This document shows, piece by piece, positions 1 through 64,000 of a DNA stretch of 64,000 nucleotides. The stretch's first letter is position 1, and the number at the start of each line of letters is the position of its first letter. Source of the DNA: Dicyema japonicum (lineage: Eukaryota; Animalia; Dicyemida); assembly GCA_011109175.1 (NCBI GenBank), contig RDEW01000017.1, positions 616,568 to 680,567 on the forward strand, read 5' to 3'. Both the position numbers and the translations under genes were made by a program. The notes below the pieces were generated by a model. It saw nothing but the letters and a program-made list of their open reading frames with translations, made no database searches and was not told where the DNA came from.

Positions 1-59
1 AGTTAATCATTTTTTTCAATTTTGTTGGTTTTTCGCAATATCACCAAGGCTTGTAGTAA

Positions 60-500
60 ATGTAACGAGTACCAGGTAAAGGCCTAATTGCCCTAGTTCG
101 AATTTCGCTGCTGTACATTCCAGCTAAAGGTTACACTCATCTACGACGCTTTGACTTGACGATTGACGCCGTCATCAGTGATCATTTCACTGCGGAACTG
201 GATCGTCTATAAAAAAACTCAAAAACAGCAAAAGGAAAAAAGTGTGTCCTGTCTGGATGGAGCTGTAGGTAATATGGCTCTGTGTAAAGTGGAGTATTAT
301 GATTATTGTCGCCAGAAAATAAAGTTTAAGTTTACAAACTGTTCTTTGATGGAGGTCGTTGGGACGTCAATGAGTATTTCGTCAGTTTTAGCCATTATAA
401 ATTATCTAGTTGAACAAAAACCAAAGGTCTCGTTGAAGACTAACAAGTCATCAAAACACTGGCAATCATAAATATCTAAAAGTCACACAGATGATATTTA
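60..500 (+). mobile_element. Degenerate RLE-type (R2/R4-like) non-LTR retrotransposon fragment
   Basis: Shares the LYIPA(K/E)G(Y/F)THL-encoding segment with related fragments at ~15350 and ~46530; broken frames. Confidence 0.3.
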
Positions 501-3500
501 GCCTTGATATTACTACATTCTTCTTTAATTCGATCCAATCTAACTGACCTTCAGAAGACTGTTAAAGAACTTGTAATACTTTATGGCTAAGTTCAGAAGC
601 CCGCGAAACCAAGTGGTTCCTCAGTTGATTTTGACAGCTATTGTGAGGGGCAACGCTTTGACGACTATATGAATCGGAATGAACATTTAAACTCAAATTT
701 GGAATTTCATTTTAATCAAATTTTTCTAGAAGAGTAGAAAACTTCCAAACTTTAAAAATAAAATAATTCACTTGAAACTATAACGTTTTTGATTATGACT
801 GATTAGTAGGTTTCGTGTTTCCCATAAGCATATGACGCGTTTCAGGTGGCGCCCAATACCTAAAGTTTCGTTTGTACCCTACTCCCTCCCTACTATCCAT
901 TCTACTAGTTTCTTCCATCCAATTTTCCTCCTAGCTTGAAAGTTGGAATTGAAAACGGAGTAGAATAGACAGATTGAGAGTATAACAGATAAGTCTCAAT
1001 TACTCAACCAATAGACGTTTACGGCTAAATACTAAAACCACACATGTCGACTAAAACCTCAAATAACCTAAAAGTTTGACTAGCCATAAAATTTAAAATT
1101 ATTTCTACGAAAAATCAAAGAAATTTATAGAAAATCATCTTCTAACAGCCAAAACAGTGGGCATTCTCACGGAAGGTAAACCGTTCCTGCGTCAACCACC
1201 ATCTTTCACGATGGTCTCTGAATCGTGACGCAATCAAGTTTCCGATTTGGTGAATGATATTTTTACCAATCAGGCGGATATTTACCACGTGGCGCCATGT
1301 GGTGCTAATTGGTTGAAGTTTTCTGTTTGTCTGTTCCTCTCTTTCCATTCCTACTAGCGTGGCGTCATGTAATCCACCTGTTTCAAGTGCGCCCAGTGCC
1401 AGGCTGGCACGAAAAAGGATCATTTGCTCTCCCTCACTCCACTGGAGGGGCTTCCACAACTTCAAGTTCCGGATGGACTCAGTTTCTGTAGAAGTGGAAA
1501 CTGGATACACTTAACTAGTTGTTTACTTTTAACTTCTTTCTCGGTGGATCCGGGGTTAAAAATGAATAATATCAATCACTCGAGAGGTTCAGAAAACAGT
1601 TGTTATTCAGTTTAATTCAAATATATAATAAAAATTTAATTTTTATTGATTTTGTAATAATTATGTCAAATTAATATGTTTTTGCAATAATTGCTGGATA
1701 TGAGTAAACCCTCAAATGTACCATTAATATTCAACTGAATAGAAAGAAAAGAAAATAAATGACCGAAATCTCGATTCTCCACAAAAGAGGATCCTCAGTG
1801 CCACCTTCAAAAAACTGAAAAAAATATTTGTTGAGAAACCAATGTCATCGTATTTCTTGGACATTACGCCAAACTATATAACAAATATATTATGGATGAT
1901 TCCGAAGAAGATATAACTTGATTAATAAACTCAAACGTTGACAATGAATAAAGCCTGTTTACCAATTTGATGATCCGTTACGCGTACCCCAATTATTTGT
2001 TTTCTTGGCTAGTGATGAGCATTTTTTTCATTGGAATAGTTCGACCTCGTACATTTTCCCGTTGGAGTAGCTAGACAGATATGATATGCAAATACGAGTA
2101 AATTTTTAATATTAATAAAAAAAAACCATTTTCGTAAAGGTGTAGTAATGTTTCCACTATTAACATGTGCAGGAAACACAGTTTTATTTAAAGAAGATAA
2201 AAAAAATGTATGCTAATTAATGAAAGGGTCTAAATCACCTGAAATGTTTTTAACTTTTTTTTGGTTTCGTGAGAGTCGTCATGATGACGGAGTCACTAAT
2301 CAATCCAAGGGGCGTATTAAATCCATGGAACATTCTGTCGACACCGAGATTTGAACCTCGAAGCATTGGAATTCTGACCGGCATATGTCGCGTCCCGCAC
2401 GGGTTACCCATCCAGTGGTGGTTACATTTCACATGTCAATTGACATGTCACCTGTCATTCAATCTATATTAATGGCCATGCTATTTCCCATAACAATAGC
2501 CAACGAGATACGTTCTCGGAACCAACCAGTGGCCAGTGGCCATGGCCATTCAGATGCCTTAATTTAATTTTTATTCATTTGATCTATATTAATTGGTTAC
2601 TGATCAAAAATCAAAGAATTTATTTTTTTTAAAGTTTATATTTCTTGACTCGACATGTTGACTATTTTCAATTCTCCTGAACGTGCCTTAATCTGTGATA
2701 ACAAAATTAAATAAACCTCTATTCGATTGTTTGTCAAAATTTGAGTAATTTTACTTGGCTCTTCATATAGAGATTCAAATCTGCTCAACTTTAGCGATGA
2801 TTATTCCCATAATCCTTTAAAACTCGTATCTAAATTTATTCACTAAAACACCTCATTTCCAATAGAAAAAAATCATATTTGATTGATGAACGTTCATTCT
2901 TTTGTTCATCCGCTTAAAATAGGCTGAATTTAGATTTGCTGGAGAAAAAGTATCGAACCTGTACAAACTCAAACTGCCACTGACTCTGCCGAACGAAGGA
3001 TGCTGGATAAATATTTTGCGTTTAGAGACTGTTTCCACTTCGTTCAAATTGCATTTGAGACTTTGGTTGTACCCTGGCCTGTTACCAGAGGTGTTCTCAG
3101 AGATATTGGAAACGCAGTCTCGCCAAGGCTATATCTTTATGAGCGGTATTGGTTTAGTGAAAGTCTCGGAATTGCTATCTTTCGGAGTAATTCTCACTGT
3201 CTCTTAGCAGCTGGTGTCTGATTTGTTTCTTTCACTAATAATAAATTTGACATAAAAATATAATAACCCGATGAGGCGTTATCAGAGATCAGTTAAATGG
3301 ATTTTTTAATTATTATTTTACGTTAGGCGTGGCGCTATGTGGTGCTACGTGGATAGTTTGTCAAAATTATTTTCCTTCCGATGGCCGTCACTGGATCCAC
3401 CTTACTGAGAAGACGCCCAATTCCTGGCCGGCGTCAAGTAGATCCGACAATTCTTTCCCCGGGGACAACGTCGTTACCTGGTGACAAGTTCTGGATTACT

Positions 3501-3544
3501 GGAACGAGTCAGGATCGAGGAGTTTATTTTTTTATTTTATTTAT

Positions 3545-5100
3545 TTAACCCAAAACGACGGTAAAACCAAACTAATTATCACGTGATCCCGATGCATTCT
3601 AACAGAGACCTCATCTTTGCCCTTAATTTTCAGGGCCACCTTCCCGTGATCTGGAGTCTAGTCTCATAAGGGCCTTTAGAGGCGTTGGTACGGTTCGGTG
3701 ATCTTCACAAATCCAACGCTCCGTTACTCTGTAAGCCCTCTTTTGCATTTCCTTAATCTTCCTCACATCTGTCCAAGATATGGACGGTCCCCACGAGGCG
3801 CATGCATATGAGAAACATGGCTCGATGTATTGTTTGTATACGTTCATCGAAGCCTCTCCAGGATTTTTGACATGGAACATAGTAGTGACACCGGTTTAGA
3901 AGACGCTGGGTCATCTCTCGGTCTTCCTGGTTTTAGTATTGGCCGTATTAGTGCCTGTTTCCATAATAATGGTATCACATTCTGGTTAATCGAATAGTTG
4001 AAAACCGACGTTAGAAAAGTAACTCCCCCGACTTCAAGATTTTTTAAATAAATAACAGGAATGTTGTCTGGTCCGTGGGAGTATGTCGTTTTTGCGGAAT
4101 GTATTGTATCCCTAACCTCTCTCTTCGAAAAAAAAGTGGTTCTGATAGTCTCTTTAGTTTCCTGCCTAGTAGTGTATCAGACTTCATGTGCTCCTTGTGT
4201 GAAATTTTAGTATAGTATTTTGTCAAGTTGTTCACATCTCTTTGAACATAATCCTCCTCTGTTGAAATTTCATCGCTTTTTACCACATTTCGAATAGCTT
4301 TCCACATTTCTCCCGCAGTGCGATTTCTATCTACCATTGTAAGCACAATTCCACTTCAACCTCTGGGTCTTGAGCTCTTTGGCCTTTATTTCATTATTCA
4401 ATGTTCTGATCCGGAGTTTCATATCCAAGGTTATCCGGTTAGATTTTTTAAGCTGATTTCTTTTTTTAATCAAGGCCGTCTTCCCTCAACCACTCGACGA
4501 ATTTAAGTAATGTTTGGATATATCACTTGATATTGCTTAGAAGATTATTTGGGTAAAGTTTCCAGTTAGCGATACAATTTCCTGTTAGCACCTTTGTAAT
4601 TGTAGCTGCTAAGAATTCTCCTCATGTTGGCCTCTTTATGATCTTCATCACATTTTGATTATGGTCGCTTCTTGTTTCGTAGAGGAATGACCAATCAATT
4701 TTTGATGAAAGCGACGATGAGCAGAGTGTTATGTCCTGTGAGGTAAGTTATTTTGTCTCTCTCAGTGGTGTCTTGTATTTCTAGATGGATCATTCAATAT
4801 CGTTAGGGAGTCCGTTTGCGATAATAATAGTTCCCTCTCATGTCAGCTAGTTAAGGGATGCTTCGCATTCAAATCCCAGCAGATGATGATCTCATTGAAG
4901 GAATACAGTCTTGATAGGTTTGGCATAACATAGCTCTTCGGGCAGGAACCAGGAGGCAGAACGTAGATATTCACAAGGCATAGTCCTCCTTCCGTTGTCC
5001 CGAGCGAGATTCCAATAATTTCAAATCTACGAATGAGGAAACTCTTTTGTTGGTAATTGAAGAGGGTTTTAGAGCAATTGGAAGTGTTGATTGTGAATTA
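3545..5100 (-). mobile_element. Degenerate I-group LINE (APE fragment, RT C-terminus, conserved 3' end)
   Basis: ORF 3623-3880 YKQYIEPCFSYACASW (RT C-terminal region); APE-like LCLVNIYVLPPGSCP near 4950-5000; family 3' motif GGGATCACGTGAT at 3583-3590 followed by an A/T-rich tail. Confidence 0.7.
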
Positions 5101-5114
5101 TTTTATATGATGAT

Positions 5115-6060
5115 TAGGGCGAATTTTTAACTTAAAAAATAGAAAATTTAACCTAAAATTAATCTAAAAACTAAAAAAATTAACCCAAAAATTTAACTTT
5201 ATAACTAATAATAAAAACACAAAACTTTTTGTTGCACATACAAATTACATAATTTTTTAAATTTCCTGGTAGAAAATGTCTGTTGGATCTAAGAAAATTC
5301 TTTATCTCAGAGAAACATCGTTCAACCGAGCACTAAGTTGGCTAACAATTCAGGAGTAATGAATACTTGGCAGGATACATGTGTGAATTAATCATTTTAA
5401 TTATGTTTGAAATATCATTTTTTGAAACCTTTTATTTATGTATTCTTTAATAAATTTATTGTCATTTCCAAATTCCAACGATTCTAAACCATCATATGCT
5501 TGTTCAATTCTGAAGCGTGTACTTTGATAATAATATCTGCAATAGCGACATTATTTGGAAACCTGGAATGTTCGAATAGCTTCAGATAAGGTCACATAGA
5601 CTGGTAACTAACGGTGAGGGAACTCATACAGAGCCTCCGTAAAACAATTCTCTAAGCCACGGCATAGATAGTTTGTTTAGTGGAATATCAGACTTTATAA
5701 ATGCTCTGGTTACTTGTAGAGCCCAATCATCATTTTTGGAATATTTGTCAATGTGTGTTTGGTGCGATTCAGTCAGATTATCTACAAAAAATAATCGCTA
5801 TTTCGCAAAACTCAATGAATTTTCATTAAAATAAATTTTGATGGGAATTTACAAAATGCCTTTTTTTGCCTTTTTTTCTCGCATTTTATATTACACAAAC
5901 AGAGTCGACAATATAGCGCACCATCCTCAATAATCATAAATTCTTTAGGATAATACTTTACAATGGCCTTAGTTTTAATTTGGTACTATTTTGCTATCTT
6001 AGGTATGTCAACCAAAAATTTTAGTGGCAAAATATATTATTAATAGTTAATTAAAAAATA
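5115..6060 (-). mobile_element. Truncated hAT element, CGGBP1-like transposase remnant
   Basis: TAGGGCGAATTTTT terminus at 5115 like the other TAGGG elements; minus-strand VTRAFIKSDIPLNKL near 5670-5720 parallels TKAFVESDIPL at ~14410-14440; right TIR not found. Confidence 0.45.
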
Positions 6061-6109
6061 GTAAATTAAATCAAAAATTATAAGGTTAAAATAATTTTAA
6101 CTTTAGCCG

Positions 6110-6560
6110 TCAGGTGGTTCCTCCGCTTCGACTAGCCATCTCATTTTTGCTCGGTGTTCTTCCCGGGTTTTAACGCATTTCCAGATTGGGCGGGGGTTTC
6201 TAACTTTTTTGGGGTAGTAAGGCTCCGATTTTCTTCACTAATTTTTCAAATGGTGTAGGGTTTAGAGGTGTCTAGGAAAACCTTTGCAGAGCCTTACTGG
6301 CCATTTTTTGAAATGTATTGATTTTTTTCCATATTCGCGTTTGATAGTTTGGTTCCCCATGCGGCACCCGTAAGTTAGAGACGGTTGGATATACTGCACG
6401 TAGAGCGAATTTAAATTTGAGTTGAAACCCTTCTTGATGTGATACATTTTCACCGTGATGTGAAAGTGTTCTCGTTTGAAAACCCTGTATCCAATGCTTG
6501 ATAACAAGGGAAATTATATTATTCTGTCCAAGAGAAAAAGTCTAAAAACGCTACAAAAAT
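6110..6560 (-). mobile_element. LINE 3' fragment
   Basis: ORF 6262-6507 LYVQYIQPSLTYGC; shares TCTCATTTTTGCTCGGTGTT with the 12.3 kb copy. Confidence 0.6.
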
Positions 6561-6769
6561 CAATACTTACTTATTTTATGATAACAAATTTTCGACTTCT
6601 AAATATGGGATTGGTTCCTCGTGATCAAAACCTCCATTTTGCACCAAAAATGTTGTTTTAATAGTTGATTGTCTAATTCTAGGATCTGCCTCTCATGGTC
6701 CCCGACACTGATTTGATATCAATTTTCTTTATTTCGTGTTATGTAAAATCGAATCTAACCGAATTTACC

Positions 6770-7167
6770 CAAGCTTACAATCTTTAGTAAGCCCAGCACA
6801 AACAGTCACAACTAATTAATCGAAGGAAGGAACTAAAAGGAGAACGTCTGCTTATGCCGACAAAGTCTATCCTCAGATAGTCTATTACAGACTTCTGCTT
6901 CAGAAGAGAAGTGGAGAAGTAGGTTCGCCCTCTTACATTTCATCACACGTCATATCATCGCAAACATCACTTCATTTTTGGCTAAATATTTTTCATAATG
7001 TAATCTTTAAAATCCTTTTTAACAACTGTGTCCTGCCAGAAAGACTCGTGGCCTCACGGGTGGGATCTGTTTGGTGGGAATTGATCTTCATTAAAAAGTC
7101 CACCTTTCAAATTCAAACCCACGGCTGTCAGATCCGATGTCATCAGTAGTTACGTTCAGCCTGAAGG
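6770..7167 (-). mobile_element. tRNA-Arg-derived SINE (copy A)
   Basis: Aligns by eye with copies at 8461, 29425 and 37686 (core AAACAGATCCCACCCGTGAGG, GGAGAACGTCTGCTT); tRNA-like head. Confidence 0.7.
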
Positions 7168-7226
7168 ATGATTACCAGAAAAAGTAATCAGAAATTGTTG
7201 TCAGAATAAAAAAAAATTAATTCAAA

Positions 7227-8140
7227 TTATTTTGGTAAAAGTACTGAGTAATCAATTGGAATTGGAAATAGAATTGTAGTTTCTTTTTCTGAAGCCATAT
7301 TGCTAAGACTTTGAAGGTATTTCAGTTGCATCGCTACTGGACTACTCGAAATCAATTCAGAGGCAGCTCTTAGAGCTTCAGATGAGTTCTTCTCCCCCTC
7401 TGCTGCTATTATCTAATAGATTCATGGCCCAAAATTCTACCTTGGATTTTGCTTTTTGACAGCTTCAGCCTCCGTAGCAAATGCTCTCTGCATGTCTTTG
7501 GGGATTTTCACATTTTTGCTTTAATATACGTTATAAATTACATTTCAACTAGTTCAACCTTAATCCCCCACTGATCTGTGATATCATCTAGATGTGCCTT
7601 AACTATAAAATTGACTCGGTTACCGTTATTTCCTTACTCAACTCTTCCTTCTTATTAAGAATTTCAGTCAAAGTGAAAGTACCGAAAAAATTTCTCAAAG
7701 TAGAGGTGGCCAATAATTCAGTAGAAGACCTAAAATTTTCTACATTCAGTAAAGAAGAGGCCGGGTCGACAATGTGATAAAAAATCACGGCATCGACAGT
7801 TACAGAAACCGAATCTTTAGTGATTATCTAGGAATATTTGGGTTTGGTACCTGTTGTGGTGGAACATCAAGAGTGAATGTCCTCATGTCAACAATTTTTA
7901 GTTCATCGATGATTGGATTGATGCAAAAAATTCCTAGAGTAATCATCGATGAATCCAACCAGGTCCTTTCGGTTCCCGACTTAAGGCTTGACCAACTCGA
8001 AAGATGATTGCACGTTGATATTCAAATATAACCCTGACGGCTGAACAGATGAAAATGGGGAACATTGCAATGACGATGATGAGTGTGATAAAATTCAAAA
8101 TTGACGCAGACGAATCTTGTTCAGAATTCTCTATTCTCAT
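7227..8140 (-). CDS. STOM: Stomatin / band-7 (SPFH) family protein, 6 exons
   Basis: Spliced translation: hydrophobic hairpin, VIFEYQRAIIFRVG, DVPPQQIITKDSVSVTVDAVIFY, WGIKVELVEIKNV, IIAAEGEKNSSEALRAASELISSSPVAMQLKYLQSL, TILFPIP. Five GT-AG introns of 26, 23, 26, 23 and 28 nt; one missing A at the T-run 7453-7457. Symbol is family-level. Confidence 0.92.
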
Positions 8141-8460
8141 TGAATGGTCTGAAACTTATAAATCTTCAATTTTACAGTTTTTTTCGACTTGCATTTTATC
8201 TGGACTATGGTCGTCAAGCGATTTTAAATGTTAACGAAAATTATTCGATTTGTTATATAAATGCAATAAATCGACAAATCGATTACAAAGTAATAGAAGA
8301 ATAACTAATAATTATGGAACATATAAATTGTATAATTTATGAGAGAAAGTAGGTGGTTTATTGATGGTATTTCTTGCAGACCGTCAGGAGTGAATGCGTT
8401 TTCAATTCTGAGAGCAGCCAGTCTCGACTGAAAGGAACTTCTATTATTTATTTACTCAAT

Positions 8461-8718
8461 AACCCCAGGCTTACAATCAAAGGTAAGCCCAACACAGTCA
8501 CAACTAATTAATCCAATGAAGGAACTTAAGGGAGAACGTCTGCTTGTGCCTATCAAATTCATCCTCCGATAGTCAATTACAGGCTTCCGTTTAGAAGAGA
8601 GGTGGAAATGTAGGTCCGCTTTCTTCCATTTTTATTAAACGTCCTACCGTCGTAGACATCACTTCATTTTAGAGGGAAAAGATTTCATATTGGCAATCTT
8701 CACCAATAGATTTGGTCA
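8461..8718 (-). mobile_element. tRNA-derived SINE, 5'-truncated (copy B)
   Basis: Matches the 3' two-thirds of copies A and D (GGAGAACGTCTGCTTGTG, CGTCCTACCGTCGT). Confidence 0.65.
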
Positions 8719-9419
8719 GTTGTTACTGTGTTTTAATCAAGAAATATCTTGGTTCTTTTGCAATACATGCTTCACGAAATAAGGCTCTAAATGAATTAAT
8801 AAATTTTTTTTGAATATTAGATCTAAAATTAAAAAAAATGAACAATGCCGAATTCGTAAATGTTATTATAAAATTTTTAAATAAATTGCTAAATCTTAAC
8901 GACTTAGTGGTGTTAAACGACGATACCGACAATGTCAAAGCTGAGCTATTAACGACCCCTACCTAAGAAGAAACCGTTATGGGCTTCATATAGATGCTAA
9001 TAATCATTCCCTTAGCGAAAAAAAGTCATTATTACAAAAGTAAGTCAGTTGTTTCTACGCAGCGTGATGTTCGGCGGACAATATCTAACGATCGCATCCA
9101 TTAATTCATAGAAGGAGTTGTCTAAATGGCTCACTTGCCTTCTCCACAAAAATTCTACAAAATAACTCGGAGTATTTAATACCTGCTTATTTTTTTAAAT
9201 TTATTTATTTAAAACAAAAAATCACAAGAGATATTAAACTTGGTGGGTCTTTGGTTCTTGAACCGTCTAAATATATCAACAGAAAAGTCACATGTAACGA
9301 CGTTTACCTCATCACAATAGGAAATACGGGCAACGCTAGAAATAAAATTGTATGATTCCCCTATCTCCATTAAGAACCCCCTTTCAATCCTTGGAGTCAT
9401 CCTGGATTCTTTCCTTTTA

Positions 9420-11400
9420 TTAACTCATCAAATGGACCTGGTAACCAGAGTATCAAATAGAAAATTGAAATTCTCAAGGATTTTACGCACTCTCCAGTAT
9501 CTTCTCGCCCATTGTTAGAGCTTCTATACCAGTGTTTCTTAACCTTTTTTGACCGGGGACCACTTTAATCTGTTCAATTTTTCTGAGGACCACATGTAAC
9601 AAAACAATTTAATAAAAAAACTAACAAAATTAAAAAATCATTGTATTTAGAGTTAGTGTGATTTTTGATCCTGGTTTTCAGAAACTAGCTGTTCAATTTT
9701 TGGTACAATGTTGGTAAGTGGCATTCTCATATCGTCTTCCACCTTAAGTCGGTTGCGAACTTTACTTTTCAGAATAACAGGACAAGACATTGCATTTCAC
9801 ATAAATAAGTGGTTGGAAAAAGAATTATTACTTCCAGTGCATTTGTACTTAAGATTGGATATTCATTAATAACGGGAATCCAGAATTCCATAATCGAAAG
9901 CGAATTAAATGTCATCTTGCAAAACTGCGAATTTCGCAATTCAATCAACTGTTTTTGGAAATCAATTTCTTCAATTTCTTGGCCGTCGTAAATTAATTTA
10001 TTGGTTTCCGGAATAAAAGGGTGTATTATTCAAGTCGCAATTGGTTCAGTAACTGGGAAATAATCTCCAATGTTATTTCCAAGATTTTCGAGATGATCAA
10101 TAATCAAAGAAGAAAACCATTTTTCAGGTTCATTATCACCAATCTTATTTTCTACCATCGGAAACATTGAAGCGTTGTTATTTCGTATTTTTCTCCTCCA
10201 TAGTGACAATTTTTCTTTAAACGCAGACATTTTTTCCATAGCTTCAATGTTGGAAGCATTATTACCTTAACATAAATAATTAATAAAAATACCTTGTAGT
10301 GATAAGTTTAATTCATTAAAAATACTAAATATGTCAGCCAGATAATATAGTTTAAGCATGAAAATATCGTTGTTAAATAAATCGGCAAATTCGGTCGACC
10401 CAATATCTCGTAAAAATAAACTAATAGCATTTGACAGCTCGGCAACCCGTGATAGTATTTTACCTCTTGATAACCAACGTACTTCAGTATAAAATAATTA
10501 AAACAAATCTAAAATATCATTAGCTGTTGTTCTTGCAGTTAATTCCAAACAAAATAAAGACTTGTCATGAATAGATTCCATGTCGACAAATCGAACAAAT
10601 GCAACCAACTGATTTATAGATGTTATATCGGTAGATTCATCCAATTGTATACAATTCTTTATGGGGTGCCGTTTATTTTCACAAGTTGTTCCAAAACATT
10701 ACAAGACATGTCTCGTGTTCGATTCGTAATCGTGTCATTAGATGAAGGTACATTTTTAAATTTTTGTACGCCATCTTTATCGAGCAATATTCTTGCCATT
10801 GTCAATGCGGCAGGTTTTATTAAATTTTCTACAGAAGAGTGAGATACTTTGTTTTTGGCAATAATTAAAGATATCTAAAATAAATGCTTCAATTATTAAT
10901 ACCTCATATGAAGCTAGCAGACATGGTTTATCTATTGGTCTAAATCCGGAATTTTAAGATTTCCAGATTTATCATATTTAGTAATCTTTGTAATAAAACT
11001 TTCGACAGTGTCAACATTTTGTGGGTGAGATTTTTCCTTATGTCTTTTAATTGTGACGGCTTCAAAGAGTTGTTTCCCATTATGACGTCACATATCATAC
11101 ACTGCGCTTTATCGACATTGTCAGATCCAGTATATTGGGTAAATCCATATTGGACATAAGAATCAATCCATTTGCGATTAATCATTACAATCAAATAACA
11201 AAAAAACACGTGGAATAAAATTAATTAAATATTTTAATGCGAATAAATAATAAAAATTAAATAATTTTTTTAGTCATAAAAATTAATTGACCTAAAAATA
11301 TTTCTGGGGACCACGTTAAGAAACACTGTTCTATACAAGCAATTTTTTTACCGAGTATCGAGTACGCCTGTGCTGCATGGATTGCCCCCTTATTAAATTA
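9420..11400 (+). mobile_element. LINE RT C-terminal fragment split by the hAT insertion
   Basis: Removing 9530-11328 and one TSD rejoins KIEILKD...LLELLYKQFF to IEYACAAW. Confidence 0.65.
9530..11328 (-). mobile_element. hAT Buster/Charlie (ZBED5/ZBED8-like) transposon, internally deleted
   Basis: 14-bp perfect TIR CAGTGTTTCTTAAC...GTTAAGAAACACTG; perfect 8-bp TSD TTCTATAC (9522-9529, 11329-11336); BED-finger-like YVQYGFT...AQCMIC...NNSLKPSQL (10940-11209) and EKMSAFKEKLSLW (10030-10239). Confidence 0.9.
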
Positions 11401-12259
11401 AAAAAAATTAAAAATCAAAAATAGCATCAATAACTTCAGCTCAAAAAACTGGTCGTAAACAGATTAAAAACTCTTCATCGGAGACCTTCATCTCGTCTTG
11501 TGTTCAATTAGCATGCCTCCGAGAGTCCTTTTCAACACAACTGATTGGATTTATGTCCTCGTTGCTCCTTCAATAAATAGCTTATCCATATAATTCTTAA
11601 AGCATTCCGAGACAACTCCATCCCAGGTCATCCATTTTCATCACACGCCCTACCGTCGTGATGTCCTGTCTGGGAGGAGCTATTACTTGACAATCGTAAA
11701 AAATAAAAAGTTTCCCGCAAAAAGGTAATACATGTGGCACTTCTCAACCTGTTTGTGCCCATCCTGAGAAATAATGCCCACTTTGATAAGAGTTATTTCA
11801 TTTTAATCTTGTCATGGTAAAATGATTGCATAATGATCCCATATTTTTTAGAAAAACAAGTTCCTTTCTTGAAATAAAGCTTCACCAGAATAAACTTCAC
11901 TCTTGGATCGTTATTCAAGTCGATAGTCACCCACTAGAGTTTTCCACATCGACATTAGATTCTTCTAAAAATTTGAAAATCATGCAATGTAACGATTTTC
12001 AATATATTCTATCTGTCAGATATTGTTTCTGGGTGGCCTTGAACGACTCAACATTAATATTCTCCGCGTCAGCAATTCCGTATTTAGATGTAAGAAATCC
12101 TGTGTAGCCAAATGGAGTTATTAGTTTTAATAACTCCTAGAATCCCCGACCTTCGAAAACATCAGCCGAATTCCTTTCAAACTTTTAAGGAAATGAAAAA
12201 AGTTTTCTTCCAAAGGTCTGTTTAAATACAACCTATCCTTGGTTGCAGGCTTCAGATGC

Positions 12260-13350
12260 AACCTAACTAAGTGATCCCATGAATTGAATCACGGCTCTCA
12301 TTTTTGCTCGGTGTTGATCCCTTGAGCCTACACAAGTTCGATACGGGCGAGCACTTCCTTCTTGGCGTGGGGTCCTTTCTCATTTTTTTCAATTAGTGTC
12401 TCCAAGGGAGTTGGTGATTTGATATTTTCCTATGTATACCATCTTTCAGTTAGTTTGAAGGCCCTTTTCTGGGTTGTGCAGAATTTCTGAGTGTTTGTAT
12501 AAGAGGCCAATGGTCCCTATGAAGCACACGCATTTGAAATGCATGGTTTGATGTACTGTGAATAGAGCGTTTTAAGTATAGGGTGATGTCCAATTTTCCA
12601 TAGACCTGTTAGGCATTTCAGAAGGTTGATTTTCTTCTCACATTTGTTCAGCACGACGTTTCTCGAAAAGTTCATGTGCGTATTGAAAATTAGACCCAAT
12701 ATTTTTTGCCATTTGCTGAAAGGCAATTTTCTTCCATCCCGACAGCTAAGAAGTTAGCCAGCCAGCGTTTGAGGTATTCAGGGATATATGATTGGTAGAT
12801 TTTCCATGTTAGATTTTTTCTCGGCACAGAGTCGAAAGCTTTGTGGATGTCCAGTGGACATAACACCGTTTTCTGGTGTTGTGGCTTACACAGAAATCCA
12901 GAGCGAATAAAGTTAGTCAGGAAGCTGAGGAAGCTTGTTGTGAACCAATCCTTTTTGAAACCATGCTGGAACGGTTTATAGGGAGTCATTTCAGTGATTT
13001 TTGCGAGGATGAGCTTTACCAGAATTTTTGACTAAAGCACAAGAGAGAAATAGGCCTGAAGGAAGCTGGGTCTTCTTTTGGTTTTCCGGGCTTCAATACT
13101 AAGCGGATGTTTGCAAGTTTCCATATCGTTGGGATTGAGTTATAATTAATCGACCAGTTGTAGATTTTGGTCAGGGTACCGATTCCCTAATTGCCTAGGT
13201 TTTTTATGAGAATTATGGGAGTTCCGTCTGGATCATGTGAATGTGTTACTTTTGTTTGGTTTAGGGATGCCATTACTTCCTTTTCAGTGAAATAAGTTAA
13301 TTGATCCCTTTTTGGTTTTCTTAGCGGCGGTTTGGGTGGGTCAGTCCTCA
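12260..13350 (-). mobile_element. Degenerate I-group LINE RT
   Basis: FQHGFKK, LDIHKAFDSVPR, YIKPCISNACAS; 3' motif at 12271-12278. Confidence 0.75.
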
Positions 13351-13665
13351 TATTAATAAAACCAATGTAATATTCATGGTCAACAGAATCAAAGGCCTTC
13401 TTCACGTCAACCAAAGCAGAATAAAGGGCATTCCTACTCTTTATTTAAGCATTGATTAATAAAGGCCTGTTACTAGCGCCCTGACAATGTTTCCCCGCCT
13501 CAAACTGATTGCGGATAATAGACCAAACGAATCCACAAAATCTGAGAGTTTGCATTAACACATTTGGTAATAAATAAATATTCACTTTACGAAGAGTCAT
13601 ATTAGCTATAGCTCCTCTTAGGCAGGACACACACACTTTATTTTTAAACAAAGAACAGTTATAAT

Positions 13666-15237
13666 TAGGGAGATTTTTATTTTGACTTTATAAATCGGAA
13701 ATTTTGACCTAAAAATTGACTTTATTGACTTTAAAATTTCAAAATTTTGACATTTTTTGACTTTATGATAAATTTATCTACAAAAAATTTTTTTAATATA
13801 AAGAAAAACTAATTAAAATGCAGAATAATGTAATTCAAAACGTTTTCGGTTTTAAAATTTCGGTCTTTAGATAGTATTTTTTTCCAATAAAGAAAATTTC
13901 TCTCAACAAATAATGTGGAAGGACACTTTTTCAGATAGTTGTGTACATATGGAGAAATATGTTGTTTTTTCATTTTTGTGATAGAAAGTACTTGATTGAC
14001 AAATAATCTTTATTCCAGTACTTCATGATTTCACATAAATCGTCCTTGAAATGCAATTTCTGAATGTGTTCTTCCGCGTCTCGCAAAATTCCTTAAAACA
14101 TCGTCAATTATCTGACAGGTAATCGTAGAGTTAGCCGCAGAAGACAATGACGACAAGATATTAAAATTATTTTCTTGGGATCAGAAATTTTTCCAATAAG
14201 TGTATTGACATATTTCTGTCCTCGGATATCAGTTTCACCAATCAAAAAACTTATTCAGATTTATAATGAATGAAAATAAAACCTGTAAAGCTGCTTCTTG
14301 CATAAGTTTTCTACACTTTTTCGGCAAGCGTGAGTACTTGGAAGATTATGTCCAATACTCTCAACAAGTCTCGTAAGCTTTACTGTTTAACTAATGCAAG
14401 GGAATATCGGATTCGACAAAAGCCTTAGTGAATTATCGACCCATTTGTCGTAGATGGCAAAAAAAATCAATGGGTTTTATATTGTTGACACCTATAAAAT
14501 AGTAATAAAAATAATAAACCTTCTAATTTGATATGCTTCATAGACGATCTACGTGATTCAATAAAAATTGCTTTTTTGCAGTTACAAATGTTAGTTAGTT
14601 AAAGCACATTCGCGTTACCTGTTAAAACTGTTTATGGTTTCGCTTGTGTCATTTTTTCGATTATCCTTTCAGTTAGTCTTTTCCATCCTTTTCGTTGTTA
14701 TGCTCGTTTTCTGATTTCGTCCAGATCGTCCGCATCCATCAGTCGACCCCGAACACTAGTAATCCTCCGCGTATATCAGTATGGCCGAAGAATTCTTCCA
14801 TGGCGGCATTGCATGGTTTCTGTTCACCCATCAGTAGAATATGTCCAAAAAGGCGCCATCGTGCTTCAAGTACGTTTAGACTTATTGGTCCGCAATCAGT
14901 CAGTTTGTATAATTTATTGTTTGAGATTTTCTTTGGCCAAGACTATCCAAAAAGTTTTCTTAGCTGGCCTCTGTGAAAAAAGCCAAGTTGTTCCATCCCA
15001 CGCTAGTAATTTATTTAAAAACTCGAAAAATTAAAAAAATCAAAATCAATAAAATTTTGACTTTATTGATAAAAAAATTAAATTTTGACATTATTTGACA
15101 TCACTTAAAATTTTGACTTTTTTGACTTATAACTTTAGATTAATATAATATTTTCGACTAAAAACTGCATTTTTATAAATTTTAAACAATTTTAAAGAAC
15201 ATATCAATTTTTGACTTTATTAACAAAAATCGTCCTA
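13666..15237 (-). mobile_element. hAT element with CGGBP1-like transposase remnant
   Basis: Imperfect TIR TAGGGAGATTTTT / AAAAATCGTCCTA; 8-bp TSD GTTATAAT vs GTTGTAAT; TTTGAC subterminal repeats at both ends; TKAFVESDIPLH and GHNLPSTHACRKSVE on the minus strand. Confidence 0.7.
14690..15000 (-). mobile_element. RTE-clade 3' fragment nested in the hAT element
   Basis: EARWRLFGHILLMGEQKPCNAAMEEFF matches the RTE C-terminal RW(R/K)L(F/I)GH motif seen in other RTE copies here. Confidence 0.65.
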
Positions 15238-15249
15238 GTTGTAATAAAT

Positions 15250-16000
15250 AATCTATGTTGAAAAACCAAAGAATGCACTTCATTTTTTTTTATTTGTTGG
15301 GTGAGTCCTTTTGTAGAAGATCCGGTTCCACAATGAGATGTTAACTGATCTAGATGCGTGAAACCTTCAGCCGGAATGTACAGAGCCATCAAACTTTTTG
15401 CCCAGCCCTCGTTGCACTTCACAACCACTAGCGCATTTGGTAACAAGTTTATATAATGTTCCCATACAAGTTATAGGACATATGTCCTTACGAGTCTCAC
15501 AATCATGGCATCTCATTTTTTCGTTTAATTCAAAGCACATGTTGTCTTTGCGGAATTCCCTCCTCGATTGTACAGCTCTTGTTTTCTCTTAATTCTGATC
15601 AGGTCATGTATATAGCTTCAATCCTCACCAACTCTCCCTTTTTAGACTTTATGTATCCATAGCAACAGAGAACACCCATCACTTTTTACTTTTCATAGAC
15701 AGGGAAAACTTGTCTGGAATACTAATTGACAAGTTCCAATTGAGTTGATAACTTTGAAATTTTCTTTTCAACATTTTCTAACCAGGCTCCATCCATCTCT
15801 GGGAATCCTCCAAAGTCTTTGTTTCGCAGCATAAACTATCTCAGACACCCTCCAGCTTCGGAGACACAAGTAACATCTTCGATGATGGCTGAAAGGGAAC
15901 ACAAATTGGTCGGGAAAATATGATAACCAACATTTTTGACAATGAGAGTTCTTGTGACGTCATCAAGTTCCAGAGACGACTTTTTTGCCTCCACTATACT
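15250..16000 (-). mobile_element. Degenerate RLE-type non-LTR retrotransposon fragment
   Basis: CPITCMGTLYKLVTK (RT domain-1-like, R4/R2 style) and the LYIPAEGFTHL segment. Confidence 0.4.
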
Positions 16001-16239
16001 ATTCTTGTTATTTGATTTTGCAGGAAGTCCTTGGGATCCGTATTCCTTAATCCACTAGAAACGTACATAAAAATACTACAACAAAGATGGCGGTCCCTCT
16101 CAAAGAATATTGCATTTGAGGAGTCTGAGTTGTACATGTAAAATTTTAACTCGAAAAAATAAAAAAAATAATTGATTTGGCAAATATCCGAGTATATGCT
16201 ATTGACGAGACAAATAGTATTTCTAATTTCACAAGATAT

Positions 16240-16550
16240 ATAAAGATGGAAAGCAACCGGATGGGGTAACTGTCTTTCCCTAAACAGAAACCTTTTTCCA
16301 GTCGAGAGTTCCTGGCTCTCCGTTGAAAGCTAGGGAGGCTGCTCGGACTTTCGAGAATTTCAAAATAAAAAAATACGACAGCCTCTTCATCATATTCCAT
16401 ATACAGCCTGTTGTCGTAGAGACAAGCGGAGTCTTCTGGTCCAAGACGGTCTCTTTTCTGCGATCGCTTAGGTCAATGATATCAAAAATGAGTAATGAGC
16501 GTCGGGAAATCGATGGCTGTTTCAAAGGATTTCTCTGGAAATTGTCATGA
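16240..16550 (+). mobile_element. CRE-clade 3' (RLE endonuclease) remnant
   Basis: DGKQPDGVTVFP, KIKKYDS, PVVVETSGVF match the better copy at 44075-44542. Confidence 0.7.
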
Positions 16551-17686
16551 GAAACAGCCCTTTCATCCTATCAGCTGTATTACTTTGATTGTCTTGTTAT
16601 GTAATAAATTGTTTTTTGCTCCTATAAAAAACAATTCAAACAAAAGAAATTTTATTTTTTAAATACTTAGTATCATTTACATTTTCGAAACCGTGTTTGC
16701 ATTCTAAAACATGCTTTCTACTTTCTTTAATGAAAATGTCTGAATAAATGATTAAACATATTATTTGAACTGAAGAAACTCCATATATTTTTTGAAGAAT
16801 GTAGAGACAATCCCATCTCAGGGAAGACCAATCTGTGCAAGATTTATGTGAAATATTCATTTTTAGCCATGTTGAAGATGTTGGAATATCATAATTATTA
16901 TTTTCAAGTAATTCTAATAATATCGATTATTGCTTTCAAAACGATTCTTTTTCCTTCTGATTTTCTCTTTCCAGGCTGATGGAAAAATTCCCTCTGTTAA
17001 ATACACTGAACGAAATAAAGACGAAATGTTGGAAAATTATTGGTTGTTCACTGGATCACTTTTCAATTAAATAAATTATGATCAACATATTTAACAGGGA
17101 CATTTGTTTGTTGTCTTTCTAAAGGTTGAACTACTTTCTTCTACTGAGATTAATAATTCTTCATAAGCATTATCATTGCGATCACGAGGGAAAGTCTAAC
17201 GAGTAGTATAGTAGTTAGTGCAGTCGTTCTAATAGCAATTAGCTGTAGGTTCGATTCTTAGACCTACTTGATCTATGGATTCAATTCTGCTCTGTGTTTT
17301 TTTCAAATCTTAAGAGACTTCAGCTGATTCACCTTCTCAAGATACGCCCAATGCTTGGATATGAATGGGCGTGATGATTTTGACAGGATGGTTTCACTTC
17401 ATCCATGGGAACTGGATATTCCTTAATTGAACTTTAACTATTAATCCTCTTCCGGTAAATTAAATAAAGTGATAAGTCTCAGCATCGATAGCTGAGTAGC
17501 ATATTATCTCACATTGACTGTCGCCCCTCAGTTGGATATTTATTACCCACGTCCTTAACTTTGTCGGTGAAGTACCACTTGTATGTCTAAATGATGTCAT
17601 ATGTGCAATTTTGAAACTGTATTTACCACAAATGAATAAAAAATCAATTAAAATTAAAAATTGAAATATTTTACTAATAATCAATG

Positions 17687-18354
17687 TCAGCAACAAGAAC
17701 GCGAGTTATTTGATTGGTTTAACTGAGGGAGAGAGTTAAGTACAACTTCGTCGCTGATTAAGTAGTTAATATTTGCATGTTTGGACGCTTGTTGAGCAAC
17801 TTCAAAGAAGGCCTCCTCAACGTTCGTAGAATCCTTCGCAGAAACAGTAAAATGAGGGATCTTTCCAATTTGGTGGCACCAAAACTCAGCCTGTTTAAGG
17901 GAAACCTAAATTCAGATTTGGGGATCACTTGATGGTTTGGAGGTCCACTTTGTTGCCGAGAACCACAAAGGGAAGGCATTCGGGTTGGCAAGGTTGGACA
18001 TTGCATAGAAGCGGTCCCTCCATCCATTTAGTGAGCGAAAAGACTCAGAGGAGGTCACGTCATAAACGAGAGACAACAGTCGGCTCCTCTGTAGTAGGAG
18101 TTGCCGATACTATGTTGCTTTTCCTGTCCAGCAGTGTCCCACATCTGCATGGAGACTTCCAGACCGTTTACATTCACAGTTTTAGTGGAAAAATCCGCCC
18201 CAATAGTCGGTTTGTATGATGTTGAGAAGGCCTTACATACGTATTTCTGCATAAGGGAGGTCTTGCCAACTCTAAAATGGAATAACAAGGCAAACCCAAC
18301 ATCCCCGATTATTACGACCTTAACGACTAAACGCTTATTGCCAGACTTGTGCAT
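17687..18354 (-). CDS. RAB7: Rab7-family small GTPase (divergent), 3 exons
   Basis: GDVGVGKTS after removing a 24-nt intron (18272-18295), TIGADF, WDTAGQE, RGADCC, FVVLGNKVDL, SAKDSTNVEEAF, C-terminal CC. Second intron is 23 nt; three single-base gaps are needed to keep the frame. Confidence 0.9.
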
Positions 18355-18739
18355 AACTAAAAACAGTTATATTAATAAGCCAAATATATTTAAAATTTCT
18401 CCATTAAATTATTATAATTTTAATGTTTTAATCAACCTCAATGCTTAAATTATTTAATTTAAATTCGCATTTTGTGGCTTCGTAAAAGAATTTCACGTGG
18501 ACTAATTGTACGTGATGCAATTACAAAGAATAACAGCATCGCATGCACAAAAGGAGGATGCCACCAACATGTCTGACATGGATACGAGTAAAAAATCTGC
18601 CCTGATGGTTACTGTGAACTGCTCAGGACTATGAACGAAGTGCAATCAAACTGGCGAACTGTCTGTGCTTCCACGATTCGATAGAGAAGGTTCGTCTTGG
18701 AATTTACGGCATAAAGTTTTAGTTACTGATGGACAAATC

Positions 18740-19070
18740 TCTCATCATAAACGAACTGGAACCCTATCGCCGTTGGGGTCGGCAATCACTAAGTCGAAGA
18801 CGTCATAATGAAATCCTCGGAGGGGTCGGAGATGCTTTACTAAATTGAGGCCATCAGTCGACCACTATGATTGACATCAAATATTGAAAGGCTGGTCATC
18901 CGTCAGAAAGTTGAAGCCAAGTACCCCGTACACTTAGGATTCGAGATTCGACGGAGAACCATCCACTGCGAATGATTAAGAGTGCCGGATACTATAATTG
19001 CTACTCCGTGAAATCCAGTGGCTCCTTCGGTTGATATCCTTTGCTATTGTAAGAGGCAACACTGTGGGTA
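18740..19070 (+). mobile_element. Highly decayed CRE-clade 3' remnant
   Basis: RRHNEI and ISFAIVRGNT resemble the CRE C-terminal RH...(Q)RGN motifs. Confidence 0.35.
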
Positions 19071-20799
19071 TCGATAGTTAGAATTATATTAACAATGTAA
19101 TTTGAAATATCGAATTTCATCTTTGTCAATTTAATCCTTAAAGGCCTTACTGCCCTTTCAATTGTGGATTCTTATGGGTGTGTAATCTTAGATAATCTCC
19201 AAATATTATTTTTCGAGAGTTTTGCCTTTCAAGTCATTTCTGTTTGGGGGCAATCCTATACGTGATGAAAATCTCGTATTCCTTGATTACAGATACTGAT
19301 GGTGCGATAAGGAAACTGGTGTCCTACAAACGTCTTTTATTCGAAGAGGTACTTTATTGGCTGTGCTTCTTTGATTACCATACATACTTGTTCCTCTTAA
19401 GAAACTGCTTCTTTATGCAAAGAGTTTCTTATATCCTCAGGACGACGCGTTATTTTTCTCTCTCGGGCCAACCCTCTTGTATTGACTTTCTTTTCCGTGA
19501 GGCGTCCGGGCACATTTGTCTTCTCTTCAACTACGCCTTTTGATAACAGGTGCATTGCCACTAGATGTGATGGCCTTTGATTTTACTTCTCTCTGATGCT
19601 TCTCTGCCTCCACATTTTTTGTTTCTCGTATCTTCCGATTTCTTGGTGATGGGGAATCTACACTTTTCTAGACGACTCGATCAGGATCGCAGTCTCACGT
19701 CGCCTTGGACTGAATATTTGTGTCACGACAGTGCCAATGAGGTTAGCGGATTGAAGGTTTTGGGTTACATCCTATCACTTGAACAAAGAATGTGGGAATA
19801 AATCCTAAATAAAGTTGTCGACGGACTAAACCGTTGGTGGTCTCCCATCTATAGTAAATAGGTGGTTGAAAATGACCAGGTGGAATAACCATATCTCCTT
19901 TCGTGGCTGTGAAGTCTTAAATCTGGGATATCAAGTTTACAAACACTTGTTTCGAGTAACTTCCCTCAGAGTACTGCTAATCGCTGTTAAGACGTTGTGT
20001 CGAAAGTATGTTGACTTACTAGTGATGTGACTCTAGATCACTTTGCTTGGATGACCTTAAAATGGCTCACAAGTTTGTCAGAGACAGCAAAAAAAGGAAA
20101 CGACCAATTTTTGCAGTTGTGGGAACCCCTCAAGTGGAGATGAGGAAAAAAAGTGATCCCTTATCGTACTACCCTTGCATTGGGCGAATCTAAAGACATG
20201 TGGATACTTGACGTCGCAATAGTAAACAAGATAATAGAAGAGGGACTTGAGGTAATCAAATTATGAAAGGCGTCAAGTATGACACGCCATTAACATCCAC
20301 GTGGCATTCCATTATCAAGCAACCACCAAATAGTTTGCAATAAGTCACCGTCCCCAGAATTTTTTCGAACTTGACTCCTTTTTAAAGGATAGAGCACAAA
20401 TTTTTGCTTTGTTATACTCGGCACCAAAAAAAACACATACGCTCCTTCAACATACAGAGTTTTTTTATCGATGTTAGGTTTCCTATGTACCCAGTACATT
20501 GAACGTCTACTGATTAATGCGGATCAAATGACGCCACCAGGTAGAAGGAAGAGAAATCTTCAATCAGGTAGCCACATGACACCACATGGTATCACGCAGC
20601 CAAAATTTAATTAAAGAATTTGTGAATGCTCAGGCTTGCAGCGGTTTATACTAATATAGTTAACTCGGACTTGACAGGACGAATAAAAAATCCGTCGGGA
20701 TGATTCTTTTCTGTGAAGGGTGGAAATATTTAGTCTGGGACGTCACTTGTGTAAATGGCTTCTTTTTTCAACCCCACGATGAAAGCCACTGACTGCCAC

Positions 20800-21000
20800 A
20801 GTGAGAACATAAACCCTTTGAAAATATGCCGCCTTATGAAGACAGTTAGTCAGTCCCGTCGTGGCCAAAACCCTGAGGATTCTAGGACCTGAATAGCTTT
20901 TTTTTCTCGAATCGTTGGTAGCAAAAAAGTGTGGACAGGGATGGGTGATTGAGCAGATTTCAGTACAAATCGTGAGAGGAAATGCCTTCTCAATCACAAT
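20800..21000 (+). mobile_element. CRE-clade 3' remnant
   Basis: IEQISVQIVRGNAFSI terminal motif. Confidence 0.45.
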
Positions 21001-21444
21001 AGCTAAGTAAAATAAATCTGTTATAAAAAAGTACATAGAACTATGAACTCTTCATAAATAAAAAGAAAACGTATGATCTAAACGGGTGGAGATAAAAGAA
21101 AAGTAGCTTGCAGGGAGGTTATGATTCCTTGTCCGTGGTTTCGATTCCATAACTGGCTACTTGGTCGAATGATTCGCTCAACTTTTTACTGTTCTACTAT
21201 AGTGCCGTAATGTGATTCCAGTGCTAATATGACACACAAAATACAATTGTTCTCCTCCACTGTTGGATCATTCGTTAGAAGTTTCCATAACTACAAGGAT
21301 TATACGCTTTATCTTTTCGGTTGTTCTGGGTTGACTTGCATTTTCATATGAAATCAAAATTCCAGAAACTTTGACAGAAAAAAAATAGATGACCAGATTA
21401 GATTTCAAAGAATTTTATCAATAGATATTTCATGCATTTTAATA

Positions 21445-21730
21445 ATAGCAACCAAGACCACGGTTACACAAACTAACTAATCACGTGATCCCAGCACGCT
21501 CTAGCAGAGACCTCAACTTGGCCCGATGCTCCTCTCTCGACCACACAAACACGTATCGACCAAATGATTAATCTTCGTAGTCACTATGGCGCGTTTCATG
21601 GTTTATGCGTATCATGGATTCTAGAGGCATTGGAGGCTGGAACTCTCCAGAAGTCTATCGTTCCTTAAATTCGGAGGCTCTTTTACTGCTGCCTCGATCT
21701 TCAAGATATTTGTCCAAGAGATCCATTTTA
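21445..21730 (-). mobile_element. I-group LINE 3' end
   Basis: 3' motif at 21485-21492; similar to copies at 3.6 kb and 30.4 kb. Confidence 0.65.
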
Positions 21731-21871
21731 GTAATGATAAGGATATTTAAAATTAAAAAAAGAATTTTTTAGTTAAATCTTAATATAATTTATAATTTTA
21801 AATATTTTGATTTAATGGTTAACGTATTTTATTAAATATAATAGAACATTTTTAGTTTTAGTGACGATTCT

Positions 21872-22150
21872 ATGCCGATTTCTGATCTTCTGTTAAAATT
21901 CGAAAAAGCAGGGAGTGCAATTAATGAAGACAAGCCAACTTCTTCTCAGGGGCTAGAAGGATTAAAACCGATAGGAAAGATAAAATCTCCAATCCCTCCT
22001 ATAAATTTCAAATTAATGCCACAAACTTCCCAAAAATTCAACAAATCTGACGAATCTCTGCCCAAAAATCTCACAGATGTTCGAAGGAACATTAAAAACC
22101 TTCCGATTGGAAGATCTCCTCCATCTTCACTGGCTCGACATTTTGAATAA
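21872..22150 (+). CDS. Hypothetical 92-aa Pro/Ser/Lys-rich protein
   Basis: Uninterrupted ATG-to-TAA ORF between AT-rich flanks; no mobile-element motif and no recognised domain. Confidence 0.35.
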   Translation: MPISDLLLKFEKAGSAINEDKPTSSQGLEGLKPIGKIKSPIPPINFKLMPQTSQKFNKSDESLPKNLTDVRRNIKNLPIGRSPPSSLARHFE

Positions 22151-23574
22151 CTTAAATTTATGTTTACGAACTGAATTCACTTTAATTTTAACTGAGTATT
22201 TGTTTTTCACTTTAAAAGTTGCTTGTCATTTACGTCATTATTTGTTTAGTTAAGCTGTTTCTAGCTCATTGGATGACCACCTTCCTCGGGGATTTGGACC
22301 TCTCACGTGGGATTTGATGCACACATGACAGGAGATCAACACGATGACGTAGATATTTGATTTTTAGCAATTTGGAAGCGTTTGAACTGAACTGTTGATT
22401 AAGGCATTAAATAATAGAAACCTTGTGGTTTACGTCAACCACAATTCAAAGCCTTAATGCAGTCGAAGCGCTCGCAGTTGACTTATAATATCGGGCCAAA
22501 TTCCGATTCAGAGGAGATTGACAGAATCCAGTTTGGATAGAAAAATAAATGACATGAATGGTTATCTATTGTGGCGGATGATAAGCAAGAGAAAATAACT
22601 GATGACACGAGGGAACCACAAAGAGGGGGATATATGCTAAGGGTCTAACCTTTAAGGTAGAAATTAATAATAATAAATTTCCTTTGCAAGGGATGATAAT
22701 CTGGTGATAATCTTTTCTTCTAGATAGCATAAAATGACTCTTCCACAAGATGGTCGTCGGAAAAGGTAAATAAAGAAATAAGCAGCCAAAGAAAGGATTG
22801 GGGGTAACTAAGGGGAAATAAATAATGACATAAGAATAGTAGGTAATAGGGGAGGATTTGTGAACAGAAGAGAAATCAGCAGTCATTGGCTTAAGGTACA
22901 TTAATGAGTGAAATAAAATCGATGTTTAAATATCAATTCACGTGGTATTAATAACATTTTCGGTTTTACTGCAAAATTTTCGATTTTACCAATTATCGCA
23001 TTACAAACAGCCTGACGCCCCTTCTGGTGTTTTGATCAATAAAAGTGAGCCGGCTTTAATCATTTCATGTCAAAACACTCAAAATTACAAAAACCAGAAA
23101 ATTTGGGGAACAATTTTGGTTTTAAAATAAAAAAACAAAAAATTAGAGCTATAGGGTGGCAGTCTTAACTGTGTGGTTATTTTTACTCTAAAATGGGAGG
23201 GAAATCTGCTTGAATAGCAAACAACACTCACTAACTTCTCCCGAGAGGACTTATATTAAGTTTCCAAGTTTTTTTTTAAATCATAGGACGAGTGTCGAAG
23301 GGCTCCAGAGGTTTTCACTTTGAATAGTCTGTCTCATTCAAAAATTATTTAAATTAAATAACTGTCTCTAATTTGATAGCGGGGTTATATTGGCTTAGGA
23401 AAATCTCCGGGCTACATAAAAGAGAGCGACTGAACAAATCATTTGCATATCGTCGATAACTAACACGTTGCTAATTTGACTTAATTATGACTACATGTCA
23501 AATTATACTTTAATTTTCATTTGACAATATATCTTCATGTCCTCATTCGGCACAAGATAAAACTAATTTATTAT

Positions 23575-23990
23575 TAGGGCGAAAATAATAGACATTTTTT
23601 GAAAACAAAATAGTACTATTAGGACATTTTAAGACAAAAATAGGACAATTTTATTATTTTTTAAATTATTTTGTATTTTTAGCGTTTAACTATAAACAAA
23701 ATATCACAATATATTATTTTACTATCTTAGAGCATTTTGGTAGTATAAATCTCCTTGAGTTTTTGGAAATTGCTTTTGAAATTCATTCCTTATTTTGGCT
23801 CTGAGTTCTAATAGTTTTAATAATTGAAAAAATACAACCTGCCTTTAAATGAAAACTGCTAGTACACAAAAAAACAATTTATAACGTGTAATTTAAAAAG
23901 AAATGAAAAAATACTAACAAAATACTAACAAAATTAAAAAAATAATTATATCCTATTTTAGGACAATTTTATTATTGAATTTTCGCCCTA
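23575..23990. mobile_element. hAT-type MITE
   Basis: 12-bp TIR TAGGGCGAAAAT...ATTTTCGCCCTA; 8-bp TSD TTTATTAT vs TTAATTAT; GGACA subterminal repeats; non-coding. Confidence 0.75.
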
Positions 23991-24106
23991 TTAATTATTG
24001 TTCTAGGTACCAGGTGGATAAAAATTCAATCGGTATATTTTTAAACAATTTTATTAATAATTCGAGTTAAATTTAATAAAATAAAAATTTTAAATATCAT
24101 TGATTA

Positions 24107-25156
24107 ATGTTGTTAAAAACTGTCGTCCTCTCTCTGCTAGTATTTCAAACAACTCTTCTTGTGCTTATAATAAAAGTATCCACCAAGTGGAACAGACTCT
24201 ATATCAAGTCCACGGTCGTCTGCGCTACGGAAATTGTAAAATTTCTGATATCCTACACAAACATGGTAATAATTGGCAAGGGTAGGGTTCAACGTTATTT
24301 CAGAAAGCTTGAACATCTTTAGTGCAGTAAATAGATGCATATTTTTGTGTCCCTTGGAGGTCCTCAAAATTTTGATTCCCTCCCTCTGCTATGTTCTACA
24401 GAACAATTTGCTTCACTATGCCATCGAACGACTTGACGCTCCCATTTTTCAAGTACAAAGTTTCTGAGATCCTAGGTTTTGTATCAAATGAAGACGCTCA
24501 CCACCGCCTTTTTTTCTTATTTGTTTCTTGGGAGAGTATTCGGTGGACGGAAAATGACTGCTCTGATAATTCTCACAGTGGGAGTTATCCTTGTTGAAAA
24601 AGACAACGTTTAAAAATTTAATCACAACAGCACTATTCTCCACAAGCGACTAGGACAAAGGACCAATCTATGGGTTTCTTGGCGGTCGTGCTGGCCTCGA
24701 TTACTTCCGGACTTTGTGGTGTGTACTTTGAAAGGTTAATCAAACGAAATCCAGACATTTGGCGACAGAACTTTCAAATAGGTTGTTTTGCTGATAATTT
24801 GCAGCATTTGTCAGCATCTGGCTGTCCCTGGGAATGTCATTATACAACGACGGTGAAATGATCCTCAAAAATGGATTTTTCTCAAATTATTCACCTATAG
24901 TCTTTTTGATTATTATCATGCAAGTTGATATCTTCTAACGACTTTAGGCTTTTGGGGGACTCATTGTGTCCTTTGTTATGAAATATGCGGACAATATTTT
25001 AAAGTCCTTTGGGACAGCTGTGTCTACTCTATTCATTTCAGTTCTTTCCCATCTTCCTGGACTCTGTGATTTCAAGGTTGGTGGGTGTTTTATTCGAGAA
25101 ACTTTGTTTTGGGAAGCTTACTGGTGATTGCTTCGATATTCATTTATTCTGTGTAA
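24107..25156 (+). CDS. SLC35A: SLC35A-family nucleotide-sugar transporter (UDP-Gal/UDP-GlcNAc/CMP-Sia type), 7 exons
   Basis: STVVCATEIVKF, LIPSLCYVLQNNL, QVLYQMKTLTTAFFS, SGLCGVYFERLIK, AFGGLIVSFVMKYADNILKSFG. Six GT-AG introns of 22-24 nt; one apparent extra base near 25046-25050. Symbol is family-level. Confidence 0.9.
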
Positions 25157-25662
25157 ACTTTCTTTGGGTTTATTGGGAAATGTTGTTTTTTATTTTTTTG
25201 TTCGAAATGTCTTTGAATAGAGGCTGTTGATTGTATGATGGAAAATGCCGATCAGATGAGTTGAGCCAAGATTTCTTTGGATGGAGCGTATGGAAAAGCT
25301 GGAGCTTATGTTGGAAATCTCTTCACTTTATAGTCCCGGTAACAACAATAAAAAAGAAAATAACCAATTACTACGGCAACCACCCCTGTCAAGTAAATGG
25401 TTCATCCGACACCATTAGTGAGGCAGAAATATCCAGTACAAAGTAGCTGTGAGTACCCATATTAAAGGTTATGCCAATCTTGAACAGATGAAGACATTAA
25501 GTGTACCATCGCTGTGACATTGTGCAGCAGAGAGATATCACCAACTAAATCTTCCGACCAATTAACCGCTTGGTCGATAAAAATTTCTTTAGGGAATTTA
25601 AATTAAAAAGTTTTCCTAGGAAATTCCATTACTTATAAATAACTTTAATCTGAAATGATTTA

Positions 25663-27204
25663 ATGATGATTGGAACTACAGAGGTAACAGATCTCTAATT
25701 ATCCAGGAAAAGAATGAACCTGAAGAAAATCTAGTACTTGGGATTGGAGGCGAAAAATTTACCACGGAAGTTAATAAGTAAGTTAAAAACAGATTTTAGA
25801 TGCTTTGGGCCATTGAATTTTTTTGATAAAATGGAGGACGCTTATATTTGCAAGCATTGTTTCCAGAGACTTCGTTACCCTAAAAAATTGCAAAATTGCC
25901 GACATCATGTCTGTGGAAAATGCGTCAATGATTTCATAAAGTTATGATTAACTTAACCATCAGATCGGGTGGAGTTTGTCCCGTGGATGGGACTCAAACG
26001 ACATCCACAAATGTATTAGCAATTTTTACCACCACAGTTGAAAACCGACGATAAATTAGCCGATAAAATCAACCATTTGAAAGTAATGTGCAGTTTTTCC
26101 AATCTTGGTTGCATGTGGTACGGAAAAGTGTATGAAATAAACGTACATTTGATTCACTTTTGAAAGAGTCACTTAGACACGTGTGAGTTCGCTGAAATTA
26201 GCTGTCCCAATGACTGCGGCCAAGTATCAACTAGGAATGCAATTTCAACGCATATTATTGACGAGTGCCCTAAGAGATTTTTAGATTGCGAATATTGCCA
26301 AAAGAAAATTAGATTTTCTTTTATGAAAAACCATATCGATAACTGCGAACATTATTTACTCACGTGTGACCTGTGCAAAACAGCCCTAATCAAAAGAAAT
26401 GAGGTCTCTTGCTCATTTTACACTGACAGGTTGCAAAACATCACGAAACAGAATGTCCCAAATATACGATTTCTTGCCCCTTGGAGAGTTGCAATCAAAC
26501 AGTTTTCGATTAATTTGATTTTAGTTTCTGAGATGCCTGTTGGATGACCATATTAAGGATAATATAGATGACCACGTGGTCAGTCTGGGGGAGATTATTC
26601 TTAAATATAAACAAAAAATGAATTTCCTAATGAATACTATTAACTCTATTACAAAAACTCAAAAAGTACAAAATACTCATTCCGCTAGGAAATTTTGGGA
26701 AATCAACGACATTTGCTGCTTTTGCACGACTCTTCTTTCATTTGGCCAATTCCAGAGTTCAGCAAAAAATTTATGTTAGCCAAAACTCGTCACAAAGTCA
26801 GTATTACAAGTCCCCTGTTCCATTCACATGAATTTGGGTATAAAATGAATCTTTATCTTTTTCTATATGGAGAAGGATGCGGTGAATTTTTTTGGATCTA
26901 TTTTATAGCATTCGGTGGGTACATGTCATTATTCGTTTCAATAAACAAGGGGATGTACGATGATGTGCTAAAATGGCCGTTTGAATTTGACATTGTTCTT
27001 CGTCTTCTTTCTAATGGGGACGAAATTTATGAAAAGAGAATAACGCCCTATTTATGTGGCGAAAACGGCGATTTTTTTCAAAAACCAATTTCTCAGTCCA
27101 ACCCAGCCTTTGGATTCATTAAATTTATTGATCATCAAAAATTATGGAACGGAAGTTTTATATTCGAAAATAGCTTGTTTATTAGCGTTAAAGTAATTAG
27201 ATAA
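25663..27204 (+). CDS. TRAF: TNF receptor-associated factor (RING, TRAF zinc fingers, coiled coil, MATH), 10 exons
   Basis: RING CKHC...CRHHVCGKC...CPVD, repeated CPNDC/CEYC zinc fingers, MATH SPLFHSHEFGYKMNL...YMSLFV...KWPF. Nine GT-AG introns of 22-27 nt give an open frame with no frameshift. The first short exon is less certain; symbol is family-level. Confidence 0.92.
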
Positions 27205-27299
27205 CAATGATTCAATTTTAATAAAAAATAATCTTAGTACCTTTTTGACGGACCATGTAGCTTAGTGGTGTCGATTCTTGAAAAACATCATAGGATCCA

Positions 27300-27640
27300 C
27301 CTGACTCAGGAGTGCTCGCTGGCTGACCGGCTTCCAAAAAACTCTATCTCTTCCCTAGCACATTAAGGGGTGGGATACTTAGAATCGTTGTCTTAGGTCT
27401 CCGTGAGTAATGCTGTCTGCATGAGGTGAAGAGGGTCACTCTTGTGTGTGACACCTTTAGGTGTATTCCTACTAGCAAATGGATTAAGGAATTGAGCATT
27501 CTTTGGACCATTTAATCTTCGACTTCATAGTCCCTGTCCCTTTCAGCGATGACCATGTCTTCCGCATACGGGAAGAGGAGATAGTTATCACCTGTTGGCT
27601 ATGGCATGTTTGAGAGAAAGTGTGCCTTCAATTTCACGTT
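27300..27640 (-). mobile_element. LINE RT fragment
   Basis: Minus-strand LFPYAEDMVIA (YADD-like). Confidence 0.4.
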
Positions 27641-27863
27641 GTTACAGATTACCTGCCCACAACTACCGCTCATTAAATTAAATCATTACCCCAACAAAAA
27701 TTAAATTATTCCTAACATGATAGCGAAACGCAACCGCTCAGAAAGTTAATTAATCAATTTGAGGTGTACATCATTAATTTCAGAGATTGATTATTTAATT
27801 ATTCACATTTATAAATCAATTGGTTAATTATTTTTATAGAAATGCGTAAAAAGTCTCAGAATA

Positions 27864-29207
27864 ATGTCAAGTACAGCTGATTAATCAAAAATAGGTAACC
27901 TTAGAAAAGTCCCTCACAATTTACAACTCTCAAGATGTGTCCGAGCTGACAACGGGGCGCAAATATTTACGTTTAGCATGAATTATGGAGTCCGCGAAAA
28001 TATAAATCAGAACATAATTGAGACGACTGTGGGGCACCACGATTGGGTGATTTCCTTCCCAGTCTCAGAAAAACATTTGGGGGCATCACTTGAACTAAAA
28101 AATCCGTCAGAACATTTCAATGTTTACGTTGATTTCAGATTTTATCTCCAGTCACCGTATTTTCGTAAATTGGTAGTTTTAGGAATCATTATACTGAAAA
28201 TGAGACATTTGGGGAAAACAGCACGATATTTAATTCATCGTCGGCAGTAAAATGTCGTAAAGCCTTTGTGTATTTGGGAGATATCGAGGACGTCAATTTT
28301 TGATGGAAAATAAAAGTTTGATGATTATCGGCTTCGAGCTCTACAACTCACATACGATATTAAATCAACATTTCAAACTCCAAAGCGCCCCCAATTTTAA
28401 TTATGGGAGACAGATATGCCTCGTCACCTCAAAATTCTATTATGGAGGATATCGCTGGAGCACAAATTTATATCCGTTTGGGGTCACTCAGAAAAACCCC
28501 AACATTCTTGTCATCAATATCAACAGGCTGGCAACCTCCGCTCAAAGATGTCGTCTTCAATATCGAGTCAGGTTCCCTGGAGTCAAAAATGTACAATCAG
28601 ATGTTCTAAATCAAGAAATAAGCGATCAAGTTTCAGAAGGATTTGAGGTAAATATCAATGTCTTCAAACTTATCGACGAAAATTCAAATACCTTTAAATT
28701 TGAATTGTGGTTGTTAAGTTTCTCCATTATTTATACTCTTCCCCTATCTCTGAAGTGCCCAACTTTTAACTTTCAACAAACTCTCTTGAAACTCGGTTTA
28801 GAACTAAAGAACGAAGATAAGAGACTCAACATAGATGTCCACCCATTAGATCTCGACAAACTTGGACCTCTTCAGCATAAAAAGGTCGTCTTTGGGATCG
28901 GTTTGATACCCAACATCAAAGGAAAGCCGGTTCTCAAGTTATCTCAGTCTCCCATGAAATTACACTATTTTAAACTTACCAAAGTTCCCCATGGTATTTT
29001 TTCTCTCCCATTTGACTCAGATGAGGTTATATGTGAGTTATATTGCAGATGTTTTCACTTCAGAACATTTATTCTAATAACGGGGAACTACAAATAGAAA
29101 TTGAACACGAATGGTCGATGATTATGGAGAATATAACTCTGACTCGAATCGACGAGATAAGCCAATTACAGAAATATCAAATCAAGTTTTTTATTGGTTT
29201 AACGTAA
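27864..29207 (+). CDS. Tandem MATH/TRAF-like domain protein, 4 exons
   Basis: Long beta-rich frame; SKFYYGGYRWSTNLYPFG is a MATH-like strand motif. Introns of 24, 26 and 23 nt join the ORFs; one missing T at 28297-28301. Resembles (from memory) an uncharacterised invertebrate multi-MATH family. Confidence 0.72.
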
Positions 29208-29424
29208 AATAGTAAGGAATTAACAACTTTAACAAAAGAAAACGAATTGCTTGAAAAAGAACTGATAAAGTACCAATGTGGAGAAGACGGTAAAGGACTT
29301 TTTATTCAAAACTAACGATTATATTTCTATCTAATAATTTATTTAAAATCAGAAAAGTTTAAACTTAATAAATTAGGAGAATACCAAAACAAACTGTGAT
29401 TAACGGTAATATACCGCACTATAA

Positions 29425-29770
29425 GGCCTTCTGGCTGAACGTAACGTCTGATTACATCGGATCTGAAGGTCGTAGGTTTGAATCCGAAAGATGGAGTTTT
29501 CAGCGAAGGTCAATTCTTGTCAAACAGATCCCACCCGTGAGGCGACGAGTCCTTTCTTGCACGACACAGTAGTTAAAAGGGATCTTCCTACCTTTCACCT
29601 TACCAAATTCTCTGATGAAGATTACATTATGAAAACTATTCTTTTAAAGAATAAAGTGGTGTCCGCGACAGTAGGACGTGGGACAAAAATGGAAGAGGGC
29701 GGACCTACTTCTCCTCTTCTCTTCGGAAGCGGAAGCCTGTAATTAAGTATTGGAAGATGGATTTGGTCGA
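29425..29770 (+). mobile_element. tRNA-Arg-derived SINE (copy C)
   Basis: Head GGCCTTCTGGCTGAACGTAACGTCTGATTACATCGGATCTGAAGGTCGTAGGTTTGAATCC resembles eukaryotic tRNA-Arg(ACG); body matches copies A and D. Confidence 0.75.
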
Positions 29771-30389
29771 TCTTCGTGCGTAAACTGGATCGACACACCA
29801 CGTGCGTAAACTGGATAAGATAAAAAAGCCCCAAGACTGACTGATCTATGGACGCGACCAGCATTTGCTGAGTCCTACTTAATTGTCAATGGTCACCTAT
29901 AAGTTACTTAAACTGACTAAATAGCTTAGGTATTTTAGTGGCTAAGATGCCATACAATCTTGGGTTCGACTTTCACTACTGAATACTTGATCTAAGGTTT
30001 CTCATCTTTCCCTTAGTTCCTTATTTAATTTTATTATACTAGAGTGGGGTCATGTGACCTATTTCAGTCAGATGACCCACTCTGTCAGCAATGCATGAAA
30101 AAAATCATTTACTCCCTCAATTGGATGGATTCTCACAACTTACGGGACAGGATGTTTTTTTTCATTTCCGCTTGTTCTGGATGGATTTGTAGGCAATATT
30201 GATAAGTCTCTGCTTATGGATTATAAGAATTGGGTACATTTAATTAGTTTTTTAATACTAAATTCTTTTTCGGTATATAAAATTAAAATAAACCCTACAT
30301 TTGATAGTTTTTTTAGACGGAGGGACAATATCTTATTTCTAGTTTCTCGGCCGATTCGTATTATGGGGAAATAAATGAAAAAAAATTCC

Positions 30390-30720
30390 CAAAGATCACG
30401 GTAACACCAAACTAACTAATCACGTGATCCCAACACACTCCAAAAGAGACTTCAGCTTGGAACGATGTTCCTCCTTTGAGCCCACGCAAGTACGCATCGA
30501 CCTTATAACTGGTTCCTCGTATTCTCAACGGTACGTTCCCAGATTCTTAAGTATTAAGAATTCCAAAGGAATTTGAGACCGGACTTTCACAAGTACGCAT
30601 CGGCCTTATAACTGGTCCCTCGTAGTCTCAACGGTAAGTTCCCAGATTCTTACGTATTAAGGATTCCAGAGGAATTTGAGACCGGGACTTTCCATTGGAG
30701 ACTGTAGTTTCTTTCAAAAA
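30390..30720 (-). mobile_element. I-group LINE 3' end with internal ~100-bp duplication
   Basis: 3' motif at 30424-30431; diverged tandem units at ~30489 and ~30592. Confidence 0.65.
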
Positions 30721-31047
30721 TTAATGAAACCCTACCCATTTCTGTACAGTTTTAATTATCAATCATCAAAAAAGTCATCATTTTCGACTCTGGCTTTATA
30801 TGTTCTTCAATGACAATTTGATCTTCATTACACTGCACTCATTGGGGAAGTTTTAGCAAATGCTATCGACAGGAAGTTTCATAGGGTGTATACTCTGCCT
30901 CTTGGTGGACTTTTACTTGGTATCTGAATGTGCTTGCCAGGGTCGCCGACGTCGGGGGATAACTCATTCAATTGGTTACTACAATTTCCATTTTCTCTAG
31001 TTTGTCCGGAGTACTAAAATTAAAAGGCCAGAAATTAGGAAAGAAAA

Positions 31048-32165
31048 TTAAGAAAAACAATTTAATTTACAAAAAGAAACAAAAAAGTCAGTCAGAGTAT
31101 GAGGGTAGTTTTGAAATTCGTAATGTCCCCCATTTTTGAATAAATAAAACGGCCTCTTTTCAATCGTAAAATCTACAAACAAAGGACACGGAATCACTAT
31201 TAAAGACAGTATTTTCGTCAATTACAGACTTTTTAGTAAGACCCAGCCAGTCCACCATGTCGTTAATCATTTCTAGATCTGAAATCCCGTCTTTTTCTGA
31301 TCCAAACAAGGCAATTGGTCTGCCTCTCAGTTTCATAGCCAGTCCTGGGGACTTTGGTTTTCTAAAAATCCAACCTTTGAGTTGAATATTTCTGCGTATG
31401 TCCGAAGTGTGGCCACAGTCTCATCTTTACTGCGGGTGATTATCCCATTTCTCTTTAAGTACATTCTTCCCAGGACTCCACCGAAAATTTTCCCATGGTA
31501 TGAGTCGTTCATGCTACACAAATATGACAGAATTGAGGGATTTTCAAATTTTCTTACAAAATAACAAAATCTGCTACGAGGAGGGACGGAAGATTGATGG
31601 CATCATCAGGCAATAACAGCCGGCAAAACCTGGATTAGATGCGGCCATTTGCAAAAGCGTGTGACAAGCAGTAGAGTGAGCCACAACCAGATCGACGCTA
31701 AAATAATTAGGTTTCAATGGAACCTAAAGACTCGGAGTTTGGAAAGCCACTCGAATATGAGAGATGAGTTTTCGCCGGGAGAAAAGCAGTAGAAATATTT
31801 TTCAGAGTGAGATGCGAACTTTGTGTGCGAATTCCCTTAAAATTGTTGTTACCTTAAAACCTGGTAAATTTGGAATCAGCAAACGAAAGTTTGATTTTAC
31901 AAGTGGGTCAATGAAGCATGAAAAGTCCATGAATGATCCGGGGAAACCGTGAATAAAGAGGATGATTTTGTTCCTATCACCTTTGTTTGACAAATCAAAA
32001 TATGACATGGTCAGTTCAACTCCAGTAAGTCTTTCATCCCACAATCCCACATTAGCAGTCATATCAATTTTGCTGGCAAAATTTATCACATTTTTGTGAC
32101 CTGCAGTGGACTGTAGACGTTCTACAGAATTAAAATATTTATTTACTCAACAAAAGTGAAAACAT
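31048..32165 (-). CDS. Alpha/beta-fold hydrolase with putative mitochondrial presequence, 7 exons
   Basis: Six GT-AG introns (25, 25, 26, 25, 23, 25 nt) give an intact frame: MFSLLLKRLQSTA, LFIHGFPGS, IPNLPG, VVAHSTAC (nucleophile elbow), GGH (catalytic His). Confidence 0.85.
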
Positions 32166-32288
32166 ACTATAACTTTTTTTAAAACATAATTATTTATTAG
32201 TGATTTAAATCGTTTATTTTTATTCATATTTTTACTTATTTTCTTGTAATGAATCTTTTAACAAATGTACATTTATCAGTGTAGAGTC

Positions 32289-32312
32289 AGGACCTGGATT
32301 AGGTTCTATATC
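32289..32312 (-). other. 2A-like ribosome-skipping motif DIEPNPGP (orphan)
   Basis: ORF 32232-32438 contains FSLLLLAVDIEPNPGP, which fits DxExNPGP with a hydrophobic upstream run. Confidence 0.6.
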
Positions 32313-32514
32313 AACAGCCAGAAGTAACAAAGAGAAAACGTGGAAATTCGTAAGCCACTCTTCGGAAGGTCGTATAAGGGTAGGATTGTCTAAGGGTTCT
32401 ATTCCATGCAGAACTTGCACTGAAAGCCACCATAACAACAGGTGAACCGCATGACTAATTTAAAGTGATTCAGGCTGGGATCACATAATTAATGAATTAT
32501 TATTATTTATTATT

Positions 32515-33000
32515 TAATAACCCCGAAAAGGGAACACCAAGAAAGGAGTAAACCAACTAATTAAGTGATCCCGGTACGCCTCAACAGGATCGAGAGGTTT
32601 TTCCTGTGTTCCTCCAGAGTACCCACAGCTTTCCTGAATAGACGACGATCATCTTTCATTAGAGTTTGAAGAGGAGTGGGTTTTTTCCCCAAATTTCGTG
32701 TATTTGAGGCCTTTAGCCTTGAATGGAAGAAACGACTTGTTTCTTGGCCACACAGACAGATGAAGCCGCAGCCATTATTTTTGATTGCGGCGTGGTCAAG
32801 CATTGGAGGGAAAAGATCGGGGGTAGATTCGTTTGACGTGCTAGTTTGCCAATTAGGGTATTGATCTTGAGTGAATTTGATATCGAAGCTCCATAGGCCC
32901 ATGAGGCACAAGCGTACTCAATCGTCGGTTTTAGGAGTTGATTGAACACGACGAGGGCGCATTCTTGTGAAGGTTTGGACTTCAAGAGCGGTTTGATTAT
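32515..33000 (-). mobile_element. I-group LINE 3' end
   Basis: LLKPTIEYACASW; terminal ORF ends RTGIT-stop at the shared motif (32565-32572). Confidence 0.75.
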
Positions 33001-33149
33001 ATTAAGTTTCCTGATTAATGAGTTAGCCTTTATTGGTGGTTTTTGGGTTTTAAAACAATAAATAATAATGTAAATTTATTATTTAAAAATTTGAATCATT
33101 AAATCTTTGCCTTCTTTAGTTTATCAGAAGCTTTATTTTCTAATAAACT

Positions 33150-33600
33150 GCTTGGTTTGATCAAATCTATTTTTGGTGGCATCAGAACCCCTTTCCCAGT
33201 ATTGAAACTACTACACAAACAATTCATTGAGCCATCTATTAGCTACGCCTGTGCGTCTTGGGGAATCAACCTATCCTGGACGAACAAACAGAAAATCAGT
33301 GATATTCAGTCCCTATCAGCTACAACTATCGGCAAGCTCGTGAGAACAATCAGTCTACTCCAGTAGAAGAGGTTCCCACAATAGATGGGTGTGATTCTTG
33401 GAGAGGATACATCCTGAGGAACCGGGATAAAACCTGTTTCATGTATATTTGGGGTTGTTAAAGTTAAATCTCATTAGTTTGCATAACTGGAATTAATAAA
33501 ACCAAACTTCCTGAAAAAAGATGCGATCTTTAACTCGTACATCACAGCACGAAATGAATCATAAGAGGGATCTGAGGACGCAGAAGGGGAGTCCAAGCTG
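33150..33600 (+). mobile_element. I-group LINE RT C-terminal fragment
   Basis: LLHKQFIEPSISYACASW. Confidence 0.6.
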
Positions 33601-33699
33601 TGGCAGGATTTGTGTTAAGAAGCCTCAAAAAAATACCCTCTTTAATTTCCTTTATTAATAAAGTTTATTAATGTAAAGTTAAAGTTCCACATTTTAATG

Positions 33700-34140
33700 G
33701 ATACTACAAGAATTCGGTGCTCTCAGAGAGGAGACTGAATGACTATTTGTATATGATTGAAGATTGGTGTAGCATGAGAGGGTTAAATCTTTCATGTGAG
33801 AAGTATAACGCATTACGTCTCAGTCGAGTCAGGAAGCAATTACTTCAAGAATACACACTTCAAGTGAAAAGTGTGCATTTGTTACGTTATTTGTGGGGGG
33901 TCGATTTTGACCGTAGGAAAGTTAAACCTCGAGTCGTGGACCTTTGTTTATGCTTTAAATGGTTTAGAGAGGTGGTACGACTCGGAATTTTGCTTTGAAG
34001 TTTGCTTGAGAAATAAATCATCTTATGCCGATTCCCATGTGGTTGGATTGAAAAAATGTGATTGGTTAACGGAACTATCAAAAATCTTCTTCGAGGTTTC
34101 AAGAACTGCATAAATGCACTGGGACTTTTCTTCAAGGATT
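33700..34140 (+). mobile_element. APE-type LINE RT fragment (CR1/L2-like)
   Basis: IEDWCSMRGLNLSCEK resembles the post-YADD W....L.LN..K motif. Confidence 0.45.
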
Positions 34141-34349
34141 ACCCCGTAGTTAATCGTTTTCTTATTCCTTAAGCAGCCATCTCATCTTAGCTGCCGTTCA
34201 TTCCGAGATCAGATCGATTCATTTAAATATAAATTTTTCACAATTAAATGGTTATTAAAATACTGGTGGTCTTCAACAAAACGACCTTATTGGCAATCAT
34301 AATTTTTTTTTACCCCAAGATTTTTTGGTTGAGGTGGTGACGTCCCTCT

Positions 34350-34790
34350 TGAAAAGTATGTCTGAAAAACACGAAAATTGCAACCTAAATGACTTCTCTC
34401 TTTTAACGTTCAATGTCAAAGGACTCTCCAGTGCATGTAAAAGAAAAGAACTTTGTGAAGACCTTTCAAAATACAAGATATCAATCGGATGTCTCCAAGA
34501 GACAAAAATATCGAAGGAGTTTGAAATCTTATACAAGAGAACAGGAACTGAGCCAATTTCATGTGAGATTACTGATTCAAGATGGAAGCTCTTTGGACAC
34601 ATACTCCGCCACGATATGGGGACCCCTGCCAACATAGCAATGGAGAAGTATTTTGTCTTAGAAGCTTCTCGTTTCCGCGGCCGGTCGAGACAACACTGCC
34701 GGTTATTCTAGATGAAGATCTCAGGATACGCTACGGAACATGGCAACGGATCGAAAAAGATGGGGGACGTTAATTAGATTGTTAACTTTT
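34350..34790 (+). mobile_element. Internally deleted RTE element (APE N-terminus fused to RT C-terminus)
   Basis: One frame: LLTFNVKGL...IGCLQETKIS then KEFEILYKRT...RWKLFGHILR...FRGR. Confidence 0.75.
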
Positions 34791-34859
34791 CGTGTTGTAC
34801 ATGCTTTGTCATGATCTTGGCATTGCGTACGTGCCTATAATAATAATCACCGGATTAGT

Positions 34860-37460
34860 AAAAGTTAATTACTAACTAAGTGATCCCGGTTTTCCGGGTT
34901 CTGGCTCGTTCGGGGTCCTCGAAGATCCAACAGAATTGGTAGAAACGGGGACGGTCTCATTCTCCATAGATTTCCCGCATTTTCTAGATAGTCAGATATA
35001 GAGAGTGAAAGCGGATATCCGGGTTTTTATTGCCCACTGTAGAAATGACTTCACTCTCCACCTTAGGTGTCTTTAACATTCAATACGTTATCCACAGTTT
35101 TCTTATTATTATTTTCAAGGCAGCAAGTTGTGCGGCTTCTAATTTTTGAGACGACGATTCAGAAATCATCGAGCTCCAGGAGGGACATGCGTATTCGATT
35201 ACTTGTCTGTAAATTTTCTGTAGTAAAAAGGTGTTGTGGCCGATTGGTGATCGGGATAAAATTTTCAATATGTTGGTCCTCCTCCTGACTTTGTTAATAA
35301 CGTCATTGACGTGTTGGTTGAATGTCAGGAGAGTATCCAACTTTAATCTTAGTATTGTTGGAGACTTATTCATAGGAATTTCATATCCAAACAATTTGAT
35401 TTTGGGAGAGTATAATGATCTTCTATATGTAAAGAAAATTGTTATAAACGACTTTCCTGTAGAAACTTCCAGTCGATTTGATGTGAGCCAATGTTCAACA
35501 TACCAATATAACTTTGAAGTTTCATCCCTGCCTTCTCATAGTTAGAGTCTTTCGTCGCAAGAACAATGTCATCTGCGTATGAGAGTATCAATGTATCGGG
35601 ATCATCATTGGTGGGAAGGTCATTGGTGAACAAGTTGAAGAGCAGGGGAGAGAGAGGTGAAGCTTGAGGGACACCATTCGGCAATAAACAGGATTTAGAT
35701 TTTCTGTCGTCTGACATCACTTGTCCTCTTCTTCCATTTAGAAAGTTCGACAGCCATCTTTTAATGTTTGTATTTATAAGAGTGTCAGAAATTTTCTCTA
35801 TAAGCAGCGTCCGGGATACGGAGTCGAATGCTTTCTTCAAGTCTATTGAAGCCATTATGGTCCTTTTATGTGGTTTTGGATAGGAGAATCCATCAGATAT
35901 ATATGAGTTAATTTTGTTAAGTGAGTCGTAGTAGAATGATTTTCACGGAATCCATGCTGGAATACTCGATTTGGTACAATATTTTTGATTCGTGTTAAGA
36001 TTAATTTTTCTAAAATTCGGGAAATCGCACATAATATTGCAATTGGACGATAAGAAGAGGGATCGTTTGCGGGTTTGTTTGGCTTCCGAATTATGGATTT
36101 CTTCCATATAGAAGGTATCATATTATTGTTCACAGATAGAGTATAAACGTATGATAGGAATTTGGTTGCTTTTTCACCAAGGTGTTTCAGTTCCATCATC
36201 GAGACATTGTCAGCACCTCGGGAACGGGAATTTTTGGCATCCATGATTGCGTTTCGAACTTCTTGCGGAGTAAAGACAATCAAATCATATGATGGATACA
36301 ACTTCTTCTTGTAGACTCTGTGTTCCCTAGAAAAATATTTATGGCTGATTCCGACATAGTGTTTCATTAAAATATTTAGGTCGATGTTGCTACATTTCTG
36401 TCCGTGGAGGTCTTTCTCAGAACCTTCATTGCATTTTCTCAAATATTTAATTTTCCTCTATATCAGCGTCTCGGATGTATTTGGCGATAGAGAATCAATA
36501 AGTAATGTCCATCGCTTCTTGATTCTATTATTTTATTTATTTTTCAAGAATTTCATTTTTTGGAAATCGTCATTTGATAATTCCTTTTGCTTCTTTAATT
36601 TATTTCTTTCTCTGATAGGTGTTTTTGTATGCATATTAATATAGGTATTTCTTGTTTGATGGCATCCCATTGGGATAAATAGTTTTCTTGCTTTGAGTAT
36701 AATGTCCGTGAAAGTTTTGATCATGTGGTCAATTGATGAGAATACCAATGTGTAGAATACTTCCATATTGGTGTCGATGTAATTAGAGAAGTTGGACCAA
36801 TCTGCGCTTTTAAAATTTAAAAAAGTGGAATTCTGTCTGATAAATTTTTTTTCAGTGTTGATTTTCATCATAATAGGGTTGTGATCACTTCTTAGTTCAT
36901 ATTTTGCAGTCCAGTTGATGAGGGGAAACATTGATGGGGAACATAAGGAGAGGCCAGGGGATGTAGGTTTGTCTCCTTTTCGAGTAGGTGTTCTTGGCCA
37001 GTACCCACTTGGACAGGAGGTAGTAGGGGGAATATATACATTGACAATATTTATAGTTTTCCTAGGAATTCTAACATTTATGGCAATTAGTTCCAAAAGG
37101 TCATCTTCTGGATAAAGTTTTCGGATTTTGTTTTAAATATCTTTAGATTGAATTCCATTTCTTAATAGTGTCATTAGTCCTCCACCAAACTTAATCTTTC
37201 TGTCTTTACGGATAACGGAGTATCCGGGAAAGGTTGGAGTTGGTATGTTTGCTTGTAGCTTTGTCTCTTGGACTAGAGCAATGTCAATTTCATTACTATT
37301 GAGTAAGTGGCGGACTTCCAGCACCTTGTTTCGTATTCCGTTAATATTGATCTGGACCAGGTTGATTTCAGGGCCTGGGTTGGATTCGACGTCACCACAG
37401 AAAATTAGTGCGTACCTGGAAAACCATCCTCCTTCATAGATAGGGATAGGGAAAGTGTAG
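34860..37460 (-). mobile_element. Near-full-length I-group (Ingi/Vingi-like) LINE: 2A-APE-RT, frameshifted
   Basis: APE QININGIRNK, IALVQETKL, GGGL, SDHNPI; RT YRPIAIL, QHGFR, DLKKAFD, GVPQASPLSPLLF, YADDI; 3' motif at 34880-34887. Confidence 0.88.
37370..37393 (-). other. 2A-like motif DVESNPGP immediately N-terminal and in frame to the APE domain
   Basis: Translation YALIFCGDVESNPGP-EINLVQININGIRNK. Confidence 0.85.
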
Positions 37461-37685
37461 TTCTTTTCAACATCATGTGATGCACAACACCACTATACAG
37501 GTTAACCACGCGTCATTGGCAAACATAATAGCTTACGTGACTTTGTTCGGTAGGGAGCTCAACTACATCAACAGAATATGTATTGACAGTCTCCCGCAAG
37601 ACTATTATTTTCATGCTTATTGGCTACAATCAAATTTCTTGTAGGTCGTTTTACTCTAAATCCTGTCGGCCAGCCTGTTCATGTT

Positions 37686-38078
37686 TTTTTATTTATTAAC
37701 CACAGTCTTAGAATCTGAGGAAGGAACCCATAGGAGAACGTCTGCTTGTGGCAACCAAATCCATCCTCAGATAGTCCATTAAGGGCTTCCACTTCAGAAA
37801 AGAGGTGGAAAAGTATATCCGCACTCTTCCACTTTCATCACACGTCCTACCGTCGTGGTCATCACTTCATTCTTTGGCGGAATAGTTTTGCTTATGGTAA
37901 TCTTAACCAGAAGGATTTGGCCTGGTAAATGGTAGGAAGTGTCGTGTCAGAAGGAATCGTGGCCTCACAGGTGAGATCTGTTTGATGATAATTGACTTTC
38001 GCTGAAAAGGCATTTTTTAGGTTAGAATCCACTACTTTCAGATTTAATGTCATCATGTTATCTTTCAGCCAGAAGGCC
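37686..38078 (-). mobile_element. Full-length tRNA-Arg-derived SINE (copy D) with TSD
   Basis: TGTTCATGTT on both sides (37676-37685, 38079-38088); A-rich tail; head starts GGCCTTCTGGCTGAA. Confidence 0.85.
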
Positions 38079-38449
38079 TGTTCATGTTATCTTTCTAAGA
38101 TAGTTGCTACAAAAAATTAATAAATAGGAAATTCTTTAAAATAACATTTAAAATATAATTTTATTATTTTAAAATATAATAAAATTAAATAATAAAACGT
38201 GTTTCGTGATTCCATATGGTTGTTATTAAGACTAACTTTAATTCTTAGTCTCTCGTAATTTGTGAAAATTTCCAACATATAATTCGACTGTGTAACTCCA
38301 ACATTAAAGGGAGTCGAAACATCGTGCATTCTCTGACAGGAATTAAGGTTCAGGTTAAAAACTCATTTTTAAGGGGATTGGTCGTCGTTTTTCCCACGTA
38401 GTTTGTAAGGCAGCGAAAATAGATACGACCAAAAGAGCTGGAGAACTTA

Positions 38450-39200
38450 CTCAGGAAGATGTATGAGTTTTATTGAAATTCAGTTTAACAAAATAAACGA
38501 GATCATCAACAATCCAACCAATTATGGTGTTCCTACCTGGATGTGTAACCGTCGAAGGGATCCAAAGGAGGGAGTTACTATGCAAGCTGTTGCCGATCGT
38601 TTGGATGTGAAGTTTCGTGAGGACACTGAAACCATGAGGAGATCTGGTTGCCACAGAGGATTCCGTCATCGTTATGGGTGATTCGCTCCTTAATGTTGCA
38701 GGCTTCGAATGAGAGGACAGCAAACTAGAACTACGGGAAGGCGAGGTCGAACTGTCGGGGTAATCCGAAAGAAGTAATCTTTCTAATTCGTAACTTGATT
38801 TTTTCCCTTTTAAGTTTCTTTATTGAGTTCTTTATTTTTATTTTATTCCAGTTTTTGGCTGGCCTCTCATAGGTATCCGCTCCCTATTATTGGAATTTCT
38901 TATTCAGGACATACGGAACAGAAAGCACTTTTATGTTCTCTGAAAGGTCTTTCGCTCAAAGACGGACTCCAACGAGAGATCAGTGGATTCTGGCGATCGA
39001 AGAGGCAACACGTTTGTTGTTATTTTTTAATAACCAAAGAGCTGAATTCTTTTGGAAACGAAAAATTACTGTTATTATTCACCATGTGTGATCAAAAATA
39101 TGTAAAAACTGGTGGCCCAAGTGCTTAAAAAATCTACCGAGAACTAGTGAAACTATAAATTAAGTGAACTCTTTTTGGGAGATCTATCTGATAGTGATGA
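38450..39200 (+). mobile_element. Decayed R2-like (RLE) 3' fragment
   Basis: RLRMRGQQTRTTGRRGR then NCRG resembles the R2 pre-CCHC region. Confidence 0.35.
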
Positions 39201-39299
39201 TTCCTGAACCAATTTCCGATAAGTTGAAAATCGGCTAACTTTTCATATACCGAAAATAAAACACCCAAAATTCCAAGACCATCAAGGAAAAAAGTATTA

Positions 39300-40130
39300 A
39301 CTTACTAATTAAGTGATTCCACTCTCCAACATCTCTCGAATTCTCTTCGAATGCTCCCCCAGTGATCTAACTGCATTCCTGAAGTGTCTTCTTTTACATT
39401 TGCAGAGGAATTCTATCGGATTGCACTTTTTTTAATGCCGATCTGAATTTTTCCGCATGGGCTGCCTTTTCTCTGAATGGGTTTCCTAGCTCATTGCAGA
39501 TACGTAGAAAGCCCTTTATAACGCTCTATTTTTTTTTTAATATTAAAATTTTTTTTAACAATTAAACAAATGTCAGTTGAGGAAGCCTGCTGTGTGGATT
39601 GCGAACGAGTTCCCTCGGAGTATGGCTATTCCTATCTTTTGTCTTAGCCATAACCCTTCTCGTTGATCCCTTTTCTTTCTGGCAAGCAATCCTCCGAGTT
39701 CTTGCAAGAATTAAAAAAAAACGCTCTATTTTCAAAAACCTTTGGTTAACACTTCTTCCGTGTGACTGGAGAACGTCATAAGAGAGTGGAATGTCACTCC
39801 AAAGATTTTCTGGATTCCCTTATATGGAATGGGAATGTTTCCGAAGAATATCTTCAGTCCACCTTTAAATCTTCTGTCCGTAGTAAATAGGGTGTTCTGA
39901 GACTTGGATGCACACAGACAGCAAATTCACGGATAGCTAGTCACACACCTGGTTTAGGTGTGACTGAACCAACGCCACAGTCCTGGAAGGAGATTTGTCC
40001 CTTGCAGCGATAGTCACGTCGTCTGCGTAAGATAAAAACATAGTGTCCTGATCATTGATAGTAGGTAAATCGTGTTGAAATAAGTTAAATAGGAGAGGAG
40101 GCAGAGTCATTTGTTTGCAACCCAGTTTTA
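39300..40130 (-). mobile_element. Degenerate I-group LINE fragments
   Basis: PKIFGVTFHSLMTF-like segment; 3' motif variant at 39313-39320. Confidence 0.5.
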
Positions 40131-40299
40131 TTCAGGAATCCAGAAATCTGTCATTTTCATGTTATTTTGTTTTTTCTTAGTGAATGCACTATTAAATTAA
40201 AATATTAGGGTTCCGCACGCTACTTGTTGTGGTGCTAAGTGAAAAGAAGAGAAAAGAAATGGAAAATCAGAAAGAAGATGCAACAAACTTCTAAAGAAG

Positions 40300-42660
40300 A
40301 TGAGGACGCAATTAACCATGTTTCCAGAACATCTCTTCCCTGCCTAATCTTTGGCAAAGCAAACGATATTAGTGGATAATCGGCATTCAATGTTCCCGTT
40401 GCCCCAATTTTGGACACCTTAAATGCTATAAAGTAACAAGAAGGACCGCACAATCTCTGCCAAACTGGTCATGCCCTCATGCCTCGGGAATACCGGCAGA
40501 AGGAGAGAGCTCTTCCCTGGACCTATCTAACACAAATGAATCCTACGCCGTTTGAATCGTCTTGTGTCGGAGCGGATTATCCCACTCAGGATCCCAAGAT
40601 AGGCACGTCTAACAGCTGGCTCCTGTCTTTCAAAACTAATCACCAGGGCAGTCGATGACAATACTCAAAATGCCTGGATACGCCTTTTCTGCTTCGCATC
40701 TATTGTCCTCGGATCACACCAGACCGAACTGAATGAAGGGAACCTCGAATCAATCACTACGATAAACGTCTCAAAATACGATACTGTTAACCTGGTGACT
40801 GCACTGTGAGATCATTAGATTGCTAACCATTCGCTATCATCGTCAAGGATCAAGAAATACAAGAGGGATATACGGAAAGAAGTAGATAAGAAGGTCATGA
40901 TCGGAGACATGCCAGAGCAGCGAGCAAGACTAAGTCCCCAACTGGGGGTTGGAATTCCTCATGGATGCGAGGCAGTAATACACTCAATCAGGAACTTTAC
41001 TACCAGTCCGCCAGACACTACGAATAATATAATAGTCAAACTGGACATACGCAATGTTTTCAATAGCATTCGCAGAGACAGAATCATAGAAGTTAGCATT
41101 TCTAGGAAACTTGCATACGGCTCCTCATGTACCCTGATATTCGGGCAACACATCATTGAATCCAAAACTGGAGTTCAACAAGGTGACTTTCTTGGCCCCC
41201 TGCTCTTCGCCTTGGGTATCGAATGTGCAGCATCAACGATGCGAACTCCATTAAATTTATGGTACCTTGACGAAGCAGCTGTCGGAGGTAATTGGGAACT
41301 TGTGGTGGTGGAAGTCAAGTCTGCCATCTCTGCACTTGAGGCACTAGGGTTGGAACCGAACCCGTATAACTGTGAAAATTATAAAACGTTGCTTGCGGAT
41401 AAGAAGACTTCTGCCGTGCAGTGGCCGCTATTTCTGCTCACCTCCGCGATGTATCGGTTACCAACTTGAAAATGCAATTTTTTGACTCTCCCCTACACTA
41501 TAATAATGTGTCAGCTCTCCTGGAGGAAAAAATACATCACTCCTACAATTCACATTAAATTTACAAACCCTGGACTCCACATGGCTTTGTTCTTTCCTCA
41601 GGAATTTCCGCCTAACTTTTTCTTCTACGGACATCCCATGTTTCACGGACATTAACTTTTTAAGAGTCATCGTCGAGAAGCTGAGGACTGCCGTTGAAAA
41701 AACGCTCAATATTTCTTTGATGAAACTGGCTGGATCTAATGCAAACTACCTCTTCGCTACGGAGGAATCAGAAAACGCTCACGACTAGAACTCTTTCTTC
41801 GACATATGCTTCCAGTGCTCTCACACGCCAGATCCTACGCTACATTAACGGATCGGAGCTGAACCAGTGGTATGCATGGCTCGGGAAGTTTGGTCGCGAC
41901 TAGGTGTTGGATTCCGAAGAACGCTAATAAACAGCGAAAATGGGACAAGCTTTTATGCTCAAAGATCATAGAAGAGATAAAACCTGTGCTTGACCAGCAT
42001 CGTCTTGCTTGTCTGGCTTCTGCATGATGAACGAGAGCTCAGAGTATTACCATGTACCTCACTTGGGACACTACTGGATGACGACGCAACGAGGATTGGG
42101 GTTTCCGTCCGCCTCGGAATGGATGTTTACACGATCCATCGGTTTAGATGTGGAGGAATGGTCGACACGAAAGGACTTCACGCTCTCTCCTTCTGGAAGA
42201 GTGCTGGAAGGAGTCCTAGACACGCCGCAATCAATGGATCATTGCTTGGGTACTTAAAACTGCCGGATTTCCTGTCTAATTGGAAGCGCTTGGACTTGCT
42301 CCAGCCAACCAACTACGGAACTACTGTCTTCCCATGGGAAAGCGGTAAATACTTGCCTCGGACGCCAACTGTAAGGATAGCCTTTCTCCCTCCAACCTTG
42401 TTATGCCAGCAACTAACAAGCGCTCTGCTTCGGAGAAGTCTGAGACCCTAAAGAAAAAGAAATACTTATGTCTCGGTAGACAGTCCATTTTTGAACCAGT
42501 CCCAGTGGAACCGTCAGGAATAATAGGAAGAAGGTCACGGATCCTGCTAAACAGAACCGGATCGCTCATCGCGTAAAAAAATGATAGGAGAGAAAAGAGC
42601 TGCTGATTGAGCGCATTTCCTTGCAAATCGTCAGGGGAAATGCGTTCTAAATTACGAGAT
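40300..42660 (+). mobile_element. CRE-clade non-LTR retrotransposon (RT plus RLE), frameshifted
   Basis: QLGVGIPHGCE, VKLDIRNVFNSIRRD, GVQQGDFLGPLLF, WYLDE; SLGTLLDDDATRIGVSVRLG, CRCG-like finger, RHAAIN. Confidence 0.85.
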
Positions 42661-43344
42661 CAGCCAGTAGTCAGGGGAAATGCGTTCTAAATTACGCTCT
42701 TTTCAAGATTACGATTTTTTGGCTTTCTAGATCATCTGCGTCTTCTAATGCCATTTAACATGTCTTAGATCGATTTTCATTAAACGAAGTTGTTCGTGGC
42801 TTCCCTCTAAAAACCCCCTAGCAGAAGTATGATTCCATAATATCGTAATGTCCGAGTTAGTCCCCACGTTCCCGAGTTGTAGAGCAGCATGGATCTGACG
42901 AAAGCATTGTATACTCGTACTTTTACTGATCTTGAAACATGCACGTATCTCAGGCATGTCGAATTGGTCTGTCAGTGATATTGTTGACAACATCTTTCTT
43001 CTTTGAACATCTTCCAGGTCGCCAAACAAAGACCCGACTTTTTTTCCTCTCCTCCATATCTAATCGGTAAGTTTGCTTTCTTTTATGATTGTAATAAGCT
43101 CGGTTTTTGTTATTTCATTTATGCTAATAGTCGGAACCTGGCTTTGGACTCTACGTGTTTGATAGTTATTCTCCGAAAATTTTCCTGGACCCAGTTCATG
43201 CTTCAAAGCAAGTCGAAAATCAATCCCCGAAAACATACTAATAATCCATTTTCTCGCTTCATTTGTGTTTTAAAGAAAAATTCTCAGTTTGATGTGTAAT
43301 CTCTTATAGTGACTAGATTAAATAACTTTATTGACGAAACTTTT

Positions 43345-43785
43345 TTATCTCAAAATCGAAAAGCATTTCCCTCAAGATTTGTAAGGAAATTCGCTCAATG
43401 AACAACTCATCCGTTTTCCTCCTCGCAATAAGCGATCTAATCTGATTCAACAAGATTAATGATTTGCTTTCAATGACTCTTGATGTTTCGATAGCGACTG
43501 GTTCAAAAATGAACTGTCCGCAGAAACTTTCGTATTTCTTTTTCTTAAGGCTAATCCTGAGTTGGTTGCTGTCAGGGAAAGGTTACAGGAGAGTATCTAT
43601 CCACACAGGTGGCATCCCAGGCTTTCCCTATTGCTTTCCCTTAGAGAGTTGACAGCTCATTTTTGACTAAAACCAATCCAAGAGGCTCCAACTGGACAGA
43701 GAATCCGGTGTCTTCCTCCCAACGCAATAACTCAGTTAATGGTTCTGTGCCTCGGACATCTGCGTTCGCCAGCAGGAGAGGGCAT
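43345..43785 (-). mobile_element. CRE-clade 3' remnant
   Basis: KAWDATCVD, KKKYE, FEPVAIETS. Confidence 0.7.
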
Positions 43786-43974
43786 GAAGACCTTTAGTGT
43801 CGAAAAAATAGATTAAGAGATTCAGAAGTTAATAATAAATATAAAATATAACCAATCGAACTTTTTTGATAACAAATATTTTAGCATCAATGGAAGTGAT
43901 TATAAATTAGTGAAAATAATTCTAATAATTTTTTTTTATTATCAAAAATTTATTAACAATAAAATATTATTTAT

Positions 43975-44950
43975 TAACTATGGGGGAGAGCGGCTGCTGA
44001 CATCACGGAGTAAGCGTTTCCGCGAACAACTGCGATACCAATTCTTTGCCTCAGCCAGACCGCTTCCCGCACGTTTATCTTGCGGTGGGCAATTTTCCCC
44101 CGATTTCCTTTAGGAAAGAGGCTGTAATACTTCCAGCCGCACCAGACGTCTCGATTGCTACCGGTACAAAACGGTAGCGGTCTCCAATTTCGCCATATTT
44201 TTTAATCTTGATTTTCTCGGCCAGATCGGCTGCCGATCCAGCAGACTGCGCCGAGCTGAGCATCATCGAGTTCGAGAAAGAATCCACAACAGTGCAGTCC
44301 CATACGAGCGATTTTCCCTCAGTGAACGGAAAGATAGTTAACCCATCCGGTCTTTTCCCATCTCCGCGGTCCAATCCCACAGGTTCCAGTACTGCCGGGA
44401 AGCCTGCCGCTTCAAGAGCTCGCAGGACAATGTTGTTCATAGCAGCATGGCGGGGTGCTCTGCATGCGCTCCTTTTGCACGAGAACGGGTGCAGCCCTTT
44501 GGCATCGACGATCCCTCCACAGCGACATTGTGTTCGACGCAAACATCAGCTCCCAGGCGTTGTGCGATTCCAATCCGAATACAATCATCGTCCAATAGGG
44601 TCCCCAGGGAGGAACACTGGAGTGCATCCAGCCACGCTCCGCTCCCATGGTTGGCGGCGGACACGAGGCATGCAAGACGATGCTGGTTGGCCTCAGACTT
44701 TAGCACGTCGAAGATATTCTTGGAGTAAATATCATCCCAGTCACGTTGCCTCGAAGGATCGTTCGGCATATCCAAACCAGTTTCACACCATTCGCAACGA
44801 GCTTCGTCGAAGACTTTTTCCCAAGAGAGTCCGGTTGTAGGTCAAAGGCAGGAGCGAGCACGCAGCCCGCTGAAACATCTTTATACATCCAAGGTGGAAA
44901 AAGTCACGGCAAGACGAGCAGAAAAGTCCATATTTGCGTGCATTGGCAAA
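43975..44950 (-). mobile_element. CRE-clade 3' half (best-preserved RLE domain)
   Basis: SGAWLDAL, CRCGG...GLHPFSC, RHAAMN, KRPDG...WDCT...KIKKY, PVAIETSG, VVRGNA. Confidence 0.9.
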
Positions 44951-45099
44951 ACCGCATGTAGAGCATGTAGTGTCCAGTCTTTCGGGTGTAATGTGTGTTG
45001 ATCCATTGTATGAACGTTGGAGACAGTTTTTTCCAAAATATTGGTATATTAATGATTAACTTTTCAGATGTTGAGACAAATATGGTTATTTTTTTAATT

Positions 45100-45900
45100 C
45101 TAAAATGACGACACCATTAAAAATCATAAAATATGGTCTATTGATGGGACTTTTTCTGTCTGCCCTCTTCCTTGAAAGCAATTATTCACAATATCGGTAA
45201 TAATTAATCACCATGTAATTCCAATAATATTCTGTCTTTTAACATCAAAAACTGAAAATGAATATGACACAATGCTTCAAATAATTAAACGTCTCATTCC
45301 GGATTTAGAACCAAGAGTTATTGTCTCAGATTTTGAAAAAGGAGCAATAAACTCTTTTCAAAAGTCATTTCCAAACGCACGGATAAATTGCTGCATGTTC
45401 CATCTAGGACAAAATATTAACAAAAAAATATTGGAATTAGGAATTTTCAACGACATAAATAATGAAGATATAAATAGGTTAAATGTGATTTAAAATTAAC
45501 GATAGATTTGTAAAACTGTCGAAATGCCTCTCCCTTATTCCTATACATACTGTAAAGAACACTTTTGATTAGATAGTGTCGATATCAGATTTTCCTGAGA
45601 TTATAAATCTATTATATCAATATTTTTCGATCAATTATATCGGAAATCAAGAAAATGCATTAATTCCAAGATTTACAATTAATTATTGGAATAATCTAGA
45701 TAATTTATATGAGGACTTACCACGGACAAATAACTCAATTGGAGGCTGGCACAACGTTTTTAGAAGTACATTTGGGACACTAAACAAGATTCCAAGAAAT
45801 TTTGTGAAGAAATTGATAAAAGAAAAAGGCATAATGATAAATTCTTAAGATTACAAAATGGAGAAAAATTCTTAGAAAAACTAAATATATCGCATTATCT
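45100..45900 (+). mobile_element. MULE transposase remnant
   Basis: WSIDGTF, IVSDFEKGAINSF, CCMFHLGQ, RTNNSIGGWHN; internal stops. Confidence 0.8.
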
Positions 45901-46489
45901 GAGAATATATCGAGATTTGTTGAAGAACAAATATTACTTAATATGGATCCGACAGAATATATATTCAATTTAGTAGAATATGTGTTCTATTAACATTTTG
46001 TAATCATTTTCCTTTTTTTCTTTTGAAAATAAATATTTCATTTTAAAGTTATACAAAAATATTAAAAAAGATGACTTTTTTACCTAAAGATGTCGAGGAC
46101 CTTGGTAAAATATCTCGTGATGTTTATTGATGAACTTATCCAAGCCTGAAAAAATTTATCGGAGGCCATTTTGAATGGAGGCCGTTTTGAAAGAGGCATT
46201 TAAATTGATGAATACAGTCAATGTCACTTACAGTAAAGATTAACGGATTCTTGATTAAAAATGTAGCACTCAAGATGGAGATATACTGGGAACTTAATAT
46301 CTTTGTGAATAAACGATTTAAGTTATAATATTAGTCTTGAAACTTTCCGTAAGCTATTGAAACGTATTTATGGCTGAATAATTTCAAAAACTTTAACTAA
46401 TCGTTGAAAGGGAGGAACCAAAAAATTTCTTTAACTTTTTTAGCGTGTAAGTTCTATTCAGACGATCTGGTTCAGCAGTGAAGTATTAA

Positions 46490-46900
46490 CTGAAGATGGC
46501 GTAACTCTTTATGCCCAAAGCATCATAGATGCGTGGAACCTTAGCCGGAATGCACATTAGCGGATTTCAAGCCCGAAACCATAATGAATTTTCTTAGCAA
46601 CACGGCTATTTGCTATCGTTAAAGGCAATTGGATTTATCCATTATTATTAAAAAAACTCCCGAGAAAAGATAAAATTAATTAAGTTTCCCTTGTGCCGTA
46701 TTAGAATCATCATCCTCTCCGTCAGCCTTCTTCTGTTGCGAGCTAGGTCTCTTACGAACCAGTCCACGATGCTATGGTAACTTCCTCTTTCTAAAATCTT
46801 CAGTAGTGCTGGCTGCGAAACCGGCGTGCAAAGATGAGTTAAGTGAATTCCCATTAAAGGAAGTGTCAGTGCACGTTGATTGCTAAGCAAGACACCATCC
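46490..46900 (-). mobile_element. RLE-type non-LTR fragment
   Basis: Shares TAGATGCGTG(G/A)AACCTT...AGCCGGAATG with 15350-15380. Confidence 0.35.
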
Positions 46901-47103
46901 TTGACTCAAATATTTCAGACTACGTGGAGTCATACCATAGAAAGTACTAAACTTACATACTTCAGGATTACATATTGTGTGTAACATGGGGGTTCATCTC
47001 CCATTTTTTTAACAATATAGGTTTTCACAAAAAAAACTAAAAGACAATGTTATCGATATACAACGTAGATTACATTAATGAAAACGCTTATGTAATCAAA
47101 AGA

Positions 47104-47486
47104 CATACCTACTTCCTGTCCCTTCAAGTAAGGAGACAGGTGTCTAACAGCCATACCTACTTCCTTTCCCTTCAAGTAAGGAGACAGGTGTCTAACAGCC
47201 ATACCTACTTCCTGTCCCTTCAAGTAAGGAGACAGGTGTCTAACAGCCATACCTACTTCCTGTCCCTTCAAGTAAGGAGACAGGTGTCTAACAGCCATAC
47301 CTACTTCCTGTCCCTTCAAGTAAGGAGACAGGTGTCTAACAGCCATACCTACTTCCTGTTCCCTTCAAGTAAGGAGACAGGTGTCTAACAGCCATACCTA
47401 CTTCCTGTCCCTTCAAGTAAGGAGACAGGTGTCTAACAGCCATACCTACTTCTGTGCCTTCATGTAAGCAGACCGGTGCCTAAATA
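47104..47486. repeat. 48-bp tandem array, 7 near-identical units plus 1 diverged
   Basis: Unit CATACCTACTTCCTGTCCCTTCAAGTAAGGAGACAGGTGTCTAACAGC starting at 47104, 47152, 47200, 47248, 47296, 47344 (49 bp), 47393 and 47441. Confidence 0.97.
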
Positions 47487-49179
47487 TTCTTAAAATATTT
47501 CTAACTAGTAATTTAAAAAAATAAATTAAAAAATTAAGTTATTCGAAAAGTCTCAGTTTTGTCCGACTAAGACTTTATGAATTATTAGGTTTTTCGACAT
47601 CTCTAATGACTCATTAGCTATTATTTATGGTCTCCTGAATTCTCTGATCCCATATCCTCAACATGTGAGATGACATCAGCGCTGTTAATATGTAGCATCA
47701 CATCCAACTCCCAGTATTCCTCATCATCACTCCATATTATAAACGATTCGTCAGATTGCAGAATTTGTTGCATTTCTGATTCTACGATGTAAAACTGGGG
47801 GAACTCATCGTCAGAATCACTATCGGTTACAAAGTCGTCTTTTTCAGGTGATACAAAATTAAAATCGTGCTTATCCTCATCACTACACATTTTTTCGGAG
47901 TAGACGGGAGTTGCTTATATATTTGGCGTGGACCTACGTAAATCAATATAAGGAATTCACAAAATTGTACTTCCTCAATTCATTTTATGAACAAAGTATC
48001 ACCTTTTTGGCTACTGCGAGGGATTTTAATACGAAAGTAGAGTCTAAAGAGATCCGTTGACAGAAGGCATCGCTCGAAGGCATCGTGATTGTATGGAGGA
48101 GCGGGGATTGGGGCAGCTCAGGACATTGTTCGGAGTAATTGACACAAAAAAGGCTTTGAGCTTCGAGATTACAGACTTGATGGATGCTTTTTCAGACACA
48201 AAATATGAATGATATACCCGGGATCATCGCGATGGAAAAATAATTCGGTGAGACGTTTATGTGGACAGCTGTGAATTTCATTTTTTGAGATTATTGATGC
48301 GGATCTCAAGTACGTGTACTTTGAGAATTTGCTTAATGCTCCAATAGAAATATTCTATTTACACGTGGACATTCCACAACTAGAAATATTAATAATACTT
48401 TCAAGTGTCACTAGGTTATCGACTAACTGAAAAATAAACCTACACTTGATAATCTTGTTTAATATTCTACAAAAAGTCTTGAATCACATCAGGGATCAAT
48501 TGGGCAATTATTTTGCACAAACTTATAAGGAACTCGGAAATTAATGGCTGTTCTAGTCTGGAACCTCAAATCACCAAATTGTATCAATACCTGAATACAT
48601 CTCACGACATGAGAAGGTTTGTACACGACCGTGAAAAGTGGGTGCCTAAGTTATCTAAAACAGGGGTCTACAGTTCAAAGTAGAGGTCAAGACCAAGCCG
48701 AAGAACAACTAAAACTGTATTACTGTCAAGCAGAGTACCAACTGCCGGTAGCGGAAGGCATTGAACCAAGACCCTAAATTCTCAGCAGAGGTTGAATTCA
48801 GACAGTGGAAAGATGGGTATTCGAGGACCTTTCAAGTTCATTTAGCTTTTTTCACAAAGGATTTCATCCGAGTCCTTTTAAGAAGTAAAGTTCTTAGAAA
48901 ACCAATCCCGTTTGCTGTCTAATCCTGCAGAACTGATTCAAATACAAGGTCCAGACTCAATTCGAGGCGGAAGAATAAGATTGAGCGACTCATCCAGAAT
49001 CAGAATTATTAGGCACTTAATAGTTATTGATAGTTCTTCCGATATCAGTGTCATTTGAATATGTTCTAAAGAATACAATGCTAATAAAATAAAGAAAATA
49101 TTGAGTTAGACTTAGAAAAATGAATTTTTTGTTCCTTAATATTGAAGCTGATTTATTATTATTATAAGCACTTATCGCT

Positions 49180-50720
49180 ATGTCATAGGACTTGACAAAG
49201 CATGTGCAACACGAGTTAGCAAATCACTGGTTAGTTTCATCCACTTCCTCCTATTCAAAGCCGCAGCGCGCAACCAGTCAGATCCTCTCCACTTCCAAGA
49301 TGCCGTCCCATTTCTTTGAGGTCCTCGTCGAGAACGACTGCCAGTGTCGTCCTTGGGCGACCACGGAAACGGGGGCCTCCAACATGAAGTAATCCTCCAT
49401 GGCTACGTTCGGGGGCATCTAGGTCCAGTCGCAGAATATGGCCGAAAAGCCTCCATCGTGTATCCAGAATCTCATTAGAAATTTCTGTGGTCTTCGTCCT
49501 CTTATAGAGAAGATTAGATGACATCCTTGTATCACTTCTTTCGAACATCATGTAGTTGGTCTCTATGAAACGCATTAAGCCTCTTCAGTTCATTTCTTGA
49601 GCAGGCCCAGGTACCAGCGTTATACAGTAGTATGGGTTTCACTAGCGAGTTGTATAATCGAGTTTTTGTTATAATGTCAAGGCCCTTTTTGTTGAGCCAG
49701 GTGTTCTTTAATCTGGAGAAGGCAGTTTGTGCTAGGGTTTTCCTTATCGTAATTTCTTCATGGTCTCCTAGGAAGGAGCCAAGCTTTTTGCACTTGCGCC
49801 AGTACTCCTCCGTCCTTGTTTCTTCCCTCTTGAGTTCAGTTACCTCAGTCTTGTCCGGATTTACTGTTAGGAACCATTCGGCTAGTCTTCCAGGCACTTC
49901 TTCCATCAAGCGGGTGAGCGGTATTTTGTCGTTTGAATAAAGTCTACGTCGTCAGCATACGCAATAATGTTTGTCTTTTCACCCATTATCGGTTTTGACT
50001 CCCGTAAAGCAGCTTCAAGGTATATGACAAAAAGTATAGGTGATAATGGGTCTCCCTGTGGAGTGCCAACAGTCGTCTCAAATCGGCGAGACAAGGCTCC
50101 CCCGACTCTTACAGTGAGCCAAGTATCAGCTAGGAGGGTGGTGGCCATTCTGACAGTGAAGCGTCTAGGAAACTTTCCAAAACCAGTATTAGCCTCCGTC
50201 TGTCGACAGAGTCGAAGGCCCTCGAAATGTCGATTCCGAGGATGGTTGTAGACATTTTGAACTTTTGAACGGCCGCAGATCTCCACTTGTGGGACCACAA
50301 AACATCGGAAGTAGATCTTCCTTTTCGGAATCCGCTGTGGTATAGCGACAGAAAAGTATCTAGGCGTCCTTCCATCCTTTGTAATGTTATGTTCGCCAGA
50401 ATATTCCTAAGTGAATTCATTAATATGACCGGACGGAGGTTCTCCACCTTAAATCTTGGTTTATTCGCCTTCTGTATGGTATCAAGATACTTTCTCCCAG
50501 GGTCAGCGTGTGACCATAATAGTACATTTCATTCAGGGTCCTAGCGATGCATTCATACAGCTTTTGGGTTCCATATTTGAAGAATTCATCACCGAGTCCG
50601 TCGGGGCCAGGAGTCCTGTTGTTTTTCAATTTGGAACTCGCAAGTTCAATTTCATATGGTGTGATTTTTACGTCCAATTTTCCTCGTTCTAGGTTGATAG
50701 TGTCGTTCCTTGGTCAAAAA
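49180..50720 (-). mobile_element. RTE-clade retrotransposon RT, frameshifted
   Basis: NNRTPGPDG, SGFRKGRST, DISRAFDSV, GTPQGDPLSPILF, YADDVDF, RWRLFGHILRL. Confidence 0.9.
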
Positions 50721-52019
50721 GCGCTATATGTAAATAATAAATAAAAAATAGATAAGGGTATTTAAAAATGAAAAAAAAAACTATAATAAATTATTAAAAT
50801 TAAAAATTGAATGACATTTTTAAAATGTTAGCGTCGTGATCTGGTTCACCATTTTTGGTAACGCAAGGTATAATCCTAAAATACATTAATAAAGGACCAT
50901 TAGTCAACAACCATCCCGAGGACTTCCCCCTCGACAGGACTTCCTTCAAGTCCGAGCATGATTGCTGAAGGATGCCAAGTTCAGATGCATTTTTTTCTTT
51001 CTGGTTATAACGGTGGTATGCTCGTTCAAAAAATATAATTTATAAGTTAATAAGCCAATTTTTAAATTTATGTACTGCAATTAATTAAAATTATTGATGC
51101 AATTAAAGCAGAATGCAACACCGATTAACGGGATTTAAGTGCCCTTACATCCCATATCCCCCACAGATAACTTATATATCTTCAGTTATTGAATGCATGA
51201 TGAAATGTATGTCTTATTTATTACTGCAGAGTACAAACGGACTTTAAGAATGCCAGAGAAAAACCAGGAAATCTTTAACGCTTCATTTCGCGGCTTTACT
51301 ATGTTAAATAGCAACCAGAATACTTGGAACCATGGGTTGGCAATTTTGCAAAAAATAAAATATACCTCTCGTAGACATTCTCGACTTGTCATGTGGTAGT
51401 TGAACTCAAGAGACAATCTTTGTTGATTGTATGTTTTATGGGAATATAATAGAGTGAAGACGCGTGATTGCCTTGAGAGACTAAATATGCATTCATCCTG
51501 TCGTCAGGAAAGAAATTGCCAACAATGCGTTTGTCAACACATACAGACTCAAAGTGCGAGAACGCACGTACACGTTTTTCAACTAGATGAAGATATATTT
51601 TTTTGTCAAAAATATATTATTTATTTTTTTAAATATCAGTTATTTTTAATATTATCATTGTTGAGATAATTTTTAATTAAATTTTATTTAAATTAATGAC
51701 AAAAAGCTGGTGAACCCAATGTTTTCAAGATTTATATTATTTAGCCCGACCTCTCACCTTGGTTTTTGGAACACCCTCAATTTTTGAACACTTGGTAAGA
51801 TCGGTATAGAAGTGGAAAATACCCTATCAGATAAAAACCTCTATTTGAAACAAAATTAACATATAAAATCAAAATTCAGAGCTTTTCTAGTTTATAAATC
51901 GTCATTCTTTTTTATGCGACTATTTTTTCAGATACGTACTGTTTGGTGCTTTACTGAAGTTTGGGTTACTCTGGTGATGATGTATTGTCATTTAATTAAT
52001 TTACTAGAATGCAATCATC

Positions 52020-52380
52020 AATCCCTTCCAAACCCAACAAACTGAATTGTTTGAAACAAATACACGATTATGTTTCCGCAAGAGAACCTTCCTAAGACTA
52101 ATGATAAAAAACTTCCTCTAATCGTCCAACAAAATTCTCTCTCCCAGGATCATTTAGGTAAACCTGGATCGTTAACTATTTGGTGACCATTCTTCTCTAC
52201 CAACTACGTACTTAAACTGGATGATGTTAAAGATCCTTTGTTCCTTTGCAACCTTTCCTAGTTCATAGAAAACCACATTTTTAAATGTCCTGAATTATTA
52301 ACTGTTCGTCTGAAATACCAAGACTGACCGATCTACAAGAGCGACCGGCATTCCTGCATTCTATTTAATAGCCTCTGGTC
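52020..52380 (+). mobile_element. LINE 3' terminal fragment
   Basis: HIFKCPEL CCHC-like remnant; tail matches 29770-29890 (AAGACTGAC.GATCTA...GCGACC.GCATT). Confidence 0.45.
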
Positions 52381-53211
52381 TTCTACAAGTAAATGAGGAT
52401 AAGGTAACTCAACTAACTAAACAAAAATGAATGACTTCATCCACTCTGAGATATTTGACTGAGGTGGATCCGTCGAACAATTTTATTTCAGACACCACAT
52501 GACTAAATGAGATATTAACATGCGATGCTCATCATTAAAATTATCCGCAATCGAGGACACTGCAATAAAGTTAATTGGACCAGAATTTTTGAGCTGATCC
52601 CTTATCACATGAGAAGAGGTGTTCAGGATTCTCGACCCCGCAGAGTCACCTCTCCTTGTGGGTCTGAATTCACTTAGTTAGTTGAGAACGTTTATTTCCT
52701 TCATTTTGATCCAATGATCCTGAAGGCAATAATAATAAAAACCTGTGAAAATTGAATCTCTTTTCCCCAACCAGCTTGTAGAAATATTTCGTGACTTTTG
52801 AAAAAAAAATTGCGTATACTAGACATATTTTGATTTAAGCTTAAATTTGCAATGAAATAACAAAATTACCAAATCTTTTGGTTAAGAAACTTCGTCCAGT
52901 TAATAGTACCCCAAATTTGATATCTAATATATTGCGACTTAAATTTGGAGGTAAATATAATATCCATCCTTGATCTTCTCCAAAAATACTCATTTTCTTG
53001 CAGCTAGTGAACATCGAATTCAGCTTCTCCACACCTATACCTAAATCACCCAATTAATTCAACGTGAATGTTCTAGTAATGTCAGCACTTTCCAAATTTA
53101 ATGTAATGTCTAGGAGCCCATTTAGACGTGCTGTCGTCAATATTTTAATTTAAGACTCCGTTGTTCAGTGAGTCTAGCATGCATGAGAGTATTCCGACTT
53201 ACAACATCGGG

Positions 53212-53518
53212 TTGTTAGCAACATCTTGCATCTCAATTTACTATTTTGGCAAAATGAAATTGGAGAATACTTAAGCCTTAAAACGATCGATCTGGCAAAC
53301 AAAACTAATTTTGATAGTTTTTGCAGTCAATAAATCTCGTGTCCAATTAATGAGACAAATATTCNTTGTTAGCAACATCTTGCATCTCAATTTAATAGTT
53401 TGGCAAAATGAACTTGGAGAATACTTAAGCCTTAAAACGATCGATCTGGCAAACAAAACTAATTTTGATAGTTTTTGCAGTCAATAAATCTCGTGTCCAA
53501 TTAATGAGACAAATATTC
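53212..53518. repeat. 153-bp tandem duplication joined by a single N (likely assembly overlap)
   Basis: Copies 53212-53364 and 53366-53518 differ at a few bases; N at 53365. Confidence 0.9.
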
Positions 53519-53994
53519 GACTTCGCCTTGTATGTTTGGTATCAATAGAACATTCTTTCTCAATTGGGCAAGTAGTCCTGAGCCAATAACAATACTTACC
53601 TCGCAAGGATGATCCTGTCACAAATCTTATACCTTTTAATATTTGAGGCGGCATGTTTTCGTAATTTTTCTCGAAATATTTTTCATGGTGATATTTGCTG
53701 GTGTTCTTGGATCTATTCTTTAAATGTTGCCAAACAGAATCCTACATGCTTGTGTGACCATACCTATGACTAGAGCCATTTTTGAAATAAAGTCAACAAT
53801 TCTAATGTTCTTTATAATTGTTTAAAACTTATTAAAATTTCATTCATTTTATTGATTTTTATTTTTTAATTTTTCAAATTTTTAAATAAAATAATAGCTT
53901 CGATCAATAATCATTATATCTTTCTGTGCTATGCTCTCTACTGTTAGCTACTTTTGAGGTTTAGCTTGCATTCATTATAGAGCTGAAAAAGTTT

Positions 53995-54620
53995 TTGTTT
54001 TGTTCGACGATTTCGATAATCGGGGACAGAAATACACAGTGTTCGAGTGCGTATTGGAAAATGTATGTCGCGAGAAATCGTGACAACAGTGGCCATACTC
54101 GAGGAGACTTCCTCCTTCCAGTATTGTTCGCTGTATACCTTGAATCTGTTCTAAGAGATCTCCGGAAGTATTACAGGGACGATATTATGGAAATTGTTTA
54201 CGCCGATGATGTTGACTTTGTCTCGAACAACAAAGATGCACTTATACGTTTACTGGAGGTAGCACCTTCCGTCTGGTTAAATGCTCTATATTAATGAGCG
54301 CTTCGAAGACGGATGTCGTCAAGTTCAAGGGGATGGAACCAGCAGTACCTAAAACTGAAAGAAAACCATAAAACTTGTATTGCTTCTTGGGGACTCCGAT
54401 GTCATTGCAAGAAGGAATTTGTTATCTACGGTGACCATGCAAAAGCTTTTGAAAGGATGGATTCAAAGGCGTGTTGTCTGCACATCACTCCGAATCAGAT
54501 TGTATGAGGCTACCGGGATACTAACTCTGGAACATGGGGAATCTCAAAAACCTTTGACAAAGGCTCGACTACATAGGAATCAACTTCGGTCTCTTGGGAT
54601 TGAAGTTTGCCAATGCTTGT
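53995..54620 (+). mobile_element. RTE-clade RT fragment
   Basis: GDFLLPVLFAVYLESVLR, YADDVDF, LLGDS. Confidence 0.75.
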
Positions 54621-55142
54621 AAGGGGTAATATGTGTTACAAAAAATGTTTTTCTGGAACTCTGAGTATTTTTAATAACTTATATTAATGCCATGATTAAT
54701 TTTATGACAGTACACAAAATGAGATAATAACTTTTTTTAATATGCAAACTATATTTTTAAACAGTATATTTTGCTCGGCAATTTAAAATTGGAAACTATG
54801 TATTTTTTCTAAACAATCAAAAATTAAAGAATTTAATATTACTAGTTAAAGCAATATGAAAACCAGCTTTATATGGATCAGAACAAAGAGTTATCCCAAC
54901 CAACACAAGTTATCAGAAACCATTCCCGTGATCGCAGCGACAACCATTAAAGTGCATTAAATCAGATTAAGAAATACAGCATACTTTATTCCAGGTTTTA
55001 TATGTAAGACTCTTTTGTATCCTCTAAATAGCTACTTTGCCCATTAGCCACACTTTAGCGGCCTGTAGTTTTTGTCCTTATGTAACCTAAACAATTATGC
55101 ACATAATCTCCGCCAAACTGTTTGATTCCTGGATTGGGGGGA

Positions 55143-55378
55143 GTAACGAATTCCGTTAGACTGTTCTTACATAAATGTTAAGGCGATACTTTACTAAGAA
55201 AATTTAACGTCTCCATTGCTGCCAAAAGAGCTGGTTATGTCTTTAAAAGATTTCGCTCAAGTAACGAATTCCGTTAGACTGTTCTTACATAAATGTTAAG
55301 GCGATACTTTACTAAGAAAATTTAACGTCTCCATTGCTGCCAAAAGAGCTGGTTATGTCTTTAAAAGATTTCGCTCAA
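55143..55378. repeat. Exact 118-bp tandem duplication
   Basis: Units start at 55143 and 55261. Confidence 0.9.
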
Positions 55379-56498
55379 AGTCCTGTTTACTTGATGGATA
55401 CGTAATTGGCTATTTTGAAGAATTTTTTTAACAGTAGCTATTGCTTTCTCCCTAGAGACTTTGTCACTCTTAGCGGCCACAAGATGGATTAGTTAGTTGC
55501 CATCTTCATTATTGATGGCAAAAAAACTTGGCTTTCAGATTATTGACTAGTTGTGTGCACTCGTATGTTTTTCTAGTCCGTTTTCTAATCTTTGCATTTC
55601 CTCTATAAATCATAGAAGATATGCTTCTGTATCCTGATATATCTCTATGACCCAAGAATGACTTGGGTTTATATTATTATTTTTTCTCTCACTAGCAATA
55701 TATTGTTGACTCATTTCGTTAAAAGATTTGTGGACAAATGAATTTGGAGACATTCTCAGCCAATAGATCCGGTGAAAGCACATGCTCGCGCTGGAATCTG
55801 TAACTGAAGGAAATCAGAGAGTCTTCCACCCATTCGTGGAAACAGTTTATGTTCTTAAAATTTAGTATTACAAGTACTGACTCTCAACCTATTTACGACT
55901 AACCTATTTCATTTATTACACGTGCTCACCTATATCATTCTACTAGACTTCATAATGATAAAATTCTGCAGTTTTTTCTGGTCTCCTTCATTCCTGTTAA
56001 TTTGCATTCATTGCGTACGACAGAGATGTCTGTCTCAGATTCATTGTCTATAAAAAGATCGGGTATCTCTCTCTAGTGGATAGCAAGTCGTTAATCAAAA
56101 CTGGAAACTGTTTTTCGGAGATCTAAGAGTCTAGGAATATGTCTACCCGCGCATCAACAATTAAAAACATTTTGAAGAGGTTTTAGAGACCACATCACTG
56201 TAAAGCTAGCAAATTCCGTTTTATTGTCGTTGATAGAATATTCCTTACGGAAAGTGACTTGGAGGTCTCAGGTCCATTAATAAAGACTAAAGTATTAACA
56301 AACTTTGTTTTCCTGATCACTCATCATCAACCAAAAGACTATGGCCAGACTCTACATATTCAAGTTACCTCGAAGGTTTTCCAGTATTTTGATAAAAAAA
56401 TAAACCTGGAACATCGTATCTTCGAAGAGAAAGAGATTCATTGCAGGATTTAACTCGTTGTAGTTTTGAGATCCTCAATTAGTAGCCTTCGTGAAGTG

Positions 56499-56714
56499 TT
56501 GACGTTTGTGATCGGCAGATAGTTAGGTTCTCTATCCTTCTAAGAATTGTGAGTGATAATACCAGAGCAAATGGCAATAAACGAAAAGATGTGTGAATAA
56601 GGCTTTTTGACGTTTGTGATCGGCAGATAGTTAGGTTCTCTATCCTTCTAAGAATTGTGAGTGATAATACCAGAGCAAATGGCAATAAACGAAAAGATGT
56701 GTGAATAAGGCTTT
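56499..56714. repeat. Exact 108-bp tandem duplication
   Basis: Units start at 56499 and 56607. Confidence 0.9.
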
Positions 56715-57071
56715 TTCTTTTACATAAGAATGATTTATGTACGAATTCTGATACTGTCTTTTGCAGTTGCCGTCCACCACTTTCTATCAATACATCTGCA
56801 ACCACAACTTTGTTAGATTCTCGGAAGTTTTAACGTATTCGGATTCCAACTGTTTCCTGCGTTTAAATCAGACTATTATACTATTTCACATTAATATTGG
56901 CCCAGAGTTGAATCGGAATCGAGTTCAAATATTGGAATCAATTTACTCTATGGCTAAGGTTTGTTGGTCTTATTGCCCATGAAGTAGTGGAACAATTGGA
57001 AAGTCAACTCTGTAGTCAGTAAGGTATTTACGAATATCTGTCTTGACAATTTTCAAACGCCAAGACGAAAG

Positions 57072-57376
57072 AAAACACAAAGTATTTCTCGTAGAGTTCC
57101 TTTAAACAATCCGGGGGAGTGATCTCTGGAATCAGCATAATTTCCAGTAAACTGCAATATCTAAAAATCAATTTGAGGTTGAACATGAACGTGTGCAATA
57201 TCTGAGATTGGGGTTATCTTCTTNAAAACATAAAGTATTTCTTGTAGAGTTCTTTTGAACAATCCGGGGGAGTGATCTCTGGAATCAGCATAACTTCCAG
57301 TAAACTGCAATATCTAAAAATCAATTTGAGGTTGAACATGAACGTGTGCAATATCTGAGATTGGGGTTATCTTCTT
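57072..57376. repeat. 152-bp tandem duplication joined by a single N (likely assembly overlap)
   Basis: N at 57224; copies differ at a few bases. Confidence 0.9.
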
Positions 57377-58415
57377 GAATTGGGTCCTCGGTGTTTCCGA
57401 ACAACTCAAGACATATTTGTGACAGAATCGTTAAATTTGGATTTTCAGACTGAACTTCTCTTGCCTCGATTAACTGTTCACATAGGGAGACCGCCTCACG
57501 TCATCGGGGTCAATAAACAGAATCTCAGCCTCGAGACAATACGAAAGTTGCGTTTTTGAAATGAAAATTTTCGAAAATAATTGTAAGTCATGCTATTTCT
57601 AGCCCAACATTCCCAATGATAAATAAATTGATAGACCTCCACAAGTGCCGTCAATTGGACGACCTTTGGTATTTATTAAATTCATCCAATAAACATGATT
57701 AATCGTTATTTTTTAGATTAAGAATAGTTTCAACTTCTTGTCTGCTGAGTCTCACTAGATGTATGATTTCACTCAACTTAAATTTAAATTAATTTTTTCA
57801 ATTTTCTAAAGCTATCATCCACCCTTTACAGCCCAAATGACCGGAGTCGTTTATAACAGATCACGATTTTATTTGTATTAGAAGCATTCTAAGACTCGAA
57901 GATAATAAAATACAACAGTGGCCCAGTTAATCAATCAGAATTTTATCTTCCGAGGGACGTCCAGATAAACCTGGTTCGTCTTCGATGTGGCACGAACCCT
58001 CTCTACTGATGTACAATATCCTCTGTCATTTTTGCAACTCCTGCGTGTTGATAACATTTCACATATCTGAATGTCATCAATTAGCACAACGGTCATGTAC
58101 AATGCCGGAACTGAACGATATATAGAACCGACCGAGGATTGCGGTCTACGTAATAATTGCTGGCCTCCGACAAATTATTGAGGCCGGGTTTACTTTACAA
58201 ACTAACTTACTTAAAATTATTAAAGTCGGTCCACCACTCCAATGGAAAAGTTTCCACAACTGCAAGCTCCGGAAGTACTCTGTTTCTGTCGTAGTGAAAA
58301 CTGGATACTATTAACTAGTCGTCTACTTTTGACTTTTTTCACCGTGTATCCGCTGTTAATAAATTAAAGTCGGTTAATGTCCATGATCTTAAGATAATTT
58401 TCAAAAAGTTGAACT

Positions 58416-58661
58416 TTCTACTTAATAATCACATTTTGAAGTGCTAGGAAAAACAAAAAACTTAACGATGACAGTGCATGCCTATGACCAATTAAAGGTC
58501 ATTCTATCAACCCATTTTCTCCGAATAGGCCTTAAATGTTCTACTTAATAATCACATTTTGAAGTGCTAGGAAAAACAAAAAACTTAACGATGACAGTGC
58601 ATGTCTATGACCAATTAAAGGTCATTCTATCAACCCATTTTCTCCGAATAGGCCTTAAATG
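58416..58661. repeat. 123-bp tandem duplication
   Basis: Units start at 58416 and 58539; one mismatch seen. Confidence 0.88.
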
Positions 58662-59003
58662 CTAAAAGTAGATTATAGATTGGCTCTTTCAGCTTTCATA
58701 GAAGTTATTTACTTTTTGTAGTCGATAGAATTGTGCACTTGGCATGCCTTGTATAATAGATAACGAAACCTTTTTTAAAATTCAAATTCAGCCAATAATT
58801 CAGTCTGGACAGCCGGATTCAATGTGTAGCTGTTGACATCACAACATAATAATTAGTTATTATTAACTAACTAATCACAACAAAATATATGCTCAAATTC
58901 AAAAATCACATTTATTTAATGCATATTTTTATTATAATTAATATAAAATTTATTATTAAATGTAATAACTAACGGTTAAATCGCAAAAATTTTGAGTTAT
59001 TAT

Positions 59004-60903
59004 TAGGGCAATTTAAGTGCTAAAATGCTATTTTTATTTTTTATACTTTTTTTAAATATACAATTGAATTTGGAATAATTATTTTTTAATTTTGTTAAAA
59101 AAAACATACATTATAATTGCTATAAGTGCTATTTTTAATTTTAAATGCTAATTTTTGTTTAAATGCTAATTTAAATTGCAGTTAATAATGTGTTTACGGA
59201 TTCCGAAATTCGCGGAGCACTCCTTCGGCTGAATAACAACAGAGCAGCTGGCTATGACAATATTTGTATGGAGTTGTTAAAATACGCACCAACCCAGCTA
59301 GCAGAAAAGATAACTTTCATATTCAACGAGATATTCAGGACTCATTGTTCAATTGACATCGCGATGAGAGTTCTACTTCCTTTACAAAAACCTGGCAAAC
59401 CTGCAGGTCCAATTGAAAATTTCAAGCCGATCGTGCTTTTGACCACTTTGCGAAAAACATTGTCGATTACAACATTGAATCGAATATCAAATTCAGATGA
59501 CCAATACTTGTCACAAAGTCAAAGCGGATTCAGACCAGGAAAATCAACTGCTGATATAGTATGGAGTCATCGTTAGCTTACGGCAATATGTAAGAAGTAC
59601 ATAAAAACAATATATACTCTGGGAGTCGACTAATCAAAAGCATTCGACTGTGTCTGCCGAGATAAACTATTGCAAGCTCTCAAGGACATAATTGATGAGG
59701 ACTGTTTGATGATTGTGCGTTTTTTGCTGGCTGACACGAGCCTCATAGTGAAAGTGGGGAAGGGCTATTCGGAAATATTAACGACCGGCATTGGTATTCC
59801 GCAAGGGGACTCGCTTTCGCCAGTTCTCCTTGCAATCTATTTGGAAGCTGCGTTGAGGAACGTTAGGAAAGAATTAGGTCACTTAAATAAATATTTTGTT
59901 GAATTAATGTATGCTGATGACATCGATTTTGTGTCTGAGGATGTGGTGGTAATAAGAACTGTAATAGATAAAGCCACAACAGTTCTGGAGAGGTGGTCTT
60001 TAAAGATCAATTCAGAAACGGAGTTAACTTCGATTCAGCGGTTACCGACACGGATTGATAAGAAATGGAAGTTTACTAAAAGGCTCGGCTCGTTTTTGGG
60101 TGATGCTGAGGACATTGCTCGCAGAAAGATGTTAGCATCGTGTGCACTAAAAAGATGTGGAGTATTTGGACTCGCAGAAAACTTATCTTCTTACATCTTC
60201 GGATGTGCTTATATAGCGCGTTCATACAACAAGTCCTATTATATAACTCGGGAACATGGGGAACATCAAAAACGGAACGTGACTGACTAGACACATTTCA
60301 AAGAAATCAATTGAAAAAAATAGCGGGAATTAAATGGCCACAGATTATCAAAAAAGACACTCTCTACAAATTATGTAAATGCAAACCGATAAGCAGAGAA
60401 GTAATTACCTCACGTTGGCGACTTATCGGACATGTTCTGAGAATGGACGAAGTGATTCCTTGCAATCAAATGATGGAAGATTACTATTATACAAGGACCT
60501 CATTTTGATAATGACAAGGCAAATATCAAAAATTATATAAATAAAAGAATGGAGGAAAATGGATTTAAACTTATTATTGAAATGACTGAACCAAAAATTA
60601 GCCAACAAGATTATTTTTCTTTTTCACGCTGTCAGGCATTTTATGCATCTGTTGAAAGAGCTATTAAAATGCTAAAAAATATTTAAAAAAAAAAGATAGG
60701 AACTTCCATCCAGACAATCCAGGCATTAACTTTTATTATACAATAAATAAAATTTAAATGTTATATTTTATTATTTTAAGTTATAGATTTGACAAATTTA
60801 AATGCTAGATTTTATCATTTTAAGTGCTAACTTTTTTAATTATAATTGCTAGATTTTGTGATTTTTTAGCGCTAAAAAAATTTGATAGAAACAACTTGCC
60901 CTA
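59004..60903. mobile_element. hAT-type non-autonomous element carrying an RTE insertion
   Basis: TIR TAGGGCAA...TTGCCCTA; perfect 8-bp TSD GTTATTAT (58996-59003, 60904-60911); TGCTA subterminal repeats at both ends. Confidence 0.85.
59190..60520 (+). mobile_element. RTE-clade retrotransposon RT, 5'-truncated
   Basis: NNRAAGYD, QSGFRPGKST, GIPQGDSLSPVL, YADDIDF, RWRLIGHVLRM; internal stops. Confidence 0.9.
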
Positions 60904-62695
60904 GTTATTATTATAAGTAACATGCTTGGAATAACTTGGCCACGTGGCACCAATTGAATCATAAAAACACCGTCATAGCCATAATGAAATCATGAAATCG
61001 CTAATATTTTATTATGTCGCAATCAATATTAAATATTTTATTTATGCTTTTTAATATTGGTTGCAATTTTACCAATTAATGATTAAGTAGTCAAATACAA
61101 TCTGATTTTTGATTACCATTAGATTTGGGAAATAATTTTTTTTTAACTTGAAGACTTTTCCCTATGGACTTTAACCTTTTTTAAAATCAACATATTGTTA
61201 ATTATAATATAGGTAATGAGGGCAATTTTTTAGAACGAGGGTTCCATTATGGTATGCAGGCATTAAGCACTCAAGGAATTATCTCTGGTGAGCCCAATGC
61301 CTTGGAATATACAACGTGTCATTCTAGGATGTTCTTCTTTAGTACTGCAAGTCGCCCGATCAGCCTTGTAAACTTTTCCGTTATGGTCCAATCATATTGA
61401 AAAATACGTTTGTTGTCATAGGAAATAGGTTTTCAATTCTGAGAGCTACCTGCCTTGACTGAAATTAATTTCTAGTAATTTATTACTGTTTGATTATAAA
61501 TAATAAGTTATAAAAATTAAAAAAAGTTTTATTATTAGAATATCAACAAAGTAAGATTGATTCCAGAGTATGAGATTGGTTATAGGATAATATGATGAGA
61601 TTTGAGATTCTGTATCGTAATTATATTAATATTAACCACCTGTTGTATTAATGAACCTTTCGGTGTTGTTAATTGCCAGTTGAAAGGGATGAGAAATTTT
61701 GTAGATTTCATTTTACTCAATGACACCACTAAAGGCGAGATTCTCCCAAGAATTATGGTAAGACATTTAAGCTTTCCAGACGCTCGACTGTGTGATTTGA
61801 AGAATATTAGTAGCTGCGATTTTCCATTTGACTCCATGAAGTTATGAAATAAAGTTAATCTCAAAATTGAGTGTTTATCCAGAATATTTAATGAATGACT
61901 ACCCAGAGTGTTCGACCAATTCTGTTGATAGAATATTATTTGACAATTACTTGTATTTAACAGAGAAAATAGTTTCCATATCATTATGATTGTTATAATA
62001 ATGTTAATTTATCACAATATTTTAATTCTCGTATGATTAGAAAAATGGGTGAATTAACGGCCATTAAAGAAAATCTTCGTCGTAGAATATTGTGTAAGAA
62101 ATATTATCGAAATATTACGTAATGTGTCATTATGGCTTCTCTAGACAATAAATTTACGAGTGGGAAGTGCCACACATTTGGAATATATCAATTTTGATTA
62201 AAAAATATGTCCGCAATTTTCTAAAAAATACTTGATTAATGATTTTGGTATTAAATCATGAATTGTGGCTTTGAAGAGGCTGATTATTTAGGGGAATATA
62301 GAATATGTAGAAATGTTTGTTATAATGAAAGTACTGTGAGTAGTTTGAAAATGTTTATTTACTTATAATTATGTCTGAAAACAGTCCTTATATACTGATT
62401 CTCTGTTTTCGTTTGAAATTGTTGAAAAAATAGGAAAAGCGAGTTTATTAATAGGCAATCATTCATTGTAACGTCATCTTTATATTAAATGTTGCGCAAC
62501 TTTACGTTAGATTACATAATTAAACAGTCAATAATTCAATTTAGATCAATTAGAGGTTTCTCTGGGATTTGTGCACTTGAGAGCTAGAGGTTTACGAGAT
62601 TATTGAAAAGGGACCAAGACTTCCTTCTTATCGAAGCAGTAGTCTTTAATCATTCGCATGTAACTTGAATAAAGTTCTACTGAGAGATAACCTTC

Positions 62696-62975
62696 TACTA
62701 TTCAAGAAATATATCTAAATATCCCTTTGCTTTCCGAAAGCAGATGATACTCAGTCGAGTACTTTCATGATACTATTTTCAGATTTGAGTTGAATTCGTT
62801 AGAATCCATAACTTTATATATTTTCAGAAATTTTTTTACTATTCAAGAAATATATCTAAATATCCCTTTGCTTTCCGAAAGCAGATGATACTCAGTCAAC
62901 TCCCTTCATGATACTATTTCCAGATTTGAGTTGTTTTCGTTAGAATTAATTACTTTTTAGATTTTCAGGAATTTC
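62696..62975. repeat. ~141-bp diverged tandem duplication
   Basis: Units start at 62696 and 62837; identical first half, diverged second half. Confidence 0.8.
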
Positions 62976-63149
62976 ATTTATAGATTCACCCGATTAAATA
63001 TTTTACTCATGTACGCAAGTAAAAAGGGGACAATGCTATATTTACATGTGAGTATGAACGCATTGAGTGATCCATGCATCCCTCTAACGAGATGATTTAT
63101 TGGTATTTCTTCAGGTTCCACTGCTTACATTTTCTTAGTCGGTTTTTGT

Positions 63150-63700
63150 AAAAATGTATTACGGAACGTTTATACTTCGTAAAAGTTCTATTGGAATTTC
63201 TGCTCAGAGCAAGCTTGCAATAGATCACTGGCCTCAAAAATCTAGACGAATACTTCTCCCTTTTTGGCCACTTCAAAGCAGCGAGAATCAGGAATCGAGC
63301 CTGAGCAAGTACATAGGCGTAAACAGTTGTTTGCAGAAGCTGGGTGTAAACAGGTGATTCTAAAACAATTCAAGAGAGAGTGAACCGAAAACAGACGGAA
63401 AGGGACGATCGCCCAAGTGACAGAGTAGTGTCTTGTGTCAAAACCCTGTTGAAGCCGTACCGAGAAGTCTTGGAGTTACTGAGAAGGAAACTCCCTGCTC
63501 CACCACCGAACCAGCGGAACTTGACAATGTTAGAAGATTTCCTGTCATTTACTCCCACGTAATTTGAAGTAGTGCATGGAATAAATTCTATTGTTTCAGT
63601 AGCTTCGGTTTTCGGCTCAACTTGGGGTGGGATTGATTGACCGATCGACGGATTTTTCAAATATCAGGAAGGAAATGACATTGGATCTCGGCATTCTAAT
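63150..63700 (+). mobile_element. CRE-clade pre-RT fragment
   Basis: EVLELLRRKLPAPP and GSTWGGID resemble the CRE region just before the RT. Confidence 0.4.
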
Positions 63701-64000
63701 AGCTGCCCTTAGAATCAAAAAATGACCTTAAAGTGAATTTAATTGCTTTAAAAATTAAATTGTATACCTAAAAGTTACCTAATATAACTTTAGAGTTAGG
63801 GTTAATTTTTATTAGTTAAATTAAAAACTAAATTAAAATGATGTCTTGAATATTATACAATTAATTTGACCAATGAGGACCATTCTTCAAAGCTTAACAT
63901 CTTTTCGCTTACAAATTCAATATTGCTAATCCTAAGTTAATTCTTTCATACTTTTCTATCCTCATAATAGCTCACGAATATTAAACCACTCATATCTGCT

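Follow-up and report, generated by a model that had tools for sequence, protein, structure and literature searches.

Contig RDEW01000017.1 of the dicyemid Dicyema japonicum harbours a genuine pseudogene of a dynein heavy chain, of the outer-arm beta class (DNAH9/11/17), that retains introns and is heavily disabled. It lies on the minus strand of the 64,000-nucleotide stretch analysed here (hereafter the window; all nucleotide positions are given within it). A preliminary description of this DNA had proposed that the locus might be a fossil of cilium or flagellum loss. In our view the relic is quite probably something more ordinary, namely an unprocessed pseudogene fragment left by a dead duplicate or partial duplicate of an outer-arm beta gene.

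Results

A colinear remnant of an outer-arm beta dynein

Two kinds of search place the relic in the outer-arm beta class. Five stop-free, colinear pieces of the translated minus strand have human DNAH9 or DNAH17 as their top match in the PDB. These matches run in order through DNAH9 segments 2319-2345, 2345-2384, 2786-2821 and 2904-2937 and then into the AAA4 lid (DNAH17 2949-2986, DNAH9 2972-3015). Inner-arm, DNAH5-type and cytoplasmic dyneins are present in the same database, and none of them was among the matches of the five pieces; the only other dynein matched was the Chlamydomonas outer-arm alpha chain, with a much weaker E-value. Thus the best matches, at E-values as low as 2e-5, are to DNAH9 and DNAH17 and not to a cytoplasmic dynein. 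We also ran hmmsearch with a profile of ten full-length ODA-beta orthologues against all six-frame pieces of the window. The top 12 matches are colinear, lie exclusively on the minus strand within 55.2-57.6 kb and reach an E-value of 1.4e-10. Taken together, the five PDB matches and the 12 profile matches bear out the likeness to DNAH9/11/17 that had been suggested from sequence motifs. Indeed, all of those motifs (NLTIL, FKKITPI, ELYEKYFVF, MNLFLFEDTM, LINDLL..PDLF, RLENGL and DKVSREKA) are found on the minus strand in the correct order.

The full-length reference sequences were taken from metatranscriptome contigs; one of them (L001) is a DNAH17 orthologue scoring 6540 bits. In the tree the relic falls within the ODA-beta reference set, on a branch of 0.96, compared with 0.05-0.25 for the orthologues. 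Over 543 shared columns it is 44-50% identical to the ten orthologues, which are 68-92% identical among themselves, so that it lies 20-30 percentage points under the level seen between true orthologues.

The extent of the relic was delineated with our own frameshift- and intron-aware protein-to-DNA aligner, scored against shuffled sequences. Such an alignment had been proposed in the preliminary description, and it recovered colinear remnants from AAA2 to the start of the MTBD: orthologue residues 2105-2135, 2243-2379, 2398-2452 and 2756-3196 follow each other in descending window order on one strand. Homology is detectable over about 2.7 kb (~55,033-57,700), with a weak trace to ~57,970, and not over the 53,050-63,100 span first assigned to the gene. 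The most upstream piece, at 57603..57700 (minus strand), is a probable start of AAA2 ending at the first P-loop residues (orthologue residues ~2105-2135). It reads KVVQL..L.EV....F.IGN.G. and totals 54.7, where no shuffle exceeded 42.8; at ~57,947-57,970, LDVPRK gives a colinear but weaker match. The end of AAA2 and the AAA2 lid (residues 2243-2379) occupy 57000..57587 on the minus strand, with 58% identity to the ODA-beta consensus and five frameshifts; a deletion directly upstream of this piece has removed the AAA2 core (2136-2242). At 56776..56995 on the same strand, the AAA2-AAA3 junction (residues 2398-2452) is marginal, with a score of 46.4 versus 24-43 for shuffles, two stops and one frameshift, but it is colinear and includes a recognisable ..KL.P.FELD.. 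match. A spacer at 56492..56775 (minus strand) stands in place of the AAA3 core. Neither profile search nor alignment detected homology to that core within the spacer; about 300 codons (residues ~2453-2755) are gone, in keeping with the earlier statement that most of AAA3 had been deleted. The longest piece, at 55033..56491 on the minus strand, covers AAA4, stalk CC1 and the first part of the MTBD (residues 2756-3196) at 46% identity to the consensus over 413 codons, with 22 frameshifts and five in-frame stops.

Of the domain blocks originally listed, the end of AAA2, AAA4 and the stalk were recovered, and the tail and AAA5 were not. Upstream, alignment of the tail and AAA1 scored no better than chance (41 versus 37-45 for shuffles). 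Downstream, past the start of the MTBD, the score of 29.8 (21-27 for shuffles) corresponds to no convincing alignment, and AAA5 is not detected. Across the whole 64 kb window, residues 1-2060 and 3197-4466 give no signal over noise. A 20-residue match, NYDKEN, at 49.7 kb was considered as a colinear MTBD remnant and rejected: it is an alternative frame of a LINE reverse transcriptase (RT) ORF, and its E-value is ~0.1 even with a 3 kb subject. Pfam scans of 20 stop-free pieces yielded only a weak Dynein_AAA_lid match, because the pieces are too short.

Three micro-introns

The relic retains three 24-nt GT..AG phase-0 introns on the minus strand, at exactly the positions noted previously: 57314..57337, 56123..56146 (within AAA4) and 55166..55189 (at the CC1/MTBD boundary). 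The first of them recurs at 57161-57184 in a duplicated 153-nt copy. The protein alignment is contiguous across all three spacers, and no intron was called in any of five control runs of the aligner. Since the introns are kept, the relic is not a retro-copy of an mRNA. Introns this short have been reported, among 51 animals, only in D. japonicum and myxobolids (PMC13644364). By the time the relic died, micro-introns were already present in its genome, as the preliminary description had proposed in placing the gene there after intron shrinkage.

Inactivation and assembly artefacts

In all, the relic contains about 28 frameshifts and seven in-frame stops. The Walker A motif (P-loop) of AAA4, at 56302..56331 on the minus strand, is destroyed: it reads VDDE-stop-SGKQS, where orthologues have VGVGGSGKQS, confirming the decay described earlier. 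Its loss took several substitutions in addition to the stop (TGA, 56319-56317). Deletion of the AAA2 and AAA3 cores took away a further ~400 codons. With some 28 frameshifts, seven stops and a dead AAA4 P-loop, the locus can therefore yield no motor product. A continuous spliced frame, intact AAA1-AAA4 nucleotide loops and the full architecture, all expected of a functional dynein, are absent.

Could the gene be alive and only appear broken through assembly and sequencing errors? The assembly gives some grounds for suspicion. It differs from read-derived contigs by 2-3%, and only ~0.4 of its 31-mers are present in the sequencing runs. Moreover, among the six tandem duplications of the region, each with two copies, two have a single N at the junction and at least two are artefacts of assembly. 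At 57072..57377 a 153-nt unit occurs twice (96% identical, with a single N at 57224), and read contigs break at 57218 and 57360; most likely these are two unmerged contig ends or haplotypes and not a biological duplication. A second 153-nt pair, with identical copies and an N, lies at 53212-53518. The 118-nt unit present in two identical copies at 55142..55377 is an assembly artefact, because a read contig passes directly from 55141 to 55260. The 108-nt duplication at 56499-56714, within the spacer found in place of the AAA3 core, is likewise artefactual: in read contigs 56498 is followed directly by 56607, and 108 nt are omitted.

The lesions themselves do not share this origin. The read-derived contigs represent an independent haplotype, 2-3% different from the assembly, and 27 of the 28 frameshift sites show no indel in them relative to the assembly; these 27 frameshifts are therefore real, and decay does exceed sequencing noise, as had been claimed. 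Read contigs align without gaps over 54520-55141, 55260-56051, 56222-56498, 56607-57218 (apart from one 16-nt indel) and 57360-57961. The 16-nt difference, at 57044, is the sole read-contig indel within 57000..57587. This support concerns the frameshifts, whereas individual stop codons rest on the assembly sequence. The aligner is not a source of lesions either: an intact orthologue passed through it gave no frameshifts, stops or introns, and substitution-only decay to 42-44% identity produced 0-2 false frameshifts. A live gene would in addition have to have lost its P-loop to several substitutions and a stop, ~400 codons of the AAA2 and AAA3 cores together with the tail, AAA1, AAA5 and AAA6, and 20-30 points of identity relative to true orthologues. 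We regard the idea of a live gene as effectively refuted.

Simulation controls put the neutral divergence of the relic at ~0.25 substitutions per site or less. A value of ~0.4 per site, derived from the indel-to-substitution ratio, was dropped in favour of that estimate.

Repeat surroundings and copy number

The relic is flanked by repeats on both sides. Downstream of it, at 53995..54622 on the plus strand, lies a LINE-type RT fragment (RVT_1, E-value 1.2e-5) with a read depth of 10^3 to 10^4, compared with ~10^2 in the relic. Upstream, LINE/RTE-type RT ORFs (RVT_1, 1.9e-8) occupy 59190..60508, also on the plus strand; the protein most like them comes from Octopus sinensis (47% identity), and molluscan endonuclease-reverse transcriptases rank next. 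The two RT-bearing fragments, identified through Pfam RVT_1, substantiate part of the earlier report of transposable element pieces, although both lie outside the relic, which no element demonstrably interrupts. In sequencing run X3 the k-mer depth of the relic is ~70-480, compared with 10^3 to 10^5 in the flanking repeats, and from this unique-like depth we take the relic to be single-copy.

These surroundings bring up the idea that a mobile element captured a gene fragment and moved it, either by transduplication or by LINE 3' transduction. In favour, the relic comes from the interior of a gene, has high-copy repeats on both sides and is placed between two RT fragments that are of a similar family and on the same strand. 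On the other hand, its unique-like depth indicates that it is not carried in a multi-copy element, the retained GT..AG micro-introns exclude an mRNA retro-copy, and the loss of the AAA2 and AAA3 cores from its interior demonstrates that large deletions could by themselves explain the missing parts. Overall, capture by a mobile element appears improbable.

Discussion

We favour the reading that the relic is an unprocessed fragment of a duplicated outer-arm beta gene. On this account, a copy of the gene would have died after introns in this genome had shrunk to ~24 nt, and would have gone on to lose the cores of AAA2 and AAA3 by deletion. What remains, namely pieces of AAA2, AAA4 and stalk CC1 together with the beginning of the MTBD, would persist as an island of ~2.7 kb, present once and bounded by LINE-type repeats, presumably with neither function nor expression and subject to neutral drift. 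Such drift is suggested by the 2-3% divergence between haplotypes and by polymorphic indels of 16 nt and 1 nt. The origin could be either a partial duplication or a full-length gene later eroded by deletions; no remnants of the tail or the distal motor were seen.

The main competing idea is that the relic was the sole outer-arm beta locus, so that its decay would record the loss of the outer arm, or of all motile cilia, after intron miniaturisation. A read depth like that of unique sequence, which we take to mean a single copy, agrees with it, as do the retained micro-introns. So does the lack of a closer relative from the same genome, both in a word-based search for near-identical proteins and in a profile search of protein representatives. 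However, both protein searches are blind to unannotated exons of the host genome, and therefore their silence means little. The search of protein representatives with the best 61-residue piece returned short dynein fragments and two spurious repeat proteins but no full-length reference, the word-based homologue search returned nothing, and an attempt to reach a parent gene in the same genome through the top fragment matches led only to unrelated metagenome contigs. Myxobolids, the other animals with such short introns, belong to a phylum without cilia, which might be seen as a further argument for cilium loss. Loss of cilia in Myxozoa is ancient, though, and a neutral relic still at 46-58% identity, with ~0.25 substitutions per site or less, is far too young to date from it.

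The genomic features of the host also fit ciliated D. japonicum with its 16 heavy-chain genes, and not H. salminicola, whose GC content is 29%. The reported D. japonicum genome has a GC content of 36.7% and 48.9% repeats, is LINE-rich and was assembled with Platanus, SSPACE and GapCloser. GC in the window ranges from 0.31 to 0.43 (~0.36 overall), and RT ORFs are dense, whereas transposable elements are described as comparatively scarce in myxozoans. The 24-nt introns, the single-N scars of gap closing, the 2019 date of the DNA runs and an RT most similar to one from Octopus sinensis fit D. japonicum as well. D. japonicum is ciliated, and 16 copies have been counted in its dynein heavy-chain cluster, without classes being given (PMC6736024). 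In a ciliated lineage for which 16 heavy-chain genes are reported, a dead gene fragment is much more probable than a relic left by the loss of cilia. The latter suggestion of the preliminary description thus gives way to its own fallback, a dead paralogue in a ciliated host. The same count suggests that an intact parent gene may reside elsewhere in the genome. Taking all of this into account, we consider decay of a sole outer-arm beta locus unlikely, if somewhat less so than capture by a mobile element. Were it nevertheless true, this extremely reduced parasite would have given up part of the outer dynein arm, or else a lineage-specific dynein, once its introns had shrunk to ~24 nt, and the relic would count among the entries of a fossil record of reductive evolution that extends across the genome.

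Taken alone, another dead piece of a gene among the many repeats of a parasite genome carries little weight, and greater importance would follow only if the genome had no intact outer-arm beta gene. Nonetheless, the genome keeps recognisable intron-bearing relics, and its reductive history could therefore be read from pseudogenes. The locus also offers a local view of neutral decay in a micro-intron genome, in which small deletions are many relative to substitutions: at least ~20 real frameshifts accompany 0.25 substitutions per site or fewer, in addition to the large internal deletions. Finally, it exposes a class of artefact, two-copy duplications of 108-153 nt, some with a single N, that any pseudogene census must remove.

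Compared with known systems, the relic is closest to human DNAH9 and DNAH17 (PDB 8J07 chain n9 and 9FQR chain I4), its best and nearly sole PDB matches from the AAA2 lid to the AAA4 lid. It shares with them the class-specific FKKITPI, the AAA4 entry motif and the WFHEW region of the AAA4 lid. Unlike them, it keeps only ~600 of the ~4470 codons of such a chain and, without a tail, AAA1, AAA5, AAA6 or C-terminal domain, cannot encode a motor. With the unitary ciliary pseudogenes of cilium-losing lineages it has in common that an axonemal gene has decayed in the strongly reduced genome of a parasite, but its host is apparently a ciliated one with numerous reported heavy-chain genes, and its decay is too slight for an ancient loss. 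From typical unprocessed pseudogenes it differs in that its introns are only 24 nt long and in that its duplication is a presumed one. In other respects it resembles the unprocessed pseudogenes of animal genomes, which likewise combine introns, many lesions, unique-like depth and neutral-looking indel polymorphism with repeat surroundings.

Results

Extent, class and introns of the dynein remnant

Within the whole window, significant tblastn matches to outer-arm beta dynein heavy chains were confined to 55.1-57.5 kb of the minus strand, and relaxed thresholds added only noise elsewhere. Short pieces of the relic, as we call this decayed remnant, did not retrieve full-length dyneins as protein-search queries; the references came instead from scanning metagenome contigs with a fragment match (P0035). 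This yielded ten contigs of ~13.5 kb, each a single ORF of ~4470 aa; one of these, L001, which provides the residue numbering used here, matches DNAH17 end to end (6540 bits). A profile HMM built from the ten was run against all stop-to-stop pieces in the six reading frames of the window, and its 12 best pieces were all on the minus strand, all within 55.2-57.6 kb and strictly colinear.

The relic was mapped against the profile with a purpose-written aligner of the GeneWise type, whose scoring covers codon matches, frameshifts, stops, GT..AG introns and free insertions. On the minus strand, a probable start of AAA2 (57700-57603, residues 2105-2135) is followed, after deletion of the AAA2 core (residues 2136-2242), by a block at 57587-57000 (residues 2243-2379) that is 58% identical to the consensus. 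Next come a marginal block (56995-56776, residues 2398-2452; score 46.4, with shuffles reaching no more than 43), the deleted AAA3 core (about residues 2453-2755), and a stretch at 56491-55033 (residues 2756-3196; 46% identical) comprising AAA4, stalk coiled-coil 1 and the start of the microtubule-binding domain (MTBD). Upstream, AAA1 columns scored no higher than on shuffled DNA; downstream, frameshift-aware alignment gave no convincing dynein continuation. A 20-aa MTBD-like match at 49.7 kb was rejected, as it falls within a LINE ORF, read in another frame. Since homology was found only in the mapped blocks, the relic spans ~2.7 kb and not the 10 kb (53050-63100) of the preliminary description, whose tail and AAA5 blocks find no support: the map begins at the start of AAA2 and ends at that of the MTBD. 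Its order of AAA2 end, AAA4 and stalk is borne out by the colinear alignments, as is the loss of most of AAA3, and the peptide motifs it quoted all lie on the minus strand at ~55.0-57.7 kb, across all three frames.

The proposed outer-arm beta class likewise holds. When stop-free pieces were compared with all PDB chains, human DNAH9 or DNAH17 came first for all five, at colinear positions: DNAH9 2319-2345 for 57317-57430, 2345-2384 for 57031-57213 (E 2e-5), 2786-2821 for 56355-56474 and 2904-2937 for 55953-56072, and DNAH17 2949-2986 for 55722-55883. The sole other dynein matched, much more weakly, was the outer-arm alpha chain of Chlamydomonas; inner-arm, DNAH5-type and cytoplasmic dyneins, though present in the PDB, gave no match to the five pieces.

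Three 24-nt GT..AG spacers were recovered exactly where introns had been proposed (55166-55189, 56123-56146 and 57314-57337). All are in phase 0, each contains an in-frame stop, and the protein alignment is contiguous across each. Spacers at 56363-56341 and 57036-57024 lack canonical ends; these two may be remnants of introns. Because the 24-nt introns are retained, the copy is unprocessed and its source gene already had micro-introns, in keeping with the earlier suggestion that the gene was resident after introns shrank.

Decay, haplotypes and assembly

The alignments require 28 frameshifts (5 in the block at 57587-57000, 1 in the marginal block and 22 in that at 56491-55033), most of them deletions, and contain seven in-frame stops; the AAA4 P-loop, given earlier as DDE-stop-SGKQ, indeed reads VDDE-stop-SGKQS. 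With the same aligner, an intact orthologue outside the profile gave no frameshifts, stops or introns, and that orthologue's sequence, once decayed by substitutions only to 42-44% identity, gave 0-2 false frameshifts and 4-10 stops; nearly all frameshifts in the relic are therefore real. Over 543 aligned columns, identity between the relic and the individual references is 44-50%, against 68-92% among the references, and the relic's branch in the dynein tree measures 0.96 substitutions per site against 0.05-0.25 for theirs. By the substitution-only control, the relic's identity equates to roughly 0.25 or fewer neutral substitutions per site.

Assembly error behind this broken appearance deserved consideration. 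The window has two single-N gaps, and its last 11 kb (53.2-63 kb), but no other part, carries six two-copy head-to-tail duplications with units of 108-153 nt: 53212-53518, 55142-55377 (118 nt), 56499-56714 (108 nt), 57072-57377, 58409-58654 and 62693-62974. A single N forms the junction in two of the six. Such pairs resemble artefacts of gap closing or of contig overlap, and a tally of "duplications" or "decay" that included them would come out too high. The D. japonicum assembly combined Platanus/Falcon, SSPACE scaffolding and GapCloser gap closing (PMC6736024). Independent contigs, assembled from the DNA of one sample (four runs) and compared with 53200-59100, omit the 118-nt and 108-nt duplications, both of which are thus artefacts. 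The frameshifts are another matter: spans holding 27 of the 28 align to these contigs with zero gaps, so that the frameshifts are common to two diverged haplotypes, the decay exceeds sequencing noise, as had been claimed, and assembly error becomes a very improbable explanation.

In unique sequence the contigs differ from the assembly by 2-3% substitutions, with a transition excess and a few indels, which accounts for the presence of only about 0.4 of the 31-mers in the runs. At 57044 all four runs carry 16 additional bases; once these are restored, the exon end matches orthologues better and is followed by a spacer that begins with GT and measures about 23 nt, so the assembled haplotype seems to bear a further 16-nt deletion across the exon-intron boundary. 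The contigs show a second indel, of 1 nt and polymorphic, at 55422; the locus is thus still gaining indels. The assembled haplotype is essentially missing from the contigs of this only available sample, which suggests either that the sample pools a highly polymorphic population or that the assembly represents a minor haplotype.

Discussion

The relic is a real pseudogene fragment, derived from an outer-arm beta dynein heavy chain, that has kept introns and is in an advanced state of decay. The preliminary description had also proposed it as a possible fossil of cilium loss. That reading is unlikely: the host is most likely a ciliated dicyemid keeping a large dynein repertoire. D. japonicum has cilia on its epidermal cells and larvae, and its dynein heavy-chain cluster numbers 16 copies (PMC6736024). 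Capture of the gene fragment by a mobile element, a minor rival, is more improbable still; the relic is a single-copy island flanked by repeats, with unique-like k-mer depth across 54.6-57.7 kb and depth 10 to 1000 times higher at 53.8-54.6, 57.7-58.3 and 58.9-59.1 kb. We therefore favour a dead, possibly partial, duplicate without function as the best reading.

Among the neighbouring elements, the plus-strand reverse-transcriptase (RT) ORF at 59670-60287 has its closest database relative, an uncharacterised protein at 47% identity, in Octopus sinensis, a dicyemid host; molluscan endonuclease-reverse transcriptases follow. This likeness, a further point in favour of a dicyemid, is compatible with shared spiralian ancestry, host-parasite transfer of a LINE/RTE family or the presence of parasite sequence in the host's assembly. 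In 1-52000 there are at least four other RT-bearing ORFs (for example 35855-36442, minus, and 40897-41469, plus), along with several long ORFs, such as 28300-29097, 36533-37096 and 44208-44840, that have no Pfam match. A minisatellite of at least eight 48-49-nt units (47050-47507) falls within a 113-aa plus-strand ORF (47047-47388). No live cellular gene was apparent among the ten longest ORFs scanned.

Among 51 animal genomes surveyed in 2026, introns this short occurred only in myxobolid myxozoans and Dicyema japonicum (PMC13644364). Myxozoans are described there as relatively poor in transposable elements, and the GC content of H. salminicola is 29%. The window agrees with the D. japonicum genome (2019 data), which has a GC content of 36.7%, 48.9% repeats and many LINE copies (PMC6736024); it is eukaryotic, with a GC content of about 36% and numerous reverse-transcriptase ORFs.
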